From positions 15,309 to 79,308 of IMG/VR virus record IMGVR_UViG_3300048588_000114: a stretch of 64,000 nucleotides of DNA; one strand, given 5' to 3'. This DNA comes from a virus. Lineage: Duplodnaviria; Heunggongvirae; Uroviricota; Caudoviricetes. This document shows positions 1 through 64,000 of the stretch, piece by piece. The notes below the pieces were generated by a model that saw nothing but the letters and a program-made list of their open reading frames with translations, was not told the origin of the DNA and made no database searches. The translations under genes and the position numbers were made by a program. Within the stretch, counting starts at the first letter, position 1. Each line of letters begins with the position of its first letter.

Positions 1-8
1 TAGGATAT

Positions 9-1520
9 ATGTTTACACACTCGAAGTATCAATTAGGTTTATTCAATGAGATTGAAGAAGGCACTGGCAATATATTAGTAAAGGCAGTAGCTGGAAGCTC
101 TAAGACCTATTCAATAGTAGAGTCTCTCAATCATATATCTCCGATGAAGTCAATTGCTTTCTTTGCCTTTAACACACATATCGTGGAGGAGCTAAAGACT
201 AAGACACCATCCTACGTTGATATAACTACTTTACATAGCTTCGGTTGGAGGCATATGCAAGTTTACTACCGGGGCGTCAAGCTAAATCCTAATAAGGTCT
301 ATCAATACTGCGAGAAGCTATTGAAATTCAAAATCAAGGCAGAAGATCGTGGGTGGTATTTCATGACAATCGTGAGATTGATAGAGTTAATCAAATTTAA
401 TATCACTTTAAGCAAGAATAAGCTATTGGAGATGGCTTCTTTACATAATATGGACTATATCACTGAGGAAATACTAAAGGATGCTATAAACGTCTTTCAC
501 GTGACCTTAGAAGACAAAAGGCAATTTGACTTTACTGATATGATTTATGTCCCAGCTATACTGGATGACATAAGAATAAAGCAATATGATATAGTATTTG
601 TAGATGAGTGTCAAGATTTAAGCATTGCTCAGCAGCAACTACTCTACAGAGCAGTGAAGAGAAAAGGTGGTAGACTAATAGCAGTAGGCGATCCAAGACA
701 GGCAATATATGGCTTTGCTGGCTCTGATGCGATGAGCTTCAAGAGATTAGAGGAAAGACCGAATACAACTATTCTTCCACTTAGTGTTTGCTATCGTTGC
801 GCTAAAGAGATTGTTTATAAAGCCCAAGAGATAGTTGATGAGATAGAGCCATATGAAGAAAGTCCTGAGGGTGTCTATCGGACAGATGGTAAGATACATG
901 AGATGCGTAGGGGGGATTGGGTATTGTGTCGTAATGTTAAGCCATTAATCATTCTCTATATAGACCTCATCACCAAAGGGAAGTCTGCACACATTAAAGG
1001 TGAAGACATCGGTAGGTCTATAATAGCCCTATTAAAACAGACAAAGCAGAAGAGCATGGACGGCATAATCAGTAAACTGATTGATAAATACAAGCAGGTA
1101 CGTGCCGACCTCGCTAAGAAAGGGCATAAGAACCTTGAGAAACATCCTAAATTAGGACAACTTCAAGAGCATATATCAATCATAATGTTTCTCTCAGAGA
1201 AGTTCAATACAGTAGCCGAGGTAGAGAAAGCCATTGGTAGAATGTTTAAAGACAAGGGTGACGGCATACTTCTTAGTACAATCCATAAAGCGAAAGGATT
1301 AGAGAATGATAGGGTGTTTCTGATATGCCTTGACTTAATCCCCAGCAAATACGCCATTAAGCCGTGGCAGATTGAGCAGGAGGAGAATCTACTGTATGTT
1401 GCTTATACAAGGGCTAAGAAGGAACTTATAGTGGTGGATGACTTCAGAGATAGCGTTGAGGACTTTCTCAGCAAGGCAAGAGCAAACAAAAAACAGTTAA
1501 ATACAGAGTTACTAAGGTAA
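9..1520 (+). CDS. UvrD/PcrA/Rep-like superfamily-1 DNA helicase
   Basis: 503 aa. Walker A-like AVAGSSKTYS and Walker B VFVDECQDLS. SF1 motifs VGDPRQAIYGFAGSD, STIHKAKGLENDRVF and LYVAYTRAKKEL are present. Confidence 0.85.
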   Translation: MFTHSKYQLGLFNEIEEGTGNILVKAVAGSSKTYSIVESLNHISPMKSIAFFAFNTHIVEELKTKTPSYVDITTLHSFGWRHMQVYYRGVKLNPNKVYQYCEKLLKFKIKAEDRGWYFMTIVRLIELIKFNITLSKNKLLEMASLHNMDYITEEILKDAINVFHVTLEDKRQFDFTDMIYVPAILDDIRIKQYDIVFVDECQDLSIAQQQLLYRAVKRKGGRLIAVGDPRQAIYGFAGSDAMSFKRLEERPNTTILPLSVCYRCAKEIVYKAQEIVDEIEPYEESPEGVYRTDGKIHEMRRGDWVLCRNVKPLIILYIDLITKGKSAHIKGEDIGRSIIALLKQTKQKSMDGIISKLIDKYKQVRADLAKKGHKNLEKHPKLGQLQEHISIIMFLSEKFNTVAEVEKAIGRMFKDKGDGILLSTIHKAKGLENDRVFLICLDLIPSKYAIKPWQIEQEENLLYVAYTRAKKELIVVDDFRDSVEDFLSKARANKKQLNTELLR

Positions 1521-1530
1521 AGCAATTGTT

Positions 1531-2052
1531 ATGGAGGAAAGACCTAAGCCGCCTAAAGAGTTTGTGGAGCGATACAACAAACTCACTGCAGACCTAAAAG
1601 CATTAGGTCAGGAATTTGGCTTGTCTGAATATAACCTATTTTTCACTAAGTATGATGATGAATCAGGGAAATATCAGTGGGGCTACCATAACTATAAGAT
1701 TCAACACCCGTCTAACATTGATGCTTATCAACATAAGCTAAATGGACTGAAAGCAACCTTATTTGAAGAACAAAGATTTAGTGAGTTTCTAAATCTTAAA
1801 GAGTTCAATGTAGAGTGTCTGGATGATAACATGTCTCAGGAACTAAGAGATATACAAATCAGACAAGGCGGTGATTGGATAAGACGTGGAGAAACCTATA
1901 CAGTTTGGAAGAGAGGGAAACCAATTGGAGATGCTGGTGGCTTTACCTTTTTCCTGAAAGATAGAGAGGGTCAGTGCCTCGTGCCGCCATTCCCCTTTGA
2001 GGGTTGGCACTCTTCTCGTTTTAAGGTAGTTGATTACACTAAACTTAACTAA
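1531..2052 (+). CDS. hypothetical protein
   Basis: 173 aa ORF in the co-directional dense gene array; RBS-like GGAGG upstream. Confidence 0.5.
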   Translation: MEERPKPPKEFVERYNKLTADLKALGQEFGLSEYNLFFTKYDDESGKYQWGYHNYKIQHPSNIDAYQHKLNGLKATLFEEQRFSEFLNLKEFNVECLDDNMSQELRDIQIRQGGDWIRRGETYTVWKRGKPIGDAGGFTFFLKDREGQCLVPPFPFEGWHSSRFKVVDYTKLN

Positions 2053-2059
2053 AAAGACC

Positions 2060-2701
2060 ATGCCAGATACCATACAATATGCAGAGTTTCAGATGACCAG
2101 TGATTCTTACATCCTGAAGCTCAACGCAATTACGAATATTCTTTCCATTCAGTCCTATAATGATGTAGTATTAGGAGAAATACCCGGTACTTCTGTATTA
2201 GTCCGGGATTTTAGATACTCTACTAACGGAGGCAATACATATACTGCTTGGGCAACCCTTACTGACTTGGCTTTGCAGGCTATATCAGTGACTTTGACTC
2301 AAAGTATCTTATTTGAGTTTAGATATGTTAGGAGTGATTCAGGCTATAATCCATCTGTAATACGTCTAAAAGAATTCTTATTAGACAATATACAGGTTGA
2401 GGAGCACGTTGTACTTCGTGTTAACAGGGCTGTCTATGATTCAGTATATGGAACTCAAAAGTATTTAGATATTCTGGCTGCTCTCGATTCACTTAACACA
2501 TGGTCATTAGCTGCTCAGAATGTTTTCACCTACATAAAAGATGATAACACCGTGTCTGGACAGAATATATTGATTGATAATGTGCTTTCAAGTACTGTAA
2601 GGGACATTGATTTCAACATTTTACTACGGACAGAGTACGGCAAACGTCTAATAAAGATGTTTAATGACCTTGATATTAACCCTAATAATCCACGTTCATA
2701 A
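2060..2701 (+). CDS. hypothetical protein
   Basis: ORF 2030-2701; the internal ATG at 2060 avoids overlap with the upstream gene. Confidence 0.5.
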   Translation: MPDTIQYAEFQMTSDSYILKLNAITNILSIQSYNDVVLGEIPGTSVLVRDFRYSTNGGNTYTAWATLTDLALQAISVTLTQSILFEFRYVRSDSGYNPSVIRLKEFLLDNIQVEEHVVLRVNRAVYDSVYGTQKYLDILAALDSLNTWSLAAQNVFTYIKDDNTVSGQNILIDNVLSSTVRDIDFNILLRTEYGKRLIKMFNDLDINPNNPRS

Positions 2702-3003
2702 TGGCAAAGAAGAACGCCTTATTAGATAGAGACTTCACTGGAGAAGAAGAATACTATAAAAAGGTAGAGAGACCGGCAGATGAAGTAGAAAAAAAGAGCG
2801 AATTAGCTCCTCTTGCTAAGTATCACATACAATACCAAGTCGGGGGTCTTGATCCATATATAGATGAAATCAATGACTTAGAGTTCCGTTTGCTCCCTGT
2901 CCCAACTAATACTGAGATATTGGATGACTTAATCAAAGCACGTCCATCTCTTACTAATAAGAGAATGCACATTACCATCCTTAGATCGCAGGCAATTAGA
3001 TAA
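2701..3003 (+). CDS. hypothetical protein
   Basis: 100 aa ORF, start abuts previous stop (ATAATGG). Confidence 0.45.
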   Translation: MAKKNALLDRDFTGEEEYYKKVERPADEVEKKSELAPLAKYHIQYQVGGLDPYIDEINDLEFRLLPVPTNTEILDDLIKARPSLTNKRMHITILRSQAIR

Positions 3004-3005
3004 AT

Positions 3006-3224
3006 ATGGCTAGTCAAATCATAATCATTGAGAAAGCAGACAATGGGAATATATCCTATACTATAAACCCTAAAGAAGACATTCATTCTGTTGTTGGTGC
3101 TCTCCAGTTAGTTAGGAGAGTATTGGAAGCACAAATGGTCAGTGAAGTTTTATCAGCTAAAGCTATTGATAAAACTAACGATCATGATAATCAACATCAA
3201 CAATCTGAAGCAAACCCAAGCTAA
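3006..3224 (+). CDS. hypothetical small protein
   Basis: 72 aa ORF immediately after previous stop. Confidence 0.35.
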   Translation: MASQIIIIEKADNGNISYTINPKEDIHSVVGALQLVRRVLEAQMVSEVLSAKAIDKTNDHDNQHQQSEANPS

Positions 3225-3786
3225 ATTAGGCCATAAGTGGTTTGAAGATCAGCCTAACATCATCGGTATTAGAACTACTCTATGTATTCCTGATCAATTT
3301 AATGATGTATTAGCCATTGTCTATCGGGCAGATGGTAAAACCGGAGAAGAAAAGATATTCACTGCCATTATCACTACTGAGCCTGGCACAACTTATCAAA
3401 AAAAGCTATTAAATCCACGTGGTTGTGCTGTTATGCAACCCGGTCAATTCATTAATGCCTATAAGTTGGGCTATCATCAAGGAAAGAAAGACCATCGCTG
3501 TCTAAAGCAGGTAGGGAAGATTCTTTTGAAAAGAGATAAAGACTTGGATGGCATCCCAGGAAACTCAGGAGTTGTAGAGTGGAACACTGACGCCGGATGT
3601 AATATTCACGGAGCTAATAAGGGTCAAGTCACCGCAGCTATTGGGCCGTGGAGTGCTGGCTGTCAGGTTCACGAGAGATGGAGTAAAAAAGAAGAAATGT
3701 GCGATATAGCTCAAATCTACGAGAAAGTCAATAATGGTCTTCTGACTTACAGTCTTGTAGAGGAGCGATATATGGTGTCCGCTTAA
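3184..3786 (+). CDS. putative cell-wall-active enzyme with L,D-transpeptidase(YkuD)-like His...SxGC motif; candidate lysin
   Basis: CNIHGANKGQVTAAIGPWSAGCQVHE resembles the YkuD catalytic His-x(16-18)-S-x-G-C-[IV]-[RH] signature. A terminator follows at 3839-3867. Confidence 0.4.
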   Translation: MIININNLKQTQAKLGHKWFEDQPNIIGIRTTLCIPDQFNDVLAIVYRADGKTGEEKIFTAIITTEPGTTYQKKLLNPRGCAVMQPGQFINAYKLGYHQGKKDHRCLKQVGKILLKRDKDLDGIPGNSGVVEWNTDAGCNIHGANKGQVTAAIGPWSAGCQVHERWSKKEEMCDIAQIYEKVNNGLLTYSLVEERYMVSA

Positions 3787-3838
3787 CTAAAGTTATTACT
3801 AACGAAGTAATTGTTTTCATTCTTTCATTGTAGTTTTA

Positions 3839-3867
3839 GGCAGGGATTAGTCACCCCTGCCTTTTTC
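3839..3867 (+). terminator. rho-independent terminator
   Basis: GGCAGGG-loop-CCCTGCC hairpin followed by TTTTT. Confidence 0.6.
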
Positions 3868-3892
3868 ATTTTACTAAAGTTATTGGAGAGAT

Positions 3893-4171
3893 ATGCCTAA
3901 AAAATTTGGCGGCGCTAATGGCGAAGCCCTCCGATTAAATAAAGAAATTAAAGCTAATGAATTTAGCCGAAATCTTGCTGAATTTGACCGATTGACCAAC
4001 AGCCTGTTAAAGAGACTGGATTTATTAGAGGAATTTCTTATAGCTAATGATAAAGAGAAATCAGAAATACGGATATATAGTGTCTCTGAAGGATTCAGAC
4101 ATAATGCCGTGGGGGAAACACCAAGGGACAAGGCTGGGCAGCATCCCAGCAGACTACTACGAATGGCTTGA
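3893..4171 (+). CDS. hypothetical protein, possibly joined to the downstream DUF3820-like segment by a frame change
   Basis: First ~65 aa look coding (charged, helical). The reading then overlaps a conserved domain in another frame. Confidence 0.3.
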   Translation: MPKKFGGANGEALRLNKEIKANEFSRNLAEFDRLTNSLLKRLDLLEEFLIANDKEKSEIRIYSVSEGFRHNAVGETPRDKAGQHPSRLLRMA

Positions 4172-4232
4172 CGCTCAACCGTGGTGCCCGCCGGGTCTAA
4201 AAGCCTATATAGCTAAGAATAAAACAAAATAA
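4104..4232 (+). CDS. DUF3820-like domain (ExoX C-terminal / Qsr-like small domain)
   Basis: MPWGKHQGTRLGSIPADYYEWL matches the MPFGKYKGxxLxEIPxxYLxWL signature of DUF3820. ATG at 4104 lies inside ORF 4047-4232. Confidence 0.45.
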   Translation: MPWGKHQGTRLGSIPADYYEWLDAQPWCPPGLKAYIAKNKTK

Positions 4233-4233
4233 A

Positions 4234-4566
4234 TTGGGCTACGTCTACATACTCCATTTTGATAAGCCCTATAAGCATGCGGCTCACTATATTGGCTATG
4301 CTATAAAGGATTGGGAAGCGAGAATAGATGAGCATCGTAGAGGAATTAGCCGTGTAAGAATAATGGAAGTTATCAAAGCTGCTGGAATAGGCTTTGAGGT
4401 GGCTAAAGTATTTAAAAGAGTTCCGAAGACCTTTGAAAGGAAGTTAAAGAACCGTCACGGAGCGTCAAAGATATGTCCTATATGTAAAAAGAATAATCAT
4501 GGCAAAACAATACATAGTAAGAATCAACAAAAACCTCCGTTGGGAGGGAATGAAACCTTGGTATGA
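4234..4566 (+). CDS. GIY-YIG-like nuclease-domain protein with C-terminal Cys cluster
   Basis: GYVYILHF ... YIGYA ... RIDEHRRG fits the GIY-YIG core with conserved Arg/Glu. C-terminal CPICKKNNHG. Confidence 0.45.
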   Translation: MGYVYILHFDKPYKHAAHYIGYAIKDWEARIDEHRRGISRVRIMEVIKAAGIGFEVAKVFKRVPKTFERKLKNRHGASKICPICKKNNHGKTIHSKNQQKPPLGGNETLV

Positions 4567-5374
4567 CGCTTATCAGGAAGAGAAATTCCAAGTAAAGGAG
4601 AACTCAATCACTGATTGGGCACTAACCGATAAAGAATGGTGTCAAAAATATTTAGGAACCTCAACGGCTACGATTGATAAACGTCATTGCTCAGTAGTAT
4701 CTGAGGTCATTGAGAAGTTCTCTCCAGCAGTATTAGCTAAAGAATCAACTGATCAGGTTGAGAAATACCGTAAAAAGTATGGAGATAGGACAGGCAATGC
4801 TCTATCATCCCACTTAAATAGGGGAGAAAAGACTGTTTTTGAAAAAGCTATTAGTGAGACAACTGATAAGATACAAGAAATGGCAGATAAAGTGATGGAG
4901 AAAGATGGTTCACCTAAGGTTGATCTAACAAAGCAACCAACCCATTTCTCAGGCATGTTTGAACAACATTCAGAGAAGGTAGATGATAAAGCGATATATG
5001 GCGAGTGCGCTAGACATCCCGGTAACAATATGGTTGATTGTATTGAATGTTCTACAGAAGAAGCGACAATTGGCGATATTGGTCTAAAAACAAAGAAATC
5101 TGACTTTGAGAAACTTGAGGAGCCTAAAGATAAGAGCCGCAAACTACAAGACAAGGTTGCTCAGCCTGATAAAGAAACAGTAAAGAGACCCCCGCTTGGC
5201 GTGATACCTCGTTTTATCTATGAAGAGAAACGCCGTGAGCATCTTAAAGATGGTATGATTAGATTCTTAGAAGCTGGTAAGAAGTTAAATGATGAGTGGA
5301 TAGATGAATACAATGAATTAACCGATAAGATTGACGCCCGTCAACGGCTCGAAGAATCAAAAGCAAAGAAGTAA
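4499..5374 (+). CDS. hypothetical acidic protein
   Basis: 291 aa ORF; true start may be the internal ATG near 4550. Confidence 0.55.
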   Translation: MAKQYIVRINKNLRWEGMKPWYDAYQEEKFQVKENSITDWALTDKEWCQKYLGTSTATIDKRHCSVVSEVIEKFSPAVLAKESTDQVEKYRKKYGDRTGNALSSHLNRGEKTVFEKAISETTDKIQEMADKVMEKDGSPKVDLTKQPTHFSGMFEQHSEKVDDKAIYGECARHPGNNMVDCIECSTEEATIGDIGLKTKKSDFEKLEEPKDKSRKLQDKVAQPDKETVKRPPLGVIPRFIYEEKRREHLKDGMIRFLEAGKKLNDEWIDEYNELTDKIDARQRLEESKAKK

Positions 5375-5589
5375 TGTCAGAGAAACAAACTAAAGGCAAG
5401 AGCCTCCTTGAATCAATTGTAAATACGGCAGTTGGATATGCTGTTACTGTTATATTTAGCCCACTTATCTACTGGATTTGTGATGTTAAAGTGAACTTTA
5501 CCCAGATAAATCTAATAACAATCTTGTTCACATTCTTATCAATAGGAAGAAACTATGTTGTGAGGCGTTGGTTTAATAAAATTAGTTAA
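5374..5589 (+). CDS. small membrane protein
   Basis: 71 aa with two hydrophobic segments; ATGTCAG overlaps upstream stop. Confidence 0.45.
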   Translation: MSEKQTKGKSLLESIVNTAVGYAVTVIFSPLIYWICDVKVNFTQINLITILFTFLSIGRNYVVRRWFNKIS

Positions 5590-5591
5590 TA

Positions 5592-5888
5592 ATGAAGAAC
5601 GGCGAAAAAACAATTAATGATAAGTCTGTAGAAATCACTTATTCAAAAGACTATCAAGGCTTATCTGTATATATTAATGGCGTTGAGCATTTCAATTTCC
5701 TTTGGGATAACTATTCACACAGGCAACAATGGAAAGACGGATATGAAGGTGTTAGATTTATGATAGAAATTACAATGAAGGAAGGTGAACCACTACTGCT
5801 TGGCTATGACGACAGAGATACGTGGGTGCGAATTATAGCTATTCTCAATGGAGCCTCTTCAAAGAAAAAGAAGATATATCACGGATAA
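5592..5888 (+). CDS. hypothetical protein
   Basis: 98 aa ORF. Confidence 0.45.
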   Translation: MKNGEKTINDKSVEITYSKDYQGLSVYINGVEHFNFLWDNYSHRQQWKDGYEGVRFMIEITMKEGEPLLLGYDDRDTWVRIIAILNGASSKKKKIYHG

Positions 5889-5936
5889 AATTAATCAAGC
5901 TGATAATTAGTCATTTACCCAATAATGGATAAAAAT

Positions 5937-5980
5937 CTTTGAAATATATTTGGTTTATGGGGAAATTCGCCTTATCTTAG
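5937..5980 (+). promoter_or_regulatory. Bacteroidetes-type promoter (-33 TTTG, -7 TATCTTAG)
   Basis: CTTTGAAATATATTTGG, then a 20 nt spacer, then TATCTTAG, about 27 nt upstream of the ATG at 6008. Same architecture at 7670, 9183, 24614 and 42223. Confidence 0.55.
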
Positions 5981-6007
5981 TAGCGAATTAATAAACAACC
6001 TCAAACC

Positions 6008-6379
6008 ATGAAAAATCAACAAAGCACTAAAAAGACTAAAGTAAGTCAATTTCCTGAATCTTTCAATGATAGGATTCACGGCAAAGTAACTAAAGTAGGT
6101 GAAACCAAGAACGGCAATGGCGCTACTTATCTAATTAATGAAGGCGATCACGCTGGTGGTCATCTTTATTTAAAGCCAATTGAAGTACTTAGCCGCTTCA
6201 TTAAACTATCTAGTCAGCATCCCGCCACTTACAGATTAATTGATCTTTTAAAAGAAAAAAGCGTAACTGTTGCTGAATTTTTAGTGTTTCTGGAACTTGA
6301 TAAGTTCACAAAAGAAGAAATATTAGATACAAACTATATTTCAGAACGTATTGATATTCATAAATCTCATAAATCCTAA
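6008..6379 (+). CDS. hypothetical protein
   Basis: 123 aa ORF downstream of the promoter motif. Confidence 0.55.
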   Translation: MKNQQSTKKTKVSQFPESFNDRIHGKVTKVGETKNGNGATYLINEGDHAGGHLYLKPIEVLSRFIKLSSQHPATYRLIDLLKEKSVTVAEFLVFLELDKFTKEEILDTNYISERIDIHKSHKS

Positions 6380-6390
6380 ATCTCACAAAT

Positions 6391-6570
6391 ATGAAAAACG
6401 AAAAACCAACCCCGAAGCCACTGAAGTGGTATGAATTGCTTCCCTTTATTATTGCGGGAGTATTATTGTTAGTAACGGCTGTACTTGTATTATGTAACCC
6501 TCCAAAGCACCCGATGGGTCATCCAAGATTTTGGAAGTATCAGCAAACCGATACCGTTAAACACCATTAA
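6391..6570 (+). CDS. small membrane protein (59 aa)
   Basis: MKNEKPTPKPLKWYELLPFIIAGVLLLVTAVLVLC has one TM segment. Below the ORF-track cutoff, read manually. Confidence 0.3.
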   Translation: MKNEKPTPKPLKWYELLPFIIAGVLLLVTAVLVLCNPPKHPMGHPRFWKYQQTDTVKHH

Positions 6571-6644
6571 TTAACCCAGTAGCCCCCAGTTCAAAGAAAG
6601 GATTGGGGGCTATTAAAACCAATATAAATCTAAATCTCACTACA

Positions 6645-6953
6645 ATGAAAGACAATCAATTAACCCCGGAACAAATCACGAAGGCAGCGTTGAGTTGCAC
6701 TGCCCGTCAGATCGTTAGTAAACTCAAGAAAGAGGGAATACAAGTTAAGACCTGTACCCACCGTTCACAAGCTAAGCACCGCTGTGGATGCGACATCATG
6801 TTAGAGTTAAAGGAATATTCGATAGATAATATCATCGAAAGAGGCGATGACTTCTGTCTTACTCAGCATGAATGGCATATCTCAGGCTACACAGGCCGCT
6901 CAGGAGTAGAGCGCACCATTGTTCATATTGTACTTAAACCTACTTTAAACTAA
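6645..6953 (+). CDS. hypothetical protein with Cys/His cluster
   Basis: ORF 6603-6953; ATG at 6645 (MKDNQL) is the likely start. Confidence 0.45.
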   Translation: MKDNQLTPEQITKAALSCTARQIVSKLKKEGIQVKTCTHRSQAKHRCGCDIMLELKEYSIDNIIERGDDFCLTQHEWHISGYTGRSGVERTIVHIVLKPTLN

Positions 6954-6957
6954 TATC

Positions 6958-7611
6958 ATGACAACAGCAACAATTACAGTATATAGAACTCATCTAGGTT
7001 TAACTAATAGAAAATTCACCAAAGGAGAAGATGGTGTAGAAAGAATAGAACTTTATCCAGAAAATTTGGAGGTAAGAATACATTATGATTCTGGACAGAC
7101 AGTAATAACAACTGGCTTTCCGTATGAATTATTAGAGAAAGAGTTGCCTGAGGAAGAGATTGATCGCACTTTAACCCCGGAAGACAAGAAAGAACTCATG
7201 GAGGCTTTCTCAGTAGCCAGCGATAAAATAAAGGACGCTAAGTTGCTTGATTTTTATGTTACTTCTACTAATTTACTTCGTGAATATTGTGATAACAACA
7301 ATATTGGCAGGAAGGGAGAAAATATATTTGAGAGAGTGTTAGAGGCATTAGGCAATGCATCAGGAAGTCATCCGATGAGCCTTGAAGGGCTACATGTTTG
7401 TGTTAAGAGATATGTAAAATCACATTTCCCTAATGAGAAATTAGCGGTAACTGTGAGTTTCAAGTACTATTCAGTCAAAGTGGCTATGATTACTAATGCT
7501 AGTGCCTTAGAACTAAGAGAATTAGTAATGGATGGGCTAAAAGATAGGCCAAATGTGTCGTTTCCTAAACCAAAGGGCGCATCTGTTTATTTCAAGATAA
7601 ATCCAAAATAA
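6958..7611 (+). CDS. hypothetical protein
   Basis: 217 aa ORF. Confidence 0.55.
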   Translation: MTTATITVYRTHLGLTNRKFTKGEDGVERIELYPENLEVRIHYDSGQTVITTGFPYELLEKELPEEEIDRTLTPEDKKELMEAFSVASDKIKDAKLLDFYVTSTNLLREYCDNNNIGRKGENIFERVLEALGNASGSHPMSLEGLHVCVKRYVKSHFPNEKLAVTVSFKYYSVKVAMITNASALELRELVMDGLKDRPNVSFPKPKGASVYFKINPK

Positions 7612-7669
7612 ATAATCATACTATTATTCAGTAAGTTATACTGAACTGAATAAAATAGTTTGAAATATA

Positions 7670-7700
7670 TTTGGTTTTAGCTAAAAAGTCCGTATCTTAG
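7670..7700 (+). promoter_or_regulatory. Bacteroidetes-type promoter (TTTG, 19 nt spacer, TATCTTAG)
   Basis: GTTTGAAATATATTTGGTTTTAGCTAAAAAGTCCGTATCTTAG upstream of ATG at 7736; near-identical to the 5937 and 9183 copies. Confidence 0.55.
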
Positions 7701-7735
7701 TGGCTGAATTAATAACCTCTTAAAACAAAAAAATC

Positions 7736-8716
7736 ATGAAAAAGAACAAAAACTCAATGGAAACTGCTGTAAAAGTAGTAGTTAAGCAAATCGACTCAAC
7801 AGAAGAATGTACGCCTTTTGAAGGAAGCCCGGTGGAGGTGAGAGACCCTTCTAAGTATATAGGGCAAGAAGGCTTAGCCAAGCCTCAGGAAAGATCAAAA
7901 GGTGATCAACCGGGTAAATGGTATGATGTTACTTTCGCTGACGGGGCTGTAGGGACGTTTAAGAAAATCGAACTGGAGTTCTGGCCAGTGGTGTCTCCTC
8001 GCAATATCGTATCTTTTCAATTAGCTAATCAGCTATTTGAAGGTGGATTTAATGAGCCTTGTATCCAGTATTATGGTAGAAAATCATGTACTTTATATGG
8101 TAATGATTGGTTGGAAAGTGAAACAAAGCTAACAGATTACAACAATCAGCCTGGGCATGATGATATCATATCAGCGCCAACAGTAGAGCAGGCTAATGAA
8201 TGGTTAGCTAAAAAGAACGTTGAATTAGAGAACAAACTAAAAGAGCTAGAGCGTCAAGATGATATTGGCCTCGCTACCCTACATATCACTGATATTAAGG
8301 TGGATTATCTACGTCAGGCCATATTAGACAGCGATAACCCTAACAAAGTAGAGCGCACGTTGTTTGAGATTGCTCAGCAAGCAAATGATTTAGGGGAAGA
8401 AAGAGCAATTGAAGCCTTCGGCCCAGTGCTTACTAAAATAGCGATGAAATTATTTCCCGGCGTAGATGTTAACAGTAAGTTCGTTGAACCAAGGAATAAA
8501 TGGGTTGATGAATCAATCATAGAAGCCTTTAAATATGCTGGATATACTAATATTCACGAGACAAACGTTGAATTTAAGGACGGTGTATATTCAGTAACTT
8601 CTAGGAAACAAGATGCTGTTCGCATTGCAGACTTTGTAAAAGAAGCAGTTAAGGGAATAAAGCCATCCATTATCGACATAAATTCAAAGGTTTGCGAGTT
8701 ATCATTTCGCTTCTAA
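7736..8716 (+). CDS. hypothetical protein
   Basis: 326 aa ORF downstream of promoter. Confidence 0.6.
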   Translation: MKKNKNSMETAVKVVVKQIDSTEECTPFEGSPVEVRDPSKYIGQEGLAKPQERSKGDQPGKWYDVTFADGAVGTFKKIELEFWPVVSPRNIVSFQLANQLFEGGFNEPCIQYYGRKSCTLYGNDWLESETKLTDYNNQPGHDDIISAPTVEQANEWLAKKNVELENKLKELERQDDIGLATLHITDIKVDYLRQAILDSDNPNKVERTLFEIAQQANDLGEERAIEAFGPVLTKIAMKLFPGVDVNSKFVEPRNKWVDESIIEAFKYAGYTNIHETNVEFKDGVYSVTSRKQDAVRIADFVKEAVKGIKPSIIDINSKVCELSFRF

Positions 8717-8743
8717 CACAAATACTATAAACAACGAGAAATC

Positions 8744-9061
8744 ATGAACACACCGATAACAATACTAAAGACAACCGGGCCACTGAAGCTGATAACCGAT
8801 GGAAAAACAAGTGGTTGGGTGAAGCATAACTGGATCAACTTAGACGGTTCAATCAACAAGGAAGCCCAAGCCGCCTTATCCAAAGGGAAGCCGTATAACG
8901 GCACCGAACACGCCCTCACCATAAAGATATGGGTAGCTGAGGGAATGGCTGAGACGCACGCCCGGATAGCTCTCAAAGAGAAAGAAAGCAAGGGCGGGTT
9001 CCATACCTGGAAAGCAGAGCAGTACCGGGTGGAGGCCGTAAAACTCCGTGCTCAACGCTAA
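8744..9061 (+). CDS. hypothetical protein
   Basis: 105 aa ORF, followed by terminator. Confidence 0.5.
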   Translation: MNTPITILKTTGPLKLITDGKTSGWVKHNWINLDGSINKEAQAALSKGKPYNGTEHALTIKIWVAEGMAETHARIALKEKESKGGFHTWKAEQYRVEAVKLRAQR

Positions 9062-9089
9062 TCTGATTATTCCTTTCTGATTTATCCCA

Positions 9090-9121
9090 GTCCCGCCCCA
9101 ATAAGGCGGGATTGCTTTTTA
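9090..9121 (+). terminator. rho-independent terminator
   Basis: CCCGCC-CCAATAA-GGCGGG hairpin then ATTGCTTTTT. Confidence 0.65.
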
Positions 9122-9182
9122 AAATTAATTGCCCTAATAATCAGATAGTTATGAATTGAGGCCAAAAATAGTTTGAAATATA

Positions 9183-9214
9183 TTTGGTTTTTAGCTAAAG
9201 ACCCCTTATATTTG
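9183..9214 (+). promoter_or_regulatory. Bacteroidetes-type promoter (TTTG, 20 nt spacer, TATATTTG)
   Basis: AGTTTGAAATATATTTGGTTTTTAGCTAAAGACCCCTTATATTTG; the -7 box is a perfect TAnnTTTG. Confidence 0.6.
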
Positions 9215-9247
9215 TACTCACAAAACAACCTCAAAAACAAAGAAATC

Positions 9248-10324
9248 ATGACAACAGTAAATCCAAAATCGAAAAACACCGACAAGTCACTACCTAACTA
9301 CCCTTCAGGAACTCCTGTAGCCTTATTAATAGATGGAACAGAAGTTCAAGGGGAATTCTCTCACTGGACTAAACTCAACGAAGCATATATCAAAGCAAAC
9401 GGAACCAACTGGTGGAGAAAACCAGCTAAGTTTCGTGTATTAAGCACTGAAATGATGGCTCTCCAACAAGAACTTCACAACGCTAGAGAGAACGGCCAAG
9501 AACTTACAGAAGATGAGCATAATCAAATCATATCAGCACCTATCAACTTAGCCCCGGTAAAGACTTTTGATATCAACAAACGCTTTGAATTTTTAGGCTC
9601 TCTAACCAAAATGGTGTTACGTCAGGAGCAAGCCGCTTTAGTAGTGACTGGCGATGGTGGATTAGGTAAGACATTTGAAGTCCTAAAACAGTGCGATGCG
9701 ATGGGTCTTCGTAAATTAGGTTTGCCTGCAAACCCAGAAGATATGGATGATGCGGAATATACACCAAACGACATAGACGGTGATGGATACGATTATGTGG
9801 TGATCAAAGGCTATTCAACTCCTAAAGGTCTCTACCAAACTCTTTACACTCACCAAGACAAATTGATCATATTTGATGACTGCGACAGTGTTTTAATGGA
9901 TATGCAAGCAGTGAATATCCTTAAAGGTGCCCTGGATTCCTACGGACAAAGGGTGATTAGCTGGATATCAACAGTGCCAATGGAAGGTCTGCCTAACAGT
10001 TTTGAGTTCTTTGGCCGGGTGATCTTTATCTCTAACCGCAAGCGCACTCAAATCCCTCAGCCGATGATTAGCCGTGCTACTTCAATCGACGTATCAATGA
10101 CCGCTGACGAGAAGATCAATAGAATGAAGCATATCCTTGCTGACGTAAGGCCTGATCTGGACATGGATTTAAAAACAGAGTGTCTTGACATCCTTGAGAA
10201 ATACAAGCACTCAGCTAAAGACTTAAACGTGCGCACCCTCCTGAAAGTGATTAACATCAAAACCAGTAAGGTAGTGGCCGAAGCAGAACAGACTGAACTG
10301 GCTGAATACATGGTTCTCTCTTGA
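9248..10324 (+). CDS. P-loop NTPase (AAA/DnaA-like ATPase; possible replication initiation or helicase-loading factor)
   Basis: Walker A VVTGDGGLGKTFEV and Walker B KLIIFDDCDSV. ATG 9248 follows promoter; the upstream part of ORF 9173 is promoter sequence. Confidence 0.65.
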   Translation: MTTVNPKSKNTDKSLPNYPSGTPVALLIDGTEVQGEFSHWTKLNEAYIKANGTNWWRKPAKFRVLSTEMMALQQELHNARENGQELTEDEHNQIISAPINLAPVKTFDINKRFEFLGSLTKMVLRQEQAALVVTGDGGLGKTFEVLKQCDAMGLRKLGLPANPEDMDDAEYTPNDIDGDGYDYVVIKGYSTPKGLYQTLYTHQDKLIIFDDCDSVLMDMQAVNILKGALDSYGQRVISWISTVPMEGLPNSFEFFGRVIFISNRKRTQIPQPMISRATSIDVSMTADEKINRMKHILADVRPDLDMDLKTECLDILEKYKHSAKDLNVRTLLKVINIKTSKVVAEAEQTELAEYMVLS

Positions 10325-10353
10325 TAAGAGGTTGTTTTGAGGAGCCAAATCGA

Positions 10354-10386
10354 AGCCCCGCCCTAATCCGGCGGGGTTTTCTTTTG
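10354..10386 (+). terminator. rho-independent terminator
   Basis: CCCCGCC-CTAATCC-GGCGGGG hairpin followed by TTTTCTTTTG. Confidence 0.65.
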
Positions 10387-10765
10387 CCCTTAATCGTTCC
10401 CCCGGAGGGAAAGAGACCCGGTTGAGGCAAATCTAAATACAACCCCGATAAACACTCAAATAAGCCCTATAAGCAACGTTCAACCCTCAGCCCAATACAA
10501 AGTCCATCCGTTCACCCGCCAACCTAAAAATCACCTTAAAACAAAGATTTAGTGTTGGGAACATCAAACATATGAATCAATCTAACTTAAAACTGTCCAA
10601 GCCCACCGAAGAGCCGAAGAACTCAACCTCAAGAATACGACCCAGACCCCGGAGATAAGGGAAGGTAAGACCACTAACACCCCTGAGCAGTTATAGGCTA
10701 CTAAGAGACACCCTTGAGTGAACAATGTTATATAAGGTGTTTATGTACTCTAATGAATCAAACAT

Positions 10766-12106
10766 ATGAAGAAAGAGAACCTCGATAAGATAAGGGCTGC
10801 ACAACGGAAGGCCGCTGAACAAAATGCCAAAAAGAGGCTGGGCGATGATGATGCGTTCGATGAAATTCCCGCCGGGTCTAAGGTGAAGCTGCAAGATATG
10901 TCCAGAAGAAAGGGCATCGGGTCTGAGGACTTAGACGCTGAGATGGTTGGCGTGAAAGACAAGGAAGCATATCAGAAGTGGCGCCGGATGAAGAACCTAC
11001 CAATACTAAATGAAGGGATGATCATTCCGACCTCTGACGGTGGATCAGCGAATATGGGCTGGCTTCCTCACTACTTTGAGAAGCGTACACTCCACTTACC
11101 CCAGGCTGAACAGGATGCGCTGAATGTAAAGAGAGAAATATACAACAAAATACACCTTCAGGCGGTGTTCTTGAAGCATAAGGCTTATGGGACTAATCCG
11201 GTGAAGAAAGCGCAGGAGCGGGCTTCCGGGAGGGCTAAGGAGTTGGGGTTCTTAAAGGCAAAGAAGGCACAACTGATTGAGTTATTCGGCAAAATGTTCT
11301 CCGTGGATGAGATTCACAAGATAATCGTGGAGGAGTGGAACTTCCCAATAGCCAAGGCAGACATTATAGACTTCAAGATGAACAACTTGTCTGTTATCTC
11401 AGAGAAACAAGAGATACACAAGCGTGAGCACTCTGACCTTAGGCTAGTTCATAAGCGTTCACGGTTGGAAGAACTAACGTATCTATATAACCGCTTGAAT
11501 GATAAGATTAAAGTCACTACTAACCGGGAAGATATACGGGTGATGACCTCTATACTGGTCGAGATACGTAGAGAGATAGAGGGTGAGAAGGTAACTATTA
11601 ATGGTAAGCTGGACGTGAACATAGAAGCCGACATCAATACCCACCTTCAGAAAGAAGTGTTCAAGGAGTTCAGCTTAGTACAGATCATTATGGGGCGTGT
11701 TGCTTCACGGATGAGAACCCCGGTGTATAGGATTATACAAGGATTACAGAACTCATATTATGCCCGGTACAACCGTTTCTTAGGTAATGAGCCGGAAGAC
11801 GTTGATTGGGAAGAGATAGAACACCCATCCCAGATGGGGTTTGACTTCGAGAAGATCGCTGCTCAGTACCGGGAGAAAGAGGTGCGCTACGCAAATGAAT
11901 TAACTGCCCATAAGGCAAAAGAGGCCGAAATCCAGACCAGAGTGGCCTCAAGCGGTATAAAGGAAATGTTGATGGCCCGGATTGCTGAAAAGACTGGCGA
12001 TGTTAAGGCTCAAAAGTTACAAGTAAATGTGTTGGAGTTAGAGAAGAAGAAGGCAGAGGCATCTGATAAGTCCGGGCTAAGGACTAAGCGACCTGATCAA
12101 GGTTAG
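10766..12106 (+). CDS. hypothetical charged, coiled-coil-rich protein
   Basis: 446 aa ORF after a 440 bp non-coding region. Confidence 0.55.
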   Translation: MKKENLDKIRAAQRKAAEQNAKKRLGDDDAFDEIPAGSKVKLQDMSRRKGIGSEDLDAEMVGVKDKEAYQKWRRMKNLPILNEGMIIPTSDGGSANMGWLPHYFEKRTLHLPQAEQDALNVKREIYNKIHLQAVFLKHKAYGTNPVKKAQERASGRAKELGFLKAKKAQLIELFGKMFSVDEIHKIIVEEWNFPIAKADIIDFKMNNLSVISEKQEIHKREHSDLRLVHKRSRLEELTYLYNRLNDKIKVTTNREDIRVMTSILVEIRREIEGEKVTINGKLDVNIEADINTHLQKEVFKEFSLVQIIMGRVASRMRTPVYRIIQGLQNSYYARYNRFLGNEPEDVDWEEIEHPSQMGFDFEKIAAQYREKEVRYANELTAHKAKEAEIQTRVASSGIKEMLMARIAEKTGDVKAQKLQVNVLELEKKKAEASDKSGLRTKRPDQG

Positions 12107-12113
12107 TAATACT

Positions 12114-12380
12114 ATGGCCAAAATAAAAATTAATAATGAAGACAAATATGTCTTTAGGCGCTATCTAAGTGAAAATCCACATCATTATGAAGATATTGAG
12201 ATGGATGGTAGAACAGTTGCCGCTCTTGCTCAATCCTATCTTTCAGTGAAGAATAAAGATACCAAGTATGTGAAGTTCACCGATGGTGCTGTAATATCTA
12301 ATGATTTATTTGATCAGAAGATATTAGGCCGTCCAGAGCTAATCAAATCAACAGAAGAAATCCCATTAGGTCACGCCTAG
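12114..12380 (+). CDS. hypothetical protein
   Basis: 88 aa ORF. Confidence 0.45.
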   Translation: MAKIKINNEDKYVFRRYLSENPHHYEDIEMDGRTVAALAQSYLSVKNKDTKYVKFTDGAVISNDLFDQKILGRPELIKSTEEIPLGHA

Positions 12381-12395
12381 ACTAATAATACTATA

Positions 12396-12815
12396 ATGGT
12401 AAACTATCTAATCAACGTAACAGTAGAGGGAGACAGTGATACTTGGTCAAAGGAACGGTATAGCCGTGATCAATCCAAGGGCACCTCTAAGATGAATGTC
12501 GCCTATCTAAAGAAAGTAGTGTTTGCGATAGAGGACGCATTAGCTCAAGCTAAATCAGATCTAAGTGGGGCAATACATATCAGTGGGGATATCAAGAATA
12601 TGAACCGCCGGGAGTTTAATCACTATAAATCAGTATGGATTGAGGCTAACAAAGACCTAATCAAGAGCATTGTTGATAATGATTATGGACGCACCGACCC
12701 TAAGGGAAAGGAGCTAATCACTAAGGCTCGAAAGGAATTAGGCTACTGTGATGGATATGTTGATCAAGACCTCTTCCGCTCATTAGTTAATACCTATAAA
12801 AGACACCATCCATAG
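12396..12815 (+). CDS. hypothetical protein
   Basis: 139 aa ORF. Confidence 0.5.
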   Translation: MVNYLINVTVEGDSDTWSKERYSRDQSKGTSKMNVAYLKKVVFAIEDALAQAKSDLSGAIHISGDIKNMNRREFNHYKSVWIEANKDLIKSIVDNDYGRTDPKGKELITKARKELGYCDGYVDQDLFRSLVNTYKRHHP

Positions 12816-12897
12816 TCATGAGACACCTACCGGCACGCCATTGGGCGCTAATCATATTAATCGTCATCGCTTTAATTATAGTCTTAACCTAACAGTC

Positions 12898-13254
12898 ATG
12901 GACTTCCACTCAGAGAGAAGAATGGCTGAGGAGATAGGCCGACTAATCAAGTTCACCTCTACGCCTGACTTCCAATACTTTGCCCAGCGTTTACCTAAGC
13001 TAACACTAAGAACTGATATGAATGATATAGAAGACAAAGTCTACGCCCTAATGCAGCAATTCATCAAGCCATCAGTGTTGGTGATTTCTAATGATCTACT
13101 CAGTAAGATACTGGATAGAATGCACATCCCGCCACATATAGCCGTTGAATCTAAAGAAGGCTGGGACACTCTCAATGTTGGTGGTCATAAGCTAGAGATA
13201 GTCAGGACATACAGAAGTAATGTCTGTGAAGTCTACGGTAAAGATCGCTTGTAA
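12898..13254 (+). CDS. hypothetical protein
   Basis: ORF 12841-13254; ATG at 12898 (MDFHSERR) is the likely start. Confidence 0.45.
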   Translation: MDFHSERRMAEEIGRLIKFTSTPDFQYFAQRLPKLTLRTDMNDIEDKVYALMQQFIKPSVLVISNDLLSKILDRMHIPPHIAVESKEGWDTLNVGGHKLEIVRTYRSNVCEVYGKDRL

Positions 13255-13469
13255 TGTTTAGCCGCTTTGTATATTGGCTCCTCTCTATCACGAGAGAAAA
13301 GACACCTGCTGGATATTCAGAAGAATCCACCTCAATGATTACCCATCCTAATGATCGATGCTTTAACTGTGGCCGTGAAGGCAAGCAGACTAGCCTAATC
13401 AATGGCCGCTCCTACTGCTGTCGTAGATGTAACGTTTGGTGGATCAATCCGGCTCCAAGTCAGAGTTAG
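13254..13469 (+). CDS. small C4 zinc-ribbon protein
   Basis: CFNCG ... CCRRCN cysteine pairs in 71 aa. Confidence 0.4.
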   Translation: MFSRFVYWLLSITREKTPAGYSEESTSMITHPNDRCFNCGREGKQTSLINGRSYCCRRCNVWWINPAPSQS

Positions 13470-13491
13470 TAAAAGCCTAATATTAAATCAA

Positions 13492-14337
13492 ATGGAAGAA
13501 AACAGATTAATCGGGAACAAGGCCGTAGTGATGGACTTGACTACACTGGAGACACCGGATGAAAGTTTCTGTATGGTGTTATTCAAGCTATTAATGCCTG
13601 TGCCTAATGAGGCAGAGCTAAGAGAGTTCTATATGGGCACGACACGTAGAATATCTAAGCATATGGGAAGGATTGATGAGTTCCGGGTCTTCACTTCAGA
13701 GGAGATGACTAAGCAAAAGCAACGTGAGATAGAGCATGGGGTGGAATGGCTTAACCGCAAACTAAACAAGGCTCTAAAGGAAGGCATAGCTGATCATAAC
13801 AAGCCGGAAGAAAAATGGGCTGATTTGATTATCCCATTAGATAAGGAACGCTACTCAGAGATTAAAGTGGTTGAGTGGAACACTGAAGATACCAGCTATG
13901 TTACTAAGGCCAAGGAAGTGTATCAAGATCGTACAGAAGCTCAGCAAGCCATATTGGATATTGAGAACAGCAGAGCTATGAAGATGATTCAGAATGAGCG
14001 TAGAGAGCAAGTGATGAAACATGGGTTCACCATTGAGAAGGACAGGGAACTCTATAAGAACGGTGAGTTGGTGATGGTGGCTAACGCCTTGATCAATAAG
14101 GACATCACCAGCTGGCCTAAGGGAGCGATGGAGATGAGGTGGTGGTGGAAGTTCATGGAGAAGTCCCGGATAGATCAATACAAGATCGCAGGGGCATTGT
14201 TGATGGCTGAGGAAGAGAGATTAGTGGCGTTCAACAAATATGAGCGGGACATCGAGGCAGTGGCTAAGGCGATGGAGAGCCTAATCAGGGATACACCTAA
14301 GCCTAATGAAGAAGCAGGGCAGTCCGGTCACGCTTAA
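13492..14337 (+). CDS. hypothetical charged protein
   Basis: ORF 13402-14337; ATG at 13492 (MEENRLIG) is the likely start after the zinc-ribbon gene. Confidence 0.55.
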   Translation: MEENRLIGNKAVVMDLTTLETPDESFCMVLFKLLMPVPNEAELREFYMGTTRRISKHMGRIDEFRVFTSEEMTKQKQREIEHGVEWLNRKLNKALKEGIADHNKPEEKWADLIIPLDKERYSEIKVVEWNTEDTSYVTKAKEVYQDRTEAQQAILDIENSRAMKMIQNERREQVMKHGFTIEKDRELYKNGELVMVANALINKDITSWPKGAMEMRWWWKFMEKSRIDQYKIAGALLMAEEERLVAFNKYERDIEAVAKAMESLIRDTPKPNEEAGQSGHA

Positions 14338-14363
14338 TAACTATTAAATCTAAAACATATATC

Positions 14364-14726
14364 ATGAAAACAAATGTAACAGCAACGGCCATGAACTTTG
14401 GCCAAGCGTTAGAGACGCTAAACTTAGGAGGCTTAGTAGCCCGTGAAGGTTGGAACGGTAAAGGGATGTGGTTGAAGAAAATCAACAACTACGAGGTCAA
14501 CGAAGACTTAGGCCCAGTATGGGGTGAGAAGAAAGATGGGGACAATGTTGTAAACAATGGAGAAAACCCGCTCCTACCGTGGATAGGAATGAAGACAGCA
14601 GACAACAAGTTTGTACCGTGGTTAGCCTCTCAAACAGACATACTGGCTAATGATTGGTGTCAGGTGGAACTCGTGAAGCCAATGGGAGACAAGGTTCCCG
14701 ATGATCACAAGACAAACAAAGACTAA
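14364..14726 (+). CDS. DUF2829-domain protein (Tad2-like candidate anti-Thoeris signal sponge)
   Basis: N-terminus MNFGQALETLNLGGLVAREGWNGKGMWL matches the DUF2829 hallmark (FGEALEALKxGKKVxRxGWNGKGM). 120 aa, typical size. Confidence 0.6.
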   Translation: MKTNVTATAMNFGQALETLNLGGLVAREGWNGKGMWLKKINNYEVNEDLGPVWGEKKDGDNVVNNGENPLLPWIGMKTADNKFVPWLASQTDILANDWCQVELVKPMGDKVPDDHKTNKD

Positions 14727-14733
14727 TTAGCCA

Positions 14734-15099
14734 ATGATGAAGCAAAAGAATAACATCCGTATGAGAGTACAGGGAGCAGAGGAGCCAGCCGCTGACTTCG
14801 CCAAGAGATTAGAGAAGGATTGTGATGCGTTGGCTAAGGAACTCAATGCCGTCACCCCGCCTATCTGTGTAATGACTGCTTCTTCGTCCGGTAGGATGAC
14901 AGCAACCATTCAGATCATCACTAACGTGGATGACGATAGAGAAGAGGCTGTTTTCAATGGCTTTGAGCTTCAGATGGCCTACGAACTATACAAAGACCAG
15001 CCTGACTATAATCCAGCAGCACCCTTGGATGGCTATAATGACTGGCTTATCAGGCTCAAAAGAAAAGATTTGAACCCGGAGAAGTCAGGTAAAGACTAA
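14734..15099 (+). CDS. hypothetical protein
   Basis: 121 aa ORF followed by two tandem terminator hairpins. Confidence 0.5.
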   Translation: MMKQKNNIRMRVQGAEEPAADFAKRLEKDCDALAKELNAVTPPICVMTASSSGRMTATIQIITNVDDDREEAVFNGFELQMAYELYKDQPDYNPAAPLDGYNDWLIRLKRKDLNPEKSGKD

Positions 15100-15136
15100 A
15101 CGATACTGCGATGAGCTGAGTAGCAGCAGTTGAGAA

Positions 15137-15175
15137 AACCCCCGGTGACCGCAACGAACCGGGGTTTTTCTTTTA
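15137..15175 (+). terminator. rho-independent terminator
   Basis: AAAACCCCCGGT-loop-ACCGGGGTTTTT. Confidence 0.65.
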
Positions 15176-15198
15176 ACAGCGTTTATGAGAGTTCTAAG

Positions 15199-15266
15199 AG
15201 GGGCGGTGTTTTGGGTAGCCGCTCCCCCTAACCAGCCCCCGTTTTGACCAGCGGGGGTTTCTTTTT
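15199..15266 (+). terminator. second tandem terminator hairpin(s)
   Basis: GGGGCGG...CCGCTCCCC and CCCCCG...CGGGGG hairpins followed by TTTCTTTTT. Confidence 0.5.
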
Positions 15267-15288
15267 AGCTAAAACAGCGTTAATTTAG
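15258..15288 (+). promoter_or_regulatory. putative promoter (-7 TAATTTAG) with paired TTAGCTAA palindromes
   Basis: TTTTTAGCTAAAACAGCGTTAATTTAGCTAAAC lies 15 nt before ATG 15303. Confidence 0.35.
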
Positions 15289-15302
15289 CTAAACAATAAA
15301 TC

Positions 15303-15536
15303 ATGGCGAAGTCAAATCTAATTATCAAGGAAATCAAATCATCCACTGGAACTGACGAATCTTCTACATTGAAGCTAATTGCCGATACCCAGAGTGGTAA
15401 GACTTTCATAGAGGTCACTAAGACAATTAGAGAATGTTACCCATTGACTGAGTATGACAAAGCTGATCAACTCTATGAAGACCTCAACCGGGGTGGAGGC
15501 AGGAAGGTAGTAAAACTAAAGGATTTAACCAAATAA
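15303..15536 (+). CDS. hypothetical protein
   Basis: 77 aa ORF. Confidence 0.45.
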   Translation: MAKSNLIIKEIKSSTGTDESSTLKLIADTQSGKTFIEVTKTIRECYPLTEYDKADQLYEDLNRGGGRKVVKLKDLTK

Positions 15537-15548
15537 TCAACAATAACA

Positions 15549-16079
15549 ATGGAGACAAAAGAAAACAAGCCTAAGATAGGCAAATTTACGTGTTTCGTTG
15601 ATGTCGATACCGATGTCAGCCCAGAGGCACTAAAGAGAGCAACACCACACATCCACAGAGGTGTTCAATTCAAAGAAGAAGACCGGGATGCTATTCAGCG
15701 GCTCTTTAGTCACTGTCCTATCCCGACAGACTTTGAAGAGAACGGAGACTGGCTGTTTGAAACAATGACTGATGGTAAGTATCACTACGTCATAGTGTCC
15801 GACAAGGATGTAAAGGAGAAGTACAAGGGTTTCGATGCGTCCGGTGTACTTGGCTGTGGGCCAGGCAGTGAGAGGTTTGCCGTACCTACCAAAGATCAGG
15901 TAATGGAGTGTATGAAGGGCAGTAAATCAGAAGCAGAATGGAATGAGAACTGCGATAAGGTGAAGAAAGCCCACGGTGGCCAATACCCTGACTATTGGTA
16001 TGAGACTTTCATCCAGTCAGGCCTAATCAATGAGATACTTGGCCCCGGCTCTGACGAAATTAAAATCAAGAAAGGGTAG
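15549..16079 (+). CDS. hypothetical protein
   Basis: 176 aa ORF. Confidence 0.55.
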   Translation: METKENKPKIGKFTCFVDVDTDVSPEALKRATPHIHRGVQFKEEDRDAIQRLFSHCPIPTDFEENGDWLFETMTDGKYHYVIVSDKDVKEKYKGFDASGVLGCGPGSERFAVPTKDQVMECMKGSKSEAEWNENCDKVKKAHGGQYPDYWYETFIQSGLINEILGPGSDEIKIKKG

Positions 16080-16084
16080 GAATC

Positions 16085-16867
16085 ATGGATATAGGACATC
16101 TCGATAAAGCAGAGGTATTAGCTGCCCTCTATAATGCGGCAAAGATTCAAGGCGGTGGAGCCTTTCACGCTAAAGGTGATCTAATGCCAGTTGATCAGGC
16201 CCAACGAATACTGGATGAGAGCAAAGACAAGTATTTTGACTATCTGTTCGGACGGGTGATGAAAGTGGACTTATCTCAGGACAAAGTAGACCCGTGGCTG
16301 TATAACAGGGACAACGGGGAACACGCCTTTGAGAAAGCTATCCAGCACCTAATGCCTAAGACAGCTGGTAAGACCGGGTTAGCGATGATTCTATTGCTGA
16401 TTAGTTTGATATTCTCAAGTTGCTCTGAGAACTACTCTAACGGCAACCGGGTAGGAACAATCACCCGGTTCTCCAAGCAAGGTCATATGTGTAAGAGTTG
16501 GGAAGGCCACTTAAACGTCACCCAGACTGGAATGAACAGCGGTGGGCAGTTTGAGTTCTCTATCGACAACGACAATGAAGATGAGGGTGTTATTGCTTCG
16601 TTAGATAGCGCCCTACAAAAGGGTTGGATTGTTGACGTTACATATCACGAGGTAGCCGGGCTCAATTGGTTAAACAACCGGGGGGAAACTGATTATTTCG
16701 TAACGGGCGTCAAGGTCTTGGAGCGAGACCCTACTGGATTACATCAGCGTCAGCAGTCAACCGTATCAGCGCCCAATGAATTAGATAATAAGGACTATTA
16801 TACACTGCCCATATTAGACGGTGTATACGTGGATAGTATAATTGTTGTGTATCGTAAAAGACGTTAG
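16085..16867 (+). CDS. hypothetical protein containing an internal, in-frame lipoprotein-type signal (possible nested lipoprotein from ATG ~16385)
   Basis: 260 aa ORF. Residues 101-117 MILLLISLIFSSCSEN look like a signal peptide plus lipobox; the N-terminal 100 aa are hydrophilic. Confidence 0.55.
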   Translation: MDIGHLDKAEVLAALYNAAKIQGGGAFHAKGDLMPVDQAQRILDESKDKYFDYLFGRVMKVDLSQDKVDPWLYNRDNGEHAFEKAIQHLMPKTAGKTGLAMILLLISLIFSSCSENYSNGNRVGTITRFSKQGHMCKSWEGHLNVTQTGMNSGGQFEFSIDNDNEDEGVIASLDSALQKGWIVDVTYHEVAGLNWLNNRGETDYFVTGVKVLERDPTGLHQRQQSTVSAPNELDNKDYYTLPILDGVYVDSIIVVYRKRR

Positions 16868-16887
16868 CTAATTCAGAGTTTATTACC
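16864..16887 (+). repeat. 15-mer motif TTAGCTAATTCAGAG(TTTAT), copy 1
   Basis: Overlaps stop codon of the 16085 gene; repeated at 17004 and 28365. Confidence 0.5.
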
Positions 16888-16952
16888 ACATAAGGACAAC
16901 GCCTACTGCCCGCACCTGACGAGGTCAGCCTAAGCAGAGGGAATCCACTCAA

Positions 16953-17003
16953 AAGCCGCCGCCCGAAATACAAAAGGGAATTAATGGGCGGCTTTTTTTT
17001 TAT
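16953..17003 (+). terminator. rho-independent terminator
   Basis: GCCGCC ... GGCGGC stem followed by TTTTTTTTT. Confidence 0.6.
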
Positions 17004-17028
17004 TTAGCTAAATCAGAGTTTATCTTAG
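17004..17028 (+). promoter_or_regulatory. 15-mer motif copy 2 plus -7 box TATCTTAG
   Basis: TTAGCTAAATCAGAGTTTATCTTAG lies 30 nt upstream of ATG 17059. Confidence 0.45.
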
Positions 17029-17058
17029 CTAAAAGACACCATTAAAACCAAAATCATT

Positions 17059-17301
17059 ATGAAAAAAATGTTAATTATCTTCGGTTGTTTAGTAGTATTA
17101 CTATCTATCACCGTATTTGGAATGATCAAGATATTCAGTGACGAACAGGCTAAAGCTAAGGAAAAGATAGGCCATCGCTACGTATTAGGCAAAGACACTA
17201 TTTTGGTGATTGACTTCTCAACCATCAAGGACACCTACACAATCTACGGGGGACAAGAGGTGGCGCCTGAATTACTAAGTACATTAGTGGAGGTAAAGTA
17301 A
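17059..17301 (+). CDS. small secreted/membrane-anchored protein
   Basis: N-terminal hydrophobic MKKMLIIFGCLVVLLSITVFGMI. Confidence 0.45.
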   Translation: MKKMLIIFGCLVVLLSITVFGMIKIFSDEQAKAKEKIGHRYVLGKDTILVIDFSTIKDTYTIYGGQEVAPELLSTLVEVK

Positions 17302-17592
17302 ATGAAGAAGATATTCCAACCAACGGTAGTGGACTTCAATGAGCACCCACATAAAGCTAAGATATTGGCTTTGATTGGTAAGGAAGTCACTATTGAACCT
17401 AATCATGATCGTTCAAAGATTAAATATGGTAGGTATAAGGGCCAATACAGGTGGCAGATACTTGAAGTCCATAGGGACTACTATTGGTTCCCGTGTGAGG
17501 ACTTCAAAGATGTGTTAGTATTAACGGCTGAGGAAGAGAATAAAATGAACGTGATAATCAAGGAATCATTAGAATTACCAGTTGAAATCTAA
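17302..17592 (+). CDS. hypothetical protein
   Basis: 96 aa; start overlaps previous stop (TAAATG). Confidence 0.45.
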   Translation: MKKIFQPTVVDFNEHPHKAKILALIGKEVTIEPNHDRSKIKYGRYKGQYRWQILEVHRDYYWFPCEDFKDVLVLTAEEENKMNVIIKESLELPVEI

Positions 17593-17595
17593 ATT

Positions 17596-17820
17596 ATGGC
17601 TAAGAAACCATCACCACCAGAACGCTCCCAAGAGGAGAAGAACTACGGCTCAGTAGTTGTAGCCATGATGTCATTGAGTCAAATCAAATTAGATGGATTT
17701 ATTCACCCAGTAGAACTGGCTGATATGAAAACTAATTTAGCACATTGGGAGGCTAAGCTAAGGAAACACCTAAATGAGCAAGGAATCAAAACACCAAATA
17801 TAGAAAGACTATTGAAATGA
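17596..17820 (+). CDS. hypothetical protein
   Basis: 74 aa ORF. Confidence 0.4.
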   Translation: MAKKPSPPERSQEEKNYGSVVVAMMSLSQIKLDGFIHPVELADMKTNLAHWEAKLRKHLNEQGIKTPNIERLLK

Positions 17821-18032
17821 GGCAACGAATAAAAGCATTCTGGTTGAGATTCTGGCACTGTCTAATAATGACTGCCAGACAGCCCGGCGTTGACCACCGG
17901 ATGGAGACTAACGCCACCTACCGTGGCCCAATTAGGATTAAGACACATTATATTGGGTGCGCCTGTGGCAAGGTTTATTATGGTAGGAGAACGTGGGAGT
18001 TCTTTGATAAACACGATAAAAGCAGGAAATAA
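17817..18032 (+). CDS. hypothetical small protein
   Basis: 71 aa, ATGA overlap with upstream gene. Confidence 0.4.
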   Translation: MRQRIKAFWLRFWHCLIMTARQPGVDHRMETNATYRGPIRIKTHYIGCACGKVYYGRRTWEFFDKHDKSRK

Positions 18033-18235
18033 TGATCATTTGCGGTATAGATATAGCCAAGACCGATGCAGAGCAATGTGCTTTTGTAATAGCGAGAATC
18101 AAGGATGGAGTGATGGAGATAATAGATACCGATAGCTTTCCAGCCCCTAATACACCTGAAAGACGTGAGGCATATGAAGCAATGGTGGATAAGATCGTAC
18201 AGAGATTCCCTAATATCACTAAATTATATACATAA
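18032..18235 (+). CDS. hypothetical small protein
   Basis: 67 aa, ATGA overlap. Confidence 0.4.
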   Translation: MIICGIDIAKTDAEQCAFVIARIKDGVMEIIDTDSFPAPNTPERREAYEAMVDKIVQRFPNITKLYT

Positions 18236-18236
18236 C

Positions 18237-18770
18237 ATGGAAAATAAAACAGAAATAGTAAGTCTCTTCGCAACTGGCCTATTAGGCTTCACGATAGACT
18301 ATAAGACAGAGAAAGGCCACCCCGCTAAGGGAACAGTGGTAGACAAATACCGGGGCAGCACGGTAGGGGAATATGCTGTTGATTATTATTTAGTTGTAGA
18401 TAAAGATGGGATGGCTGATTGTATCCGACCATTTCAAGTTACTAAAGTCTACACTCAACCAATATTTATCAACAGCAAGCCAGAGCCTAAAGTAGTGAGT
18501 GATTGGTTGGACAGCAATACACCTGATAATCAAGATTGCTTTATATTAGAGATTGAGCATGGTGAGGATACATATGTATTAGAGATTGGCTGTAAGGCTG
18601 GATATTATTATGCAAAATTAAATAAATTCTTAGATAAAGCAGACAAGAGAAAGCAAGAAGAAAACATTCTCATACATGCTGATAGTGATCATCCAGATTG
18701 CACCATATCAAGCATAGAGGTATTGAAGAAACAAGCAACCTGGAAAGCTCTACAATTTCTAAAGAAATAG
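18237..18770 (+). CDS. hypothetical protein
   Basis: ORF 18165-18770; ATG 18237 (MENKTEIV) follows upstream stop. Confidence 0.55.
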   Translation: MENKTEIVSLFATGLLGFTIDYKTEKGHPAKGTVVDKYRGSTVGEYAVDYYLVVDKDGMADCIRPFQVTKVYTQPIFINSKPEPKVVSDWLDSNTPDNQDCFILEIEHGEDTYVLEIGCKAGYYYAKLNKFLDKADKRKQEENILIHADSDHPDCTISSIEVLKKQATWKALQFLKK

Positions 18771-18772
18771 TC

Positions 18773-19309
18773 ATGAAAAAGAGCTATAAAACCTACCTCG
18801 ACAAGCTGATTGACTTAATCAACGTATCTAAGCTGGATAGCCGTAAACTTGAAGTATTAGAGGAGTTCGGCAGAAGAGAGGATTCTGAGTTACAATTTAC
18901 CATTGATAACAAGTATCTTAGCCAGCTCACTGCATTAGTTAACCAGAATTACACGCCTCACACTGCTGAAATCATGATCTTTCGCCAGTATGTCAAGGTC
19001 AACGGCAAGGAGTTTAAGCAAAAGTTTGAGATAGCTGGGGATTTATTGGCTGAGATAGACTGGGAGAGTGATTCTTACAGTACTTATACGGTACGTGGTA
19101 TAGTGATTGATGTAAAGAATGGTGTTTTGATCACTGAGAACATCGAGAACCACTACTATCCTAATCCAGCTGACCGATTCAAGATGGTTCAAGGCAAACA
19201 GTTCTATGGCTCAACCATCAAGCGGGTCTATTCCTTAGCTAACGTTAATTACCCCACTAAATATGAGGCAATCCAACCCGGATGCCCTAATAACAAAGCA
19301 AAGCAATGA
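18773..19309 (+). CDS. hypothetical protein
   Basis: ORF 18698-19309; ATG ~18773 (MKKSYKTY) follows upstream stop. Confidence 0.55.
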   Translation: MKKSYKTYLDKLIDLINVSKLDSRKLEVLEEFGRREDSELQFTIDNKYLSQLTALVNQNYTPHTAEIMIFRQYVKVNGKEFKQKFEIAGDLLAEIDWESDSYSTYTVRGIVIDVKNGVLITENIENHYYPNPADRFKMVQGKQFYGSTIKRVYSLANVNYPTKYEAIQPGCPNNKAKQ

Positions 19310-19803
19310 GATCAATCATATTCATAAAGAAAGTCATCGTCATTGTCAAGAGAATACTAAAGGACGAAGCTACCACCGATTATAGTATCAAGGAAAAGAG
19401 CCTTGTTTACTATGCTGAGGGAAAAGATAAGCCGCTTTTGACTGATTATAAGCCCTACATTGTAGAGGATATCAACTGGACATACCTTACTGCTGCTTGT
19501 ATCAGAAGTGAAACAAAGGAAGACACTCCTAATTTTAAACACGTGATCGTGTTTGTTAAGGTCATTCCATTAGCGTTATTAGTGACTAAGGAGACAATGG
19601 AGAGGAGGTTAGAGCGTGAGAAGACACACCAGACTAAGTCCATGGTGGCTAATTCGCTCAAGAATAAGAAAGTCTACTACTGCGACATGTGCGGCGGCAA
19701 GTATAACTCAGATCAATGTGAGAACGTAGTCTGTCCAGATTATGTATTGCCGCTGAGACGTGGAAACAGTGAGTATAAGGGCTGGAATGGTAATACAAGA
19801 TAG
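19306..19803 (+). CDS. hypothetical protein with C-terminal Cys cluster
   Basis: YYCDMCGGKYNSDQCENVVCPDY zinc-binding-like. Confidence 0.5.
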   Translation: MRSIIFIKKVIVIVKRILKDEATTDYSIKEKSLVYYAEGKDKPLLTDYKPYIVEDINWTYLTAACIRSETKEDTPNFKHVIVFVKVIPLALLVTKETMERRLEREKTHQTKSMVANSLKNKKVYYCDMCGGKYNSDQCENVVCPDYVLPLRRGNSEYKGWNGNTR

Positions 19804-19805
19804 GC

Positions 19806-20171
19806 ATGGACAGCGAATACAGACATATATGCGCCCGTTGTGGCCGTAACTCTACAGAGAAAGGCTGCTGGAGGGATGAAGATAGGTTCGACAATGGAGG
19901 CCCATGTGAATCTATCCAATGCTTTGTAATAACAGCCACTCCGGTAGATGTTATATCTACAGATATGCCTTGGGCCATCCGCAAGCGGGTTGAGCATGAT
20001 GTATTGATATTAGGTTCGGCTTTTGTTGAGAAGACCTATGTAGAGAAAGTTGTCCACGGCGAAAAGCTGAAGTTTACTAGGTGGATACACTATCCGGCTG
20101 AGCAAATGACCATCGGGCAGCTAAATACTTGGAGCAAGCGTAATGGTTTCACTAAATATCCTAACCAATGA
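19806..20171 (+). CDS. hypothetical protein with N-terminal CxxC
   Basis: 121 aa ORF, CARCGRN. Confidence 0.5.
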   Translation: MDSEYRHICARCGRNSTEKGCWRDEDRFDNGGPCESIQCFVITATPVDVISTDMPWAIRKRVEHDVLILGSAFVEKTYVEKVVHGEKLKFTRWIHYPAEQMTIGQLNTWSKRNGFTKYPNQ

Positions 20172-20557
20172 AAACATTAAAAGATAAAATCCTAGAAGCA
20201 TCAATGACGGTGATTGGAGAATTCGGCAAACCAAGGCCGCTCCTAATGACTAAATCAGGTAAAATAGTTGACATGGGTACTTTACAGCAAGTATTGCCTG
20301 AAGTTCAAGAGTTTTATGATAAACCAACCAATATGACTACAATAGAGCTATTAACTACCATGCGCCATAAAGGTGCGGCCTGGCAGAGCCAAGAAAAGGC
20401 AGAGGCCACTCTCATGAAACTCAAGATGCATCTAACTGAGGTGGAGTTCCGTGACTTACAGATCGCTCATAATCACTATCAAATAGGGGAAGGGGCAAGA
20501 GAGTTTTATGATGAGGTCAACAAACTTATAGAGAAATACACCAATAAAAAGGAATAA
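20168..20557 (+). CDS. hypothetical alpha-helical protein with HEPN-like Rx5H motif
   Basis: C-terminal EFRDLQIAHNHYQ fits R-x(4-6)-H; sits immediately upstream of an MNT-like nucleotidyltransferase. Confidence 0.45.
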   Translation: MKTLKDKILEASMTVIGEFGKPRPLLMTKSGKIVDMGTLQQVLPEVQEFYDKPTNMTTIELLTTMRHKGAAWQSQEKAEATLMKLKMHLTEVEFRDLQIAHNHYQIGEGAREFYDEVNKLIEKYTNKKE

Positions 20558-20560
20558 TTC

Positions 20561-21136
20561 ATGAAACAATTAGAACAATACATGGAAGCGTTTGGCCAGA
20601 TTATGGTCACGCTACAACATCCTAACAAGGAGCCTAACGTCATCATCGGGGGAAAATGGGCGTTGTGGCTTCACGGACTTAATATGTCTCAACCGCCAGC
20701 AGACCTGGATATCATCATTTACAACGCTAATCCACGCCAGCGGGCTATCTTTGAGAAGCTCAGAGAGAACGATATAGTTAGTGACCGTCCACGCCGGGCA
20801 GTGCAAGAGGTTGGCTATGAGGGTGATACCACTGTAAAAGTCATTAAACTGGAGAGCAACAACGGATTATTGGCAGACATAATCAAGGAAGAAGACACCC
20901 ACCCGGATGGCGTGGAAAGCCTTTTAACCTACCGTATAGGCAATACATCATGGCCTGTCCAATCAATCCGTAGGGTAATCGAGGCGAAGGCATCTTATAG
21001 CTTCTCTCACAGTGGAACGGAGCTACCTAAAGAAGAAGGTGAGCCAATCAAGCTACAGAAGTACATGCGCTCAAAGGACTTGATTGACTTCATTGATCTA
21101 AAGAATCTAAACTTCAATACAAAAAATGTCAAGTAA
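20561..21136 (+). CDS. minimal nucleotidyltransferase (Pol-beta superfamily, MNT-like)
   Basis: IGGKWALWLHGLNMSQPPADLDIIIY fits the GSxxxG...DxD nucleotidyltransferase signature. Confidence 0.5.
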   Translation: MKQLEQYMEAFGQIMVTLQHPNKEPNVIIGGKWALWLHGLNMSQPPADLDIIIYNANPRQRAIFEKLRENDIVSDRPRRAVQEVGYEGDTTVKVIKLESNNGLLADIIKEEDTHPDGVESLLTYRIGNTSWPVQSIRRVIEAKASYSFSHSGTELPKEEGEPIKLQKYMRSKDLIDFIDLKNLNFNTKNVK

Positions 21137-21365
21137 AGCGGCTGAACTCTGGCTTGTCGCTAACAACAAAGTGTATGATAAAGCCGACATTTACTATTCC
21201 CTTAGCGGGGCTTTCCCTTATGTGCAGGTGTCTTGGTCTCGCAATAGTGGCCCAGAGCCTCGAACTCATTCTCATCGTATTGATTTACCAAACTGGTTAG
21301 AGTTTTTAGGCGAACAGCTATTCATCTCCCAGTTCAAAGATACTATCAAAAAGAAGAAATCATGA
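21126..21365 (+). CDS. hypothetical small protein
   Basis: 79 aa ORF. Confidence 0.4.
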   Translation: MSSKAAELWLVANNKVYDKADIYYSLSGAFPYVQVSWSRNSGPEPRTHSHRIDLPNWLEFLGEQLFISQFKDTIKKKKS

Positions 21366-22525
21366 TCATAACTAAGAAAAGCAGATTGTTTAGCCAATTT
21401 GCGTCAATAAGTATCTGTAAAATAGCGTCCCGCCTAAAGTGCGATGCTCCAGCAACTGCCTATTTCATGGGCGCAGATGGTAAAGAAATCCGTTCAATTA
21501 ATGCTGAAATTAGGACGGGCTACGGTCTCCGGGCTTGGACAATCAATCATTTACTTGACTGGTTGATGAAGGAAAAGAAAATACTCATCCATATTGATCT
21601 AAGCTACGGTGTATTTAAGAGAACTTTCACTGGCAAGGTCTATTCCATAAACAAGCATGGCGGCTCTGTGAGTGTGAACTCAATGGTTCATAGTTCACCT
21701 AATTCAAGAACTGTAGTAGTCAAAACACTCCTGTGGACTTTAAAACACCTTGAGCAGCAATTAGTCATTGAGGCTCTAAAACCGGGAGAAATATTAGGTC
21801 GCACAACTCCTGATAAGCCTAAAGTTGATTGGCGTGATAAGGCAATGGATAATATGCATGGTCATCATCAAATTGCTGATGTTGTAAAGAAAGTAACAAA
21901 GAAATATGTCGGAAAGCCAAACACGCCAATAAACCGGGTGCGAATTAAAAGAGACGTAAAGAAAGCCGTAACAGAGGAATTAGGGCTTGATAATATTGCC
22001 CGTAATGCCGCTGCTAAGCTCAACACAAAGGTTGGGCCACTTAAAGGATTTAAGGTGCCTAAAGGCAAGATTTCAGACAAGCCGGGCATGATTAAGCCGC
22101 TCATTGAAGGAAATATTAAGCCGGGGAAGTCATCTATCATTGGTCATATCTCAAAGACAGTCAAGAACAAGAAAGGAATCATTATCACTGCTGAGTTAAA
22201 CAAGACCGGGATGGATTTAGTTGATAAAATTAAGACCGGGCCTATTAGAAAGGGAGATTCCGTGAAAAGAAAAGTAGGTGATAAATTTCAACCAGACCCA
22301 GATAAAGGCAAAGTCATTAGTATCAGCAGAGGCAAAGCAAAAGTGAGGTGGCCCAAAGGCTCTCACCGTCTATCTTCAACAGAAAAATTCTTAATGATGG
22401 GAACATTTAAGAAAGCCACTGTAACTATTCATCCATTAGAAAGACTAATTAAATGCGATGATTCAAAGCCTAAGAAGCCAAAAGACCCTAATGCTCATAT
22501 GTTAAACGGCTGTCAAGCATTGTAA
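21362..22525 (+). CDS. hypothetical lysine-rich basic protein
   Basis: 387 aa, K/R-rich (possible nucleic-acid binding). Confidence 0.55.
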   Translation: MIITKKSRLFSQFASISICKIASRLKCDAPATAYFMGADGKEIRSINAEIRTGYGLRAWTINHLLDWLMKEKKILIHIDLSYGVFKRTFTGKVYSINKHGGSVSVNSMVHSSPNSRTVVVKTLLWTLKHLEQQLVIEALKPGEILGRTTPDKPKVDWRDKAMDNMHGHHQIADVVKKVTKKYVGKPNTPINRVRIKRDVKKAVTEELGLDNIARNAAAKLNTKVGPLKGFKVPKGKISDKPGMIKPLIEGNIKPGKSSIIGHISKTVKNKKGIIITAELNKTGMDLVDKIKTGPIRKGDSVKRKVGDKFQPDPDKGKVISISRGKAKVRWPKGSHRLSSTEKFLMMGTFKKATVTIHPLERLIKCDDSKPKKPKDPNAHMLNGCQAL

Positions 22526-22527
22526 TT

Positions 22528-22962
22528 ATGGAGTTTATAGAAATAGACCCGCTAAATCCACTACCTTTAGGGGAAGTATTAGCCACCGATGGCAATGGCC
22601 TCTATCTACTGGGTGAATTACATCGTGTGAACTTAGGCAATATCATATGTATTGGTAATAAAGAGGAGCTACCACGTGTAACTCACTATCTCATACCGGA
22701 GAAACCAATCAAGAAAGTCCTACTACCTCCACGTGAGCAGCCATATAATCAGATTGTGGCTAACCTAAGCCTACTAAAGTCTCACGGACTTATTAAATCA
22801 ACCGGGCGCAAGCGTTTCATGATCATAGGAGACATCCCAGCGGACATGAAATGTAGCCGCAAGAAGGCCACAGAGGAACCACAGTTATCTACCACCGATG
22901 AACGAACAGAAAATAATTCACCGGACTTATCTGAACAGGCCACGGAAGAAGGGCATGGGTGA
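22528..22962 (+). CDS. hypothetical protein
   Basis: 144 aa ORF. Confidence 0.5.
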   Translation: MEFIEIDPLNPLPLGEVLATDGNGLYLLGELHRVNLGNIICIGNKEELPRVTHYLIPEKPIKKVLLPPREQPYNQIVANLSLLKSHGLIKSTGRKRFMIIGDIPADMKCSRKKATEEPQLSTTDERTENNSPDLSEQATEEGHG

Positions 22963-23179
22963 TACAGGCATATACGTGAAGTTCACTAATAACGCAGGTG
23001 AAACAATACACGGCAAAGTCCTGAATAAAGACCAAACCACCGAACTCGCTAAGAAGAACTTGGTAGCTTTGCTTGTTATGAATGAGGATTATAGTAAGCA
23101 TCTATTCACCTCTCAAGGCAAGCTATTGAGAATGCTTGTGAAAGCTAGTAAATTACAACTAACAGGCTATATAAACTAA
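22955..23179 (+). CDS. hypothetical small protein
   Basis: ORF 22898-23179; ATG 22955 (MGDTGIYVKF) overlaps upstream stop by 8 nt. Confidence 0.4.
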   Translation: MGDTGIYVKFTNNAGETIHGKVLNKDQTTELAKKNLVALLVMNEDYSKHLFTSQGKLLRMLVKASKLQLTGYIN

Positions 23180-23460
23180 TGAAAAAGCCAAAAGCAGAAG
23201 ATTTCATATTCCCAAATGATCCAACTGGAGCTAAGCAATGGGCAGCATACTCTAAAGCTAAGGCTGAATGGAGGCTTGCGAAAAAGAACGATGAAGTGGT
23301 GGTTGATAGTGAAATTAAACGCTTGAAGAAGAAAATCAATGATATAGCTGATGGGCCAGCTTTAGAATATAATTGTCCATATAGTAAGGATTCTAAGTTC
23401 TGTGAACATTATCAAAAATCAGCGATGAAATGTATAGAGTGTATAGGTCATGAAAGCTAA
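23179..23460 (+). CDS. hypothetical protein with Cys cluster
   Basis: 93 aa; CPYSKDSKFCEHY...CIECIGH. Confidence 0.45.
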   Translation: MKKPKAEDFIFPNDPTGAKQWAAYSKAKAEWRLAKKNDEVVVDSEIKRLKKKINDIADGPALEYNCPYSKDSKFCEHYQKSAMKCIECIGHES

Positions 23461-23580
23461 GAAAAAGAAAGCCCTGAAGAAGGCAAAGAAGCTAATTAGT
23501 AGAGTTACCGGGCCATGGGAAGGTCATGAAACTGAGCATAAACTCTTTAAGATACTAAAGAAACTAAGCAAAGCGATATA

Positions 23581-24057
23581 ATGGAAATAGTCATACATAC
23601 CGGAACCCTAAAGAACTTAGGGCCAAATTGGTGGATGGTGGAGCATAAAGGCATATCCTACAATGTAAGCAGCGGCTCAATGGAGATGATTGAGTTGGGA
23701 ACTCTAAAAGACGGCGATGATGTTCAATTTTGGATCATCAACAGTCCAGCAGAAACTAAGAGTATAATGCCTGACTGGGTGTGTCTACGCTGTCCTCACT
23801 GCCATAATTATGGTGATGCTGGTAAACATCCGCATATTCAGAATAAGCATATCCTACAATTTAACAATGAAATGATTGACTTATCCCATCCGGCTTGGGC
23901 AAGGCTGGAGGTATTGGATGATAAAGGCGTTGTTATTCCTAATGTCGTGTGTCTTAATACAAAGACGTTAATGGCGACACTTAGAGGAGTTACAGAAGGA
24001 GGAATGATTGGAACTTGGGAAAAGCAATTAGAAAACATAACATTTAGACTAAGATAG
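23581..24057 (+). CDS. hypothetical protein with CxxC...HCH zinc-binding motif
   Basis: WVCLRCPHCHNYGD. Confidence 0.5.
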   Translation: MEIVIHTGTLKNLGPNWWMVEHKGISYNVSSGSMEMIELGTLKDGDDVQFWIINSPAETKSIMPDWVCLRCPHCHNYGDAGKHPHIQNKHILQFNNEMIDLSHPAWARLEVLDDKGVVIPNVVCLNTKTLMATLRGVTEGGMIGTWEKQLENITFRLR

Positions 24058-24543
24058 ATGAAAATCCTTGCCATCCTTCAGAACGCCTACTCTGACCCAC
24101 GCAGGGCGGTTCTCCTTCGTGAGATGCTGTCCTTTGTAATCAATCCGGAAAACCTCACTGGTAAGAAACTCTATCGTATTACGGCGGGGCATGAATTACG
24201 TGTAGCGAACGCCTGTCCTGAAGTTTTCCATACCGTTGCGGAAACAGGAAAAACAGACCTTGAGAGACTGAAGAAATCAATCAAAGAATATGATTATGAC
24301 CTGTATATTAGTTGCGGTAAGCAATCTAATCATGCCTGTATAGCTATTATTGATGCTTTCAAAGGCAAACCATTAATCATAATGCCTCATCCAGCATCTA
24401 GAAACCTAACGAACGCACTGCTTGATGCCGTTAAAAAGAGTATTGTATTAGTGAAACCTAATCAGGTGTATGAGTTTATGCAAGAGAAAGGCCGTCACCG
24501 CTTAGTGATATCTAATAAAACATTTGAGAAATATGATGTTTAG
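24058..24543 (+). CDS. hypothetical protein
   Basis: 161 aa; start overlaps upstream stop (TAGATG). Confidence 0.5.
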   Translation: MKILAILQNAYSDPRRAVLLREMLSFVINPENLTGKKLYRITAGHELRVANACPEVFHTVAETGKTDLERLKKSIKEYDYDLYISCGKQSNHACIAIIDAFKGKPLIIMPHPASRNLTNALLDAVKKSIVLVKPNQVYEFMQEKGRHRLVISNKTFEKYDV

Positions 24544-24613
24544 CGGCTTAGCTAAGGGCCACAAAATTAATCATGCTGAAATTCAACGTTTTACCCATTA
24601 AAGCAAAAATAAA

Positions 24614-24645
24614 TTTGGTTTCTGTGTAAAGATCGCTTAACTTAG
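24614..24645 (+). promoter_or_regulatory. Bacteroidetes-type promoter (TTTG, 20 nt spacer, TAACTTAG)
   Basis: AAATAAATTTGGTTTCTGTGTAAAGATCGCTTAACTTAGTGG upstream of ATG 24673; near-identical to the copy at 42223. Confidence 0.55.
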
Positions 24646-24672
24646 TGGTCATAAACTTAAAACAAGCAAATC

Positions 24673-25893
24673 ATGAAAACAACAATTACAACGATAATCT
24701 TAGTGTTATCAATCAGCCTACGGGCTCAAACCTGCTCAATTGGCGCTTCTCCCATGTTCCAGAACGTCAACTGTCAACTGTCCTCAATACAGGGAGTTAC
24801 CATTTCATCCACTCCAGCCAATGTCTCCTACACGATTTACAATCCAAGCGGGACTTCATTTACATCCGGCGCTAATACTACGGTATATCAGCCACTCGGA
24901 ACTGGCTCATATACAGTTAAGTTGCTGGATATAAATACTGGATGCACTAACACCGCTCAGTTCGCAGTTGCTTCTGCTGACGTTTATCCTACTTACACCC
25001 TATCGCCTTCGTCATTTGTATTAGGCTGTGCGCCTAAAGACGTGTTTATTCTGGGCATAACAACCACTACTTCATCAGGTGCTCCGACATATACGGTGCT
25101 TTCTCCGGGTAGCCCTACAGCGGTTCCGAACGCCCCACTCGGCATTCAGAATAATTATAACATCAACTCAACTGGAGTTTGGACAGTAATTGTTAGAGGT
25201 AACAATGGTTGCCAAACACGTGTGCCTATTACAGTGACTGAAAATACTATTGCTCCGACCTTTTCAGTGTCGGCGTTTATAAGCACCTTGACCTGCTCAC
25301 AGCCTACTACCTCTATTGCGGGGACTTCTTCAGCACAGGTAAATTATGTGTGGGCAGGTCAAACAACTACTGTTACAGGTGGAATGCTCACCGTATCCAC
25401 CAATACAGCTATCCCTTCTAATGGTCTGATTAACAGCTACACGCTCAATGTGATTGACGCTAATAACGGCTGTACTTCAAGCACTATCTTGCCTGTATAT
25501 CAGAATATAACCACTCCTACACTGAATATCGGGTCTACATATACGTTAGATTGTTGGTCTAACTCAGTATTGATTGACCCAATTAATCCTAACCTAAATT
25601 ACAATTTCAGCTGGACAGGAGGCATAAATACACCATCTTTATCCGTGACTGCTCCCGGAGGCTATACACTTCAAACTACTAATCCTACAAACGGATGCTC
25701 ATTGATGAGTTCGGTGACCGTGTACACCTGTCAGAGCGTAGGAATTGAAGAATATGCGCTTGATCCAAATGCGGTATTCTCCTATACAGACCTAATGGGC
25801 CGTCCGATGGATAAAGCCTTTAATGTCCCGATGATAGAGTGGGTAAAGGTGGGAGACAGAATATTGAGCCGTAAATTACTAATTCAAAACTAA
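24673..25893 (+). CDS. secreted SprB-repeat protein with short T9SS-type C-terminal tail
   Basis: Signal peptide MKTTITTIILVLSISLRAQ, then five ~80 aa Cys-framed repeats (e.g. YNFSWTGG...GGYTLQTTNPTNGCSLMSSVTV) resembling SprB repeats, ending in VKVGDRILSRKLLIQN. Confidence 0.6.
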   Translation: MKTTITTIILVLSISLRAQTCSIGASPMFQNVNCQLSSIQGVTISSTPANVSYTIYNPSGTSFTSGANTTVYQPLGTGSYTVKLLDINTGCTNTAQFAVASADVYPTYTLSPSSFVLGCAPKDVFILGITTTTSSGAPTYTVLSPGSPTAVPNAPLGIQNNYNINSTGVWTVIVRGNNGCQTRVPITVTENTIAPTFSVSAFISTLTCSQPTTSIAGTSSAQVNYVWAGQTTTVTGGMLTVSTNTAIPSNGLINSYTLNVIDANNGCTSSTILPVYQNITTPTLNIGSTYTLDCWSNSVLIDPINPNLNYNFSWTGGINTPSLSVTAPGGYTLQTTNPTNGCSLMSSVTVYTCQSVGIEEYALDPNAVFSYTDLMGRPMDKAFNVPMIEWVKVGDRILSRKLLIQN

Positions 25894-25896
25894 AAT

Positions 25897-26082
25897 ATGG
25901 GGAATATAACCGAAGATTTCCTGAATGAACCAGTATCGTTAGAGACCAAGCTAAAAGTCTCTAACGATATGGCATTTATGAGCCTAGTCACTGACTTAGG
26001 TTACCGGACAGGAATGTGGTCACCGGAGGAAGAAGAGACCTATAAAAAGTTGATGAAGAAGGAATCAAGGACACAGCGATGA
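25897..26082 (+). CDS. hypothetical small protein
   Basis: 61 aa ORF. Confidence 0.4.
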   Translation: MGNITEDFLNEPVSLETKLKVSNDMAFMSLVTDLGYRTGMWSPEEEETYKKLMKKESRTQR

Positions 26083-26175
26083 TGCCGGCAAACCATCACT
26101 GCGACATAGAGCGAATAATGGATTTGATCAAATATATGCGTCAGCGTTTAGATAAAACAGAAGAAAATTTGAAAA

Positions 26176-26460
26176 ATGGAAACAACGAGACCGAAGGACT
26201 TTGACCCACAGGCTATTGTAGACGCCCTCAACGGGACGGCTAATGATATTCAGGAGGCTCTGGATGACTATTATCCGGGAATGCTAGATACAGACATGTT
26301 ATCGACAGATCATGATATCATTGATAATCAGATTTTCAAGTGTTCCTGTTGTGGCTGGTGGTGTGAAATCCACGAAGCCGTAGAGAACGATGGTGGGAGC
26401 GAAGATATATGTACGGACTGTAAAGATGAAGGTGATGATGGAACCGACGAAGAAGAGTGA
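26176..26460 (+). CDS. highly acidic small Zn-ribbon protein (DNA-mimic-like candidate)
   Basis: 94 aa, about 30 percent D/E, with CSCCGWWC...CTDC cysteine pairs. Confidence 0.5.
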   Translation: METTRPKDFDPQAIVDALNGTANDIQEALDDYYPGMLDTDMLSTDHDIIDNQIFKCSCCGWWCEIHEAVENDGGSEDICTDCKDEGDDGTDEEE

Positions 26461-26782
26461 GGAAAAGCCTAAAATCCTATTAATTGATGACGATATTAGC
26501 CCTAATTTAAAGGCTTTAGCGGAATTACATTGTTATTTCAAGCAATTAGCTTTAGAATCAGTAGGCATACCAGCAGATAAGATTGACTTTAAGATTAGGA
26601 AAGTAGATGATGCGAATGTTGCGATAGACTGCTCATTTATGCCGCCTAAGCCAGTAAATAGGATTTTCATTAAGGGTTTTGTCTTTAATATCCACAAGGA
26701 ACTAAGAATCAAAGCAAAGCGACCTAAATGCACCCCTAACAGACGGCTTCGTGAAATTGTGAAGCAAATATATGGGTGCTAA
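26426..26782 (+). CDS. hypothetical protein
   Basis: ORF 26390-26782; an internal ATG (26426 or 26435) is the likely start, overlapping the acidic gene's end. Confidence 0.45.
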   Translation: MKVMMEPTKKSEEKPKILLIDDDISPNLKALAELHCYFKQLALESVGIPADKIDFKIRKVDDANVAIDCSFMPPKPVNRIFIKGFVFNIHKELRIKAKRPKCTPNRRLREIVKQIYGC

Positions 26783-26895
26783 TGCTTTCTTGTGGAGTGA
26801 GACAATAAAAGTATTGACCCGGAGGTAAAAGAGCAGGAGAAGCAAAATAAATTGGTGAATTCGACCAGTTATAGATCAACCTTAAACTAATTAAT

Positions 26896-27210
26896 ATGAC
26901 CGGAGATATCAAAACACAAATGCTGCCTCAAGAAATTGAGGATAAAATTAGAGCCGCTATGCCAGAATGGATAGAGCCGGGAACTTATGAAGAGGCTAAA
27001 GCCTATTTTGAATTAGGAGAGCCTAAGATGAAAATGGAAGTGCTCCAAGACGCAGAAAAGTTTAAAGGTGCTATCACTGACGTTAGGACTACTGAAGATC
27101 AATCTGTAATCATCTCAGTAGCTACTCCTCCAGGAAAAACAGAAAAAGATTGTTGGAATGCCCTATTTAGAGCAGGCATTGATGAAATGATTAGGAGACA
27201 AAACTCCTAA
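26896..27210 (+). CDS. hypothetical protein
   Basis: 104 aa ORF. Confidence 0.5.
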   Translation: MTGDIKTQMLPQEIEDKIRAAMPEWIEPGTYEEAKAYFELGEPKMKMEVLQDAEKFKGAITDVRTTEDQSVIISVATPPGKTEKDCWNALFRAGIDEMIRRQNS

Positions 27211-27239
27211 AACACAAGGAGTGCGAGCCTTGAACCTCC

Positions 27240-27395
27240 CAGTTTGAGCGCATTGTAAGCGGGGCAGGCAACCTTAGCAGTTCACTGAGCCCCGCCCTTA
27301 CTAAGAAGTCAGGTACAGCAGTGGGGGCTAACCCATGAGCGTTGTAGGATTGGTAGTTTTCCCAACCGATGACCAATGTGTGTGGCTGGCCTGAC
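27240..27395 (+). ncRNA. candidate structured non-coding element (GC-rich multi-hairpin in a 230 bp ORF-free gap)
   Basis: Nested stems AGTCAGG...CCTGACT and GCGGGGC...GCCCCGC with TGGG..CCCA and TTGG..CCAA inner stems, followed by a TTTCTTTATT T-run. No credible ORF. Confidence 0.25.
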
Positions 27396-27440
27396 TTTCT
27401 TTATTATTAGACAGTTAAGAAAGTAACTAAATGATGAACT

Positions 27441-27650
27441 ATGTTGGTTACTATACTCAAAGACGGCAGAACGGCCAAGGCGCTAACCTCCGGCAAAGTT
27501 TTTATAATTCAAGGACTTCTAATACAGACAAAACGCCAATTAGACCCAGTGTTTTACTCAATGGAAGACAGATTGACTCAACTAATTTGTAGCCCCGGTA
27601 CTATACACAAAGCAACAGCATTATCAAACCGCAAAATAAATATCATATGA
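27441..27650 (+). CDS. hypothetical small protein
   Basis: 69 aa ORF. Confidence 0.35.
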   Translation: MLVTILKDGRTAKALTSGKVFIIQGLLIQTKRQLDPVFYSMEDRLTQLICSPGTIHKATALSNRKINII

Positions 27651-28252
27651 CACCTGAAAAATTAGCCGAATTAAAGGCTCAAACCATCGCTTTCTACAAG
27701 CGCAAGCCTGAAGAAGGCACTGGAGTATTCCGTCACGTAGGATTTGACGACAACGAAGACTTCCTGTTCAATAGTTTAACGTCCTTAGATAAGCCCTTTC
27801 CGATTCGTAAAGTAGATGTAGCTAAGAAATACGAAAAACTTGAATCATACAACTTAGGCTCTCTTGAGTTCGTTAAATGCCCACGTCTAATTGGTACACG
27901 ATTTGAAGATGAAGATCAATGTTGGAATGTCCTTCCTAATGGCGATAAGACTTGCTCAGGCTGTGGGTCATATCATCCTAAAGAGTGGATTGATTGGTTA
28001 GATAAAGCCACCGACCCTTCTACAGAAGACAGACTAACCACCACTGATAAGGGCTATAAGATGTATGTGGAGAAGCCCGGAGTAAGAAATGCTAGCGAAG
28101 GGGCTATTAAAGTCTATCTTCAACACGTCAAGCAGTATGCAGAAGAGCATAAACTCAACATTGAAGAACTTGATAAGAAAATTCATGCTGCTGCGATAGC
28201 TGGCAATACTAAATTTCAGGCAAAAATGAATAAGATGAGAGAAGGCGAATAA
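27647..28252 (+). CDS. hypothetical protein with CxxC-containing segment
   Basis: 201 aa; KTCSGCGSYHP. Confidence 0.55.
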   Translation: MTPEKLAELKAQTIAFYKRKPEEGTGVFRHVGFDDNEDFLFNSLTSLDKPFPIRKVDVAKKYEKLESYNLGSLEFVKCPRLIGTRFEDEDQCWNVLPNGDKTCSGCGSYHPKEWIDWLDKATDPSTEDRLTTTDKGYKMYVEKPGVRNASEGAIKVYLQHVKQYAEEHKLNIEELDKKIHAAAIAGNTKFQAKMNKMREGE

Positions 28253-28308
28253 TCAAAGTTATTGGATAAAAGACAATTTGTGTGCTGTCTTCCTCATGTT
28301 CCTGGAAG

Positions 28309-28366
28309 GCCCATCCTATAAGGCTCTATGTGCTCGTAGCTTTATTGGGATGGGCTTTTTCTTTTT
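28309..28366 (+). terminator. rho-independent terminator
   Basis: GCCCATCC ... GGATGGGC stem followed by TTTTTCTTTTT. Confidence 0.55.
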
Positions 28367-28384
28367 AGCTAATTCAGAGCTAAG
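28365..28384 (+). repeat. 15-mer motif TTAGCTAATTCAGAG, copy 3
   Basis: Immediately 3' of terminator; TAGCTAAG repeated again 12 nt downstream. Confidence 0.45.
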
Positions 28385-28433
28385 TGTAGCTAAGTGCTGT
28401 TGTAAAGCGACATTAATTCTAAACCGTACTAAA

Positions 28434-28943
28434 ATGAAAGAATCTGAAATTAAGGCTTATTTAGATAAGCAATTCGCAAGTGTTGGAGTATCTAAATTAG
28501 CAATCGAATTAGGCTTTAAGAAGCCATGTTTACCATGGAATGGTAGTCATTATAGGCCACTTTGGCAACAAATTATTGACTGGCTCAGGGAAGATCACAA
28601 CATCATTGTAGAGCCATCCTATGACTTTGCTGAAACACAAACTTACAATGTAGCTCTAATCCAGGAAGGCGATAGTCCAGTGTATCATGCCACTGATATA
28701 TTAGAGGAAAAAGACTACTATGAAGCCCGGCGTAGAGGGGTAGAGCAGGCTCTCCAGATGGTAAAGGATGGGACTATGGACTATCTACAATTTGAAGCGT
28801 GGTTTACCAGCGTTTTAGAATTATGGGCAGAGGCCGGGCTATATAATCGTATTGCGATAGATAAAGACAATGCGAGACTACATTACGATCTTGGAACTAC
28901 ACCTGAGCAGTATGTAAATCAAGCAAAAGAAGAATTCAAATAG
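28434..28943 (+). CDS. hypothetical protein
   Basis: ORF 28278-28943; the first 52 codons span terminator and motif, so ATG 28434 (MKESEIKAY) is the likely start. Confidence 0.55.
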   Translation: MKESEIKAYLDKQFASVGVSKLAIELGFKKPCLPWNGSHYRPLWQQIIDWLREDHNIIVEPSYDFAETQTYNVALIQEGDSPVYHATDILEEKDYYEARRRGVEQALQMVKDGTMDYLQFEAWFTSVLELWAEAGLYNRIAIDKDNARLHYDLGTTPEQYVNQAKEEFK

Positions 28944-28945
28944 TC

Positions 28946-29116
28946 ATGACTAAGAAAAGAAAGAAATCAATTAAGCGCTATGGCGGCTCATATAAGATTA
29001 AAGCTAAGAAACTTGAGAAGAATTTAGCCAAAGAAGAAGCTGAACTTAGGGAAGAGTTGGCAAAATTAGACGAAGTCAAGAGACAAGTTGATCAGATGAT
29101 TAAAATAGCGCACTAA
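28946..29116 (+). CDS. small basic coiled-coil protein (56 aa)
   Basis: MTKKRKKSIKRYGG...; below ORF-track cutoff, read manually. Confidence 0.3.
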   Translation: MTKKRKKSIKRYGGSYKIKAKKLEKNLAKEEAELREELAKLDEVKRQVDQMIKIAH

Positions 29117-29134
29117 ACAGCTAAAAGGTCTAAT

Positions 29135-30028
29135 ATGAGCAATGACGAATATCAACACCAAAACACCTTTAAGAATATGAAAAGAGCTATTGTAATACAA
29201 GGCGGGGGTAGTTACGGAGCATACACTGCTGGCCGTATCTGTCGCCGAAAACTCAATTATGACGCTGCCGTAGGTAGCTCAACAGGTGCGCTAATTGCGC
29301 CTTTCGCTCTCTTAGGACAATATAGTGTTCTAGAAACCGGATACACAACCATTGGAAATAAAGAGATTTATTCAAGAACTCCATTCTGGGGTGACGGAAT
29401 ACCTAAGGTTTATTTGGCTCTTTGGTCTTGGATTAGGCAGAAAAAGGGCATCACTGATTCAAAACCGCTCCGCAAACTAATCGGGCAACTTTACACTCAA
29501 AAGATGCATGAATCCATCCCAGCACTAGGAAAGAAGCTATATGTGACTGGTTGTAATTTAAACTCCAATGTAACACCATCAAAATACTATGATTCGGCGG
29601 CATATACTTGGGAACAGTACTGTGATCTAATCTGGGCCTCAACGCTGGTTCCCGGACTACTTGAGCCCTACCATTCAGATTTACCCATCTTCAAAGGTAT
29701 AGATATGGTAGATGGTGGAACAACTGAGAATGTTGGAATGCGTGTTATAACTAATAAGAATTATGACTTCGTAGATATTTACCTTCATAATACTATCAAA
29801 TACGGCATGAAAGAGGAGGGGAAGAACTGGATTCACAACCTCATCCGGGCTTTAATCATTCAGCGAGAAGAAGTCATAAATGATGATTTGTATAGTAATT
29901 TAGATGGGATTAATCATAAAATACACTACCTACCTAAACCTTTGGAAGGGGCTGGGGCTATGGATTTTCAACCAAAAGTGATGCGTAAATGGTTTGATCA
30001 AGGCTTCCACGCTAATGTGGATTCTTAG
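29135..30028 (+). CDS. patatin-like phospholipase
   Basis: Oxyanion-hole GGGSYGAYTAG, nucleophile elbow G-S-S-T-G (GxSxG), and the catalytic Asp motif DGG in VDGGTTENVG. Confidence 0.8.
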   Translation: MSNDEYQHQNTFKNMKRAIVIQGGGSYGAYTAGRICRRKLNYDAAVGSSTGALIAPFALLGQYSVLETGYTTIGNKEIYSRTPFWGDGIPKVYLALWSWIRQKKGITDSKPLRKLIGQLYTQKMHESIPALGKKLYVTGCNLNSNVTPSKYYDSAAYTWEQYCDLIWASTLVPGLLEPYHSDLPIFKGIDMVDGGTTENVGMRVITNKNYDFVDIYLHNTIKYGMKEEGKNWIHNLIRALIIQREEVINDDLYSNLDGINHKIHYLPKPLEGAGAMDFQPKVMRKWFDQGFHANVDS

Positions 30029-30272
30029 TAGACTTATTGTGACGCCTACGGGTAGCTTGTTGAATAAGATTATCAATGCGCTCCTGTAGAGCCGCCTTGT
30101 CTTCACGAAGTTCATTGATTTGTCTTTCGTAGAGTTCAATTAGACGGTCATCTTTCTTGGAGGCGTTTTTATTCCGCTCAGTAAGGTAATTCCAGATAGC
30201 TTGACGCTTGAAAATACCTATAACAGCTAAGAAAATTGATCCAATAGTGGTGTATATTTGTGTGTCGCTCAT
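30012..30272 (-). CDS. small single-TM plus coiled-coil protein (i-spanin-like topology), the only credible minus-strand gene
   Basis: MSDTQIYTTIGSIFLAVIGIF TM, then heptad-rich ELYERQINELREDKAALQERIDNLIQQA. Convergent with patatin gene, overlapping its 3' end. Confidence 0.4.
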   Translation of the reverse strand: MSDTQIYTTIGSIFLAVIGIFKRQAIWNYLTERNKNASKKDDRLIELYERQINELREDKAALQERIDNLIQQATRRRHNKSTKNPH

Positions 30273-30320
30273 AAAATTACGATAACTGAAAACACTAAAC
30301 AATTAAAAATAAACAATATC

Positions 30321-30803
30321 ATGAATTTAGAGAAAATCTATGTTAAATTAACATCTGCATCTAATAAGGGCAATGTTTACCTAAGCCCAGACATCAAGCC
30401 TCAGGCACTCGTAGAAAGTGTCTATAAATCAAGTTCTGAATCTGAAGGTGTCCCAGTGGTGTCTATATATTTTCCTGGTAATATGCATATGGTGACTGAA
30501 ACCATAGAGCAGATAGTTGAGCAATATGAGAAGAAGCGCACCAAAGCTGTGTCTAACTACTTTTCAAAAGATGTGTTTGGTGAGATTGAGGAAGGAGCCT
30601 ATAATATGTCTAGCAAAGGAACACGCCCTACCAAAACAATCATTGGTCAAACTAAATTTCAAGAGCTAATTGATGGAATTATACCCAAAGAAGAGCAGAC
30701 CGGACAGGAATATGAGCATATAAGTGGTGTGGCGTTAATCACTCGTTTTGGTGTTCTATTGCTCGAAGAATCTAAAGAGGCCACTGAACTAAAAGTAAGT
30801 TGA
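30321..30803 (+). CDS. hypothetical protein
   Basis: ORF 30258-30803; ATG 30321 (MNLEKIYVKL) is the likely start. Confidence 0.5.
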   Translation: MNLEKIYVKLTSASNKGNVYLSPDIKPQALVESVYKSSSESEGVPVVSIYFPGNMHMVTETIEQIVEQYEKKRTKAVSNYFSKDVFGEIEEGAYNMSSKGTRPTKTIIGQTKFQELIDGIIPKEEQTGQEYEHISGVALITRFGVLLLEESKEATELKVS

Positions 30804-30845
30804 TTCACAGTTATAAACAAAGAGAAGCCACTAAAGGCTAATATT

Positions 30846-31163
30846 ATGAAAAAATCAGTCCTTATCCTCTGTTGTGCGCTCCTATTAGGAGCCTGTAACA
30901 GCGTTGCGGCTGGCTATTCACGCGCCCCTGACCGGGACGTAGGCCAGAACTACGAAAGTGTAAGCGCACCTGCGCACGATGTATTTGTGATCAACGAACA
31001 GTACGGCCAGGAACTACCTACCGCCGTGGATTTCGGAGCAGCTGTAGAGATACCTGCGCCGGAGGAAACCACCGGATATGGAGTGACCGCCAATGCAAAA
31101 CCGATAAGCCCCGGATTAACCCGGAAAATCTACCTGCTGAATTGCTCCATTAGGCAGTGTTAG
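30846..31163 (+). CDS. lipoprotein
   Basis: MKKSVLILCCALLLGAC signal peptide with lipobox LLGAC; two C-terminal cysteines. Confidence 0.55.
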   Translation: MKKSVLILCCALLLGACNSVAAGYSRAPDRDVGQNYESVSAPAHDVFVINEQYGQELPTAVDFGAAVEIPAPEETTGYGVTANAKPISPGLTRKIYLLNCSIRQC

Positions 31164-31186
31164 TTTAATCACAAAAAGTTTAGTCA

Positions 31187-31220
31187 AACCCCCACCGCAA
31201 GTGGGGGTTTTTGATTTTTT
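31187..31220 (+). terminator. rho-independent terminator
   Basis: AAACCCCCAC-CGCAA-GTGGGGGTTT followed by TTGATTTTTTT. Confidence 0.7.
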
Positions 31221-31277
31221 TAGCCACCACAGTTCCCCAGAGTTATTGTGGATATAACCATAAAAACAAATAAAAAT

Positions 31278-32780
31278 ATGATTACAACAGCAATTACCAT
31301 CGGAGTACCAGCAGTATTGGCGCTCATCATCATTCTCTACGTCTTTACCCTGAGACGCATTGTGCCCACTAACGTAGTGCACATTGTACAAAGAGGAAAG
31401 AACACTGTATCCTACGGAGTAGGCAAGGGGGACAACGTTTACTACGCATTTCCAAGCTGGATGCCTGTTATAGGCGTAGTTGTGCGTGAACTTCCAGTGT
31501 CTAACTTTGGGATAGACCTACATGAATACAATGCCTACGACAAGGACAGGGTGCCTTTTGTAGTAGATATCAAGGCGTTCTTCCATATTTCTGACACTAA
31601 TAAGGCGGCAGAGAAGGTTGAATCCTACGAAGAACTGGAGAAGCACCTTGAGAACGTGGTTCAAGGTTCCGTTAGGTCTATCCTTGCGCAGTCCAAGTTA
31701 GAAGAAATCATGGAAGGACGTTCAGAATTTGGGGAAAAGTTTACGTCCAATGTTAAGAGTGACCTGCTTCAATGGGGAGTTGAGCCAATCAAAAACATCG
31801 AACTCATGGATGTCCGGGATGCTAAGGAATCTACGGTCATTAAACAGATTATGGCGAAACGGATGTCGGCAATTGATTCTGAATCACGCACGGAGATAGC
31901 TAAGAACAAGCAATCAGCGGAGCAGGCAGAATTAGCTTCCAAACAAGCCATCGCTGTAAGTGCTGCCGAAACCAACCTAAAAATAGGAGAAGCGCAAGCT
32001 CAATCTGACCAAGCTGTAGCTATTGCAAAGGCTGAAAGTGAGAAGAAAGCTGGTATCGCTAAGCAAGAATCCATTGCTGAGGTTGCCAAATCAGAGAAAG
32101 ACACTGCTGAGAAACAGATGGATGTAATTCGCACTAAACAGACTAAGCAGGCAGAGATTGACAAAGAAACGGCCATCATCGCATCAGAACAGGAAGCCCG
32201 TCAGATGGAGATTAAAGCAGAAGCAGCCAAGAAGCAGCTTGAAATCCAGACCAACGCTAACAAAATGAAAGTTGAGACCGATGCGGAAGCCCGGAGAATA
32301 GCCACCGAGAAGGACGCAGCAGCCCTGCTTATTAAACAGGAGAATGAAGCCAAAGGTAAGGCAGCAGTTGGTAAGGCAGAAGCATCCATCATTGAAGCCA
32401 AAGGTACAGCGGAAGCAGAGGCTAAGAAACTTTATGAATTAGCCAGTGTAACCGCTCAGACTACTCTCGCTAAGGATATTGGTGACAATAAGGAATACCA
32501 AACCTACATGATCGAACTGAGAAAGGTTGAAATGAATGAGAAAATAGGTGTTGCACAGGCTGAGAATCTCGCAGTAGCGATGAAAGATGCTGACCTGAAA
32601 GTTCTCGTTAATAGTGGGGACGTACATTCAGGCATTGGTAAGCTATCCGACCTTTTCACCTCTAAAGGTGCTTCTCAGCTAAACGGCCTAATTGAAGGCT
32701 TGGGACAAACTGAAGGAGGTCAGGCTATCGTAGACCTTTTAGATAAAATCGGTGTGAAATTACCAACTAAAGCTAAGTAA
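31278..32780 (+). CDS. flotillin-like SPFH/band-7 domain membrane protein
   Basis: N-terminal TM ITTAITIGVPAVLALIIILYVF, SPFH-like core (VVHIVQRGKNTV...), then a long Ala/Glu/Lys-rich coiled coil (AEAEAKK) typical of flotillins. Confidence 0.75.
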   Translation: MITTAITIGVPAVLALIIILYVFTLRRIVPTNVVHIVQRGKNTVSYGVGKGDNVYYAFPSWMPVIGVVVRELPVSNFGIDLHEYNAYDKDRVPFVVDIKAFFHISDTNKAAEKVESYEELEKHLENVVQGSVRSILAQSKLEEIMEGRSEFGEKFTSNVKSDLLQWGVEPIKNIELMDVRDAKESTVIKQIMAKRMSAIDSESRTEIAKNKQSAEQAELASKQAIAVSAAETNLKIGEAQAQSDQAVAIAKAESEKKAGIAKQESIAEVAKSEKDTAEKQMDVIRTKQTKQAEIDKETAIIASEQEARQMEIKAEAAKKQLEIQTNANKMKVETDAEARRIATEKDAAALLIKQENEAKGKAAVGKAEASIIEAKGTAEAEAKKLYELASVTAQTTLAKDIGDNKEYQTYMIELRKVEMNEKIGVAQAENLAVAMKDADLKVLVNSGDVHSGIGKLSDLFTSKGASQLNGLIEGLGQTEGGQAIVDLLDKIGVKLPTKAK

Positions 32781-32885
32781 ACATGAAACTCAAAGCATTT
32801 ATCTTCGTTTCAGCTTTGGTTCTCATCGGGTGCGCCTTTACTATCGGATATGTAATTTGCCACTAACCCACCAAAGCGATGTGAG

Positions 32886-32920
32886 TTCCCCCACTAAAAA
32901 TGGGGGAATTTGCTTTTATT
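32886..32920 (+). terminator. rho-independent terminator
   Basis: TCCCCCA-CTAAAAA-TGGGGGA followed by ATTTGCTTTTATT. Confidence 0.6.
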
Positions 32921-32936
32921 CAAAGTTTATAAAGAT

Positions 32937-33167
32937 ATGGAGAAAATTAGCTATACCCTTGAAAGTCTTAAAAAGCCTTATTTTTGGCTGTCAATATTTG
33001 CCGCAATACTTTTACTGGCTCTGGTATTTAACGGGCAGGATTTTGACGATTTCAGCTATTTTTCGGCTATTATTCTCTTGTCTCTCTTTGTTATCGTAAT
33101 GCTCCGTGAAAACAACACTGCTATCAGGGTGCTCAAGTATAAATCTGGTAAACGTTTAACACTATGA
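32937..33167 (+). CDS. small two-TM membrane protein
   Basis: ORF 32910-33167 with two hydrophobic helices. The overlapping alternative-frame ORF 32830-33099 is rejected. Confidence 0.45.
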   Translation: MEKISYTLESLKKPYFWLSIFAAILLLALVFNGQDFDDFSYFSAIILLSLFVIVMLRENNTAIRVLKYKSGKRLTL

Positions 33168-33454
33168 GTAGCAGCAAAGGCGGGCATTCGGCCAAAGATC
33201 AAGATGAAGAAGCCTACAAAAAGTTCATGATTGACTTCGAAGGAGACAGTATGGACTATCGTTCAATAGTAGATATTGAACAAGGGCATAGAGCCTCAGA
33301 CAAATTTGAAGAAGGCGTAGAGTATTTTATTAGGATTATTAGGACTGTATATCCCGGCGAAAAGGTCTACACTTTCCAGACAACTGTAGAGAGAGACAAG
33401 AAACTCCAGAAACTCAGAAACAAAATGCAAATGATAAATACTATATTTCTCTAA
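33164..33454 (+). CDS. hypothetical protein
   Basis: 96 aa, ATGA overlap. Confidence 0.45.
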   Translation: MSSSKGGHSAKDQDEEAYKKFMIDFEGDSMDYRSIVDIEQGHRASDKFEEGVEYFIRIIRTVYPGEKVYTFQTTVERDKKLQKLRNKMQMINTIFL

Positions 33455-33873
33455 TGAAAATGAATCGAAACACCGTCCCGACCAATCAGCTTAGGCTACA
33501 TATGCCTAAGAATATGGATTATTATAATGAAATCTTTAACACTCCCAAGCCAGAAATACCTATTGAGCGAGAGTTTAGAGCAATTAAAAATCCAAAAGGC
33601 TGGTGGGTTTATAGTAATGAGCCTTGTTATGCTGAGATAGGCTCAAGGCTTCAATGCAAAGAAGACAAAGCAATCAAAGTCACCGCTGATTATGAGAACC
33701 TTGCTGAGCTAAGAAAAGACAAGAGATTTGAGCTAATTACTGAGCGGTTCATTAGTGATGAGTTAGTTATTGGCTCTTGTCCAGTGGATATTGAACATAA
33801 CAGACCATTCATAGGCTTAGACTGGGTAGATCAAAAGCATCATGAATGTGTAGTATTTCTTAGACACATATGA
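33454..33873 (+). CDS. hypothetical protein
   Basis: 139 aa ORF. Confidence 0.5.
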   Translation: MKMNRNTVPTNQLRLHMPKNMDYYNEIFNTPKPEIPIEREFRAIKNPKGWWVYSNEPCYAEIGSRLQCKEDKAIKVTADYENLAELRKDKRFELITERFISDELVIGSCPVDIEHNRPFIGLDWVDQKHHECVVFLRHI

Positions 33874-34085
33874 GCGGCTTTCAATCAGTTCCTATTAAAG
33901 GGAAAGAATATAGAATGAAATCTGGTAAGCATGAGGGCAAATCATTAGGAGAATTATTAGAAATTAATCCCGGTTACATTGTCTTCCTTCATGAAAAGAA
34001 TCTATTAACAATACAATTTGACCTAATTGACGAGGCAAGAGCAGCAGTCAAACTTAGAAATGATCAAAAAGGGAGAAAAGCATAG
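33870..34085 (+). CDS. hypothetical small protein
   Basis: 71 aa ORF. Confidence 0.4.
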   Translation: MSGFQSVPIKGKEYRMKSGKHEGKSLGELLEINPGYIVFLHEKNLLTIQFDLIDEARAAVKLRNDQKGRKA

Positions 34086-34341
34086 TCATTTTAATGATGG
34101 TCGAAAGGTGTTCACGCCTAAGAATCGGACAGGAATAAAATTTAAAGGCTGGAAAGAAGTCAAATATTCTAAGATTTTAGAGGAATTCCCCTTATCAATA
34201 CATCTAAAACTTAGGAATAAGGAGGAAATAATTGTTCAAAAGAAACGCTCTGTAGTGTTAAAGAAGTTGAAGAAGGTCTATATTGAGCCCAGACACTACG
34301 AGAAAGACCACAAGAGATATGTTGAAATGGTCGCTGAATAG
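34060..34341 (+). CDS. hypothetical basic protein
   Basis: ORF 34027-34341; internal ATG 34060 is the likely start. Confidence 0.4.
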   Translation: MIKKGEKHSHFNDGRKVFTPKNRTGIKFKGWKEVKYSKILEEFPLSIHLKLRNKEEIIVQKKRSVVLKKLKKVYIEPRHYEKDHKRYVEMVAE

Positions 34342-34382
34342 GCTAATTCAAAGTTATTATCAACACAATAAAGACAATTTAA

Positions 34383-34637
34383 ATGGAAACTACTAAAGCA
34401 AAGCATAAAGTACTGGTTGTAAAAAAAGAAATTGATACAATGAACTGGAATAAAAGCCTTCCCGTGCCGCTGGTAGGGGGAGCAAAAGTTGTTGTATTAG
34501 ATGATCAGGCAGGTTTAATGGATCCAGAAAACTATATTAAGGTGAAGCATGGGCCGGGTCTAAAGACAATTTCTTCTTTCTCAAAAAATCATTTCTTAAC
34601 ACTATCAGGAAAGGAGTTCAGCAAATGCAAGGATTAA
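34383..34637 (+). CDS. hypothetical small protein
   Basis: 84 aa ORF. Confidence 0.4.
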   Translation: METTKAKHKVLVVKKEIDTMNWNKSLPVPLVGGAKVVVLDDQAGLMDPENYIKVKHGPGLKTISSFSKNHFLTLSGKEFSKCKD

Positions 34638-34969
34638 TTCTTAGTACTGCCCCAATTTTTGCTTGGGGAATTGTCTTTTCGATAGCCGTAGCCATATTTA
34701 TATGCTGGTACTTTGTCACCCGTCCCGGTGTAGCTAGCGGATATGATTATGATAAAACACGTTGTATAGGTGAAATATTAAAAGACGGCAAAACACAGGT
34801 TTTAGAAGGCATTGACAACCCCAGTAAATTCAAGGCATTTTTGATTGATCTTGAGTTCATCCATCCGGGATTAGGCCGTAGGGTCTTATATGTTCCCCCT
34901 CACGATGACTGTAATGCCTATACGGTTAAATTGATGGAGGGTAAATACCAGTATCATTCAGAGTTATAG
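34625..34969 (+). CDS. membrane-anchored hypothetical protein
   Basis: N-terminal TM LILSTAPIFAWGIVFSIAVAIFICWYFV. Confidence 0.45.
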   Translation: MQGLILSTAPIFAWGIVFSIAVAIFICWYFVTRPGVASGYDYDKTRCIGEILKDGKTQVLEGIDNPSKFKAFLIDLEFIHPGLGRRVLYVPPHDDCNAYTVKLMEGKYQYHSEL

Positions 34970-35035
34970 GCAATTGTATAGCGGTTCTTGTGGATTTTGC
35001 TGGCTTTGTGAGATTTGTTAGCAAGATTAGATTAG

Positions 35036-35066
35036 GCAGAGACAACGTTCTCTGCTTTTTCTTTTA
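35036..35066 (+). terminator. rho-independent terminator
   Basis: GCAGAGA-CAACGT-TCTCTGC followed by TTTTTCTTTT. Confidence 0.65.
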
Positions 35067-35096
35067 CTAAGGTTACTAACGTTTTAGTTAAAAGAT

Positions 35097-35774
35097 ATGT
35101 CAAAAAATGTTTTAGTAGTATTCGACACGGAAACCGGAGGTCTCAAGCCCAAAGAAAACCCTATAATGGAGATTGCATTGGTGGCTTTAGATATGAAGAC
35201 ACTTGATGAAGTTGGCCGTTGGGAAACATTAGTCAAGCCCTATAATGGACTTAAATATGATCAGGCCGCATTAGATATACACGGAATATCAATATCAGAA
35301 GCAACCAACAAGGGTGTGTCCTTGGAAGAAATGGTTGCAACCACCATCAAATTTTACAAGCAATTCACGCCTAAAGGTGGCCGGGGCGGCGGTAGACCAA
35401 TTCTCTCAGGGCATAACCTGCCTTTTGATAATGGAATGCTTAAAGAGGCTTTTTCACTGGCTGGATACAATCTCTTTGACTTTGTATTGTCTAATGGAGA
35501 AGAAATTAGCGTATTTGATACCTTGCCAATATCTAAGTTTGTCTGGCCTTCAGAAGATAAACACACATTAGGTGAATGCTGTAAAAGAGCGGGCATGGGT
35601 GACTTTACAGCCCACAGAGCCATGCCGGATGTGATTGCTTCTTGCGATCTTATTAGATTCTTTAGGAGTTTAACTGGCGGGAAGGCATCAGCTTCTGTTA
35701 AGAAAGAAGTAGAGGGCGGCTCAAAAGGCCGGGAACTAATAAAGACTAATAGAAAAGTCAAATTTCAATTCTGA
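35097..35774 (+). CDS. DnaQ-like 3'-5' exonuclease (DEDDh family)
   Basis: Exo I VVFDTETGG, Exo II GHNLPFDNGML and Exo III HRAMPDVIASCDL are present. Confidence 0.8.
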   Translation: MSKNVLVVFDTETGGLKPKENPIMEIALVALDMKTLDEVGRWETLVKPYNGLKYDQAALDIHGISISEATNKGVSLEEMVATTIKFYKQFTPKGGRGGGRPILSGHNLPFDNGMLKEAFSLAGYNLFDFVLSNGEEISVFDTLPISKFVWPSEDKHTLGECCKRAGMGDFTAHRAMPDVIASCDLIRFFRSLTGGKASASVKKEVEGGSKGRELIKTNRKVKFQF

Positions 35775-36340
35775 TGCACATAACAGCCTATACAGACGGT
35801 AGTTGTAATAATCGAAGCCCTGAAAGAATGGGTGGCTTTGCCGCTATCCTCCCATCAGCAATTGATTATGAGGGTTTGATTCTAATAGGTGGGGAAGCAG
35901 GTTCTTCATCTGCTCGTATGGAGTTAGCCGCCGTCTGTGCAGTAGTTCAGCATTGTTATAAATACAATGGTGTAGAGTTAACTATCTATTCTGACGCTGA
36001 ATATATTGTAAAGTCTTTTAAATTAGGTTGGGTATTTGACTGGATGAAGGCGGGCTTTCCCAATACTAAGAATCTCGACATATGGAAAGACATTCTTAGA
36101 GGAATACAGAGCCGTCACATATCATCATTTCAAATACACCATGTTAAGGGACATTCCGGAGTATGGCTTAATGAAGTTGCTGATAAATGGGCAGGTTGGG
36201 CATCTTGGAATATGAAAGAACTCAATAGAAACACTAAAAAGACTACATTTATTTCCAAAATACAAGAAGGTGATCTACGAATTCACAAAGATAAAGTTGG
36301 GCAAGATGCCCTTAATAGAGTTTTACACTTGGAGCGATAA
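35774..36340 (+). CDS. ribonuclease H (RNase HI-like)
   Basis: YTDGSC...GGFAAIL, ELAAV, IYSDAEYIV and HHVKGHSGVWLNEVADKWA match the RNase H D-E-D-D active-site pattern. Confidence 0.8.
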   Translation: MHITAYTDGSCNNRSPERMGGFAAILPSAIDYEGLILIGGEAGSSSARMELAAVCAVVQHCYKYNGVELTIYSDAEYIVKSFKLGWVFDWMKAGFPNTKNLDIWKDILRGIQSRHISSFQIHHVKGHSGVWLNEVADKWAGWASWNMKELNRNTKKTTFISKIQEGDLRIHKDKVGQDALNRVLHLER

Positions 36341-36536
36341 CAAACACGAAGTTATCATCCAGATTGGCAAGCACTCACATACATTTCAGACCGATGATGT
36401 AGTTGCTATACTAAGAAAATTTGACTGTATTGAAGAATTTGGAGGTAAAATAAGGTTAGATTTACTACAGCCTAAGCTATTACCATTTGTAAATGAATTA
36501 GTAAAATTAGATCAAAAAGCAACAATAATCAAATAA
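36306..36536 (+). CDS. hypothetical small protein
   Basis: ORF 36270-36536 overlapping the RNase H 3' end; internal ATG is the likely start. Confidence 0.35.
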   Translation: MPLIEFYTWSDNKHEVIIQIGKHSHTFQTDDVVAILRKFDCIEEFGGKIRLDLLQPKLLPFVNELVKLDQKATIIK

Positions 36537-36542
36537 AACCAT

Positions 36543-37220
36543 ATGAATCCAATAGATTACATCAGAGTAGACATCGCAGACGGTGTGGGCTCTATCGAAA
36601 AGGCTAGAGAGTTAGCCGCCGCTAATCCGGGGAAACTGGAGCTTGTACCGTTCCCTGACGAAACCCATAATTTCTGCTTATTCTCTAAGCTGAACATTAT
36701 TGAGTTTAATGTTCAATCCAAGGAGTTTAGCCTTCCGCAGGTTAAATGTCCGGTAACAGGCATAGTTGGTGTGTATGATCAAGAACATTATGAGGAAAAC
36801 CAAGCGGCTCCTAATACTATTGGAGATTTAATCAAAAATGTAGAATTATTCCACTATCTCTTCAAGCACCCAATAGGGACTGAACTAAGGCTATTAACAC
36901 CAGAAGAGGTGAATAAGCGCTATAACTACATCCGTGAAGAACTTGACGAATTTCAACAGGCTAAGACTATCGATCAGCAATTTGACGCCATGCTTGATAT
37001 GTTGTACTTTATCTTCGGGAACTTTGTTATTGCCGGATATGACGGAAAGATAGTGGAAGAAGGCTTTTTGGAGGTTCAAGCATCCAATATGACTAAGTTG
37101 GGTGAAGATGGCAAGCCTATCTATAAAGAGGGTGACGGCAAGATTATGAAGGGGCCAAACTACCGGGAACCACAGTTACAAGCTATAATTGACAAATTCA
37201 TAAGTAAAAAACAACTGTAA
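36543..37220 (+). CDS. hypothetical protein, possibly all-alpha NTP pyrophosphohydrolase (MazG/HisE-like)
   Basis: IREELDEFQQA ... DAMLDMLYFIFG resembles the EExxE...D metal-binding helices of MazG-type enzymes; assignment weak. Confidence 0.45.
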   Translation: MNPIDYIRVDIADGVGSIEKARELAAANPGKLELVPFPDETHNFCLFSKLNIIEFNVQSKEFSLPQVKCPVTGIVGVYDQEHYEENQAAPNTIGDLIKNVELFHYLFKHPIGTELRLLTPEEVNKRYNYIREELDEFQQAKTIDQQFDAMLDMLYFIFGNFVIAGYDGKIVEEGFLEVQASNMTKLGEDGKPIYKEGDGKIMKGPNYREPQLQAIIDKFISKKQL

Positions 37221-37221
37221 A

Positions 37222-38016
37222 ATGGCTGAAAACATCGAGAATCCGGGCGAACACACTGATAATACCGCTAAGCCCGAAGTGGTTAAACGTCACCCAGATA
37301 GCGAAATCCTATACGTGGGGTGTAAAGACGCAGTTGCTGTAGATTTAATCAAGGCAGCATTGGGTGAGAAGTTCCGTATCTTTGTAATGAACAAGGATAT
37401 ATTTAACAAAACCAGTGACAATTTTGTCCGTGCCTACTCTAAGCATGCTGAAGATGAGAAGATTCTTGAGTACTGTAAGAAGCCAGAGAATATGCATGAG
37501 GCTCTCAAGACAGCTAAACGTGTTGAAGAAAAGGTAGGAGAAGGAAACTGGTTTACTCTAAAGCAATTCATTGATGAGACATCCTTTACCTATAAACACG
37601 CCCGTTCCACTATGGAGATGCTGTTTGCTTTTGGGTTTGTAGCCCAGAATGTTAGGACAGATCAATATATGGTTGTTGCTGATCCAAGAATTAAACTAAA
37701 GTATGTGGAGGACATCGAAAGAGACCTCATCTCAGACTTAGAGAAATTCAAGGAAATTAAACGCCAAATCAAGGACGGAATAGAGGAGGGGCTAAAAGCA
37801 ATTGAAGAAGTCAAAGAATCTCTTAGGAAATCTAAAGACGAAGGGACAGAAGAACTTTCAAAATCAGCCCCTGCTGATGAAACCACGGAAGAAAGCAAGA
37901 AGATTGCTGAAACAGCAACCGCTCCGGTGGCTGAAAAACCCGTTAAGAAACGTGCGCCACGGAAGAAGAAAGATACCTCTACCGACACCTCAAGCGAGGC
38001 TAAAACAGGCGAATAA
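37222..38016 (+). CDS. hypothetical acidic protein with lysine-rich C-terminal tail
   Basis: 264 aa; C-terminus KKRAPRKKKDTST. Confidence 0.55.
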   Translation: MAENIENPGEHTDNTAKPEVVKRHPDSEILYVGCKDAVAVDLIKAALGEKFRIFVMNKDIFNKTSDNFVRAYSKHAEDEKILEYCKKPENMHEALKTAKRVEEKVGEGNWFTLKQFIDETSFTYKHARSTMEMLFAFGFVAQNVRTDQYMVVADPRIKLKYVEDIERDLISDLEKFKEIKRQIKDGIEEGLKAIEEVKESLRKSKDEGTEELSKSAPADETTEESKKIAETATAPVAEKPVKKRAPRKKKDTSTDTSSEAKTGE

Positions 38017-38057
38017 ACAATAATTCAGCTATAATCCTGATAAGGTTAAGTAATGCT

Positions 38058-38090
38058 AAAAGGGTGGGGCTTAGGCTTCACCCTTTTTGT
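38058..38090 (+). terminator. rho-independent terminator
   Basis: GGGTG-GGGCTTAGGCTT-CACCC followed by TTTTTG. Confidence 0.55.
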
Positions 38091-38118
38091 TCATTGTTAT
38101 TTATCAAAAGTACTAATT

Positions 38119-39855
38119 ATGCTAAAGAGTAGCATTGACCTAAGTGTGCCTAAATTGATCTTACCTAACACAGCAAATGCTTCGTATGGTAGGAACGATG
38201 TGGTAACACTAGACCAAGCACGTGAAGTTTACCGGGTTGTAGATGACCTCATTGATGGACTGGATGATGTGTCCCTTGATTTGCTATTTAGTGCCTCAGA
38301 GCATGATGTAGACAGGGTTTTATCCACTTTCTTTGAAGAATCATATGCTGTAATGTATGGCGGTGAGACACGTATCAAGGAAACATCTGTCAATTATCTG
38401 GAGAGATTATCTGAGAATATAGAAGAAGTATTGAGGGTTGAGAATTTCAACTATTTCCTAACCAATGTTCTCACTAATTTTGATATAAATTGGCACCACT
38501 TAGAGTGGGGGAGTTTAGCTCAGAATAATCGCTTCACTAATTTTATTGCTCCACGTGACCACGGAAAGACCTATTTTTTCTCTAATGCAATGACTTGTTG
38601 GCGTCTTTATCGCTATAAAGACCCGGATAGTGTAGCTAGACATCTAAGAAAAAGAAATGAACTTAATCGAAAAGGCTTCATTATCACTAATGAGATGGAG
38701 TTGGCCGAAGAAATCTTAGAGACTGTAAAGAATACCATAGAGGAACATGATATTTTACATGAAAGGCTCTATCCTAATACAAAAGACAACTGGTCAAAGC
38801 GTAGTATTAAGTGTAAAAACGGAGCAAGAGTAGGTTTAAAATCCTACGGTGGTAGCTTCCGGGGGCGCCACCCCGGTTGGATTACAGTGGATGACTTCTT
38901 AAAAGACAATGTGCTCTATTCTGAGGTTCAAAGAAAGAAAGCAATCGACTACTTTCACTCAGTAATTATGAATGCTATTTCTCCGGGTGGTAGCGTTACT
39001 GTAGTTGGAACACCATTCCATCAAAATGACCTCTACGGAGACCTAAAGACCAAGAAAACTTGGAAATGCTTTGAATATCCTGCTATTACTCCGCATGGAG
39101 ATGTATTATGGAGAACCCGTTATTCCTATAAAGACCTTATTGAGAAGCGTGAGGCGCAAGGAAATATCATTTTCTCTCGTGAAATCTTAGTTGTACCCAT
39201 ATCAAGCAACTCTACTTTATTCCCTTGGAATGTATTGAAGCGTTGTTTCATAGGTATGCAAGACTACACATTAGTGAAAAATAGAGATTCATTCCCTAAG
39301 AAATTCACAAAAGTAGTAACTGCTTGTGATTTCGCAAGAAGCGCCAATGTAGGTGCTGATTATTCAGCATTTACAACTTGGGGGATAGACGAGAATGAGG
39401 ATATGTGGCTATTGCATATCTGGAGGGCTAAAGGTCGGTCATTCCGTGATCAAATCAATGCCGTTAAGTCAATAAACGCTAACTTCAGGCCAGATGTAAT
39501 TGTGATGGAGGTCAACCAATTCCAGCAGATTATGGCTGATATTGCTGAAGAAGAAGGATTAACCAATGTTGTTCCACATACTACTACTGGTAAGAATAAG
39601 CATGACTTTATCATCGGTGTTCCGGGCTTAGCTATCCTATTTGAGAAAGGAAAAATACACATACCACGTGGAGATCAGTACAGCCGGGATGCCTCTGATG
39701 TTCTCATGTCTGAATTAAGTGCGATAGCATGGACAGATGAGGGAATACAGGGTGTTGGAGAGCATGATGATATGGCTATATCTACTTGGTTGGGAACAAT
39801 TGGAGCAAGAAAAATAGGTGTTGGCTTTGGACTTAGCTTCTTAGCGGCAGCATAA
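38119..39855 (+). CDS. terL: terminase large subunit (TerL)
   Basis: ATPase Walker A FIAPRDHGKTYFFS and Walker B ITVDDF. C-terminal RNase-H-like nuclease acidic motifs VVTACDFARS...DYSAFTTWG, DVIVMEVNQFQ and GEHDDMAIS. Confidence 0.85.
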   Translation: MLKSSIDLSVPKLILPNTANASYGRNDVVTLDQAREVYRVVDDLIDGLDDVSLDLLFSASEHDVDRVLSTFFEESYAVMYGGETRIKETSVNYLERLSENIEEVLRVENFNYFLTNVLTNFDINWHHLEWGSLAQNNRFTNFIAPRDHGKTYFFSNAMTCWRLYRYKDPDSVARHLRKRNELNRKGFIITNEMELAEEILETVKNTIEEHDILHERLYPNTKDNWSKRSIKCKNGARVGLKSYGGSFRGRHPGWITVDDFLKDNVLYSEVQRKKAIDYFHSVIMNAISPGGSVTVVGTPFHQNDLYGDLKTKKTWKCFEYPAITPHGDVLWRTRYSYKDLIEKREAQGNIIFSREILVVPISSNSTLFPWNVLKRCFIGMQDYTLVKNRDSFPKKFTKVVTACDFARSANVGADYSAFTTWGIDENEDMWLLHIWRAKGRSFRDQINAVKSINANFRPDVIVMEVNQFQQIMADIAEEEGLTNVVPHTTTGKNKHDFIIGVPGLAILFEKGKIHIPRGDQYSRDASDVLMSELSAIAWTDEGIQGVGEHDDMAISTWLGTIGARKIGVGFGLSFLAAA

Positions 39856-39888
39856 ATCAGTTATAATATAGTTTTAAACATTGAAATA

Positions 39889-40500
39889 ATGGAGAAATCA
39901 GTAAATTCAACGCTTGGTCTTGATGACTTTATAGGTAAAGGTAGGACTTTAAACCTTAGTGGCTTCGGCTCTTTAGAGAAAGCTAAAGAAACAGACATTG
40001 AAAAAGGCGAATTAGGAGCCGCTTTAGGCTATAATTTTACCAATAACAACAAATTCAGCAAAAAAGGCAGCGATATTGCTGAGAAAATTAAGGCTCTTGT
40101 AGCTAAAGTCACTGCTAAGCAAACCCAAGCCCTTTCAGATATGATGAAAATAGTAGAGGACACCGGGGTGTCTCCTACTCAGCCTCTGGACAGATGGGAT
40201 AAAGAAAACCTATCGGATGAGGTGGCATCTACAATGAAAAGCTATTCTTGGGAACAGTGTTGTTTTGATTCTAATAATCAGACTGCTTGCGCTGACGTTT
40301 CTGTAACAACTGAGAAAAAGGCACCAAAAATGGCTGCTTCTCAAGACCACGCCGACAAGCACCGTCTCTACAATAGTATTTTGAATCAATTTTTGGATTG
40401 CTGCCGTGACTTAACGAAAGCCGATGTATTCCTAAGAAACGTAGATGAGAAGAAAACTTACACTTTGTCTCTGGATGAGATGAAGTCTTTAGGCTTCTAA
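39889..40500 (+). CDS. hypothetical protein
   Basis: 203 aa ORF. Confidence 0.55.
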   Translation: MEKSVNSTLGLDDFIGKGRTLNLSGFGSLEKAKETDIEKGELGAALGYNFTNNNKFSKKGSDIAEKIKALVAKVTAKQTQALSDMMKIVEDTGVSPTQPLDRWDKENLSDEVASTMKSYSWEQCCFDSNNQTACADVSVTTEKKAPKMAASQDHADKHRLYNSILNQFLDCCRDLTKADVFLRNVDEKKTYTLSLDEMKSLGF

Positions 40501-40501
40501 G

Positions 40502-40678
40502 ATGGCAAGTATTACTAAAAATGAATCTGAACTTACAAGCTACCGCCAGTTAGTAGCAGCTAACCAATTAGAGGTTAGAATAATCACCGACCCACGCCCG
40601 GTAGATTGGGTATTGACTGGATATGTATGGAATGATGATAAGGTGTGGAAACCTAACGAATTTTGGACTAACATTTAG
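40502..40678 (+). CDS. hypothetical small protein (58 aa)
   Basis: Manually read ORF MASITKNESELTSYRQL...; below the ORF-track cutoff. Confidence 0.3.
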   Translation: MASITKNESELTSYRQLVAANQLEVRIITDPRPVDWVLTGYVWNDDKVWKPNEFWTNI

Positions 40679-40689
40679 ATTTAACAACT

Positions 40690-41334
40690 ATGGCCGGAAG
40701 TTTAGCCGCAATACCACTGCTCAATGATAGCGACAGTGGACTTCACATAAAAAATAATATCATTAATGAGCTTGTGAGACGCATCAATTCAGCTGGATAT
40801 CAGATGACTGGTCTGAAATACACCAGCGGAACAGATTCAATAATTGATGGAGCTCAGCCTGAAACTTCTATGTTCGACATGGGTTCAGGTTCTGGTGATC
40901 TAAATTTATTACCCAATGAACTACAACAATCCACTCAATTGCGCATTAAAATTAGGGGGACATATGATAATGTGTCTGGTTCTTTTGCGGCAGATATAAA
41001 GGTGAAGTTAGGAGCAGATGTGCTCATAACTAAGACTTTAGCAACATTAAAAAATGCTTCAGATCAACATTTTGAAATTGAAGCAATGATAATGTGTAAA
41101 GTCACTGGCGCTTCTGGTGAAGTGTTTATTTCTGGCACTGCGACTTATGGACAAGGGGATGATCAGCCGCCTTATTTAGTAGGCTTAAATGACACTTCAG
41201 CAACAGTTTTAGATACAACCACAGCATTACAATTAGATGTTACACTAACTCCATCAAGTCCTGGTGGAGGTGATAGGTTTGTAATTCTTAGCGCTACTGT
41301 AGAAAAATTGAATTTAGTCATCTCTGAGTCATAA
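40690..41334 (+). CDS. hypothetical beta-rich protein (possible structural protein)
   Basis: 214 aa, Ser/Thr/Gly-rich. Confidence 0.55.
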   Translation: MAGSLAAIPLLNDSDSGLHIKNNIINELVRRINSAGYQMTGLKYTSGTDSIIDGAQPETSMFDMGSGSGDLNLLPNELQQSTQLRIKIRGTYDNVSGSFAADIKVKLGADVLITKTLATLKNASDQHFEIEAMIMCKVTGASGEVFISGTATYGQGDDQPPYLVGLNDTSATVLDTTTALQLDVTLTPSSPGGGDRFVILSATVEKLNLVISES

Positions 41335-41383
41335 TCAATCAGTTATTAATCCATATAAAATCAAACATTTAAAACTTATTCAA

Positions 41384-41977
41384 ATGAAAGCCGAACAAAA
41401 GAGATTAGAATTTAGAAGCAGTGTAGCAGCAGCTAATGAGCTGTTCTTCTCTGTAATGGTTATGGAAACTGGCCCGAATCGCTATTCGGTAGCTAATTTC
41501 TTTCCTGAATCATATTATGCTGTCAATTCATCTGCTAATATCGCAGCGTGGAACAGCTTTTATTCACTCATATCAAATACATTCAAGATAGGCGCTGAGT
41601 ATAAAAAGCAGGAGTTTATCGACTGGGCAGACACTAATGACTACTCTCTCATTGAGACTTCTCAGGAAAATGCTGCCGGACAAGTGTTCACATTAGATAT
41701 TGGCTCAGTTGCTTCTCTATCTGCAGGAACTCCAAACGCTACTGATGCTACCATAACCTGGTCAAACACAGGAGCGACTAAGAACACAAAAATTAATGTG
41801 TATCTATCTGATGATGATGGCGTGACTTACACCTTTGTAAGTTCAGTAGCCGCTAATGCTACTACCAGTGGAGCAATCACTGGCTTGACTACCGCTACAG
41901 CGTACAAAGTAAAGATCACGCCAGCTAATGCCTACGGCGAAGGAACTGGAGTGGAGGTTTCATTTACTACAGCATAA
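41384..41977 (+). CDS. protein with C-terminal fibronectin-III/Ig-like domain (possible virion surface protein)
   Basis: TITWSNTGATKNTKINVYLSDDDGVTYTFVSSV...AYKVKITPANAYGEG resembles an Fn3 domain. Confidence 0.55.
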   Translation: MKAEQKRLEFRSSVAAANELFFSVMVMETGPNRYSVANFFPESYYAVNSSANIAAWNSFYSLISNTFKIGAEYKKQEFIDWADTNDYSLIETSQENAAGQVFTLDIGSVASLSAGTPNATDATITWSNTGATKNTKINVYLSDDDGVTYTFVSSVAANATTSGAITGLTTATAYKVKITPANAYGEGTGVEVSFTTA

Positions 41978-42000
41978 CAAAATAAATTCTTATCTAAAGA

Positions 42001-42031
42001 GGAGGGGAGCCAAGCGGTTCCCCTTTTTTTA
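42001..42031 (+). terminator. rho-independent terminator
   Basis: GGAGGGGAGCCAAGCGGTTCCCC followed by TTTTTTT. Confidence 0.6.
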
Positions 42032-42222
42032 TTGCCGTTTTGGTGGTAAATTCTGCCTAAGGGAAATGTTAGGCAGTTAGCCAATACTTTACTTGCCCCG
42101 GAGGTTAAAACGGCATTAAAAGCAAAATATCAATAGTGATCTAACTTTAGCTATTCAAAGCAAAATTCTCCCATTGACTAACAGCACGTTACGTTCAAAA
42201 TTCAAAGTTTATCCAAAATAAA

Positions 42223-42254
42223 TTTGCTGCTTGTATCAAAAATTATTACCTTAG
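42223..42254 (+). promoter_or_regulatory. Bacteroidetes-type promoter (TTTG, 20 nt spacer, TACCTTAG)
   Basis: AAATAAATTTGCTGCTTGTATCAAAAATTATTACCTTAGTGG upstream of ATG 42304. Confidence 0.5.
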
Positions 42255-42303
42255 TGGCGATAGTCAAAGAAAACACCATTATTAACCAATAAAACCGCAA
42301 TTT

Positions 42304-42714
42304 ATGCTAAATCTCAGACACAAGCAGGAACCTCAGCGCATCTTTAGGCTGCAGGAACTAAATCTCAACAGAAACAAAGTTGACTACTTAGGGAAGCCCT
42401 ATGTATTAATTGAAATACGAAGCCTTCATTGTAAGGGCTTAGGATTCTCTAGATCAACATCATTCAACCTGTCGGAAATAGACATTTCACATCAGGACAA
42501 TCCCGGTACATATCCACTGAAGGCTGTTAACGTCTATCGTTGGCAAATTTCTCATAACCGTGTAATGCTCTATCACTGTCTAGCTATATTCTCGAAGAAT
42601 AAAGAGGGCGAAGGGGTAGGAGATATCATTGGTAAAACTGAAGTGGGAACATTCAATTCTATTGATGTACTAAGGGATTTTGCTAAAAGACACAAATTAC
42701 AACTAATTAACTAA
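42304..42714 (+). CDS. hypothetical protein
   Basis: 136 aa ORF downstream of promoter. Confidence 0.5.
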   Translation: MLNLRHKQEPQRIFRLQELNLNRNKVDYLGKPYVLIEIRSLHCKGLGFSRSTSFNLSEIDISHQDNPGTYPLKAVNVYRWQISHNRVMLYHCLAIFSKNKEGEGVGDIIGKTEVGTFNSIDVLRDFAKRHKLQLIN

Positions 42715-42732
42715 TCATTAAAACCAAATACA

Positions 42733-43305
42733 ATGAGCACAACTAAAGAAGACAAATACTCTAACACAGAAAAGTTAGATATGACGCCAACCTGGGTAGG
42801 CATACTCCCAGTTTATTTAGCCGCCTTTGAGGATGGCAACGCAACAGGACGTGAAGCAGCCAAGAAAGAGCTATATCGAATGGCTCAATTAGCTGATAAA
42901 TACGCTGAAATAGTAAAGCAACAAGAAGCTGAAGGCAGCACTGATCGTATAAAGGTCATTATTCCTAAAAATACTGGAAACAGTCACATGGATGATGATG
43001 CTTTCACTAAGTATATTGAATTTTTAGCTGGCGAAATGCGTAGTTTCCCGGAGAATATTAGACAGATCAAGCGGATTGATGATATTTCAGATATTGAGAG
43101 CCTCTCTCACTATGTTCCGAACCGATATAGCAAAGATTTAACGAATGAGGTAGATGGAATCAATCCAAATGCGGTCAATGATGGTCACCACTTAGTGATA
43201 ATACCAAATAATATCCGTGCAATAGTTGCTAACGGCTCTCCTCTTAGGATATTCATTGACAAAAAGGACATTAAGAAATTTGAAAAACAACTAAAACCAC
43301 TATAA
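42733..43305 (+). CDS. hypothetical protein
   Basis: 190 aa ORF. Confidence 0.55.
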   Translation: MSTTKEDKYSNTEKLDMTPTWVGILPVYLAAFEDGNATGREAAKKELYRMAQLADKYAEIVKQQEAEGSTDRIKVIIPKNTGNSHMDDDAFTKYIEFLAGEMRSFPENIRQIKRIDDISDIESLSHYVPNRYSKDLTNEVDGINPNAVNDGHHLVIIPNNIRAIVANGSPLRIFIDKKDIKKFEKQLKPL

Positions 43306-43310
43306 ACACT

Positions 43311-43673
43311 ATGATCAAAATCACACAAACCGAGGAAATGCTCAAAAGAGTTAGTAAGAACGATGTAATTTGGTTCTTCAAGAGCATAATGATGGATAAA
43401 AACCTAACAACCGGAGCAGCCATCAATCTCTTATCAGCCGGGTACAGTAAGTCAGAAAGACATCGTCATTATGCTCCTGATGGGGAAACTAAGGTGAAAG
43501 CCCTTATTGTTAAGATGAACTTAGCCGGAGCAGGCAAAAGAGAGTATTTTGAGTTCTATCTTGTTAGGGATAGTAAGAAGAATGTAGTGTTTCACCGCTC
43601 AATATCCCGTATCGAAACTATTGAAAATCATACTAAAACTAAGAAAAATGCCAAAGATAGCGTTCCGGCCTAA
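43311..43673 (+). CDS. hypothetical protein
   Basis: 120 aa ORF; 3' end overlaps next gene. Confidence 0.5.
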   Translation: MIKITQTEEMLKRVSKNDVIWFFKSIMMDKNLTTGAAINLLSAGYSKSERHRHYAPDGETKVKALIVKMNLAGAGKREYFEFYLVRDSKKNVVFHRSISRIETIENHTKTKKNAKDSVPA

Positions 43674-44673
43674 ATTAGGTCTAAATAAGAAAAATCTCAA
43701 ACAGCTTGAGTTAGTTAACTCAATCATTGAGGAATACAGGAAAATGGGCTACCGTCTAACCCTCAGGCAATTATACTACCAATTAGTCTCTCGTGATGTG
43801 ATAGCTAATGATGTGAAGGAATATGATAAGCTGAGCAATCTACTTACCAAGGGTCGAATGGGTGGCGTGGTTGATTGGGATGCAATTGAAGATAGGATTC
43901 GTCAGCCAAGATTGCCTTATGCGGTAGAAGGAGTTGATCACGCAATAGATGAAGCCTACAATCATTACCGTATTGATCGTCAGGAAGATCAACCTAACTA
44001 CATTGAATTATGGGTGGAGAAAGATGCCTTGAGTTCTGTTCTATGGCGTAAATCTAAGCATTACCACATAAATTTGATGGTTAACCGGGGCTATTCTTCC
44101 TGCACAGCTATGTATGACGCCTATTGTCGTTTTAAGGCCGCTACAGATCGTGGTCAAGAAATCCATATTCTCTATTGTGGAGACTTTGACCCATCAGGAC
44201 GTGATATGCTCAGGGACATTGATGAGAGACTTACAGAGTTCGGAGCTAAAACAATTATGGTTCACTCCATAGCCCTGACTATGAAGCAAATCAAAGCACA
44301 TAAGCCACCGCCTAATCCGGCTAAGATAACTGACCCAAGGGCTAAGGATTATATCATTCAACATGGTAATAAATCATGGGAAGTGGATGCTTTACGTCCA
44401 GAAACTCTACATGAAATCATTGATACTAATATTGAAAAACTCTTAGATTTAGAGCTATTCAATAAGAGAATGGAGCGTGAGGAAGCAGAAAAGGTCGAAT
44501 TAGCTTTAGTTCCTAAGCAGCGCAGAAATATCAATGAAGTTCAAAAGTATCTCAAAGAGAGAATGGAGCAACTTGATAGGAATATGAAGAGCGAGAAGCA
44601 AGCTAAAGAAGACCTTCGTAGGAATAAAGTGCTTCAAGCTGAATTGAAATCAGTATTTGATTTGATAAAATAG
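43648..44673 (+). CDS. Spo11/topoisomerase-VI-A-like protein (5Y-CAP-like winged helix plus Toprim domain)
   Basis: LTLRQLYYQLVS resembles the Spo11/TopoVIA active-site Tyr motif. IELWVEKDAL gives the Toprim Glu. ILYCGDFDPSGRDML gives Toprim DxDxxG. No TopoVIB-like ATPase partner nearby. Confidence 0.65.
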   Translation: MPKIAFRPKLGLNKKNLKQLELVNSIIEEYRKMGYRLTLRQLYYQLVSRDVIANDVKEYDKLSNLLTKGRMGGVVDWDAIEDRIRQPRLPYAVEGVDHAIDEAYNHYRIDRQEDQPNYIELWVEKDALSSVLWRKSKHYHINLMVNRGYSSCTAMYDAYCRFKAATDRGQEIHILYCGDFDPSGRDMLRDIDERLTEFGAKTIMVHSIALTMKQIKAHKPPPNPAKITDPRAKDYIIQHGNKSWEVDALRPETLHEIIDTNIEKLLDLELFNKRMEREEAEKVELALVPKQRRNINEVQKYLKERMEQLDRNMKSEKQAKEDLRRNKVLQAELKSVFDLIK

Positions 44674-44678
44674 GATAA

Positions 44679-45302
44679 ATGAGCAAACTTTGCATCTGGA
44701 TTATAGGGGGCAGCGGGGTGGGTAAGACCACCTTAGCTGCCTCTATCCATAGTATGATAGCCGAATTGACCAAAGCGGCATTAAAACCACAAATAATTGG
44801 CTGGGGAGACAAAGATAAAGAATTTGTATTTACCCGAATGTCTAAATATTCATCTAATTTAGGGACTTTTGGACAGACTGCCTGTGGAGGAACTGATAGT
44901 CTCTCTACTAAAGATCGCATATCAGGTTCCTATTTGGAAGCCATAAAACATTCCCCGATTGTAGTAATTGAAGGGATTATGGCAACTTCGACTTGGTTTG
45001 ATTGGATCAAAGAACCAGATAGAACTAAATTATTCTTAATTCATCTTGAAATCAGCCCGGAGGAGAACTTTCGCCGTCTAAGAATCCGCAGGGCTGCTCG
45101 CAAAGGTATCAAACCGGAAGATGTAGAATTACAGCCAAAAACGCTTGATAATTTATCATCGAAGCTCAAAAACTTCCGCAATCTCTACAGGAAGATTGCT
45201 CCCAAGTCAGACTACCATCTTCAAATTCACTGCGAAGTCCTAAATCAGGAGCGCACCGCTGATATTGTTCGACAATTTATGATCGACCATATTCTTAGCT
45301 AA
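44679..45302 (+). CDS. P-loop nucleotide/nucleic-acid kinase, paralog 1
   Basis: Walker A IIGGSGVGKTT. Shares with 48590 and 49261 a G(T/L)DS(L/V)S(T/S)K segment, a hhhhE Walker-B-like element and NFRRLRIRR. Confidence 0.7.
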   Translation: MSKLCIWIIGGSGVGKTTLAASIHSMIAELTKAALKPQIIGWGDKDKEFVFTRMSKYSSNLGTFGQTACGGTDSLSTKDRISGSYLEAIKHSPIVVIEGIMATSTWFDWIKEPDRTKLFLIHLEISPEENFRRLRIRRAARKGIKPEDVELQPKTLDNLSSKLKNFRNLYRKIAPKSDYHLQIHCEVLNQERTADIVRQFMIDHILS

Positions 45303-45593
45303 TCCTAAGCAACAACAGTTATACAAAGTTATCGGTTTCTCAAGAGCAAGACATGGTGTACTGAGTTTGTAGTAGGTTCTCCACTTCACCCGCTTGCAAC
45401 ACTATACTGAATCTAAGTTGGCAATTTAATTAGCCGTTTTCAGATAGAGGTCATTAGACTTACACTTTGTAGGTTTTGTCCACCTTTTATCTCCCACTAC
45501 CTGAATAGTACAGAAAGTTGCTGTTCACATGTGAGACGACCAATCAACGTTAATTCCCCTTACAAATTAGTGACTTTTTAGCCCTTATTCCAT

Positions 45594-46115
45594 ATGGAAA
45601 ACACACAAAATGTAGACATTACCACGTTCGTTGGATATGAAGATGTCAAAAATTTAGTTTATAAGCTAATTCAGGCAGAATTGAATAAGCCCTCATTAGA
45701 GCAAGTCATCGGTTATGATCTGGCGAATTGTATTCGTAACATGGACTTCTACCAGTTACAGGACAAACACCGTCAAGGATTTGATGTTTATCTAATAAAA
45801 TTACTAAGCGGCGCAGACCGTCTTTCCCTCATTTACTCAGACATATTAGAGACGGAGGAAGAATTAGCAGTTTTTCGTGCGAAGTATGATGAATTGAAGC
45901 GTCAGTTTGATATTGCCGTTGCCCGCCCGGATTGGAAAGCTGGCGTAACAGAAGTTCAAGTCACGGAGGAAGGCAATCAATACTATGGAAAGCAGTACAT
46001 AGTTAGTAAGTTTTACTACGTCCCTTCAGAGAAGGTCTGGATGGTTGAAGTAAAACACCCAAATAATCCTAACAACAAAAACATTTTTAAACACACACAA
46101 TTAGGTAAAATCTAA
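45594..46115 (+). CDS. hypothetical protein
   Basis: 173 aa ORF after a 290 bp ORF-free gap. Confidence 0.5.
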   Translation: MENTQNVDITTFVGYEDVKNLVYKLIQAELNKPSLEQVIGYDLANCIRNMDFYQLQDKHRQGFDVYLIKLLSGADRLSLIYSDILETEEELAVFRAKYDELKRQFDIAVARPDWKAGVTEVQVTEEGNQYYGKQYIVSKFYYVPSEKVWMVEVKHPNNPNNKNIFKHTQLGKI

Positions 46116-46252
46116 TGGAAAATCAAAGCAAACGCACTCCTTCGAACATTAAGGACATCAAAAAGCGGCTGAAAAATGGAGAGCCGACAACGTTTCATGA
46201 AAGAAACATAGTTAATATCTATGATAAGAAGAAACTAAAGAACAAAAAGTAA
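46115..46252 (+). CDS. hypothetical small basic protein (45 aa)
   Basis: Manually read; start and stop both overlap neighbours (TAATG). Confidence 0.25.
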   Translation: MENQSKRTPSNIKDIKKRLKNGEPTTFHERNIVNIYDKKKLKNKK

Positions 46253-47241
46253 TGAAAACAGACATAGTTGTAATTGGTAGTGGCCTTATAGGTAGTATGG
46301 TCACTAAATATCTTCGTGAAGTGCGAGGTATGGAAGTAGTGATAATAGACCAAAAGAACACCATGGCCGCTTCCAAGTGTAGTTTTGGCGTGTGGAAAGA
46401 AGGTTGGGTCAATGAGGTTATCCAGAAAGAATACAAGGACGGCTTAGAGCTATTAGATACTTTTAGCGGAGGAATCAAAGAAGAAGAATTCATTATCAAG
46501 CCGAAGCCCTATAAAAACAGGTCTATGGTAGATACATATGAGGTTAAATTAGAGATGAAGGCAGAAACCTTTAAGCGGGTGGATTGCTCTCTACTTCTGA
46601 ATGAGGAATCAATCAATGCTACGGTTCTCTCTATAGATCAAAACCGGGTTACGATCTTACATGCTGGCAAAGAGCAACGCAAAGAAGTCATTGTAGCTAA
46701 GCATATTGTGGTTGCTGCTGGGGTTTGGACTACCGACATACTAACAGAGAATGGACTGATGAATAATCTGCCTTATCTTGACCGCCAGTGGGGGGCTGTA
46801 TTCCATCTAAAAGGGAATGGCGATGTGAATTTACCAGCATCACAGATGCAAGAGTGGGCACCCTATAAACAGTCAGTATTCGTCAATTTAGGCAATAATC
46901 GTGGTGTATTTGGAGATGGTGCAACCATTAAAAATCCTAAGCCGAATGACGATAAGGTGAGATTTGCTTCTGATAGAATTGTTCTCCATATGAATGATTT
47001 ACTAAAGAGAAACATTAAAGACGGCAAAGAAACCTATTCTCAGACTAAATTCACAGGAAGCATAACTGAAATTCTTGAAGGCTACAGGCCGTATCTAAAT
47101 AAGCAGAAATCACATACCGGGCGTTTTGTGAATCGTCACTCAGATTATGTTATTTCAGCTACAGGAGGCGCTAAAAACTCTACGATTCTTTGCGGTCACA
47201 TGGCTAAAGAAGTGTGGAGGCTAATTAAGGCCGCTGGGTAA
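46252..47241 (+). CDS. FAD-dependent oxidoreductase (DAO/glycine-oxidase-like Rossmann)
   Basis: N-terminal dinucleotide fold MKTDIVVIGSGLIGSMV...VVIIDQ (GxGxxG plus acidic end of beta2); C-terminal SATGGAKNSTILCGHMA. Confidence 0.65.
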   Translation: MKTDIVVIGSGLIGSMVTKYLREVRGMEVVIIDQKNTMAASKCSFGVWKEGWVNEVIQKEYKDGLELLDTFSGGIKEEEFIIKPKPYKNRSMVDTYEVKLEMKAETFKRVDCSLLLNEESINATVLSIDQNRVTILHAGKEQRKEVIVAKHIVVAAGVWTTDILTENGLMNNLPYLDRQWGAVFHLKGNGDVNLPASQMQEWAPYKQSVFVNLGNNRGVFGDGATIKNPKPNDDKVRFASDRIVLHMNDLLKRNIKDGKETYSQTKFTGSITEILEGYRPYLNKQKSHTGRFVNRHSDYVISATGGAKNSTILCGHMAKEVWRLIKAAG

Positions 47242-47305
47242 TTCTCAAAGTTATTAGCTACTCTACTAAAGAAGTAAAAGACATACCAATAAAATCAAGA
47301 AAACC

Positions 47306-47569
47306 ATGGCAAAACAAGAAACAAAAGCACCTGCAAAAAAGGCAGCGGCTAAAACGGATGATGGACAAATCTGGGCTTACAATGTAAGAGCTAAAGAAAA
47401 GCAAGTGATGCACAACGCTGTTATCAGCAAAACCACTCGTGGTGGTTTTATGGCTTCCGGAACATCGGAAGATGGCGAAACGAAGCTCACCACCATCCTA
47501 TCAGCAGCTAATGCTGAGAAGTTCGTTGAAAGCGGCGTAGCTAAAAAAGACAAGAAAACCTGGAAATAG
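47306..47569 (+). CDS. hypothetical small basic protein
   Basis: 87 aa, Lys/Ala-rich N-terminus. Confidence 0.45.
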   Translation: MAKQETKAPAKKAAAKTDDGQIWAYNVRAKEKQVMHNAVISKTTRGGFMASGTSEDGETKLTTILSAANAEKFVESGVAKKDKKTWK

Positions 47570-47601
47570 TTATTCTCAAAAACTAAACCCGGCTAAGAAG
47601 T

Positions 47602-47634
47602 GATGCCCTGCTGTGAAGTGGGGCATTTCTTTTA
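47602..47634 (+). terminator. rho-independent terminator
   Basis: GATGCCC-TGCTGTGAAGTG-GGGCAT followed by TTCTTTT. Confidence 0.55.
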
Positions 47635-47654
47635 ACCCACAGTTATCTAACAAC

Positions 47655-48593
47655 ATGAGCAGAAACATCTATCGAGATTTTGATATATTTGCCCGGGCAT
47701 TAGTTAAGTCTAATGATGTAGACCCGGTTTATCCAGTAGTTAGGGGAATCCTAAAAGCCTATCCAAAATACCAGCCTGAGTGGTTTATTTTCGTGTATGT
47801 TGCTTTCTACAATCTTGAGACGGCCATACAGTTCTGCGATTTATGGCCTACGGCTTTGAGTTTCCAAGAACCTCAGGCACATCGGGAGTTTATGGAGATG
47901 CGATTGGCTGGTAAACTAAAGAAATTTGGCCATGAGCGCCGGGGGTCTTGCCGGAATCCTAAGAATCAATTGGAGTTATTTGATGCTGCGACTTGTTTCA
48001 CAGAAGATTGTATTAAGGGACGTGGCTTGAAGCAAGCTGATAATCTAACCTTTCGTCAGGTGTTAATGGAGCATCCTTGGCACGGTTATTGGTCTTCCTA
48101 CAAGATCGCAGAATTGTTTGAGAAATCTTTAGGCTGGGACAACTTAAAGATCAATGACTTAGGAATTGACGGTAGAGACCCTAACAGTAATGATGGCCCT
48201 ATTGGAGGACTAAGATGGCTGTTTGATAGAGAAAGTCAATATAATTCCCTTTGGTATAAGATATGGAATAGATTTGGCAAGCGATTAAGCAAAGAATATG
48301 GGTGGGGGATAGGAGAAACAGAGACTTGCTTGTGTAAATTTCATAAATTGATGACCGGGAAGTATTATGTGGGTCATGATGTGGATGAATTTTATGATTT
48401 AAGGCATGTTTTAAGCCCGGAGAACTATCGAAACATATTGGGCAATAATTTTACTGGCTTTTGGGAAGAAGGCATTAAAGGGGTTAAAAAGCACCAAAAA
48501 TCGCACTACCAAAAAACTGGAGAGATTTTGAATTCACATTATGGGGATTCTGTTTCCCCGGTTGATGTGGAAAAACTAATACTTGAATTATGA
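47655..48593 (+). CDS. hypothetical ~313 aa enzyme-like protein, paralog A of a duplicated family (candidate DNA-modification transferase)
   Basis: ORF 47613-48593; ATG 47655 follows terminator. N-terminal NIYRDFD...EWFIFVYVAFYN is paralogous to NVYRELD...LFHILVFRIFNQ in 49889-50872. Alternates with P-loop kinases. Confidence 0.6.
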   Translation: MSRNIYRDFDIFARALVKSNDVDPVYPVVRGILKAYPKYQPEWFIFVYVAFYNLETAIQFCDLWPTALSFQEPQAHREFMEMRLAGKLKKFGHERRGSCRNPKNQLELFDAATCFTEDCIKGRGLKQADNLTFRQVLMEHPWHGYWSSYKIAELFEKSLGWDNLKINDLGIDGRDPNSNDGPIGGLRWLFDRESQYNSLWYKIWNRFGKRLSKEYGWGIGETETCLCKFHKLMTGKYYVGHDVDEFYDLRHVLSPENYRNILGNNFTGFWEEGIKGVKKHQKSHYQKTGEILNSHYGDSVSPVDVEKLILEL

Positions 48594-49264
48594 GTAAGCA
48601 GAAAATCTTAGTAGCAATACATGGCGGCGGCGGGAGTGGTAAGACCACCCAGCTAAAGAAGCTAATTGATTTCCTTTCAGAAGGAAAAAATGATGGAATT
48701 GTGGAGTCAAAAGTCATATCTAAGGAGAAGATGGACTACTGTTACACGCTTTATCCTAAGGCTAATCTAGCCGTTATAGGTAAATTAGGCGATAATCAAT
48801 GTACTGGATTAGATACAGTTTACAGTAAGTTAGGAAATGAAGGGGTTGGAAGAAGTATCAAAGCTGCCTTGGAGAATCCGGAAGTAGATATCATAGCAAT
48901 TGAGTGTTTGTTTTTAACCTTCAGTTGGTATGAGACTTGGGTGAAAATGGGTATTAGGAGCCAATTTAAGCTACTTTTCGTGCTGCTTGATCTATCTCTC
49001 TGGGACAACTTTAGGAGAATTCAATTGAGGCGTTTTAAGAAGAAGCCGGATGGCGTTGAGGACTATCGTGATGTGTTTCTTGAAGATACCGTTTACAAGA
49101 ATGTAGGCACTAAGAATGGTGAAGCGAGAATTATCTATCAAAAGATAGCCGGGGAACATCCTAAAAGCCTAACAAAGTGCGCTGATATGTGTTTTACGGT
49201 TGACGCTAAACTCCATCCTGACCTAATATTCAATAAGATTATTAATGCCATTTATAAGATATGA
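48590..49264 (+). CDS. P-loop kinase, paralog 2
   Basis: Walker A AIHGGGGSGKTT; QCTGLDTVYSKLGNEGV and NFRRIQLRR motifs shared with paralogs. Confidence 0.7.
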   Translation: MSKQKILVAIHGGGGSGKTTQLKKLIDFLSEGKNDGIVESKVISKEKMDYCYTLYPKANLAVIGKLGDNQCTGLDTVYSKLGNEGVGRSIKAALENPEVDIIAIECLFLTFSWYETWVKMGIRSQFKLLFVLLDLSLWDNFRRIQLRRFKKKPDGVEDYRDVFLEDTVYKNVGTKNGEARIIYQKIAGEHPKSLTKCADMCFTVDAKLHPDLIFNKIINAIYKI

Positions 49265-49884
49265 CTACTATCATCTGGATTGTTGCTGGCCTTTCTGTAG
49301 GCAAAACCACGTTAAACAAGGATTTGATTGAGGTTTTAGGTGATGAGCCACGCCGTCTCGTAGAGGGGACAAACAATGGTGTGCCTTATTGTTATACCCG
49401 TTATGGGGTGATTTGTAGTTTAGGCAATCTGAATGATTCCCAATGCTCAGGATTAGATAGAGTTAGTAGTAAATTAAAGAATGAAGGAATTGAAGAATCT
49501 ATAAAACAGGCAGTTAAGGATGGTGTTCAATTCATAATTGTAGAGAGTATCATGTCAGCGTCAACTTGGCTTGATTTCTTAAAGAAGCATACCGATAATT
49601 TACTAATGGTTCACTTATGTTGTGATTTTGAATCCAATGTGAGACGTCTAAAATACAGGCAATTTACAAGCCCGGATTATAAGGGAATTGCTGAAGCCCC
49701 AGTTGATATTAGACTTACTGATGGGAATTATGAGTTTATTCGCAAGACCCGGAAGCAATATCTGGCCATATATGAAAAGTTCAAAGACAAAGTTAATCAC
49801 AGTGTTAGTATTGATACTACCAACATCGGCACTAAAAAGGTGATGAAGGGAGTGCTGAAGCTAATTAACGACAGTCTTTCCTAA
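49261..49884 (+). CDS. P-loop kinase, paralog 3
   Basis: Walker A IVAGLSVGKTT; QCSGLDRVSSKLKNEGI and NVRRLKYRQ motifs. Confidence 0.7.
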   Translation: MTTIIWIVAGLSVGKTTLNKDLIEVLGDEPRRLVEGTNNGVPYCYTRYGVICSLGNLNDSQCSGLDRVSSKLKNEGIEESIKQAVKDGVQFIIVESIMSASTWLDFLKKHTDNLLMVHLCCDFESNVRRLKYRQFTSPDYKGIAEAPVDIRLTDGNYEFIRKTRKQYLAIYEKFKDKVNHSVSIDTTNIGTKKVMKGVLKLINDSLS

Positions 49885-49888
49885 GATT

Positions 49889-50872
49889 ATGGCATTATTA
49901 AATTTTCAAAGCAGCTATGGGACTAACTCAAATTTAGAGAAATCCCTACCGGACGCATCACTACAATTAGATGAGTTCCATTTAGACACGTTCTTCGGAA
50001 CAATGCTGGAGCGTCAGCGTATTACAATGAAGCGGCTTCGTGGAGAGCCGTGGCCTTGGACAGAGAATAAGTTTCTCCGGGACTATAAATTCACTAATGT
50101 TTACCGGGAATTAGATCGTAACTCTCAATGGGAAATCAACAATATCATAAAAAACGAGAAGTTGACTGACGAAGATACCCTATTCCACATCCTAGTTTTT
50201 AGGATATTTAATCAACCGGACTTCTTTGAATACAATAAAAAACACAAGGGATGGAAGAATGGTATTCCGCTCTTTAGAGAATTTAGTAAGGAGGCATTTG
50301 AACAGGCCATTTATGATTACAGGGCAACAGGGAATAATCCCTTCACTAATGCTTACCTTACTAATTCTCAATCTTGTCCCGGTCAAACCCGTGATTGGTG
50401 TTATGGCAACGTCATAATCCCTAACTATCATGAGCGTGTCCCAGAGTTTTTGGAGGCGTTTAAAGAGCATAAAACCGCTAAAGAGACAGCTAAAATGCTA
50501 GTAAGTCTCAAGTCAGCAGGTTGGTTTGTGGCTCATGAGTTCTATATTTCACTATGCTATATCGCTAAATATCGGGAAGAAACCTTCTTTCCTTGGACTG
50601 AAATGGATTGGACTAATGTTGGGCCTGGCGCTAGCTTAGGTTTAAGGCTTATATTTCCGAATCTTGATAGTACTTCTAAGCAATTAGAAGGTATCTTTTT
50701 GCTCCACAAAATGGCTAGATCTAAATTTAAGCAATTAGGTGGTTTTGAATGGTTAGATGAACGCAAAGAATTCACCCTTCATCAGATAGAATTTTGGTTG
50801 TGCGAATACGGGAAATACTATAAAATGATGGTTGGAGAAGGAAAGCAACGCTCTAAGTACATTCCACACTAA
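49889..50872 (+). CDS. hypothetical 327 aa enzyme-like protein, paralog B (candidate DNA-modification transferase)
   Basis: PWPWTENKFLRDYKFTNVYRELDR segment; same length and shared N-terminal motif with 47655-48593. Confidence 0.6.
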   Translation: MALLNFQSSYGTNSNLEKSLPDASLQLDEFHLDTFFGTMLERQRITMKRLRGEPWPWTENKFLRDYKFTNVYRELDRNSQWEINNIIKNEKLTDEDTLFHILVFRIFNQPDFFEYNKKHKGWKNGIPLFREFSKEAFEQAIYDYRATGNNPFTNAYLTNSQSCPGQTRDWCYGNVIIPNYHERVPEFLEAFKEHKTAKETAKMLVSLKSAGWFVAHEFYISLCYIAKYREETFFPWTEMDWTNVGPGASLGLRLIFPNLDSTSKQLEGIFLLHKMARSKFKQLGGFEWLDERKEFTLHQIEFWLCEYGKYYKMMVGEGKQRSKYIPH

Positions 50873-51358
50873 ATGTTTAAGAAAGGCAATACTGTAACAT
50901 TAGGGCGCAAGCTAAATTTAAGCGATGAAGAGCGCAAAAGACGTGCTAATCATGTTAAATCGAATATAAATGCCAAAGGACTAAATGTTGAGAATGGTAA
51001 CTATTGTAAATTCTACGAAGTTGATGGATTGAGAATCCAAGGTAGATGGGAATTAGCCTATATACTAAATCTAAAGGCATTAGGTCTTCCGTTACCAACT
51101 AAATCCAAGATAATTTTAACTCCAACTGGTGCCTATACGCCTGATTTTGAATTTGATGATTATTTTGTAGAGGTTAAATCCGCCTACACCATTAGGACTT
51201 GTAGGACAAATGGCCAATTTGAGAAGATAAAATGGGTTAGTAATAACATTAAAAAAGTTAGGATAGTTCTAATAACAGAAAGAAGAGTTGGGGAGATTTT
51301 ATTCAGGCAAAGATACGCAAAATACCAACGTTCTCTAAGGAACCCTTATCAGATATAG
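50873..51358 (+). CDS. PD-(D/E)xK-type nuclease-like protein
   Basis: TPDFEFDDYFVEVKS contains D...ExK in the expected beta-strand context; a YxxxE-G motif lies upstream. Confidence 0.45.
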   Translation: MFKKGNTVTLGRKLNLSDEERKRRANHVKSNINAKGLNVENGNYCKFYEVDGLRIQGRWELAYILNLKALGLPLPTKSKIILTPTGAYTPDFEFDDYFVEVKSAYTIRTCRTNGQFEKIKWVSNNIKKVRIVLITERRVGEILFRQRYAKYQRSLRNPYQI

Positions 51359-51384
51359 GTTCATTAAACTAATTTCATTCCAAA

Positions 51385-53484
51385 ATGATCAATTCATTAG
51401 ACTTTGCCGCTAACCTACACAAAATGAAGTGCAGGAATATCACTGCTGGTTTCGTAGGAGAAGCCGGAGAAATTCAAAAAGGAGAAGTAGAGGATGTAAT
51501 GGCCTATACTAAGTTTCAGTCAGCTGTCCATTCTAACAATATACTTGGGAAAGTGTCGGAAGACAAGACCCATCTATTGACTAAGGCAGTTGATATGGAT
51601 GAGGATATATTCCTCAAAGCCGTAAAAGATCAAGCACTGGAGGTTTATGACCACGGTAGTCTAAATAAGTTTAAATCAGATTTAGTAAAAGCCGCTGCTT
51701 CAGGGAAAGTGTCTTCTGACATAATTGAAAAGGCTAAAAAGGATTTAGGCAAACTTACTAAAGTCCAAGTGTCAGACAAGAACGGCCAAAAGCGCACTGT
51801 TTGGGTCAAGAGAGGAGGTGACGATGAAGCGTCACAGGGAAAGCAAGCTAAGGTTGCCTATGCCTCAGATACTAAGACTAAGGAAGAAGGTGACCACATT
51901 ATCAGCCGGGCTAAGGCTGCTTTAGATAATCCACGAACTCCAATGTCAATGAGAGCTAAGGCTCAAGAAATGATTGACGCTGAAAATAAGAAGTGGTCTA
52001 AAGAACAGGAAGCACATTCTGATTATTCTAACGAAAAACACCCACATCACGAGGCTTACAAGGCGGGGCATGAAGCCGCTAAGAGCGGGGGAACTTCTCA
52101 TGCCTATGATAAGAACTCTGAATCTGGTAAAGCAAAGGCAGAGGCTTGGGAAGCCGGGCATAAAGCTGCTGGAGGTGGTAAAAAACCTGACTATGACAAG
52201 GAACTCGAAGACATGTACGACAAAAAGACTGGCGGCGATAAGGAAAAAGCCCCGGAGGAAAAAAAGCCTGTGGAGAAACCTAAAGCCAAAGAAAAAAAGT
52301 CTGTAGATGATACTGAGAAACATGAGGCTAGACGTAAAGACTTAGCTAAACGTGCTCTTGACGAGCATAAAGATGTTGAAATAGCTTCGCATATTCTCGA
52401 CTCTAAGAAAACTAAACATACTGATTTAGACGGACATGAAAAAACCTTAAATGAGCTAACTAAAAAGAAAAAGAAGATTGATGAGAGTGTTAAAAAGTTA
52501 GTAGCCGCTGGATATTCTGAAGATGATGCTAATGATTTTGCTGATGAGCACTATCAAGGAGGCTCTAAACTTCCAGCGAAAGCTAAGGCTGTTATTGAAG
52601 GTAAGTATGAAAAGCCATCAATGACTAAAGAAAAAGCTAAGGAAATTACCTCTAAATACAACAAGGACGGCTCTGAAAAATCCAGTATGTCTAAGGAAAA
52701 GGCTAAAGAAATAACTTCTAAATACAATCGTGATGGTTCTGAGAAAAAAGCAGAGCCTAAAAAGCCTAATTCTAAAGAATCTGACGTTATTGGAGGCGTT
52801 AATGTTAGGAATTTAGCTAAGGAGGCAATAGATGAAGAACCTGAAGTAGAGGGCGATGGAGAAGACGCAATGGCAACTGGCGCTTGCGCTAGTATTACTG
52901 AGCATATTCATCAAAATTTAAAAAAGAAAGGCATAAAATCAGAAGTTTTAGACATAGCTCCAACTAAAACTCCATATTCTGGAGTTGGCCCAGATCACAC
53001 AGCCCTATATTTACCAGATCATGATTTGATTTTAGACACACAGGTTTGGCAATATCATAGTAAAACAGAGCTACCTGATGTTGATATTTCAAAACGAAAA
53101 ATCACTTACACTCCAGAGGAATATGAGAAATTAGGATTTGAAGTGCCTAAAGATATGCCTATGAATGGCAAATCAGCGTATTTGAAGAGAAGCGGTAAGA
53201 AAGAGGCAGAAAAAACACCTAAAAAGAGCATGAAAGACCATCTCAGCGACAAAGAAGGCTGGGAACGCAATAAAGAGTATGATATGGATTCTAAGCACGT
53301 AGGAGGAGGAATTCATGCCTTTAAAACGGATGAAGATCAAATGGTGTATATGTCTAATCCGGGGTCAGCCAAAGAGAAGGAACACACTGAAGAAGAAGCA
53401 GAAGCCGCCTACAAGAAGCATAAAGACAAGGTTGAGAAAGCCATGGAGGATGATTCAATCCTTGAAGAAGTAGGTAAAAACTAA
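51385..53484 (+). CDS. large Lys/Glu-rich low-complexity protein with internal tandem 20-aa repeat (candidate internal/ejected virion protein)
   Basis: 699 aa. Repeat SMTKEKAKEITSKYNKDGSEK / SMSKEKAKEITSKYNRDGSEK at ~52615-52745; folded-looking C-terminal domain. Confidence 0.6.
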   Translation: MINSLDFAANLHKMKCRNITAGFVGEAGEIQKGEVEDVMAYTKFQSAVHSNNILGKVSEDKTHLLTKAVDMDEDIFLKAVKDQALEVYDHGSLNKFKSDLVKAAASGKVSSDIIEKAKKDLGKLTKVQVSDKNGQKRTVWVKRGGDDEASQGKQAKVAYASDTKTKEEGDHIISRAKAALDNPRTPMSMRAKAQEMIDAENKKWSKEQEAHSDYSNEKHPHHEAYKAGHEAAKSGGTSHAYDKNSESGKAKAEAWEAGHKAAGGGKKPDYDKELEDMYDKKTGGDKEKAPEEKKPVEKPKAKEKKSVDDTEKHEARRKDLAKRALDEHKDVEIASHILDSKKTKHTDLDGHEKTLNELTKKKKKIDESVKKLVAAGYSEDDANDFADEHYQGGSKLPAKAKAVIEGKYEKPSMTKEKAKEITSKYNKDGSEKSSMSKEKAKEITSKYNRDGSEKKAEPKKPNSKESDVIGGVNVRNLAKEAIDEEPEVEGDGEDAMATGACASITEHIHQNLKKKGIKSEVLDIAPTKTPYSGVGPDHTALYLPDHDLILDTQVWQYHSKTELPDVDISKRKITYTPEEYEKLGFEVPKDMPMNGKSAYLKRSGKKEAEKTPKKSMKDHLSDKEGWERNKEYDMDSKHVGGGIHAFKTDEDQMVYMSNPGSAKEKEHTEEEAEAAYKKHKDKVEKAMEDDSILEEVGKN

Positions 53485-53496
53485 AAGCATTTCGTT

Positions 53497-55149
53497 ATGG
53501 CTGGAAATAAGTTAGAGAAACTAATTCAATTAGAGCAAAAAGTAGGTAAACTAAAGGACAGGGAGATTGAAAAAGCCCTTTCCTCTAGCGACCCTAATGA
53601 GCTCATAAAAGCCCACTTAGCTTTCCAGAAGCAAGTAGAGGCACGTCAAGATCACGGCCACAAAGCATATCTGGTTGACCCTAATGAGTTCCAAAGTTCT
53701 TTTGGCTACAAAGATCGACCAGTCAATTTGTCCTATAATATGCTGAAGGGAATGGCGAGAGTGCCTGTAATTAATGCGGTCATAAAGACCCGTATCAATC
53801 AGGTTGCTGCTTTCTGTGAGCCTCAGAAGAATGAATATAGTGTTGGCTATGTTATTCGAAAACGTAAACTACCCGGTGAGAACTCTCCTACTAAAATGAC
53901 TAAGGATGAGAGACAGGAAATTTATGATCTTCAGGATTTCATGGAGAATTGTGGGGAAACAAATGTCTGGGGTGCTGATGATTTTGATGCTTTCTGTAGA
54001 AAGATAATCAGAGATAGTCTTGTATTTGATCAAATGACCTTTGAAGTAGAGAGGGACAGAAGAGGAAAGCCAGTGGCTTTTTATGCTGTAGATGCTTCTA
54101 CAATGAGACTATCTGAAAGTTTCGATGATCAGAACTATGAGCAGTATAAGAACACAATCAATGTAGGTACGAAGATAGCTAAGGTTCAAAATTACTATCC
54201 TTCCTATGCTCAGATATTGGATGGTAGTGTACATGAGCTATTTTATCCATGGGAAATGTGCTTTGGTATTCGGAATCCCACTACTGATGTTACAATGTCA
54301 GGATATGGAGTTTCTGAGTTAGAAGAATTAGTGTCTGTGGTTACATCTCTTGTCTGGGGAGAAGAATATAACAGACGTTTCTTCAAGCAAGGTTCTGCGC
54401 CTAAGGGTATTCTTAGGATTTCAGGCTCAATGCCTGATCATAAATTGAATGAGTTTAGGCAGAATTGGAACTCCACTATGCGTGGTGTCCAAAACGCCCA
54501 CCGAACTCCGGTTCTCGAAGCAGAGAAAGCTGATTGGATTGATCTTCAGCGCAATAATCGGGACATGGAGTTCACTCAATGGATGGAGTTCCTAATTAAG
54601 GTAGCTTGCGCCATTTATACCATAGACCCTTCTGAGATTAACTTCCCTATGAGTGGCTCAGCTGGCTCTTCTCCTATGTTTGGAGAAAACAAAGAGTCAA
54701 CATTGAAGTTTTCTCAAATGAAAGGTCTTTATCCCATCCTAAAGTTCCTACAAAAACGCATCAATAAGTATCTTATTCAGCCACGCAATCCTAAGTATGA
54801 GTTTGCTTTTGTTGGTTTAGATGCGATGACACCTAAGGAACAAGCCGAACTGGATGAGAAGTCAGTTAAAACCTACAAGACGGTGAATGAGTTGAGGAAA
54901 GAAAAGAACCTCAAGCCATTGCCGGGCGGGGATATATTGCTTGATTCTACTTTCGCTAGGGCTGTAAATGCAGAGAAACAGAGACAAATGATGGATGATA
55001 GCCAAGGATATGAGGACGGCGGTGCCGGGGCAGAAGAAGCCATTATTTCAGGTAAATATCCCGGCGGTGAGGCTGAGGAAGAACTGGATAAAAATAATCC
55101 AATTATCAAATCCTTAGAGGAGTTCTTGATTGGCATCAATACGAAATAA
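53497..55149 (+). CDS. candidate portal protein
   Basis: 550 aa at the head of the capsid-morphogenesis block; size and position are typical. No decisive motif. Confidence 0.45.
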   Translation: MAGNKLEKLIQLEQKVGKLKDREIEKALSSSDPNELIKAHLAFQKQVEARQDHGHKAYLVDPNEFQSSFGYKDRPVNLSYNMLKGMARVPVINAVIKTRINQVAAFCEPQKNEYSVGYVIRKRKLPGENSPTKMTKDERQEIYDLQDFMENCGETNVWGADDFDAFCRKIIRDSLVFDQMTFEVERDRRGKPVAFYAVDASTMRLSESFDDQNYEQYKNTINVGTKIAKVQNYYPSYAQILDGSVHELFYPWEMCFGIRNPTTDVTMSGYGVSELEELVSVVTSLVWGEEYNRRFFKQGSAPKGILRISGSMPDHKLNEFRQNWNSTMRGVQNAHRTPVLEAEKADWIDLQRNNRDMEFTQWMEFLIKVACAIYTIDPSEINFPMSGSAGSSPMFGENKESTLKFSQMKGLYPILKFLQKRINKYLIQPRNPKYEFAFVGLDAMTPKEQAELDEKSVKTYKTVNELRKEKNLKPLPGGDILLDSTFARAVNAEKQRQMMDDSQGYEDGGAGAEEAIISGKYPGGEAEEELDKNNPIIKSLEEFLIGINTK

Positions 55150-55170
55150 TAACATTTAGTAAATTAGATA

Positions 55171-55449
55171 ATGAAAAACGACACGCACGATTATCCTATT
55201 GTAAAGACAGTAGACGGTCAATTCCCACCTCAATTGAAAGAGGTTGACACTTCGGTAGCCGGGACGGTTACTACATTTGAAGGTTGGTGCCCAAGAGGGG
55301 CTAAAACTGATGAAGCGAAGTGGAAAATTCGTAAGACAGTAGCTGTAACAGCATCTAATGTGACTACAACTACTACATCTTTTCCTGATGGAGATGATGA
55401 ATTCAAATTCAAATGGTCTGAGAGGGCAACGCTTTCGTTTGCTTACTAA
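55171..55449 (+). CDS. hypothetical protein
   Basis: 92 aa ORF. Confidence 0.4.
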   Translation: MKNDTHDYPIVKTVDGQFPPQLKEVDTSVAGTVTTFEGWCPRGAKTDEAKWKIRKTVAVTASNVTTTTTSFPDGDDEFKFKWSERATLSFAY

Positions 55450-55499
55450 TCGTATGTCTTAGAGAATTAACAGATGTTTAACAGTTAAAAACTTTTAAA

Positions 55500-55916
55500 A
55501 TGTTTTATAGTCTAATCCTCAAATCGAAGCAAACGTTTATGTGGTCTCATTTCTTAGTGTTTTTGGTGTCGTTGATTATGCCAATCCTGCCAGCAATAGT
55601 GATAACTGGTGTTCTCATCTTCACTGATTTTGCTACTGGCTTATATGCGGCTCACAAAACTAAGAAACGCATCACTTCAAGCAGGATGAGAGACACTATT
55701 GATAAGATATTTGTCTATAATACAAGCATCATACTTGCTTATTTGATAGAGAGATACATGCTTCAGGGGGCTTTTCCGGTTCTCCGTGTAGCGCTTGGCT
55801 TTATCGCATTAGCTGAGTTCAAATCAATTTCTGAGAATTTCCATAAAATAACTGGGATAAATCTACATAAGAAGATTTTATCCTATTTGAAAAAGAAACA
55901 CGACTTAGAACTTTAG
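55500..55916 (+). CDS. multi-TM small membrane protein (holin-like)
   Basis: 138 aa with 3 predicted TM helices (FLVFLVSLIMPILPAIVITGVLIF, SIILAYLIERYM, VALGFIALAEF). Confidence 0.45.
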   Translation: MFYSLILKSKQTFMWSHFLVFLVSLIMPILPAIVITGVLIFTDFATGLYAAHKTKKRITSSRMRDTIDKIFVYNTSIILAYLIERYMLQGAFPVLRVALGFIALAEFKSISENFHKITGINLHKKILSYLKKKHDLEL

Positions 55917-55922
55917 ATAATA

Positions 55923-56192
55923 ATGGCTTTCGGCGTTAAACATATCGTAAAAGAGACCCCTAAATGGGCAACTTGGATGTTCAGAATTGTCTTGGCTCTG
56001 ACTACAGCGGCGTCAATATGGATAAGCGGAACATCCATCATTGAGGATTCTATAAAAGTAGAAATAATCAATGGCTTGAAAGTTTTCGACTGTTTAGCTT
56101 TAGTATTTTCTAAAATGTTCGGTGTTGATGTAAATGTAACCACTGATAATGAAGGAAATGAACAAACTACAGACGAAACACCCGCTAATTAA
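55923..56192 (+). CDS. small single-TM protein
   Basis: WMFRIVLALTTAASIWISGTSII TM; charged C-terminus. Confidence 0.4.
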   Translation: MAFGVKHIVKETPKWATWMFRIVLALTTAASIWISGTSIIEDSIKVEIINGLKVFDCLALVFSKMFGVDVNVTTDNEGNEQTTDETPAN

Positions 56193-56919
56193 TCTAAAAA
56201 ACATTATTATTCTGTTGCTCCTCTTAGCTGTAATGGCATTAGGAGCAATAGTTATGTTAAATAACAACCGAAGTATTAGTCCTAGTCAATATAAGGCATT
56301 AGAGGACTCAATTCATTCCTATCGGGATAAGGATGGTAATCATATAGCTACCATTCGATCTTTAGAGTTTGCTAATGCTAAGCAACTTTTGCGTCTTGGA
56401 GCACAAGATAGCTCCATTAGATGGTTACAGCAATCTATGAGGGATTTTAAAGGTGAAGTTAGGGCTGCTATAGTATTGGGCATAAATACAGTATCTCAAG
56501 GGTCATCCTCTACTACAATTTTACCCGGAGACACCATTAGAAGTGGCGACACTCTCAAGCTATATCCGCATTATGAGACTAATTGGTCTAATAAATGGGA
56601 ATTAGGGCACATCAAGGCCACTAAAGATTCTATATTCAGAAATATAAAAACTATCAATGAGTTAGAGATTATTACAGGGTATCAGAAGAATCGTTGGATA
56701 TTCTTCAATTCTCCAGACCTTGAGGTGAAAGTCAAAAATCTAAATCCTAACACAGTCACTCAAGAGCTAAGAAGTTTCAACGTTAAAAACGAAACAAACA
56801 GGTTCAGCTTAGGAGCGAGTGGGGGAGTCATGTGGATACCGGGATTAAATCCTAAGCCGTACATAGGTATTGGAATCAATTACGACATAATAAGATTCAA
56901 GAAGTGGCGAAAACGCTAA
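56149..56919 (+). CDS. signal-anchored periplasmic protein (lysis accessory candidate)
   Basis: N-terminal IIILLLLLAVMALGAIVML TM followed by ~220 aa soluble domain. Confidence 0.5.
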   Translation: MKEMNKLQTKHPLINLKNIIILLLLLAVMALGAIVMLNNNRSISPSQYKALEDSIHSYRDKDGNHIATIRSLEFANAKQLLRLGAQDSSIRWLQQSMRDFKGEVRAAIVLGINTVSQGSSSTTILPGDTIRSGDTLKLYPHYETNWSNKWELGHIKATKDSIFRNIKTINELEIITGYQKNRWIFFNSPDLEVKVKNLNPNTVTQELRSFNVKNETNRFSLGASGGVMWIPGLNPKPYIGIGINYDIIRFKKWRKR

Positions 56920-57089
56920 AAAAACATAATCACGGGAAAGACCTTCCCCGGTACAAGGTAGTTGTAGGCTATGAGAAAGACTTCAAAATGGCCTATGCTA
57001 AGCACTTAGGTACAGCAATAACTACAGTAATAGAAAAACTTAATGATACTAACCCCAGCCCAGATACAGGAATTAGTCAAGATAATTGA
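56904..57089 (+). CDS. hypothetical small protein
   Basis: 61 aa ORF overlapping both neighbours. Confidence 0.3.
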   Translation: MAKTLKKHNHGKDLPRYKVVVGYEKDFKMAYAKHLGTAITTVIEKLNDTNPSPDTGISQDN

Positions 57090-57963
57090 AAATCAACATC
57101 TCATTTTCTTGGCTAATACAGTTGGGACTGGTATTCTCTCCCAATCTGACTTAGATATTCTAACTAGTCATGGGATAGATGTGACTAAATTACCCACATA
57201 TGGTGTAGTTGACGATGCTTTTCGTTTCGGAATATTAGCGGATGCGCTTGGAAGCGAGAAAGCTAAGAAAATGTCTTATAGTGATTTCAAGAATACCCTA
57301 AAGAGTGGCGGTTTCCTTCCCTTAACTAAGGCAGAAAAAATTAGTCTTGATCACATAAAGCAACGCACTTATAGTGATGTAACTGGATTAGGTACTAAAA
57401 TCGGTAAAGATTTAAGCAATATAGTCATAGAGAACTCTAAGAAACAAAGAGCGCAATATGAGAAAATTCTACAAGATACAATAGCTGCTGGCGCTGAGAA
57501 GAGCAGGTCTGCTCGTGAAATTGCTTCAGATTTAGGCCACGCCACAAAAGATTGGGCAAGGGACTTCGATCGCATAGCTGATTATGTACTTCATGAAGCT
57601 TTTGATACAGGTAAAGCCATGTCCATACTAAGAGAAGCGGAGGCGGCTGGTGAAGAAGCGTATGGCTACAAAGAAGTTTATGAAGGAGCATGTCAGCATT
57701 GTATTAGTCTTTATCTAACAGACGGCATTGGAAGTAAGCCCCGGATATTCAAAATGTCTACACTCATTGCCAACGGCTCTAATATTGGTCGGACGGTAAA
57801 GGAATGGAAACCCGTGATAGGCTGTACTCATCCTTGGTGCCGTTGCGAATTATACCATCTCAGACCTAATAATGAGTGGGATTCAGAAAAGAAAATGTTT
57901 GTCCTTAAACGTAACACCTACGGAGTTACAAGGAAATCTAAAATCAAAATCATATCGGAATAA
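57043..57963 (+). CDS. putative head-morphogenesis protein (Mu gpF / SPP1 gp7-like position) with C-terminal Cys4 motif
   Basis: 306 aa between portal region and protease; CQHC...CTHPWCRC zinc-like cluster. Confidence 0.45.
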   Translation: MILTPAQIQELVKIIENQHLIFLANTVGTGILSQSDLDILTSHGIDVTKLPTYGVVDDAFRFGILADALGSEKAKKMSYSDFKNTLKSGGFLPLTKAEKISLDHIKQRTYSDVTGLGTKIGKDLSNIVIENSKKQRAQYEKILQDTIAAGAEKSRSAREIASDLGHATKDWARDFDRIADYVLHEAFDTGKAMSILREAEAAGEEAYGYKEVYEGACQHCISLYLTDGIGSKPRIFKMSTLIANGSNIGRTVKEWKPVIGCTHPWCRCELYHLRPNNEWDSEKKMFVLKRNTYGVTRKSKIKIISE

Positions 57964-59951
57964 TGGAAACATTAGTAAACACCTACATTGGGGAAGCTCT
58001 CATCCCCAGAGGCACCATCGCCTTAGACATTCAGGGAAGAGATTTTATGATAAAACGTGATGTTTACATGAAAATCACTAAAGCACAAGATGGGGAATTG
58101 ACTTTTGAGCACGATGGGGAATTTTATTTCGTTAAGGCTCATCAAACCTCTTTCAGAAAATACGAAAATCCCATCGAAATTCTACCTGAGAGCATCGAAA
58201 AGTCCGAATCCAATACTTTGCCCACCGTGGAGGCCAAAGGTCACGATAAAGGCGAAAAATTGTCCGAATCAACTGGTGTAGATTTCGCCTACAAAAAATA
58301 TATGGACAAATCTCTTGGTAGGAAGAGAGAGCAAATGCCACAATTTGATTCTGATACGTTGGCCGATGTGTTGGTTCACTTCGCACAGAAGGTTAAAGTA
58401 GTGAAAACAAAGAGAAAATTGAGTTCTCTCAAGCCAGCCCAAGGCGAAATCAATGAAGATAAGATTTTAGAGCGAATAAAGTCTAAGTATGATGGATGGA
58501 AAGATCGTGAGTACATTATCAGCTTAGACGGTTACATTATGGATGGTCATCATGATTGGGCTCATGGCTTAGATATTGATGAAGATGCGGAAGTTGACTG
58601 TTGGCGCATTAATCTGCCTATAAAAGTCTTATTAGTTAGAGCGAATAAGCTAAATGTAGCTAAGAAAAAAGATATTGAGGGCAATGAAATCGAGAAGGGA
58701 AAGCATGAGGAGATGGTTCAAGTTCACGGGAAGAACAAGACTTTCTACAGAAAGCAGATGGTAGGCCATAAGGATGAGCCTAAAGAAGCTACTGTGAAGA
58801 CAATAATGGGAGAAATGAGAACAATGAAGCCTAAGAAAGTAGCTGCTTCAGAACAAGAACCCACTAAACGCATAAGCCTGAAGCCTAAAGTAGAACATGC
58901 TAAGCGTGAGAGAACCCCTCAATGGTATGACAAATACACTGAAAAGCATGGGAAAATGCGGGGTCTTCCAATAGGTATGGATGAAAGCGAAGTTCAAATT
59001 AATCATGCGGCTAAAGACCCCCACGGAGAATGGCTGATGAAGTATAAAGACAAGAAAGGTGTCAATAAAACCGTTTACACCGAAGAATTCATGCGCCGTA
59101 ATGCTGAGAAGAAGTGGGCTCGCATCAAGAATATCAACCCTGCTCAAGTGAAATTAGTAAAAACTCAACCTATAAAGCTATTGGATAAAGAAGGTTTAGA
59201 TGATACATCGAAGCAATCCTTAGCTGTTATAGCGATTATAGCAAATACAGGGCTGCGTCCCGGTAGCCGTGTTGGGTATATGAGAACTAAAAACCGGGGA
59301 GTGTCCACCCTTCACCCAGATAATGTAAAGATAACAGGTGACCGTATAGATTTCGACTTCATCGGGAAATCATATCAGCAGAATGTATCTACAATTGTGG
59401 ATAAGAAGCTGGCTCAATACCTCACAAAGCTAAAGAAAGACAGGAAAGGGGAGCAATTCTTGTTTAATGTGAACAAGACCCATTTAATGACGACATTTAG
59501 AGATAAGTTAGGATTTAAGGGGTTGAAGTTGAAGGATTTAAGGACATATGTAGCCACTGATTTAGCTAAAAATCTTTTGTTTGAATCTAAACTGCCGCCA
59601 TTGCCATTAGCTGATAATCCTAAAAAGAACAAAGCGAATCTACAAAAGAAACTTCAAACCGTGTTTGAGGCTGTTTCTCAGAAGCTCAACAACACCCCGG
59701 CTATGGCGAAAACAAGTTATATCCATCCAGCAGTCATTGATGCTCACATTATTTCCATTGGCATGGATAAAACAGAACTACAAAAAGGTGGGGAAGAAGA
59801 GAAAAAAACAGTGCCTAGTTTAGCTGAAATCGCTAAAAATAGCAATTACGAAGGAAAAGACATCGAAACGTCCACGGATGATGACGAAGACGAAGATTTA
59901 GATGTTTTGTATCCACTTCCAGCATGGTGGGACGAATCCCTAATGGATTAA
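57963..59951 (+). CDS. ParB-like N-terminal domain fused to type IB topoisomerase domain
   Basis: Topo IB: GVSTLHPDNVKITGDRIDFDFIGKS, EQFLFNV, KLKDLRTYVATDLA (cf. poxvirus KDLRTYGVN), and active-site Tyr in NTPAMAKTSYIHP with Asn in place of His as in bacterial TopIB. N-terminal ParB-like YIISLDGYIMDGHHDWAHG. Confidence 0.8.
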   Translation: METLVNTYIGEALIPRGTIALDIQGRDFMIKRDVYMKITKAQDGELTFEHDGEFYFVKAHQTSFRKYENPIEILPESIEKSESNTLPTVEAKGHDKGEKLSESTGVDFAYKKYMDKSLGRKREQMPQFDSDTLADVLVHFAQKVKVVKTKRKLSSLKPAQGEINEDKILERIKSKYDGWKDREYIISLDGYIMDGHHDWAHGLDIDEDAEVDCWRINLPIKVLLVRANKLNVAKKKDIEGNEIEKGKHEEMVQVHGKNKTFYRKQMVGHKDEPKEATVKTIMGEMRTMKPKKVAASEQEPTKRISLKPKVEHAKRERTPQWYDKYTEKHGKMRGLPIGMDESEVQINHAAKDPHGEWLMKYKDKKGVNKTVYTEEFMRRNAEKKWARIKNINPAQVKLVKTQPIKLLDKEGLDDTSKQSLAVIAIIANTGLRPGSRVGYMRTKNRGVSTLHPDNVKITGDRIDFDFIGKSYQQNVSTIVDKKLAQYLTKLKKDRKGEQFLFNVNKTHLMTTFRDKLGFKGLKLKDLRTYVATDLAKNLLFESKLPPLPLADNPKKNKANLQKKLQTVFEAVSQKLNNTPAMAKTSYIHPAVIDAHIISIGMDKTELQKGGEEEKKTVPSLAEIAKNSNYEGKDIETSTDDDEDEDLDVLYPLPAWWDESLMD

Positions 59952-59969
59952 AACAGTTATAAATTCACC

Positions 59970-61703
59970 ATGAAGAAGAATAATAATTTCAAATTCTGGG
60001 TTCCCTTAGAATTTTCCAAGGCTAAGAATGAAACCACCGGAGAAGTTGAGATGAAAATAGGCGGGATTGCCTCTACATCAGCGAAAGACAGCGATGATGA
60101 GGAATTAGACCCGGCAGGTTTTGATCTCAGTGTCCTAAAATCCCATGGTGTCATCAATTGGCACCACATGCAAAAGACCAATCCAGATGCGATTATTGGC
60201 GAACCCACTAAGGCAGAACTAACTCCAAAAGGGTTGTATTTAGAGGCAAAGCTCTATCCAGATAGTGAATTAGCTAAAAAAGTTTACAAATTAGCTGAAG
60301 TTTTAGCTAAAAATTCTAAAACCCGTAGACTTGGATTTTCCATCGAAGGCAAGAAGACAGAAGTTGACCCTAATGATGAAACAAAAATCCTGAAGGCAAA
60401 GATCACCGGGTGCGCCATCACCTATCTTCCAAAGAATCCTACCACATTTGCTGATATCATCAAAGGTCATGAGGTTGAGGAACCTATCTATGAATTTGAT
60501 GAGGAGATAGAAAAAAGTGACCTTTCAATCAAGGCATTGAATAACGCCGCTAATGGCGGTGCAGTTAAATTCTTAGTAAATCTAACGACCAAGGACGGAA
60601 AGACCGTGAAGGTCACTGAAGATGGTGAAATAACAGTTGATATGTCTAAATCATTAACAACAGAAGCCGGGAGCGGGGGTGCTCTCAAGAAAGAGCATGT
60701 AGATTCAGGGCTCAAGGAAACAATCAAAACAAGTGATAAACCTAAGGAATTAACAAAAGCCGAAGCCTTTGATAAAATATTTTCTGATTTCCCAGATATA
60801 GACATTCAAAAGGCTAAGCAAATTTTCAATACAACAACTAAAATTACTGCCATGAGCAAAGAAAAAACCAAACCTACAAAGGATGAAATCGAGAAGGCCT
60901 ACGCTGTTTTAGGTCTCAACAATGAATCAGAAGATGATAACATTGAAAAAGGCGAAAACACTACCGAATCAGAAGATGAGGTAAAACCGCCAGCAAAGAA
61001 ACCAGCAGCACCAGCTAAAACAGCTACTGTTGAAAAAGGTGGAGGCGACAAAGGCCCAGATGAAGAAGAGGAGGAAGAGGAAGAAGAGGACGAAGAACCA
61101 GCGAAACCAGCAAAAAAAGATATGAATAAAGCACAATCCAGCGACCTGATGTATTTCCAGAAGGGCGACAATTACGTAGCCATGGTAAACAAAGGCGGCG
61201 AACTTCAGGAAGTCCCTGATAAATTATTCCAAAAGACCGCAAGCGGCTACCAGGAAATCATCAAAACCCCTATCGAGAAATCAATTGAAGAAAACATTGG
61301 AAAACTGCTCAATGGCCAGTCAGACCTTCAAAAAGCTATCGGTGTAGTGGTTGGTGACCTGAAAGCTCAGGTAAGTGGTCTGCAAAAACAGGTGGAAGAA
61401 ATGAGTGGACAGCCCACAGGCCGTAAATCGGCTACAAACGCCACAGTGAAAGAAAAGAAATTTGCTGGTGCAAATGATGACCTTACCAAAGGCCGTACCG
61501 ATGGCAAGACCCTCTCTATCAAGAATCGTAACGCAGTATTGTCAGTGCTTGAGAAAGCAATGTACTTGCCGCTTGAGAAAGGCCAAGGTGGTCTCGATGC
61601 TGGTTTTGAGAAAGCAATGACCACTTTTGAAGCCAGCGGGCAGATTTCTGCACAAAACGTAGGCCGTCTTGAGCGTGAATTCGGAATATTCCTCGTGGAC
61701 TAA
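59970..61703 (+). CDS. prohead protease (HK97 gp4-like) fused to scaffold-like C-terminal region
   Basis: N-terminal KIGGIASTS...DPAGFDL...INWHH...LGFSIEGK resembles the HK97-family prohead protease core. C-terminal half is coiled-coil with poly-Glu tract EEEEEEEEDEE. Confidence 0.6.
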   Translation: MKKNNNFKFWVPLEFSKAKNETTGEVEMKIGGIASTSAKDSDDEELDPAGFDLSVLKSHGVINWHHMQKTNPDAIIGEPTKAELTPKGLYLEAKLYPDSELAKKVYKLAEVLAKNSKTRRLGFSIEGKKTEVDPNDETKILKAKITGCAITYLPKNPTTFADIIKGHEVEEPIYEFDEEIEKSDLSIKALNNAANGGAVKFLVNLTTKDGKTVKVTEDGEITVDMSKSLTTEAGSGGALKKEHVDSGLKETIKTSDKPKELTKAEAFDKIFSDFPDIDIQKAKQIFNTTTKITAMSKEKTKPTKDEIEKAYAVLGLNNESEDDNIEKGENTTESEDEVKPPAKKPAAPAKTATVEKGGGDKGPDEEEEEEEEEDEEPAKPAKKDMNKAQSSDLMYFQKGDNYVAMVNKGGELQEVPDKLFQKTASGYQEIIKTPIEKSIEENIGKLLNGQSDLQKAIGVVVGDLKAQVSGLQKQVEEMSGQPTGRKSATNATVKEKKFAGANDDLTKGRTDGKTLSIKNRNAVLSVLEKAMYLPLEKGQGGLDAGFEKAMTTFEASGQISAQNVGRLEREFGIFLVD

Positions 61704-61768
61704 AAGCATTAAATCGTAGACAAATAGGGTAATTCAATCAATAATTTAATAATAAATCAACAAAAATC

Positions 61769-63289
61769 ATGAACGGCTTAGGAAATTTAGGCATCAACCT
61801 GTCGGCTTACAACAATGTTGTGAACGACAATCAGGTGTTGTTTGGCAATGCCAGCACATCGATGGAGCAACTCAATGATTTATCCAAAGCGTTAGAGGCT
61901 GGCGAGATCACAGGACGTGAGACCACCAACTCTACTACAGCTTCAGGCGCAGGTCTGAAAATGGAAAGTTTGGATAAAACACTGAAATTGCTGACCTACC
62001 GTGAAAGTGAGATCGTGCTGTGGAAGAAAATTCCTAAGCTAGCGGCTTACAACACTGTAGAGGAGTACAATCAATTAGCGTCATACGGTCAAGACCGTGG
62101 AGGCTTCATGCAAGAAGGTGGTTTACCACTGGAAGAAGACAGCACTTACATCCGTAGGGCGCAGTTAGTGAAGTTCCTTGGTGTGACCAAATCAGTGACT
62201 CACCCAATGACCTTAGTGCAAACTATGATCGGGGATGTTATTGCCCGTGAAGCTAAGAACGGTTCACTGTGGATTCTCCGCAAGCTGGATAAAGCCCTAA
62301 CTAAGGCTAATTCACGCCTCGTGGCTGAAGAGTTCAATGGACTTTACGCTCAGCACGAAGAAAACGATGCTTATTCAAGCAAAAACGCCTACTACAACGG
62401 AAACGAAGTGGTTGTTGACTTGCGTGGGGACTACCTGCAAGAGAAATACATTGAGCGTGGCGCTGAAGGAATCATTGAAAACTTCGGTTTGGCTAACGAA
62501 TTGTTTGCTCCACCTAAAGTACTGAGTGACTTTGTTCAATCATTCTACGGAAATAAGTTCATCCAGCCTAATTCAGAAATGACTTCTGCTGGTGGAATGG
62601 GTCAAAAAGTTAACTACTTTGATTCGCAATTTGGCCGTATCAACCTGAACTGGGACATCTTCATGAATAAAGGTGCTAACAAAACCACTGCTACACCAGC
62701 TGAATCACCTAACGCTCCTGCGGTAATTGTGCCTGACGGTTCAACTCCTATCGCTGCCGTTGCTGCTACTGCTGCCAATACAATGTGGGCTTCTACAGAT
62801 GCTGGTGCGTACTTCTACGCAGTGAGTGCATTCAACATGTACGGTGAATCAGCATTGACTGCTTTATCTGCTTCAGCGACTACAATCGCAACAGGTGGTG
62901 CAGTTGACCTTAAATGGGCTGCTGGCGCTGGCGCTAATGCTGCAACTGGTTTCCGTGTGTATCGTTCACAAAAAGGTGCTGTTTCCGTAGCTACTTCAAC
63001 ATTCTATCCATTGTTCGACGTTACCCAGACTGAGATCACTGCTGGATATGATGGAGGTGCAGCCGGGTTGGTAAGGGACTTAAACCGTATTATGCCTAAC
63101 TGTAATCAGGCTTTCATGCTTCAAATGGACGAAGATGTACTGGCTTTCCGTCAGTTGGCTCCATTAATGAAAATGGATTTAGCGATGATCTCTACCGCTT
63201 ACCGTTTCATGATTCTCCTTTATGGAACTCCGCTGTTGTTCGCTCCTAAGAAAATGGTGCGTTACATCAACATCGGTTTGAAACCCTAA
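61769..63289 (+). CDS. major capsid protein candidate with Ig/Fn3-like insertion
   Basis: 506 aa directly downstream of protease-scaffold. Internal segment GGAVDLKWAAGAGANAATGFRVYRSQKG is Ig/Fn3-like. Terminator follows. Confidence 0.6.
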   Translation: MNGLGNLGINLSAYNNVVNDNQVLFGNASTSMEQLNDLSKALEAGEITGRETTNSTTASGAGLKMESLDKTLKLLTYRESEIVLWKKIPKLAAYNTVEEYNQLASYGQDRGGFMQEGGLPLEEDSTYIRRAQLVKFLGVTKSVTHPMTLVQTMIGDVIAREAKNGSLWILRKLDKALTKANSRLVAEEFNGLYAQHEENDAYSSKNAYYNGNEVVVDLRGDYLQEKYIERGAEGIIENFGLANELFAPPKVLSDFVQSFYGNKFIQPNSEMTSAGGMGQKVNYFDSQFGRINLNWDIFMNKGANKTTATPAESPNAPAVIVPDGSTPIAAVAATAANTMWASTDAGAYFYAVSAFNMYGESALTALSASATTIATGGAVDLKWAAGAGANAATGFRVYRSQKGAVSVATSTFYPLFDVTQTEITAGYDGGAAGLVRDLNRIMPNCNQAFMLQMDEDVLAFRQLAPLMKMDLAMISTAYRFMILLYGTPLLFAPKKMVRYINIGLKP

Positions 63290-63313
63290 TAATTAGCAAT
63301 ATTAACCAATAAA

Positions 63314-63343
63314 AGGCCATCCAACACAGGGTGGCCTTTTTTG
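63314..63343 (+). terminator. rho-independent terminator
   Basis: AGGCCATCC-AACACA-GGGTGGCCT followed by TTTTTTG. Confidence 0.7.
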
Positions 63344-63931
63344 TTCAACGTTAAAAACACTACATTAACCACTAAAACAAATAATATCATGTCAAAAAAA
63401 GTCAAAGTTGTGTGTAAACAAGCACAGTATCACGGTAAAAAAATGAATCTGCCTATCGCAGGAGAAACTGAGATTGGCGAAGATGGCTCTGCAATGGTTT
63501 CTGAGGAAGCAGCAGAACAATTGGTAGAAGGAACAAATGATTGGGAATATGGTGACAGTAAACCAATTGTGAAGAAAGTGAAGCCAGCCCCGATTGTTGA
63601 AGAAGAAAGAGAAGAAGAGGAGGTTGAGGAAGAAACTGAGGAAGAGGAGACCGAAGAAGAAAAGACCGATGACGAAGAGGCATCTAAATCCAATGAAAAT
63701 CCTGCCGAGGAGCAACCCAATGAGGCAGAGGTGGACAAAGAGCTGAAGCAAGCCTTAATCCGCAAATTCACTGGCCCAAATGCTGATACGGAATTGAAGG
63801 AAATGGCATCAAAAGCTGGAGTGTCCAAAACAGTTATAGGTAAGGCTAAAGGGAAAACCGACCTTATCAACATGATTCTTGGTAAAATGGAGTTAGCTGA
63901 TAAGGTTGAGTTGCTCAAAGCACAAGCCTAA
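63341..63931 (+). CDS. acidic poly-Glu protein (head decoration/scaffold-like candidate)
   Basis: 196 aa; EEEREEEEVEEETEEEETEEE tract; the GAA-rich run creates spurious ORFs on both strands. Confidence 0.5.
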   Translation: MFNVKNTTLTTKTNNIMSKKVKVVCKQAQYHGKKMNLPIAGETEIGEDGSAMVSEEAAEQLVEGTNDWEYGDSKPIVKKVKPAPIVEEEREEEEVEEETEEEETEEEKTDDEEASKSNENPAEEQPNEAEVDKELKQALIRKFTGPNADTELKEMASKAGVSKTVIGKAKGKTDLINMILGKMELADKVELLKAQA

Positions 63932-64000
63932 TCAGATCATGCCATGCCAACAGTAAATTTCACTATTAAATACTCCAAAAACACAGGACTTGTCCTAAGT

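Follow-up and report, generated by a model that had tools for sequence, protein, structure and literature searches.

The DNA analysed (64 kb of a contig of ∼110 kb; hereafter, the window) encodes TerL, a portal protein, a head protease and an MCP-like protein, which confirms the phage origin proposed for the gene under study. When 20 kb of the window was compared by megablast with 50,697 phage records no DNA match was obtained; the source phage is uncultured. The gene (Table 1) sits between terminase and portal, outside any obvious replication module, and is followed, 5 nt beyond its stop codon, by the P-loop kinase gene that heads a block of thymidine-hypermodification genes, the kinase cassette immediately upstream of which the initial annotation had placed it. 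The ORF is genuine: the JGI gene call (P0001) specifies the same 341-aa product (100% identity), and the three motifs quoted in the initial annotation are all present in the translation. An upstream TTG codon at position 43621 was ruled out as the start site, since both the homologues and the JGI call begin at the ATG at position 43648.

Table 1. Features of the Topo mini-A gene, its product and the adjoining gene block (positions within the window)
Feature	Position	Strand	Basis or remarks
Topo mini-A CDS	43648..44673	+	341 aa plus stop; uninterrupted translation
N-terminal 5Y-CAP-like winged helix, aa ∼12-110	43681..43977	+	helices 14-32, 39-48, 56-71
R40-Q-L-Y43-Y44, in LTLRQLYYQLVS	43765..43779	+	Y44, predicted catalytic Tyr; R40, partner Arg
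Toprim domain, aa ∼115-265	43990..44442	+	strands 117-123, 142-145, 171-177, 203-209 with flanking helices
W-V-E124-K125-D-A (within IELWVEKDAL), Toprim glutamate motif	44011..44028	+	E124 in 149/151, K125 in 150/151
D179-F-D181-P-S-G184, in ILYCGDFDPSGRDML, DxDxxG Toprim metal-binding motif	44182..44199	+	motif conservation
P-P-P-N-P-A-K226-I-T-D229-P-R231-A, strongly conserved family motif	44305..44343	+	alignment
S243-W244-E245-V-D247-A-L249, Mini-A signature (xWELDAL, T2BI box)	44374..44394	+	alignment
Helical tail at the C-terminus, aa 268-341: three long helices rich in Lys, Arg and Glu	44449..44670	+	AF2
Thymidine-hypermodification gene block	44679..50872	+	Pfam/PHROG; begins 5 nt past Mini-A stop
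P-loop kinases	44679-45302, 48590-49264, 49261-49884	+	Pfam/PHROG
FAD oxidoreductase	46252-47241	+	Pfam/PHROG
ADDT-like amino acid:DNA transferase	47613-48593	+	Pfam/PHROG
5-hmdU DNA kinase helical domain	49889-50872	+	Pfam/PHROG

The protein matched PHROG 6247 ('DNA topoisomerase') over aa 12–297 (E = 3.3e-86). BLASTP showed it to be 41% identical (E = 5e-70) to gp51 of PaMx25, the Mini-A of a Nipunavirus, and tblastn revealed 42% identity (E = 1e-45) to Pseudomonas phage NP1, a genus-mate of PaMx25 that is a named example of Mini-A in Fig. 2 of PMC7671362. The Topo mini-A family was described in that paper (Takahashi, Da Cunha, Krupovic, Mayer, Forterre and Gadelle, NAR Genom Bioinform 2019/2020), and is catalogued as PHROG 6247; RefSeq phage records give its homologues the label 'DNA topoisomerase'. 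The window protein adds a member to this already published family and does not represent a new kind of protein. It has the truncated 5Y-CAP plus Toprim architecture and the size of a Mini-A (with a lineage-specific helical tail added), the RxxY/FY motif (R40-Q-L-Y43-Y44), the metal ligands in the order E then DxDxxG (E124; D179-F-D181-P-S-G184), the C-terminal xWELDAL box (S243-W-E-V-D-A-L249) and a viral location among tailed-phage structural genes, and is accompanied by no B subunit among the window ORFs of ≥260 aa. A search of 1.84 billion representatives at E ≤ 1e-3 gave at least 7,464 clusters of homologues (50% identity), and homologues were also found in 85 phage records and in no fewer than 566 IMG/VR stretches; the closest cultured Mini-A proteins, those of Flavobacterium phages, are 52% identical to that of the window. 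The motif and family match is far beyond chance, given the PHROG 6247 E-value and the 7,464 clusters of homologues.

The window protein had no Pfam match even at E ≤ 10, did not reach the gathering threshold for TP6A_N or TOP6A-Spo11_Toprim, and gave nothing meaningful in the NCBIfam search; other family members showed sub-threshold Pfam matches only (TP6A_N in 18 of 114, best E = 0.011). When the single sequence and two profiles (A1 and A2) were compared with PDB chains no HMM-level similarity was detected, and the few matches returned (a cysteine protease inhibitor, an acetyltransferase and a RIKEN protein) were put down to chance similarity with low-complexity or short segments. Fold, motifs and the published analysis are thus what connects the protein with Top6A.

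Conservation was counted in an alignment of 151 sequences (the window protein and 150 representatives 36–57% identical to it). R40 and Y44 were each kept in 148 of the 151, while position 43 varied, being aromatic or His (Y in 133, F in 8, H in 5); the second tyrosine, Y44, is therefore the conserved one. The conservation of the Tyr pair among homologues, on which the initial annotation had made its proposal depend, was thus borne out, with F or H accepted at the first position. The spacing R40...Y44 equals that of R99...Y103 in M. jannaschii Top6A (PMC7671362 is the source of the R99/Y103 numbering and of RxxY/FY as a Mini-A rule). The reading of IELWVEKDAL and DxDxxG as the Toprim glutamate and metal-binding motifs stood equally well, E124, D179, D181 and G184 being kept in 147–149 of the 151 sequences (D179, D181 and S183 in 148, G184 in 147); the position between the two aspartates is His in 129 and Phe in the window protein. 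The following family motif was similarly constant (K226 in 148, D229 in 147, R231 in 146), as was the signature (W244 in 139, E245 in 147, D247 in 141), position 246 of which is Leu in 78 sequences and Val in 62, including that of the window. In profile A2, R40, Y44, K125, K226 and E245 were invariant. According to PMC7671362, where the xWELDAL signature and what it does in the 1D3Y dimer are described, the equivalent Glu of Top6A touches the Arg/Tyr of the partner subunit.

Inteins were found at three conserved motifs in different family members; those of P0150 and P0194 split the E124 motif between ELW and xEKDA, and that of P0224 is inserted after K226. Inteins are typically located in the active sites of important DNA enzymes, and their presence at three catalytic-looking motifs is a separate line of evidence that both the motifs and the protein are important to the carrier phages. 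A catalytically inert DNA-binding protein, as annotated in some SEA-PHAGES records, is accordingly hard to credit: although homologues from Microbacterium and Curtobacterium phages are labelled 'DNA binding protein', and the winged helix is a DNA-binding fold, the Tyr, the Arg and all metal ligands are present in ∼98% of the 150 representatives at identities down to 36%, and the inteins target these motifs. We regard this reading as extremely unlikely.

The AF2 model of the 341-aa protein (pLDDT 87.4, pTM 0.79) contains both a CAP-like winged helix, with short strands at ∼36–38 and ∼79–81, and a Toprim fold, the two elements without which the initial annotation would have fallen; its description as a stand-alone Spo11/TopoVIA-like protein, with a winged helix bearing the R..YY helix plus a Toprim domain, was sustained. 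The C-terminal tail forms helices at 268–286, 288–315 and 320–340 (block pLDDT mostly 76–94). Residues beyond ∼285 are missing from most family members, which are typically ∼290 aa long, and the tail is covered only by the closest relatives (P0002, P0003, P0110 and P0114); C-terminal extensions differ across the family.

Foldseek returned MksG with a probability of 0.98 and M. mazei Top6A with one of 0.89; Top6A was the best structural match both of the whole protein and of the N-terminal domain alone, and for the latter no MksG or JetD chain appeared among the best 60 matches. An alternative is a Toprim nuclease like JetD/MksG, which would cleave by metal-ion hydrolysis without a covalent Tyr intermediate and degrade, for example, host or competitor DNA. 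This is unlikely, given that the CAP-like domain of MksG contains no catalytic Tyr (PMC10123090), while here R40 and Y44 are kept in 148 of 151 sequences and in the Top6A spacing, that no PADLOC model matched the protein even at E ≤ 1, and that the SMC-like JetABC genes were not detected among the scanned window ORFs. The JetD comparison offered in the initial annotation thus holds for the fold and is less apt in other respects.

The same annotation had noted the absence of a nearby GHKL/TopoVIB partner, and none was found: ORFs of ≥260 aa in the 64-kb window gave no Pfam match to GHKL, HATPase or Top6B at E ≤ 1e-3. A conserved 'Mini-B' was equally elusive. All-vs-all BLASTP of the ORFs within 1.5 kb of Mini-A at 15 diverse loci detected no adjacent gene common to them, neighbours matching only between the window and a close relative (L008), and ORF clustering over 95 loci produced no neighbour family in more than 15 of the 63 locus groups. 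One apparent neighbour cluster (12 groups, 354 aa) was discarded as an antisense ORF overlapping Mini-A. Mini-A proteins, as described in PMC7671362, lack the N-terminal 5Y-CAP portion that binds Top6B, and the window protein begins only ∼12 residues ahead of the first CAP helix; neither the Top6B partner nor the Top6B-binding segment of an A2B2 topoisomerase VI is seen. These observations weigh against a true type IIB topoisomerase that works with an unrecognised ATPase partner, be it a divergent 'Mini-B', a host protein or a helicase/translocase of the phage, for instance SNF2. The protein shares its catalytic core with Topo VI and Topo VIII, and pairing with a viral or host protein is left possible by Takahashi et al. 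(both as given in PMC7671362); an SNF2-family ATPase gene is found in 15 of the 63 locus groups, at a median of 780 bp from Mini-A, and the window is only part of the phage genome. However, no SNF2 gene was found in the window, where the sole helicase match is of the UvrD type (positions 9–1520), and we consider a hidden partner improbable.

Across the family, Mini-A genes sit mostly in phage replication modules. Besides the SNF2 helicase, recurrent neighbours in the 63 locus groups were a ResIII helicase (8 groups), a DUF2800 PD-(D/E)XK nuclease (5), PolA (5) and a VapE primase-helicase (5). Near Mini-A, PaMx25 bears ligase, Sak4 and Cas4-like exonuclease genes, RDJL Phi 1 a DNA polymerase gene, and SPN19 and Delta a thyX gene; in Listeria phage LWP01 an excisionase gene adjoins it, and integrase genes lie nearby in 6 of the 63 groups. 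Small non-tailed viruses such as HCIV-1 also carry Mini-A.

The gene order of the hypermodification block is the same in L008, where Mini-A and the kinase are each 71% identical to those of the window (the upstream genes being 31–42% identical), and takes a looser form in the much more distant contig L020 (identities of 46% for TerL, 54% for Mini-A, 40% for HMUDK and 46% for the portal protein). This synteny is due to shared ancestry. One independent-looking case of Mini-A near modification genes is the Pseudanabaena phage Pam3, where aGPT-Pplase2, a PLP enzyme and a radical-SAM gene are all found within 4 kb of it; in nipunaviruses (Queuovirinae) the distance from Mini-A to queE/queC-type genes is ∼7 kb. 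In L020 the adjacency is still seen at protein identities of ∼40–54%, and a similar pairing occurs in Pam3; the adjacency is missing from ∼99% of the sampled Mini-A loci. A homologue of HMUDK, the 5-hmdU kinase, was present within 10 kb of Mini-A in only 1 of 80 IMG/VR loci, and ADDT-like and FAD-oxidoreductase genes in none of the 80, which rules out a family-wide link with hypermodification. Cultured phages with a 5-hmdU kinase (451) were mostly phages of Salmonella, Vibrio, Klebsiella, Escherichia, Dickeya and Pseudomonas; these dominant genera are absent from the ten most frequent Mini-A genera, except for the shared names Salmonella and Pseudomonas, and among the records listed the kinase phages of these two are of different types from the Mini-A carriers. 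Adjacency to 5-hmdU genes is a trait of the lineage formed by the window, L008 and L020, not of the family.

The coupling to DNA modification suggested in the initial annotation was therefore upheld as synteny within one lineage, with Pam3 in addition, and not for the family at large. Functional coupling would mean that the protein opens or relaxes DNA for the post-replicative 5-hmdU kinase and the transferases, or cuts only unmodified DNA. The 5-nt spacing to the kinase gene, the arrangement kept in L008 and in the distant L020, and the modification genes of Pam3 and the nipunaviruses speak for it; yet the IMG/VR counts and the differing types of the kinase phages (among the records listed) speak against it, as do the excisionase of LWP01 and the integrases in 6 of 63 groups, and common descent accounts for the synteny of the three related contigs. 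Such coupling appears distinctly improbable. A more specific version, in which the Mini-A of this lineage is a self-sufficient Spo11-like breaker that reads the thymidine-modification state, cutting unmodified DNA, either the host's or DNA still awaiting modification, and sparing the hypermodified phage genome, is if anything more doubtful. Were it true, the protein would be a modification-gated nuclease for host shutoff or replication licensing, co-inherited with the 5-hmdU kinase block between terminase and portal.

The explanation we consider probable is that the protein is a virus-borne, stand-alone homologue of the type IIB topoisomerase A subunit that nicks or breaks DNA on its own in the service of replication or recombination. 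The analysis itself shows family membership, the fold, the conservation of the catalytic residues, the lack of a recognisable B subunit and the replication-module context; dimerisation, covalent catalysis and the biological role are what we infer beyond these. The protein would act as an Mg2+-dependent homodimer in which the acidic cluster of the Toprim domain (E124, D179 and D181) holds Mg2+ and Tyr44, placed by Arg40, attacks the DNA backbone, leaving a 5′-phosphotyrosyl protein–DNA link and a free 3′-OH, as in Top6A and Spo11. Docking of the SWEVDAL box onto the Arg/Tyr helix of the partner subunit probably gates cleavage. Nicks or double-strand breaks made, and perhaps resealed, by the protein alone would be more probable than strand passage; with no ATP-driven gate, a processive strand-passage topoisomerase is unlikely. 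Stand-alone cleavage is plausible, since mouse SPO11 by itself forms covalent double-strand breaks in vitro (PMC11922746). Cleavage might supply 3′ ends from which rolling-circle or recombination-dependent replication could proceed; alternatively, it might serve to relax or decatenate replicated DNA.

A special case of this explanation is a site-specific nickase that starts rolling-circle (sigma) replication via a 5′-phosphotyrosine, in the manner of an HUH Rep. That role was proposed for the archaeal skuldviruses, in which Mini-A is the sole replication gene (Medvedeva et al., bioRxiv 10.1101/2021.07.29.453957); a 5′-Tyr link with a free 3′-OH suits priming, and HCIV-1 is an example of the small non-tailed viruses with Mini-A. 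Against this, the majority of Mini-A-bearing tailed phages have polymerase, primase and helicase genes of their own, and for the window protein we hold this special case to be unlikely.

The stand-alone A-subunit homologue that we favour belongs to a very large virus-borne family in which the cleavage residues of Spo11 and Topo VI appear to be intact, and whose role was still called unexplored in a December 2024 review (PMC11894792). Two questions to which the family is relevant are how DNA replication is started or resolved in phages, and whether Topo VI and Spo11 descend from a viral A subunit that stood alone. The window adds no new principle; it adds a well-supported member, whose coiled C-terminal tail is distinctive, and shows a lineage in which Mini-A travels with a thymidine-hypermodification cassette, an opening for a concrete experiment on substrate specificity.

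Among known systems, the likeness to JetD/MksG (the Wadjet/MksBEFG nuclease; PDB 8B7F) is limited to the fold: MksG works with an SMC-like complex in host defence, whereas the window protein is phage-encoded and keeps the R40/Y44 pair. Spo11 (PDB 8URU) is eukaryotic, dimerises weakly and is controlled by many partners. Topo VIII, a plasmid-borne type IIB relative found in mobile elements, also lacks the initial portion of 5Y-CAP, but is described in PMC7671362 as having B-like and A-like moieties (fused or split) and an extra conserved Arg after the Tyr, neither of which is seen here; its box reads RVELNAM, and that of Topo VI R/KxExxA/S, against xWELDAL in Mini-A. With Top6A (PDB 1D3Y, 2ZBK and 2Q2E) the window protein shares the Arg...Tyr spacing, the Toprim Glu, the DxD motif and, at the C-terminal interface, a box containing Glu; it differs in having only ∼14–20% identity in structural alignments with no HMM-level similarity, in lacking the Top6B-binding N-terminal segment and any detected Top6B/GHKL gene, and in being viral rather than chromosomal. 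The closest correspondence is with Topo mini-A: size class, architecture, RxxY/FY, E...DxDxxG, the xWELDAL box, viral location and the lack of a B subunit all agree. Compared with other Mini-A proteins, that of the window has Val for Leu in the signature (like 62 of the 151) and, within DxD, Phe where His is usual, carries a Lys/Arg/Glu-rich helical tail of ∼55 aa seen only in its closest relatives, and is encoded between terminase and portal, beside a thymidine-hypermodification block.

The open reading frame that the initial annotation had described as specifying a stand-alone Spo11/TopoVIA-like protein was found in the translation together with the three peptides quoted from it. A TTG at 43621 would give a longer reading, but two points favour the ATG at 43648 as the start: JGI calls the identical protein (P0001) with a length of 341 aa, and homologues align from that Met. 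The gene has a G+C content of 40%, the same composition as its surroundings. It is not preceded by an obvious Shine-Dalgarno sequence; taken together with the fact that the best cultured relatives (tblastn) are carried by Flavobacterium phages, this hints at a Bacteroidota host. A 120-aa ORF that overlaps the start of the gene by 26 nt is weakly conserved in the related contig L008 (31% identity); it matched no family, and no homologue of it adjoins the corresponding gene in 13 other loci compared.

Features of the window discussed in the text
Feature	Position	Strand	Detail
UvrD-type helicase	9-1520	+	E 1e-18
Patatin-like phospholipase	29135-30028	+	E 3e-15
SPFH/Band 7 protein	31248-32780	+	E 7.5e-16
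TerL-to-portal region	38053-55149	+	~13.6 kb between the two genes
TerL	38053-39855	+	flanks Mini-A/cassette block
120-aa ORF	43311-43673	+
Mini-A ORF	43648..44673	+	341 aa
RQLYY	43765-43779	+	aa 40-44
WVEKDA	44011-44028	+	aa 122-127
DFDPSG	44182-44199	+	aa 179-184
P-loop kinase paralogue	44679-45302	+	AAA_18 / P-loop part of PHROG 800
P-loop kinase paralogue	48590-49264	+	AAA_18 / P-loop part of PHROG 800
P-loop kinase paralogue	49261-49884	+	AAA_18 / P-loop part of PHROG 800
HMUDK helical-domain protein	49889-50872	+	HMUDK_hel, E 1e-53
Portal	53497-55149	+	other flank of Mini-A/cassette block
662-aa Topo IB-like protein	57963-59951	+	Topoisom_I, E 4.8e-18, aa 380-595
Head protease	59970-61703
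MCP-like protein	61769-63289

The window protein matched nothing in Pfam, even at E ≤ 10, and nothing meaningful in NCBIfam, PADLOC or the PDB sequences. PHROG 6247 ('DNA topoisomerase') matched aa 12-297 with an E value of 3.3e-86, and tblastn found homologues, all of <60% identity, in 85 phage records. The carriers include Flavobacterium FPSV phages, Pseudomonas NP1, PaMx25 and JG054, Xylella Sano and Salvo, Chi-like Salmonella phages, Roseobacter RDJL, Brevundimonas, Microbacterium, Curtobacterium and Bacteroides phages, Listeria LWP01, Pseudanabaena Pam3 and the archaeal virus HCIV-1; their homologues are labelled variously 'DNA topoisomerase', 'DNA topoisomerase VI', 'DNA binding protein' or hypothetical. 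Takahashi et al. (PMC7671362) use the name Mini-A for ~300-aa proteins, encoded by viruses and proviruses of bacteria and archaea, whose only domains are a Toprim and a truncated 5Y-CAP; no B subunit is encoded nearby. They are recognised by E...DxDxxG metal ligands, by an Arg preceding the catalytic Tyr (RxxY/FY) and, at the C-terminus, by an 'xWELDAL' box that sets them apart. One of the two examples displayed there is that of Pseudomonas phage NP1, to which the window protein is 42% identical by tblastn; against its orthologue from PaMx25, a sister Nipunavirus, the identity is 41% (E 5e-70). All the defining features checked are present in the window protein, including the signature S243-W-E-V-D-A-L249, and it thus joins the Topo mini-A proteins, a known family, as a new member.

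The family is large: a word-indexed search with the window protein gave >7,000 matches, none with a Pfam domain, and when 1.84 billion cluster representatives were scanned exhaustively with HMMER, 7,464 clusters scored E ≤ 1e-3, of which 1,006 reached E ≤ 1e-30. The window protein was aligned with the best 150 representatives, which share 36-57% identity with it; R40, Y44, D179 and D181 were each conserved in 148 of the 151 sequences, E124 in 149, K125 in 150, G184 and E245 in 147, D247 in 141 and W244 in 139; W77, D82, R85, E120, G148, S151, K226, D229, R231 and G240 were also near-invariant. The Tyr pair, whose conservation had been set as a test of the initial annotation, held: the second residue is invariant, while position 43 is occupied by Tyr (133), Phe (8) or His (5), the pattern described for type IIB enzymes (second Tyr invariant, first aromatic or His) in the available text of PMC7671362. 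That text gives no role for the PPPNPAK-x-TDxRA motif, which lies among the near-invariant positions. Inteins (Hint, Intein_splicing and LAGLIDADG_3 matches) interrupt four family members, at the Toprim Glu motif ELW|xEKDA in P0150 and P0194, at NRGY|SS in P0158, and at PNPxK|xD, after the invariant Lys of PPNPxK, in P0224; their presence at three conserved motifs in different members independently supports these motifs being functional. Some members carry additional sequence, any of which may be a gene-calling artefact: an N-terminal DUF1643 domain (E 7.6e-23) in P0188, a Cys-rich zinc-ribbon-like C-terminal extension in P0138, a 160-aa C-terminal extension in P0193, and a 40-70-aa insertion in the Toprim domain, after window-protein residue ~201, in ~20 of the 150 representatives.

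The AlphaFold2 model of the window protein is confident (pLDDT 87.4, pTM 0.79; 44-sequence alignment), and the top Foldseek ranks against the PDB were MksG (8b7f, prob 0.98) and Methanosarcina mazei Top6A (9o7o, prob 0.89); a difference in the angle between the domains keeps the global TM-scores low. Searches of PDB sequences with profiles found nothing; among 114 diverse members, sub-threshold Pfam matches recurred to TP6A_N (18), DUF2399 (16), JetD_C (5) and TOP6A-Spo11_Toprim (3). Since the trace at the sequence level is only sub-threshold, the description 'Top6A-like' rests on the fold, the order and spacing of the motifs, and the published phylogeny; by predicted fold and motif arrangement, the proposed winged helix plus Toprim architecture was correct. 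An alternative is that Mini-A, like MksG, uses this related fold as a plain metal-dependent nuclease. However, MksG has lost the CAP tyrosine (PMC10123090), whereas Mini-A retains it almost without exception.

No GHKL/HATPase or Top6B-type match was found by Pfam scan in any window ORF of at least 260 aa, in agreement with the suggestion that no partner is encoded nearby. Among the genes adjoining Mini-A in 15 diverse loci, homology was found only between those of the window and those of L008, a close relative. When neighbours were counted in 80 IMG/VR loci plus other loci (63 groups at 80% Mini-A identity), SNF2-family helicases (~450 aa) occurred in 15 groups, on either side of Mini-A at a median distance of 780 bp, ResIII/DEAD helicases in eight, tyrosine integrases in six, and DUF2800 PD-(D/E)XK nucleases, family A DNA polymerases, VapE primase-helicases and DUF5131 in five each. 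The SNF2 gene, the commonest neighbour in the IMG/VR loci (L016-L095), was not found in the window. In PaMx25 the order is ligase, small ORF, Mini-A, Sak4 annealase and, further on, Cas4-like exonuclease and helicase; in RDJL Phi 1, DNA polymerase, small ORF and Mini-A; in LWP01, excisionase, Mini-A and, further on, DNA polymerase. ThyX adjoins Mini-A in SPN19 and Delta, and PCNA, PolB, PD-(D/E)XK nucleases and helicases lie near it on metagenomic contigs. What these neighbourhoods have in common is a DNA replication, recombination and nucleotide-metabolism module.

In the window, a P-loop kinase gene starts 5 nt after the end of Mini-A and is followed by genes for an FAD oxidoreductase and an ADDT-like amino acid:DNA transferase, two further kinase genes of the P-loop type and one for an HMUDK (5-hmdU DNA kinase) helical domain. 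The kinase thus appears to be split into three stand-alone P-loop paralogues and a separate helical-domain protein, and the PHROG 800 label 'terminase small subunit' looks like a misnomer for an HMUDK-type kinase family. Mini-A and this hypermodification cassette lie between TerL and portal, a layout common to the window, L008 and the distant contig L020. The window order is kept in L008 (Mini-A and kinase 71%, HMUDK 75% identical) and is looser in L020 (TerL 46%, kinase, Mini-A 54%, HMUDK 40%, portal 46%). Elsewhere, aGPT-Pplase2, PLP-enzyme and radical-SAM genes lie within 4 kb of Mini-A in Pam3, and que genes ∼7 kb from it in Nipunaviruses (Queuovirinae). An HMUDK homologue was found within 10 kb of Mini-A in only one of the 80 IMG/VR loci (L020), and other cassette genes in none. 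The 451 cultured phages with HMUDK infect mostly Salmonella, Vibrio, Klebsiella, Escherichia, Dickeya and Pseudomonas; among the records listed, the carriers are of ~155-163 kb in Salmonella and ~60-64 kb in Pseudomonas, while those of Mini-A are ~59-60-kb Chi-like and ~58-kb NP1/PaMx25-type phages, respectively. This rarity, the dissimilarity of the cultured carriers listed, and the proximity of Mini-A to an excisionase or integrases in other loci argue against a general link with modification. The coupling put forward in the initial annotation is at best specific to the lineage of the window, L008 and L020; the adjacency is a lineage trait, compatible with Mini-A and the cassette both belonging to a DNA-metabolism gene pool, and does not constitute evidence for coupling across the family.

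The window also encodes a 662-aa protein with a type IB topoisomerase catalytic core, the N-terminal part of which matches PHROG 2859 (unknown function). Its gene lies inside the head-gene block, after portal and before the head protease and MCP-like genes, and the product may be virion-associated; with Mini-A, it gives this phage two topoisomerase-like genes.

The protein has an invariant Arg and Tyr on the second helix of the predicted winged helix, an invariant acidic Toprim triad and the Mini-A interface box. It would work as a homodimer whose active sites are composite, like those of Top6A and Spo11. Y44 would attack DNA with the assistance of Mg2+, leaving a 5′-phosphotyrosyl link and a free 3′-OH, and the WEVDAL box would gate cleavage. 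Mini-A may provide 3′ ends from which rolling-circle or recombination-dependent replication can proceed, give topological relief, or attack host DNA; rolling-circle initiation has been proposed for archaeal skuldviruses (bioRxiv 10.1101/2021.07.29.453957). The role of Mini-A was still termed unexplored in a 2024 review (PMC11894792), and the family remains an attractive uncharacterised enzyme class. Covalent double-strand breaks arise in vitro with mouse SPO11 alone (PMC11922746); an A-type subunit can therefore cut without an ATPase. Compared with Top6A as described in PMC7671362, the spacing of R40 and Y44 matches that of R99 and Y103, and E245 and A248 correspond to E340 and S343.

Follow-up and report, generated by a model that had tools for sequence, protein, structure and literature searches.

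Why would a tailed phage place a type IB topoisomerase (TopIB) gene among the genes that build its capsid? Type IB topoisomerases are found in eukaryotes, some archaea, scattered bacteria, poxviruses, and mimivirus, and they are, to our knowledge, essentially absent from the phage literature. We analysed a 64,000-nucleotide stretch of DNA from a large uncultured phage (the window), in which the gene at 57963-59951, as judged from its sequence, encodes an apparently active TopIB joined to a ParB/sulfiredoxin-fold (ParB/Srx) domain and lies inside the capsid-assembly genes. Because of this location, and because relatives in other phages are fused to the portal protein, the enzyme is probably carried inside the capsid, as in poxviruses.

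The TopIB module and its partner domains

The fusion protein and its parts were delimited as follows, all on the + strand:

57963..59951, +, fusion gene of 662 aa from the ORF listing, ParB/Srx-fold plus TopIB, a putative polyvalent-type cargo protein
57963..58247, +, N-terminal region, aa 1-95, small acidic domain, net charge -6
58275..58697, +, ParB/Srx-fold domain, aa ~105-245, with R..MPQ, KPxQ.EIN, and DGHHDW conserved
58698..58994, +, Lys-rich linker, aa 246-344, net charge +8, delimited by charge and motif positions
58995..59762, +, short-form TopIB module, aa ~345-600, putative small N-terminal beta domain and catalytic core, net charge +24
59718..59720, +, codon (TAT) of the predicted catalytic Tyr586, from residue mapping and family invariance
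59256-59258, 59367-59369, 59541-59543, and 59691-59693, +, codons of the other pentad residues R432, K469, R527, and N577, respectively
59763..59948, +, acidic C-terminal tail, aa 601-662, net charge -14, ending in YPLPAWWDE, with PLPAWW at 59913-59930

The identity of the C-terminal module as a TopIB is secure. Pfam Topoisom_I (PF01028) matched aa 380-595 with an E value of 4.8e-18 (65.8 bits against a cut-off of 23.7 bits), and a sequence search of the PDB returned an archaeal TopIB (6z01, 1.3e-8) and the Deinococcus radiodurans TopIB (2f4q, 6e-8), the latter aligned over aa 348-605. When a profile of the family was compared with the PDB, the best matches were all TopIBs, including the D. 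radiodurans (1e-25), archaeal (2e-19), and variola (8e-16) enzymes. R432, K469, R527, N577, and Y586 paired with positions 137, 174, 239, 280, and 289 of 2f4q, which we take to be the catalytic residues R137/K174/R239/N280/Y289 of that enzyme, and this pentad was invariant across 36 complete family members and intact in the portal fusions too. The in-register R-K-R-N-Y pentad and the 65.8-bit match bear out the full catalytic signature announced in the preliminary description, and an alignment checked for loss of the catalytic Arg and Lys residues showed R432, K469, and R527 all retained. Two motif claims were likewise accurate, namely that KDLRTYVAT (aa 524-532) is nearly identical to a poxvirus motif and that Asn replaces the general-acid His, as in bacterial TopIBs, in the enzyme whose active-site Tyr lies in TSYIHP (aa 584-589), since variola TopIB reads KDLRTYGVN and has His at the position of Asn577, the counterpart of D. 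radiodurans Asn280. The module had been placed in the C-terminal 250 aa; it is present there but does not reach the extreme C terminus, as the 62-aa acidic tail comes after it. Residues 348-387 paired with residues 55-94 of the D. radiodurans enzyme, i.e., its small N-terminal domain, for which Pfam Top1B_N_bact matched the portal-fused relative P0039 and gave no match in the window protein. A tyrosine recombinase, protelomerase, or integrase identity was rejected, as there was no Phage_integrase match, the pentad was of the TopIB type rather than the R-K-H-R-H/W-Y pattern of recombinases, and the PDB profile matched TopIBs only.

The N-terminal half had been described as a ParB/sulfiredoxin-like region with a DGHHDW motif. 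Motif and fold stood, with an alpha/beta ParB/Srx fold bearing R..MPQ (aa 120-127), KPxQ.EIN (aa 156-164), and DGHHDW (aa 194-199), but the canonical active-site Arg (GxxR / DGhHR) and membership in the Pfam ParB families were lacking. Asp198 takes the place of the Arg in the window protein, and the Arg was present in 3 of 15 close relatives, 60 of 164 domains of the wider family, and 1 of 10 TopIB-linked members. The Pfam ParB models (PF02195 ParBc and PF08857 ParBc_2) gave no match to aa 95-260 even at E<=10, and weak ParBc_2 matches came only from Arg-bearing relatives (0.045 for P0035, and 1.3e-4 at best). Given the missing phosphate-binding Arg, a binding or adaptor function is more likely for this domain than NTPase or nuclease activity. 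A 15-sequence profile compared by hhalign with P1 DdrB, a single-sequence template of limited sensitivity, scored a probability of 0.3%, and the domain was therefore not filed as DdrB-like.

A word-indexed homologue search with this domain alone returned only 2 matches, and the wider family was collected by an exhaustive profile search. Members of this family also sit inside virion structural proteins of ~3,800 aa, and aa 4-224 aligned at 23-24% identity to interior segments of the giant virion proteins encoded by Klebsiella phage ZX1 and Pseudomonas phage Itty13. Elsewhere the domain is partnered with NUDIX, ART, SNF2, Zeta, GNAT, SAM lyase, and the ClpP and XkdF proteases.

The remaining parts of the protein were less readily classified. 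Pfam gave no match at E<=10 to aa 1-95 and no family assignment for the Lys-rich linker (aa 246-344), which holds a short recurring motif, VQVHGKNKTFYRKQMVG (aa 252-268), with similar motifs read by eye at the N termini of the homologues P0004, P0006, P0011, and P0013. The tail motif [YF]PLPxWW[DE] was found in 12 homologues besides the window protein, with a related LPKWW variant in L020; it was confined to this gene within the window and missing from the portal-fused TopIBs. The nearest homologue of the whole 662-aa protein was P0001 (77% identity over 99% of the query).

The capsid-assembly genes around the fusion gene

The genes of the window that bear on the setting of the fusion gene were these:

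53497..55149, +, portal protein (Pfam Phage_portal 1.2e-27; phrog_12 8e-57)
57043..57963, +, MuF-like minor capsid (head morphogenesis) gene, 306 aa, assigned by fold, motif, size, and position
59970..61703, +, prohead maturation protease (phrog_1028, E=1.6e-40, aa 2-160)
61769..63289, +, major capsid protein (MCP; phrog_752 1e-80; 47% identity to Bacteroides phage DAC19)
43621-44673, TopoVIA-like gene of the Mini-A type (phrog_6247, 3.6e-86)

The fusion gene does lie between a MuF-like gene and the prohead protease gene, as the preliminary description had it, although the MuF label held by fold and motif and not by sequence profile. The MuF-like protein matched nothing in Pfam (E<=10; PF04233 and PF06152), PHROGs, or NCBIfam (TIGR gp7 family), a profile of its family against the PDB was negative or nonsignificant, hhalign with SPP1 gp7 aligned the CRC motif alone (probability 1.5%), and none of its 119 homologues carried a MuF label. 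Its AF2 model (pLDDT 84, from an alignment that excluded the DAC19 sequence) had as its first three BFVD matches proteins of its own family or unnamed ones, and the named matches were almost all "head morphogenesis domain," "minor capsid protein," or "MuF-like," with probabilities mostly of 0.7-1.0, E values of 1e-3 to 5e-2, and low TM-scores (0.25-0.38). C220, H263, C266, and C268 were invariant, and the protein bears a C..C...HPWCRC motif. We therefore refer to the product of 57043-57963 as MuF-like by fold, motif, size, and position, outside the sequence-profile families. One homologue, P0251, is fused to InPase.

The MuF-like gene begins ~1.9 kb downstream of the portal gene, and lysis genes lie between the two. 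Its TAA stop overlaps the ATG of the fusion gene (TAATG), a geometry suggestive of translational coupling. Downstream, the head maturation protease has a long C-terminal extension that may be scaffold-like, and its homologue in L002 carries a faint Peptidase_S78 label. The second topoisomerase-like gene mentioned in the preliminary description, TopoVIA-like, was also present, and the same phage encodes a helicase and DNA-hypermodification enzymes.

The order portal...MuF-like, TopIB, protease, MCP was kept in six metagenomic loci (L001, L002/L025, L013, L014, L015, and L017), with 36-62% protein identity where measured. In DAC19, the nearest cultured relative, the portal, MuF-like, protease, and MCP genes are conserved and an unrelated 552-aa ORF fills the TopIB position; judged from DAC19, the slot after the MuF-like gene is a variable cargo slot. 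In four further loci, an intact TopIB forms the C terminus of the portal protein itself, in P0039 on a Phage_portal_3 portal and in L026, L028, and L032 on Portal_Mu portals, and all four fusions, spanning two portal families, keep the full catalytic pentad. The P0039 locus also holds an ART, a Pfam Phage_Mu_F gene, and a NUDIX giant gene. In other lineages, the TopIB lies between the tail sheath and the baseplate hub (L018) or near a DarB-like gene downstream of the portal (L030). Mosaic members of the TopIB family have Zeta toxin, NUDIX, 2H, SNF2, DUF5661, or ClpP as partners in varying domain order; many members consist of a TopIB alone and lack any targeting element that could be recognised.

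Distribution and resemblance to known systems

TopIBs proved very rare in cultured phages, with 5 of 50,697 records matched. A megablast search with the fusion gene found no match among cultured phages, and two limited scans of 185,579 species-representative genomes found no close relative, the 25 matches to a degenerate NNTPAMAK pattern (against ~9 expected by chance) being motif-only or chance. No report of a virion-associated phage TopIB was found in the literature. Forterre and Gadelle (2009) postulated that bacterial Topo IB came from a "not yet discovered" group of viral Topo IBs (PMC2647321). In a rough neighbor-joining tree of TopIB cores, built on 192 columns with a single bacterial and a single pox sequence and without support values, the D. 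radiodurans enzyme fell outside the phage clades, a placement that is not decisive at such saturated distances.

The only cultured-phage TopIBs found were those of the Xanthomonas/Erwinia jumbo phages PhiXhv-12 (XYR92681.1), Ep026, and Ep032. Their "topoisomerase" (Pfam PF01028, 1.6e-19) is also encoded in a structural region, by a gene overlapping the end of the one upstream. Its identity to the window protein, however, is 33% over ~100 aa, the upstream gene encodes an SprT-like zincin rather than a MuF-like protein, and neither the ParB/Srx domain nor the PLPxWW tail was detected in these TopIBs.

The best match among solved structures was the D. radiodurans TopIB (2f4q/3m4a), in which all five catalytic residues coincide, including Asn280; that enzyme is a stand-alone cellular protein of 346 aa, whereas the phage protein is a 662-aa mosaic in a capsid operon. 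Poxvirus TopIB (vaccinia and variola; PDB 2h7f and 1a41) is of the same short form, with Arg-Lys-Arg-Tyr and a near-identical KDLRTY, but the relationship is more distant, the family profile scoring the poxvirus enzyme at E=8e-16 and the bacterial one at 1e-25. In place of the Asn577 of the phage, the poxvirus enzyme carries His, and the phage protein adds the ParB/Srx-fold domain and the acidic tail. Poxvirus TopIB is carried in the virion core, a role that we propose for the phage enzyme too. The likeness to poxviruses is a functional analogy; the closest solved relative is a bacterial enzyme.

The overall architecture resembles that of polyvalent proteins (Iyer et al. 2017; P1 DarB/DdrB and T4 Alt), which share the multidomain make-up, the late or virion context, the domain shuffling, the portal fusion, and the partner repertoire of NUDIX, Zeta, ART, SNF2, 2H, InPase, and ParB-fold, although the ParB-fold domain here has no detectable similarity to P1 DdrB. 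The window protein likewise joins unrelated domains in one polypeptide, has mosaic relatives, and belongs to a family with head-module positions and portal fusions. Iyer et al. used MuF or portal fusion as a criterion for packaged, injected effectors, and TopIB is not in the main text of that study, where "topoisomerase" occurs in one reference title only (PMC5512222). The MuF polymorphic toxins (Jamet et al. 2017) share a variable effector at or after a MuF-type protein downstream of the portal. They belong to temperate phages, though, and list no topoisomerase among their toxin domains, whereas here the effector is encoded by its own, overlapping ORF, the MuF-like protein falls outside Pfam MuF, and the phage is a large myovirus in whose examined parts no integration genes were noted.

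Candidate roles of the enzyme

We consider it about an even chance (roughly 0.5) that the product of the gene is a polyvalent cargo protein housed within the capsid, with an active short-form TopIB as its working part. The preliminary description had raised virion packaging as a possibility, and the comparative evidence strengthens this considerably, through the TAATG overlap, the six syntenic loci, the variable slot in DAC19, the four portal fusions, and the occurrence of the N-terminal domain in virion proteins and prohead proteases; we infer packaging, ejection, and substrate. Against this reading stand the MuF-like neighbour's failure to match any MuF sequence profile, the missing Arg and absent DdrB likeness of the ParB/Srx domain, and the many solo TopIBs in the family. 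The fusion protein would be made late in infection, by translation coupled to that of the MuF-like minor capsid protein, and would enter the procapsid close to the portal vertex by way of contacts with MuF or the portal, for which the ParB/Srx-fold domain and/or the acidic YPLPxWW tail might serve as a loading or DNA-tethering element. In SPP1, each capsid has 1-2 copies of the MuF protein gp7, which binds to the portal (PMC5576092). The TopIB would then leave the capsid with the DNA or work on DNA at the portal.

Short-form TopIBs relax DNA without ATP or Mg2+, via a 3'-phosphotyrosyl intermediate. By family membership, Tyr586 would attack one strand to form this intermediate, the duplex would swivel, and the nick would be resealed, again without ATP or Mg2+. 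Torsional stress might thereby be relieved while the long linear, probably hypermodified genome threads the portal and during first transcription, a substrate and timing proposed by analogy with the encapsidated vaccinia enzyme. Vaccinia TopIB packaged in this way supports early transcription.

A less likely variant is that the TopIB is kept at the portal vertex as a swivel, rather than injected, and relaxes either the twist of the terminase motor during packaging or the unwinding spool on ejection. The portal C terminus points into the capsid interior, and a portal-fused TopIB would stay there unless cleaved, so that an in-capsid role fits these fusions better than an injected one; four independent fusions, drawn from two portal families and all with their active sites intact, together with the position of the fusion gene in the head-assembly operon, are in keeping with this, and a TopIB, needing neither ATP nor Mg2+, could work in the capsid. 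However, most tailed phages package DNA without such an enzyme, and in the lineage of the window the TopIB is a separate polypeptide with effector-type domains (NUDIX, Zeta, and 2H) whose activities would be meaningful only in the host cytoplasm. Maturation proteases can also cut off portal C-terminal extensions, as in Mu gpH, and fusion is therefore no proof of retention.

An injected anti-host or anti-defence effector, relaxing or nicking the host chromosome or defence-related DNA structures with the aid of the ParB/Srx module and so shutting down supercoiling-dependent host functions, seems improbable to us. Resealing of DNA by TopIB is efficient, the enzyme by itself is not normally toxic, the religation-competent pentad is strictly conserved in the family, and the gene has no adjoining immunity-like gene, the downstream one being the protease. 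What speaks for such an effector is the company of conflict domains among partners and neighbours (Zeta toxin, NUDIX, 2H/Acb1-like, ART, and a nearby DarB-like gene) and the frequency of toxins in MuF-linked slots (PMC5576092).

It also appears unlikely that the protein is an ordinary late enzyme outside the virion, a cytoplasmic topoisomerase for replication, late transcription, or concatemer processing whose place in the head operon is coincidental. The Mini-A topoisomerase-like protein, helicase, and DNA-hypermodification enzymes of this phage are compatible with that role, and unrelated genes do sometimes enter late operons, as the lysis genes have here, but TopIBs repeatedly accompany structural modules in lineages that are unrelated, up to covalent portal fusion, and none of the TopIB loci examined lay in a recognisable replication module.

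Very improbable is a role in DNA-end processing, as a TopIB-fold protelomerase, site-specific recombinase, or end-capping or circularising enzyme for the linear genome: TopIBs can pass the held strand to a heterologous 5'-OH and be trapped near DNA ends, as vaccinia TopIB is on suicide substrates, and the Xanthomonas phage TopIB has a weak Phage_integrase match (5.5e-4), but the window protein has no integrase or protelomerase match, its pentad is R-K-R-N-Y, and its PDB profile matches are exclusively TopIBs. Binding of DNA at the portal by MuF/gp7 proteins (PMC5576092) could be added in its favor.

The preferred reading of a capsid-loaded enzyme would fill a gap, placing TopIBs of tailed phages in the capsid module, with several of them welded to the portal protein. 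It would parallel the encapsidated poxvirus enzyme and extend the known repertoire of virion-delivered polyvalent proteins by an activity on DNA topology, and it raises the questions of whether packaging, ejection, or first-round transcription needs torsional relief supplied by the phage and whether there is a link to hypermodified DNA. A small swivelase independent of ATP and Mg in a capsid-targeting context may also serve as a model of cargo loading or as an enzyme reagent. A broader proposal, rather doubtful at present, is that TopIBs resident in the capsid make up a deep, diverse clade among tailed phages, tethered to the portal covalently or via MuF-like partners and acting on the portal-threaded genome, and that this clade is the viral source group of Forterre and Gadelle. 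If true, such enzymes would act as a packaging/ejection swivel or capture and rejoin the genome ends on entry. The sequence set assembled here permits testing of the viral origin of bacterial Topo IB (PMC2647321).

A TopIB fusion gene within the head module

The preliminary description had placed a ParB-like domain fused to a type IB topoisomerase (TopIB) at 57963-59951, and the ORF listing returned exactly this interval on the plus strand, with a product of 662 aa. All substantial ORFs of the window lie on the same strand, and Pfam and PHROGs matches delineated a head module around the gene.

Genes of the head module
53497-55149, +, portal (Pfam Phage_portal, 1.2e-27; phrog_12)
between the portal and the 306-aa gene, small ORFs, a holin-like gene and a DUF6808 gene
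57043-57963, +, MuF-like gene, 306 aa
57963-59951, +, TopIB fusion gene, 662 aa
59970-61703, +, head maturation protease (phrog_1028, 1.6e-40)
61769-63289, +, major capsid protein (MCP; phrog_752, 1e-80)

The stop codon of the MuF-like gene and the start codon of the TopIB gene overlap in the sequence TAATG, an arrangement that suggests translational coupling. Directly upstream of the portal, a 699-aa ORF (51385-53484, +) had no match in Pfam, PHROGs, or NCBIfam. The lysis-type genes between the portal and the MuF-like gene (55500-56919, +) encode a 138-aa holin-like protein and a DUF6808/DUF6549 protein. Lysis-type genes occupy the same place in the metagenomic viral loci L001 (7560-8948), where the homologue of the 138-aa protein is a Phage_holin_4_1 member, and L002 (7522-8944), where an Amidase_2 gene stands at the corresponding place.

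The 306-aa product was recognized by no sequence profile (Pfam, PHROGs, NCBIfam, and a comparison with SPP1 gp7). Its AF2 model had a pLDDT of 84, and when this was searched against BFVD, with the first three matches set aside as own-family or unnamed proteins, the named matches were almost all annotated as "phage head morphogenesis domain," "minor capsid protein," or "MuF-like minor capsid protein." The protein carries an invariant C..C...H..CRC signature and equals SPP1 gp7 both in length and in where the CRC motif falls, and one homologue (P0251) has a C-terminal InPase domain. Judging from fold, motif, length, and the InPase-fused homologue, the upstream gene appears to be MuF-like, within the limits of such evidence. 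SPP1 gp7 itself is a capsid protein bound to the portal (PMC5576092). Several MuF-like homologues (P0263, P0291, P0293, and P0295) have HINT/intein insertions near the conserved Cys/His motif region.

Other genes of the window
29135-30028, +, patatin-like phospholipase (PF01734, 3.4e-15), mid-genome
31248-32780, +, SPFH/Band 7 protein (PF01145, 7.5e-16), mid-genome
38053-39855, +, large terminase (Terminase_6N/6C), about 13 kb upstream of the portal
43621-44673, +, TopoVIA-like protein, 350 aa (phrog_6247 "DNA topoisomerase," 3.6e-86)
46252-47241, +, FAD-dependent oxidoreductase
47613-48593, +, amino acid:DNA transferase ADDT (PF18724)
49889-50872, +, 5-hmdU DNA kinase (PF18723, 9.6e-54)

The second topoisomerase-like gene of the preliminary description, the TopoVIA-like one, is real, with RQLYY and DFDPSG (Toprim) motifs; its product had no Pfam match at 0.01 and no PDB sequence match. 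Its sequence is consistent with the Mini-A proteins of phages (Takahashi et al. 2019), and since this family has already been described in phages (PMC7671362), the gene represents known biology. The last three genes form a likely thymidine-hypermodification cluster (46252-50872, +), and the phage DNA is probably hypermodified; L001 has equivalent genes upstream of its portal.

Domains of the fusion protein

Residues 380 to 595 match Pfam Topoisom_I with 65.8 bits (curated cut-off, 23.7). A PDB search with the single sequence retrieved two TopIBs, archaeal 6z01 and Deinococcus radiodurans 2f4q, and nothing else; a 19-sequence family profile retrieved five proteins, again all TopIBs.

PDB matches of the family profile
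D. radiodurans TopIB, E = 1e-25
Caldiarchaeum TopIB, E = 2e-19
variola TopIB, E = 8e-16
vaccinia TopIB, E = 1e-12
Leishmania TopIB, E = 5e-12

Counted along the alignment, R432, K469, R527, N577, and Y586 correspond to 2f4q residues 137, 174, 239, 280, and 289, which are the catalytic Arg-Lys-Arg-Asn-Tyr of the D. radiodurans enzyme. None of the 36 complete family members departs from this pentad, which was also invariant in more distant members from viral contigs. The near identity to the poxvirus motif noted earlier holds (KDLRTYVAT versus KDLRTYGVN in variola), as does the replacement of His by Asn (NNTPAMAKTSY versus GHTPSISKRAY in variola). Because the 2f4q alignment also takes in a putative small N-terminal domain (aa 348-387), the TopIB module, with a net charge of +24, spans approximately aa 345-600. 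By sequence, the active site is complete and conserved. The protein is a genuine TopIB, and its nearest known type is the bacterial short form.

The module is followed by a 62-aa tail with a net charge of -14 that terminates in YPLPAWWDE. The motif [YF]PLPxWW[DE] follows the TopIB in 12 homologues (among P0001-P0019) as well as in the window protein (59763-59948), without a second occurrence elsewhere in the window, and locus L020 has a related LPKWW variant. One may speculate that the tail is a targeting or auto-inhibitory peptide, which would fit its absence from portal-fused TopIBs, all of which end right after the TopIB domain.

The N-terminal half matched no Pfam model, even at E<=10, and only one unnamed PHROGs family (phrog_2859, 2.8e-20). 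A 15-sequence alignment showed conserved R..MPQ, KPTQ.EIN, and DGHH[D/R/S/A]W motifs. The canonical Arg of the ParB/sulfiredoxin (Srx) superfamily after DGHH is Asp in the window protein; of 164 family domains, only 60 have Arg at this place, and of the 10 members linked to TopIB, one does. A profile comparison with P1 DdrB, the prototype of the "DdrB-like ParB" domain in polyvalent proteins, was negative, and the domain was not assigned to that group. We therefore treat this half as a ParB/Srx-fold domain with a large phage family of its own (5,416 clusters at 50% identity). A canonical NTPase or nuclease function is improbable; given the missing Arg, an adaptor or DNA-binding module is more likely. 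Elsewhere its partners are NUDIX, ART, SNF2, Zeta, GNAT, SAM lyase, and ClpP and XkdF prohead proteases, and it is embedded in virion structural proteins of about 3,800 aa in Pseudomonas phage Epa33 and Klebsiella phage ZX1.

Gene neighborhoods and portal fusions

The order MuF-like gene, overlapping TopIB gene, protease, and MCP was also found in loci L001, L002/L025, L013, L014, L015, and L017, where the TopIB ORF ranges from 349 to 1,242 aa owing to extra domains. The nearest cultured relatives by MCP (47% identity) are Bacteroides DAC phages, and DAC19 conserves the portal, MuF-like protein, protease, and MCP. Its MuF-like gene is followed immediately by an unrelated ORF of 552 aa; this place is a variable slot. 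TopIB partners in homologues, in varying order, are Zeta toxin, NUDIX, 2H/Acb1-like, DUF5661, and SNF2 helicase domains.

In several loci, an intact TopIB forms the C-terminus of the portal protein itself. In P0039 (L010, 4571-7225), the portal belongs to Phage_portal_3 (2.5e-69), and the locus continues from terminase and portal::TopIB to an ART protein, Pfam Phage_Mu_F, and a NUDIX giant protein. In L026 (2681-5179), L028 (4219-6726), and L032 (4303-6747), it is a Portal_Mu portal (~1e-34 to 1e-38). The fusions thus span two portal families, with R-K-R-N-Y intact in all, and among the comparative sequence evidence they point most tellingly to capsid association.

Elsewhere, the TopIB gene is flanked by tail sheath and baseplate hub/tape measure genes (L018), has a DarB-like helicase gene close by on the downstream side of a portal (L030), or lies near neck and tail genes (L011). 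The only TopIBs from cultured phages come from five Xanthomonas/Erwinia jumbo phages, among them PhiXhv-12, Ep026, and Ep032; their genes also lie within a structural region and overlap one for a SprT-like zincin. In three contigs, one of them 147 kb long, a TopIB core sits between the SNF2 N-lobe and Helicase_C of an SNF2/DEAD-type helicase (L034, 4366-6918; L035 and L036, 4294-6918). A phrog_1250 protein of unknown function is encoded in the window (9173-10324, +), and in L023, an unrelated viral contig, a member of the homologous family (8460-9833) closely follows the TopIB gene.

Rarity of the family and a proposed virion role for the TopIB

The family is rare: members were found in 5 of 50,697 cultured phage records, at 25 loci among 2.9 million viral contigs (pattern-limited scan), and in none of 185,579 representative genomes (two limited scans). 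In a rough, not decisive NJ tree, the phage sequences split into two or more deep clades, and the bacterial and pox sequences (one each) fell outside them. The existence of a viral Topo IB group, as yet undiscovered and akin to the bacterial enzymes, was explicitly postulated by Forterre and Gadelle in 2009 (PMC2647321).

Iyer et al. 2017 inferred packaging and injection of polyvalent proteins from late-gene context and MuF or portal fusion (PMC5512222), exactly the type of evidence that the TopIB late-gene context and portal fusions provide. The whole window protein fits the polyvalent concept, and the phage enzyme shares a presumed virion residence with poxvirus TopIB. The main text of the polyvalent-protein catalogue lacks TopIB (PMC5512222), topoisomerase is not among the MuF toxin domains (PMC5576092), and full-text literature searches turned up no description of a TopIB in phage virions.

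We propose that the TopIB would enter the procapsid together with, or by way of, the MuF-like protein and portal, and would act on the phage genome while this passes through the portal or shortly afterwards. TopIBs cleave one strand by a Tyr through a 3'-phosphotyrosyl intermediate, allow controlled rotation, and religate without ATP or Mg2+; by this family chemistry, the enzyme would nick one strand through Tyr586, let the DNA swivel, and reseal it. The main rival reading, kept alive by the portal::TopIB fusions, is an in-capsid swivel at the portal. We favor an ejected or entry-phase role, because relatives carry cytoplasm-type effector domains. The protein would join a known enzyme family to a known delivery strategy; neither this pairing nor its location has been described before.
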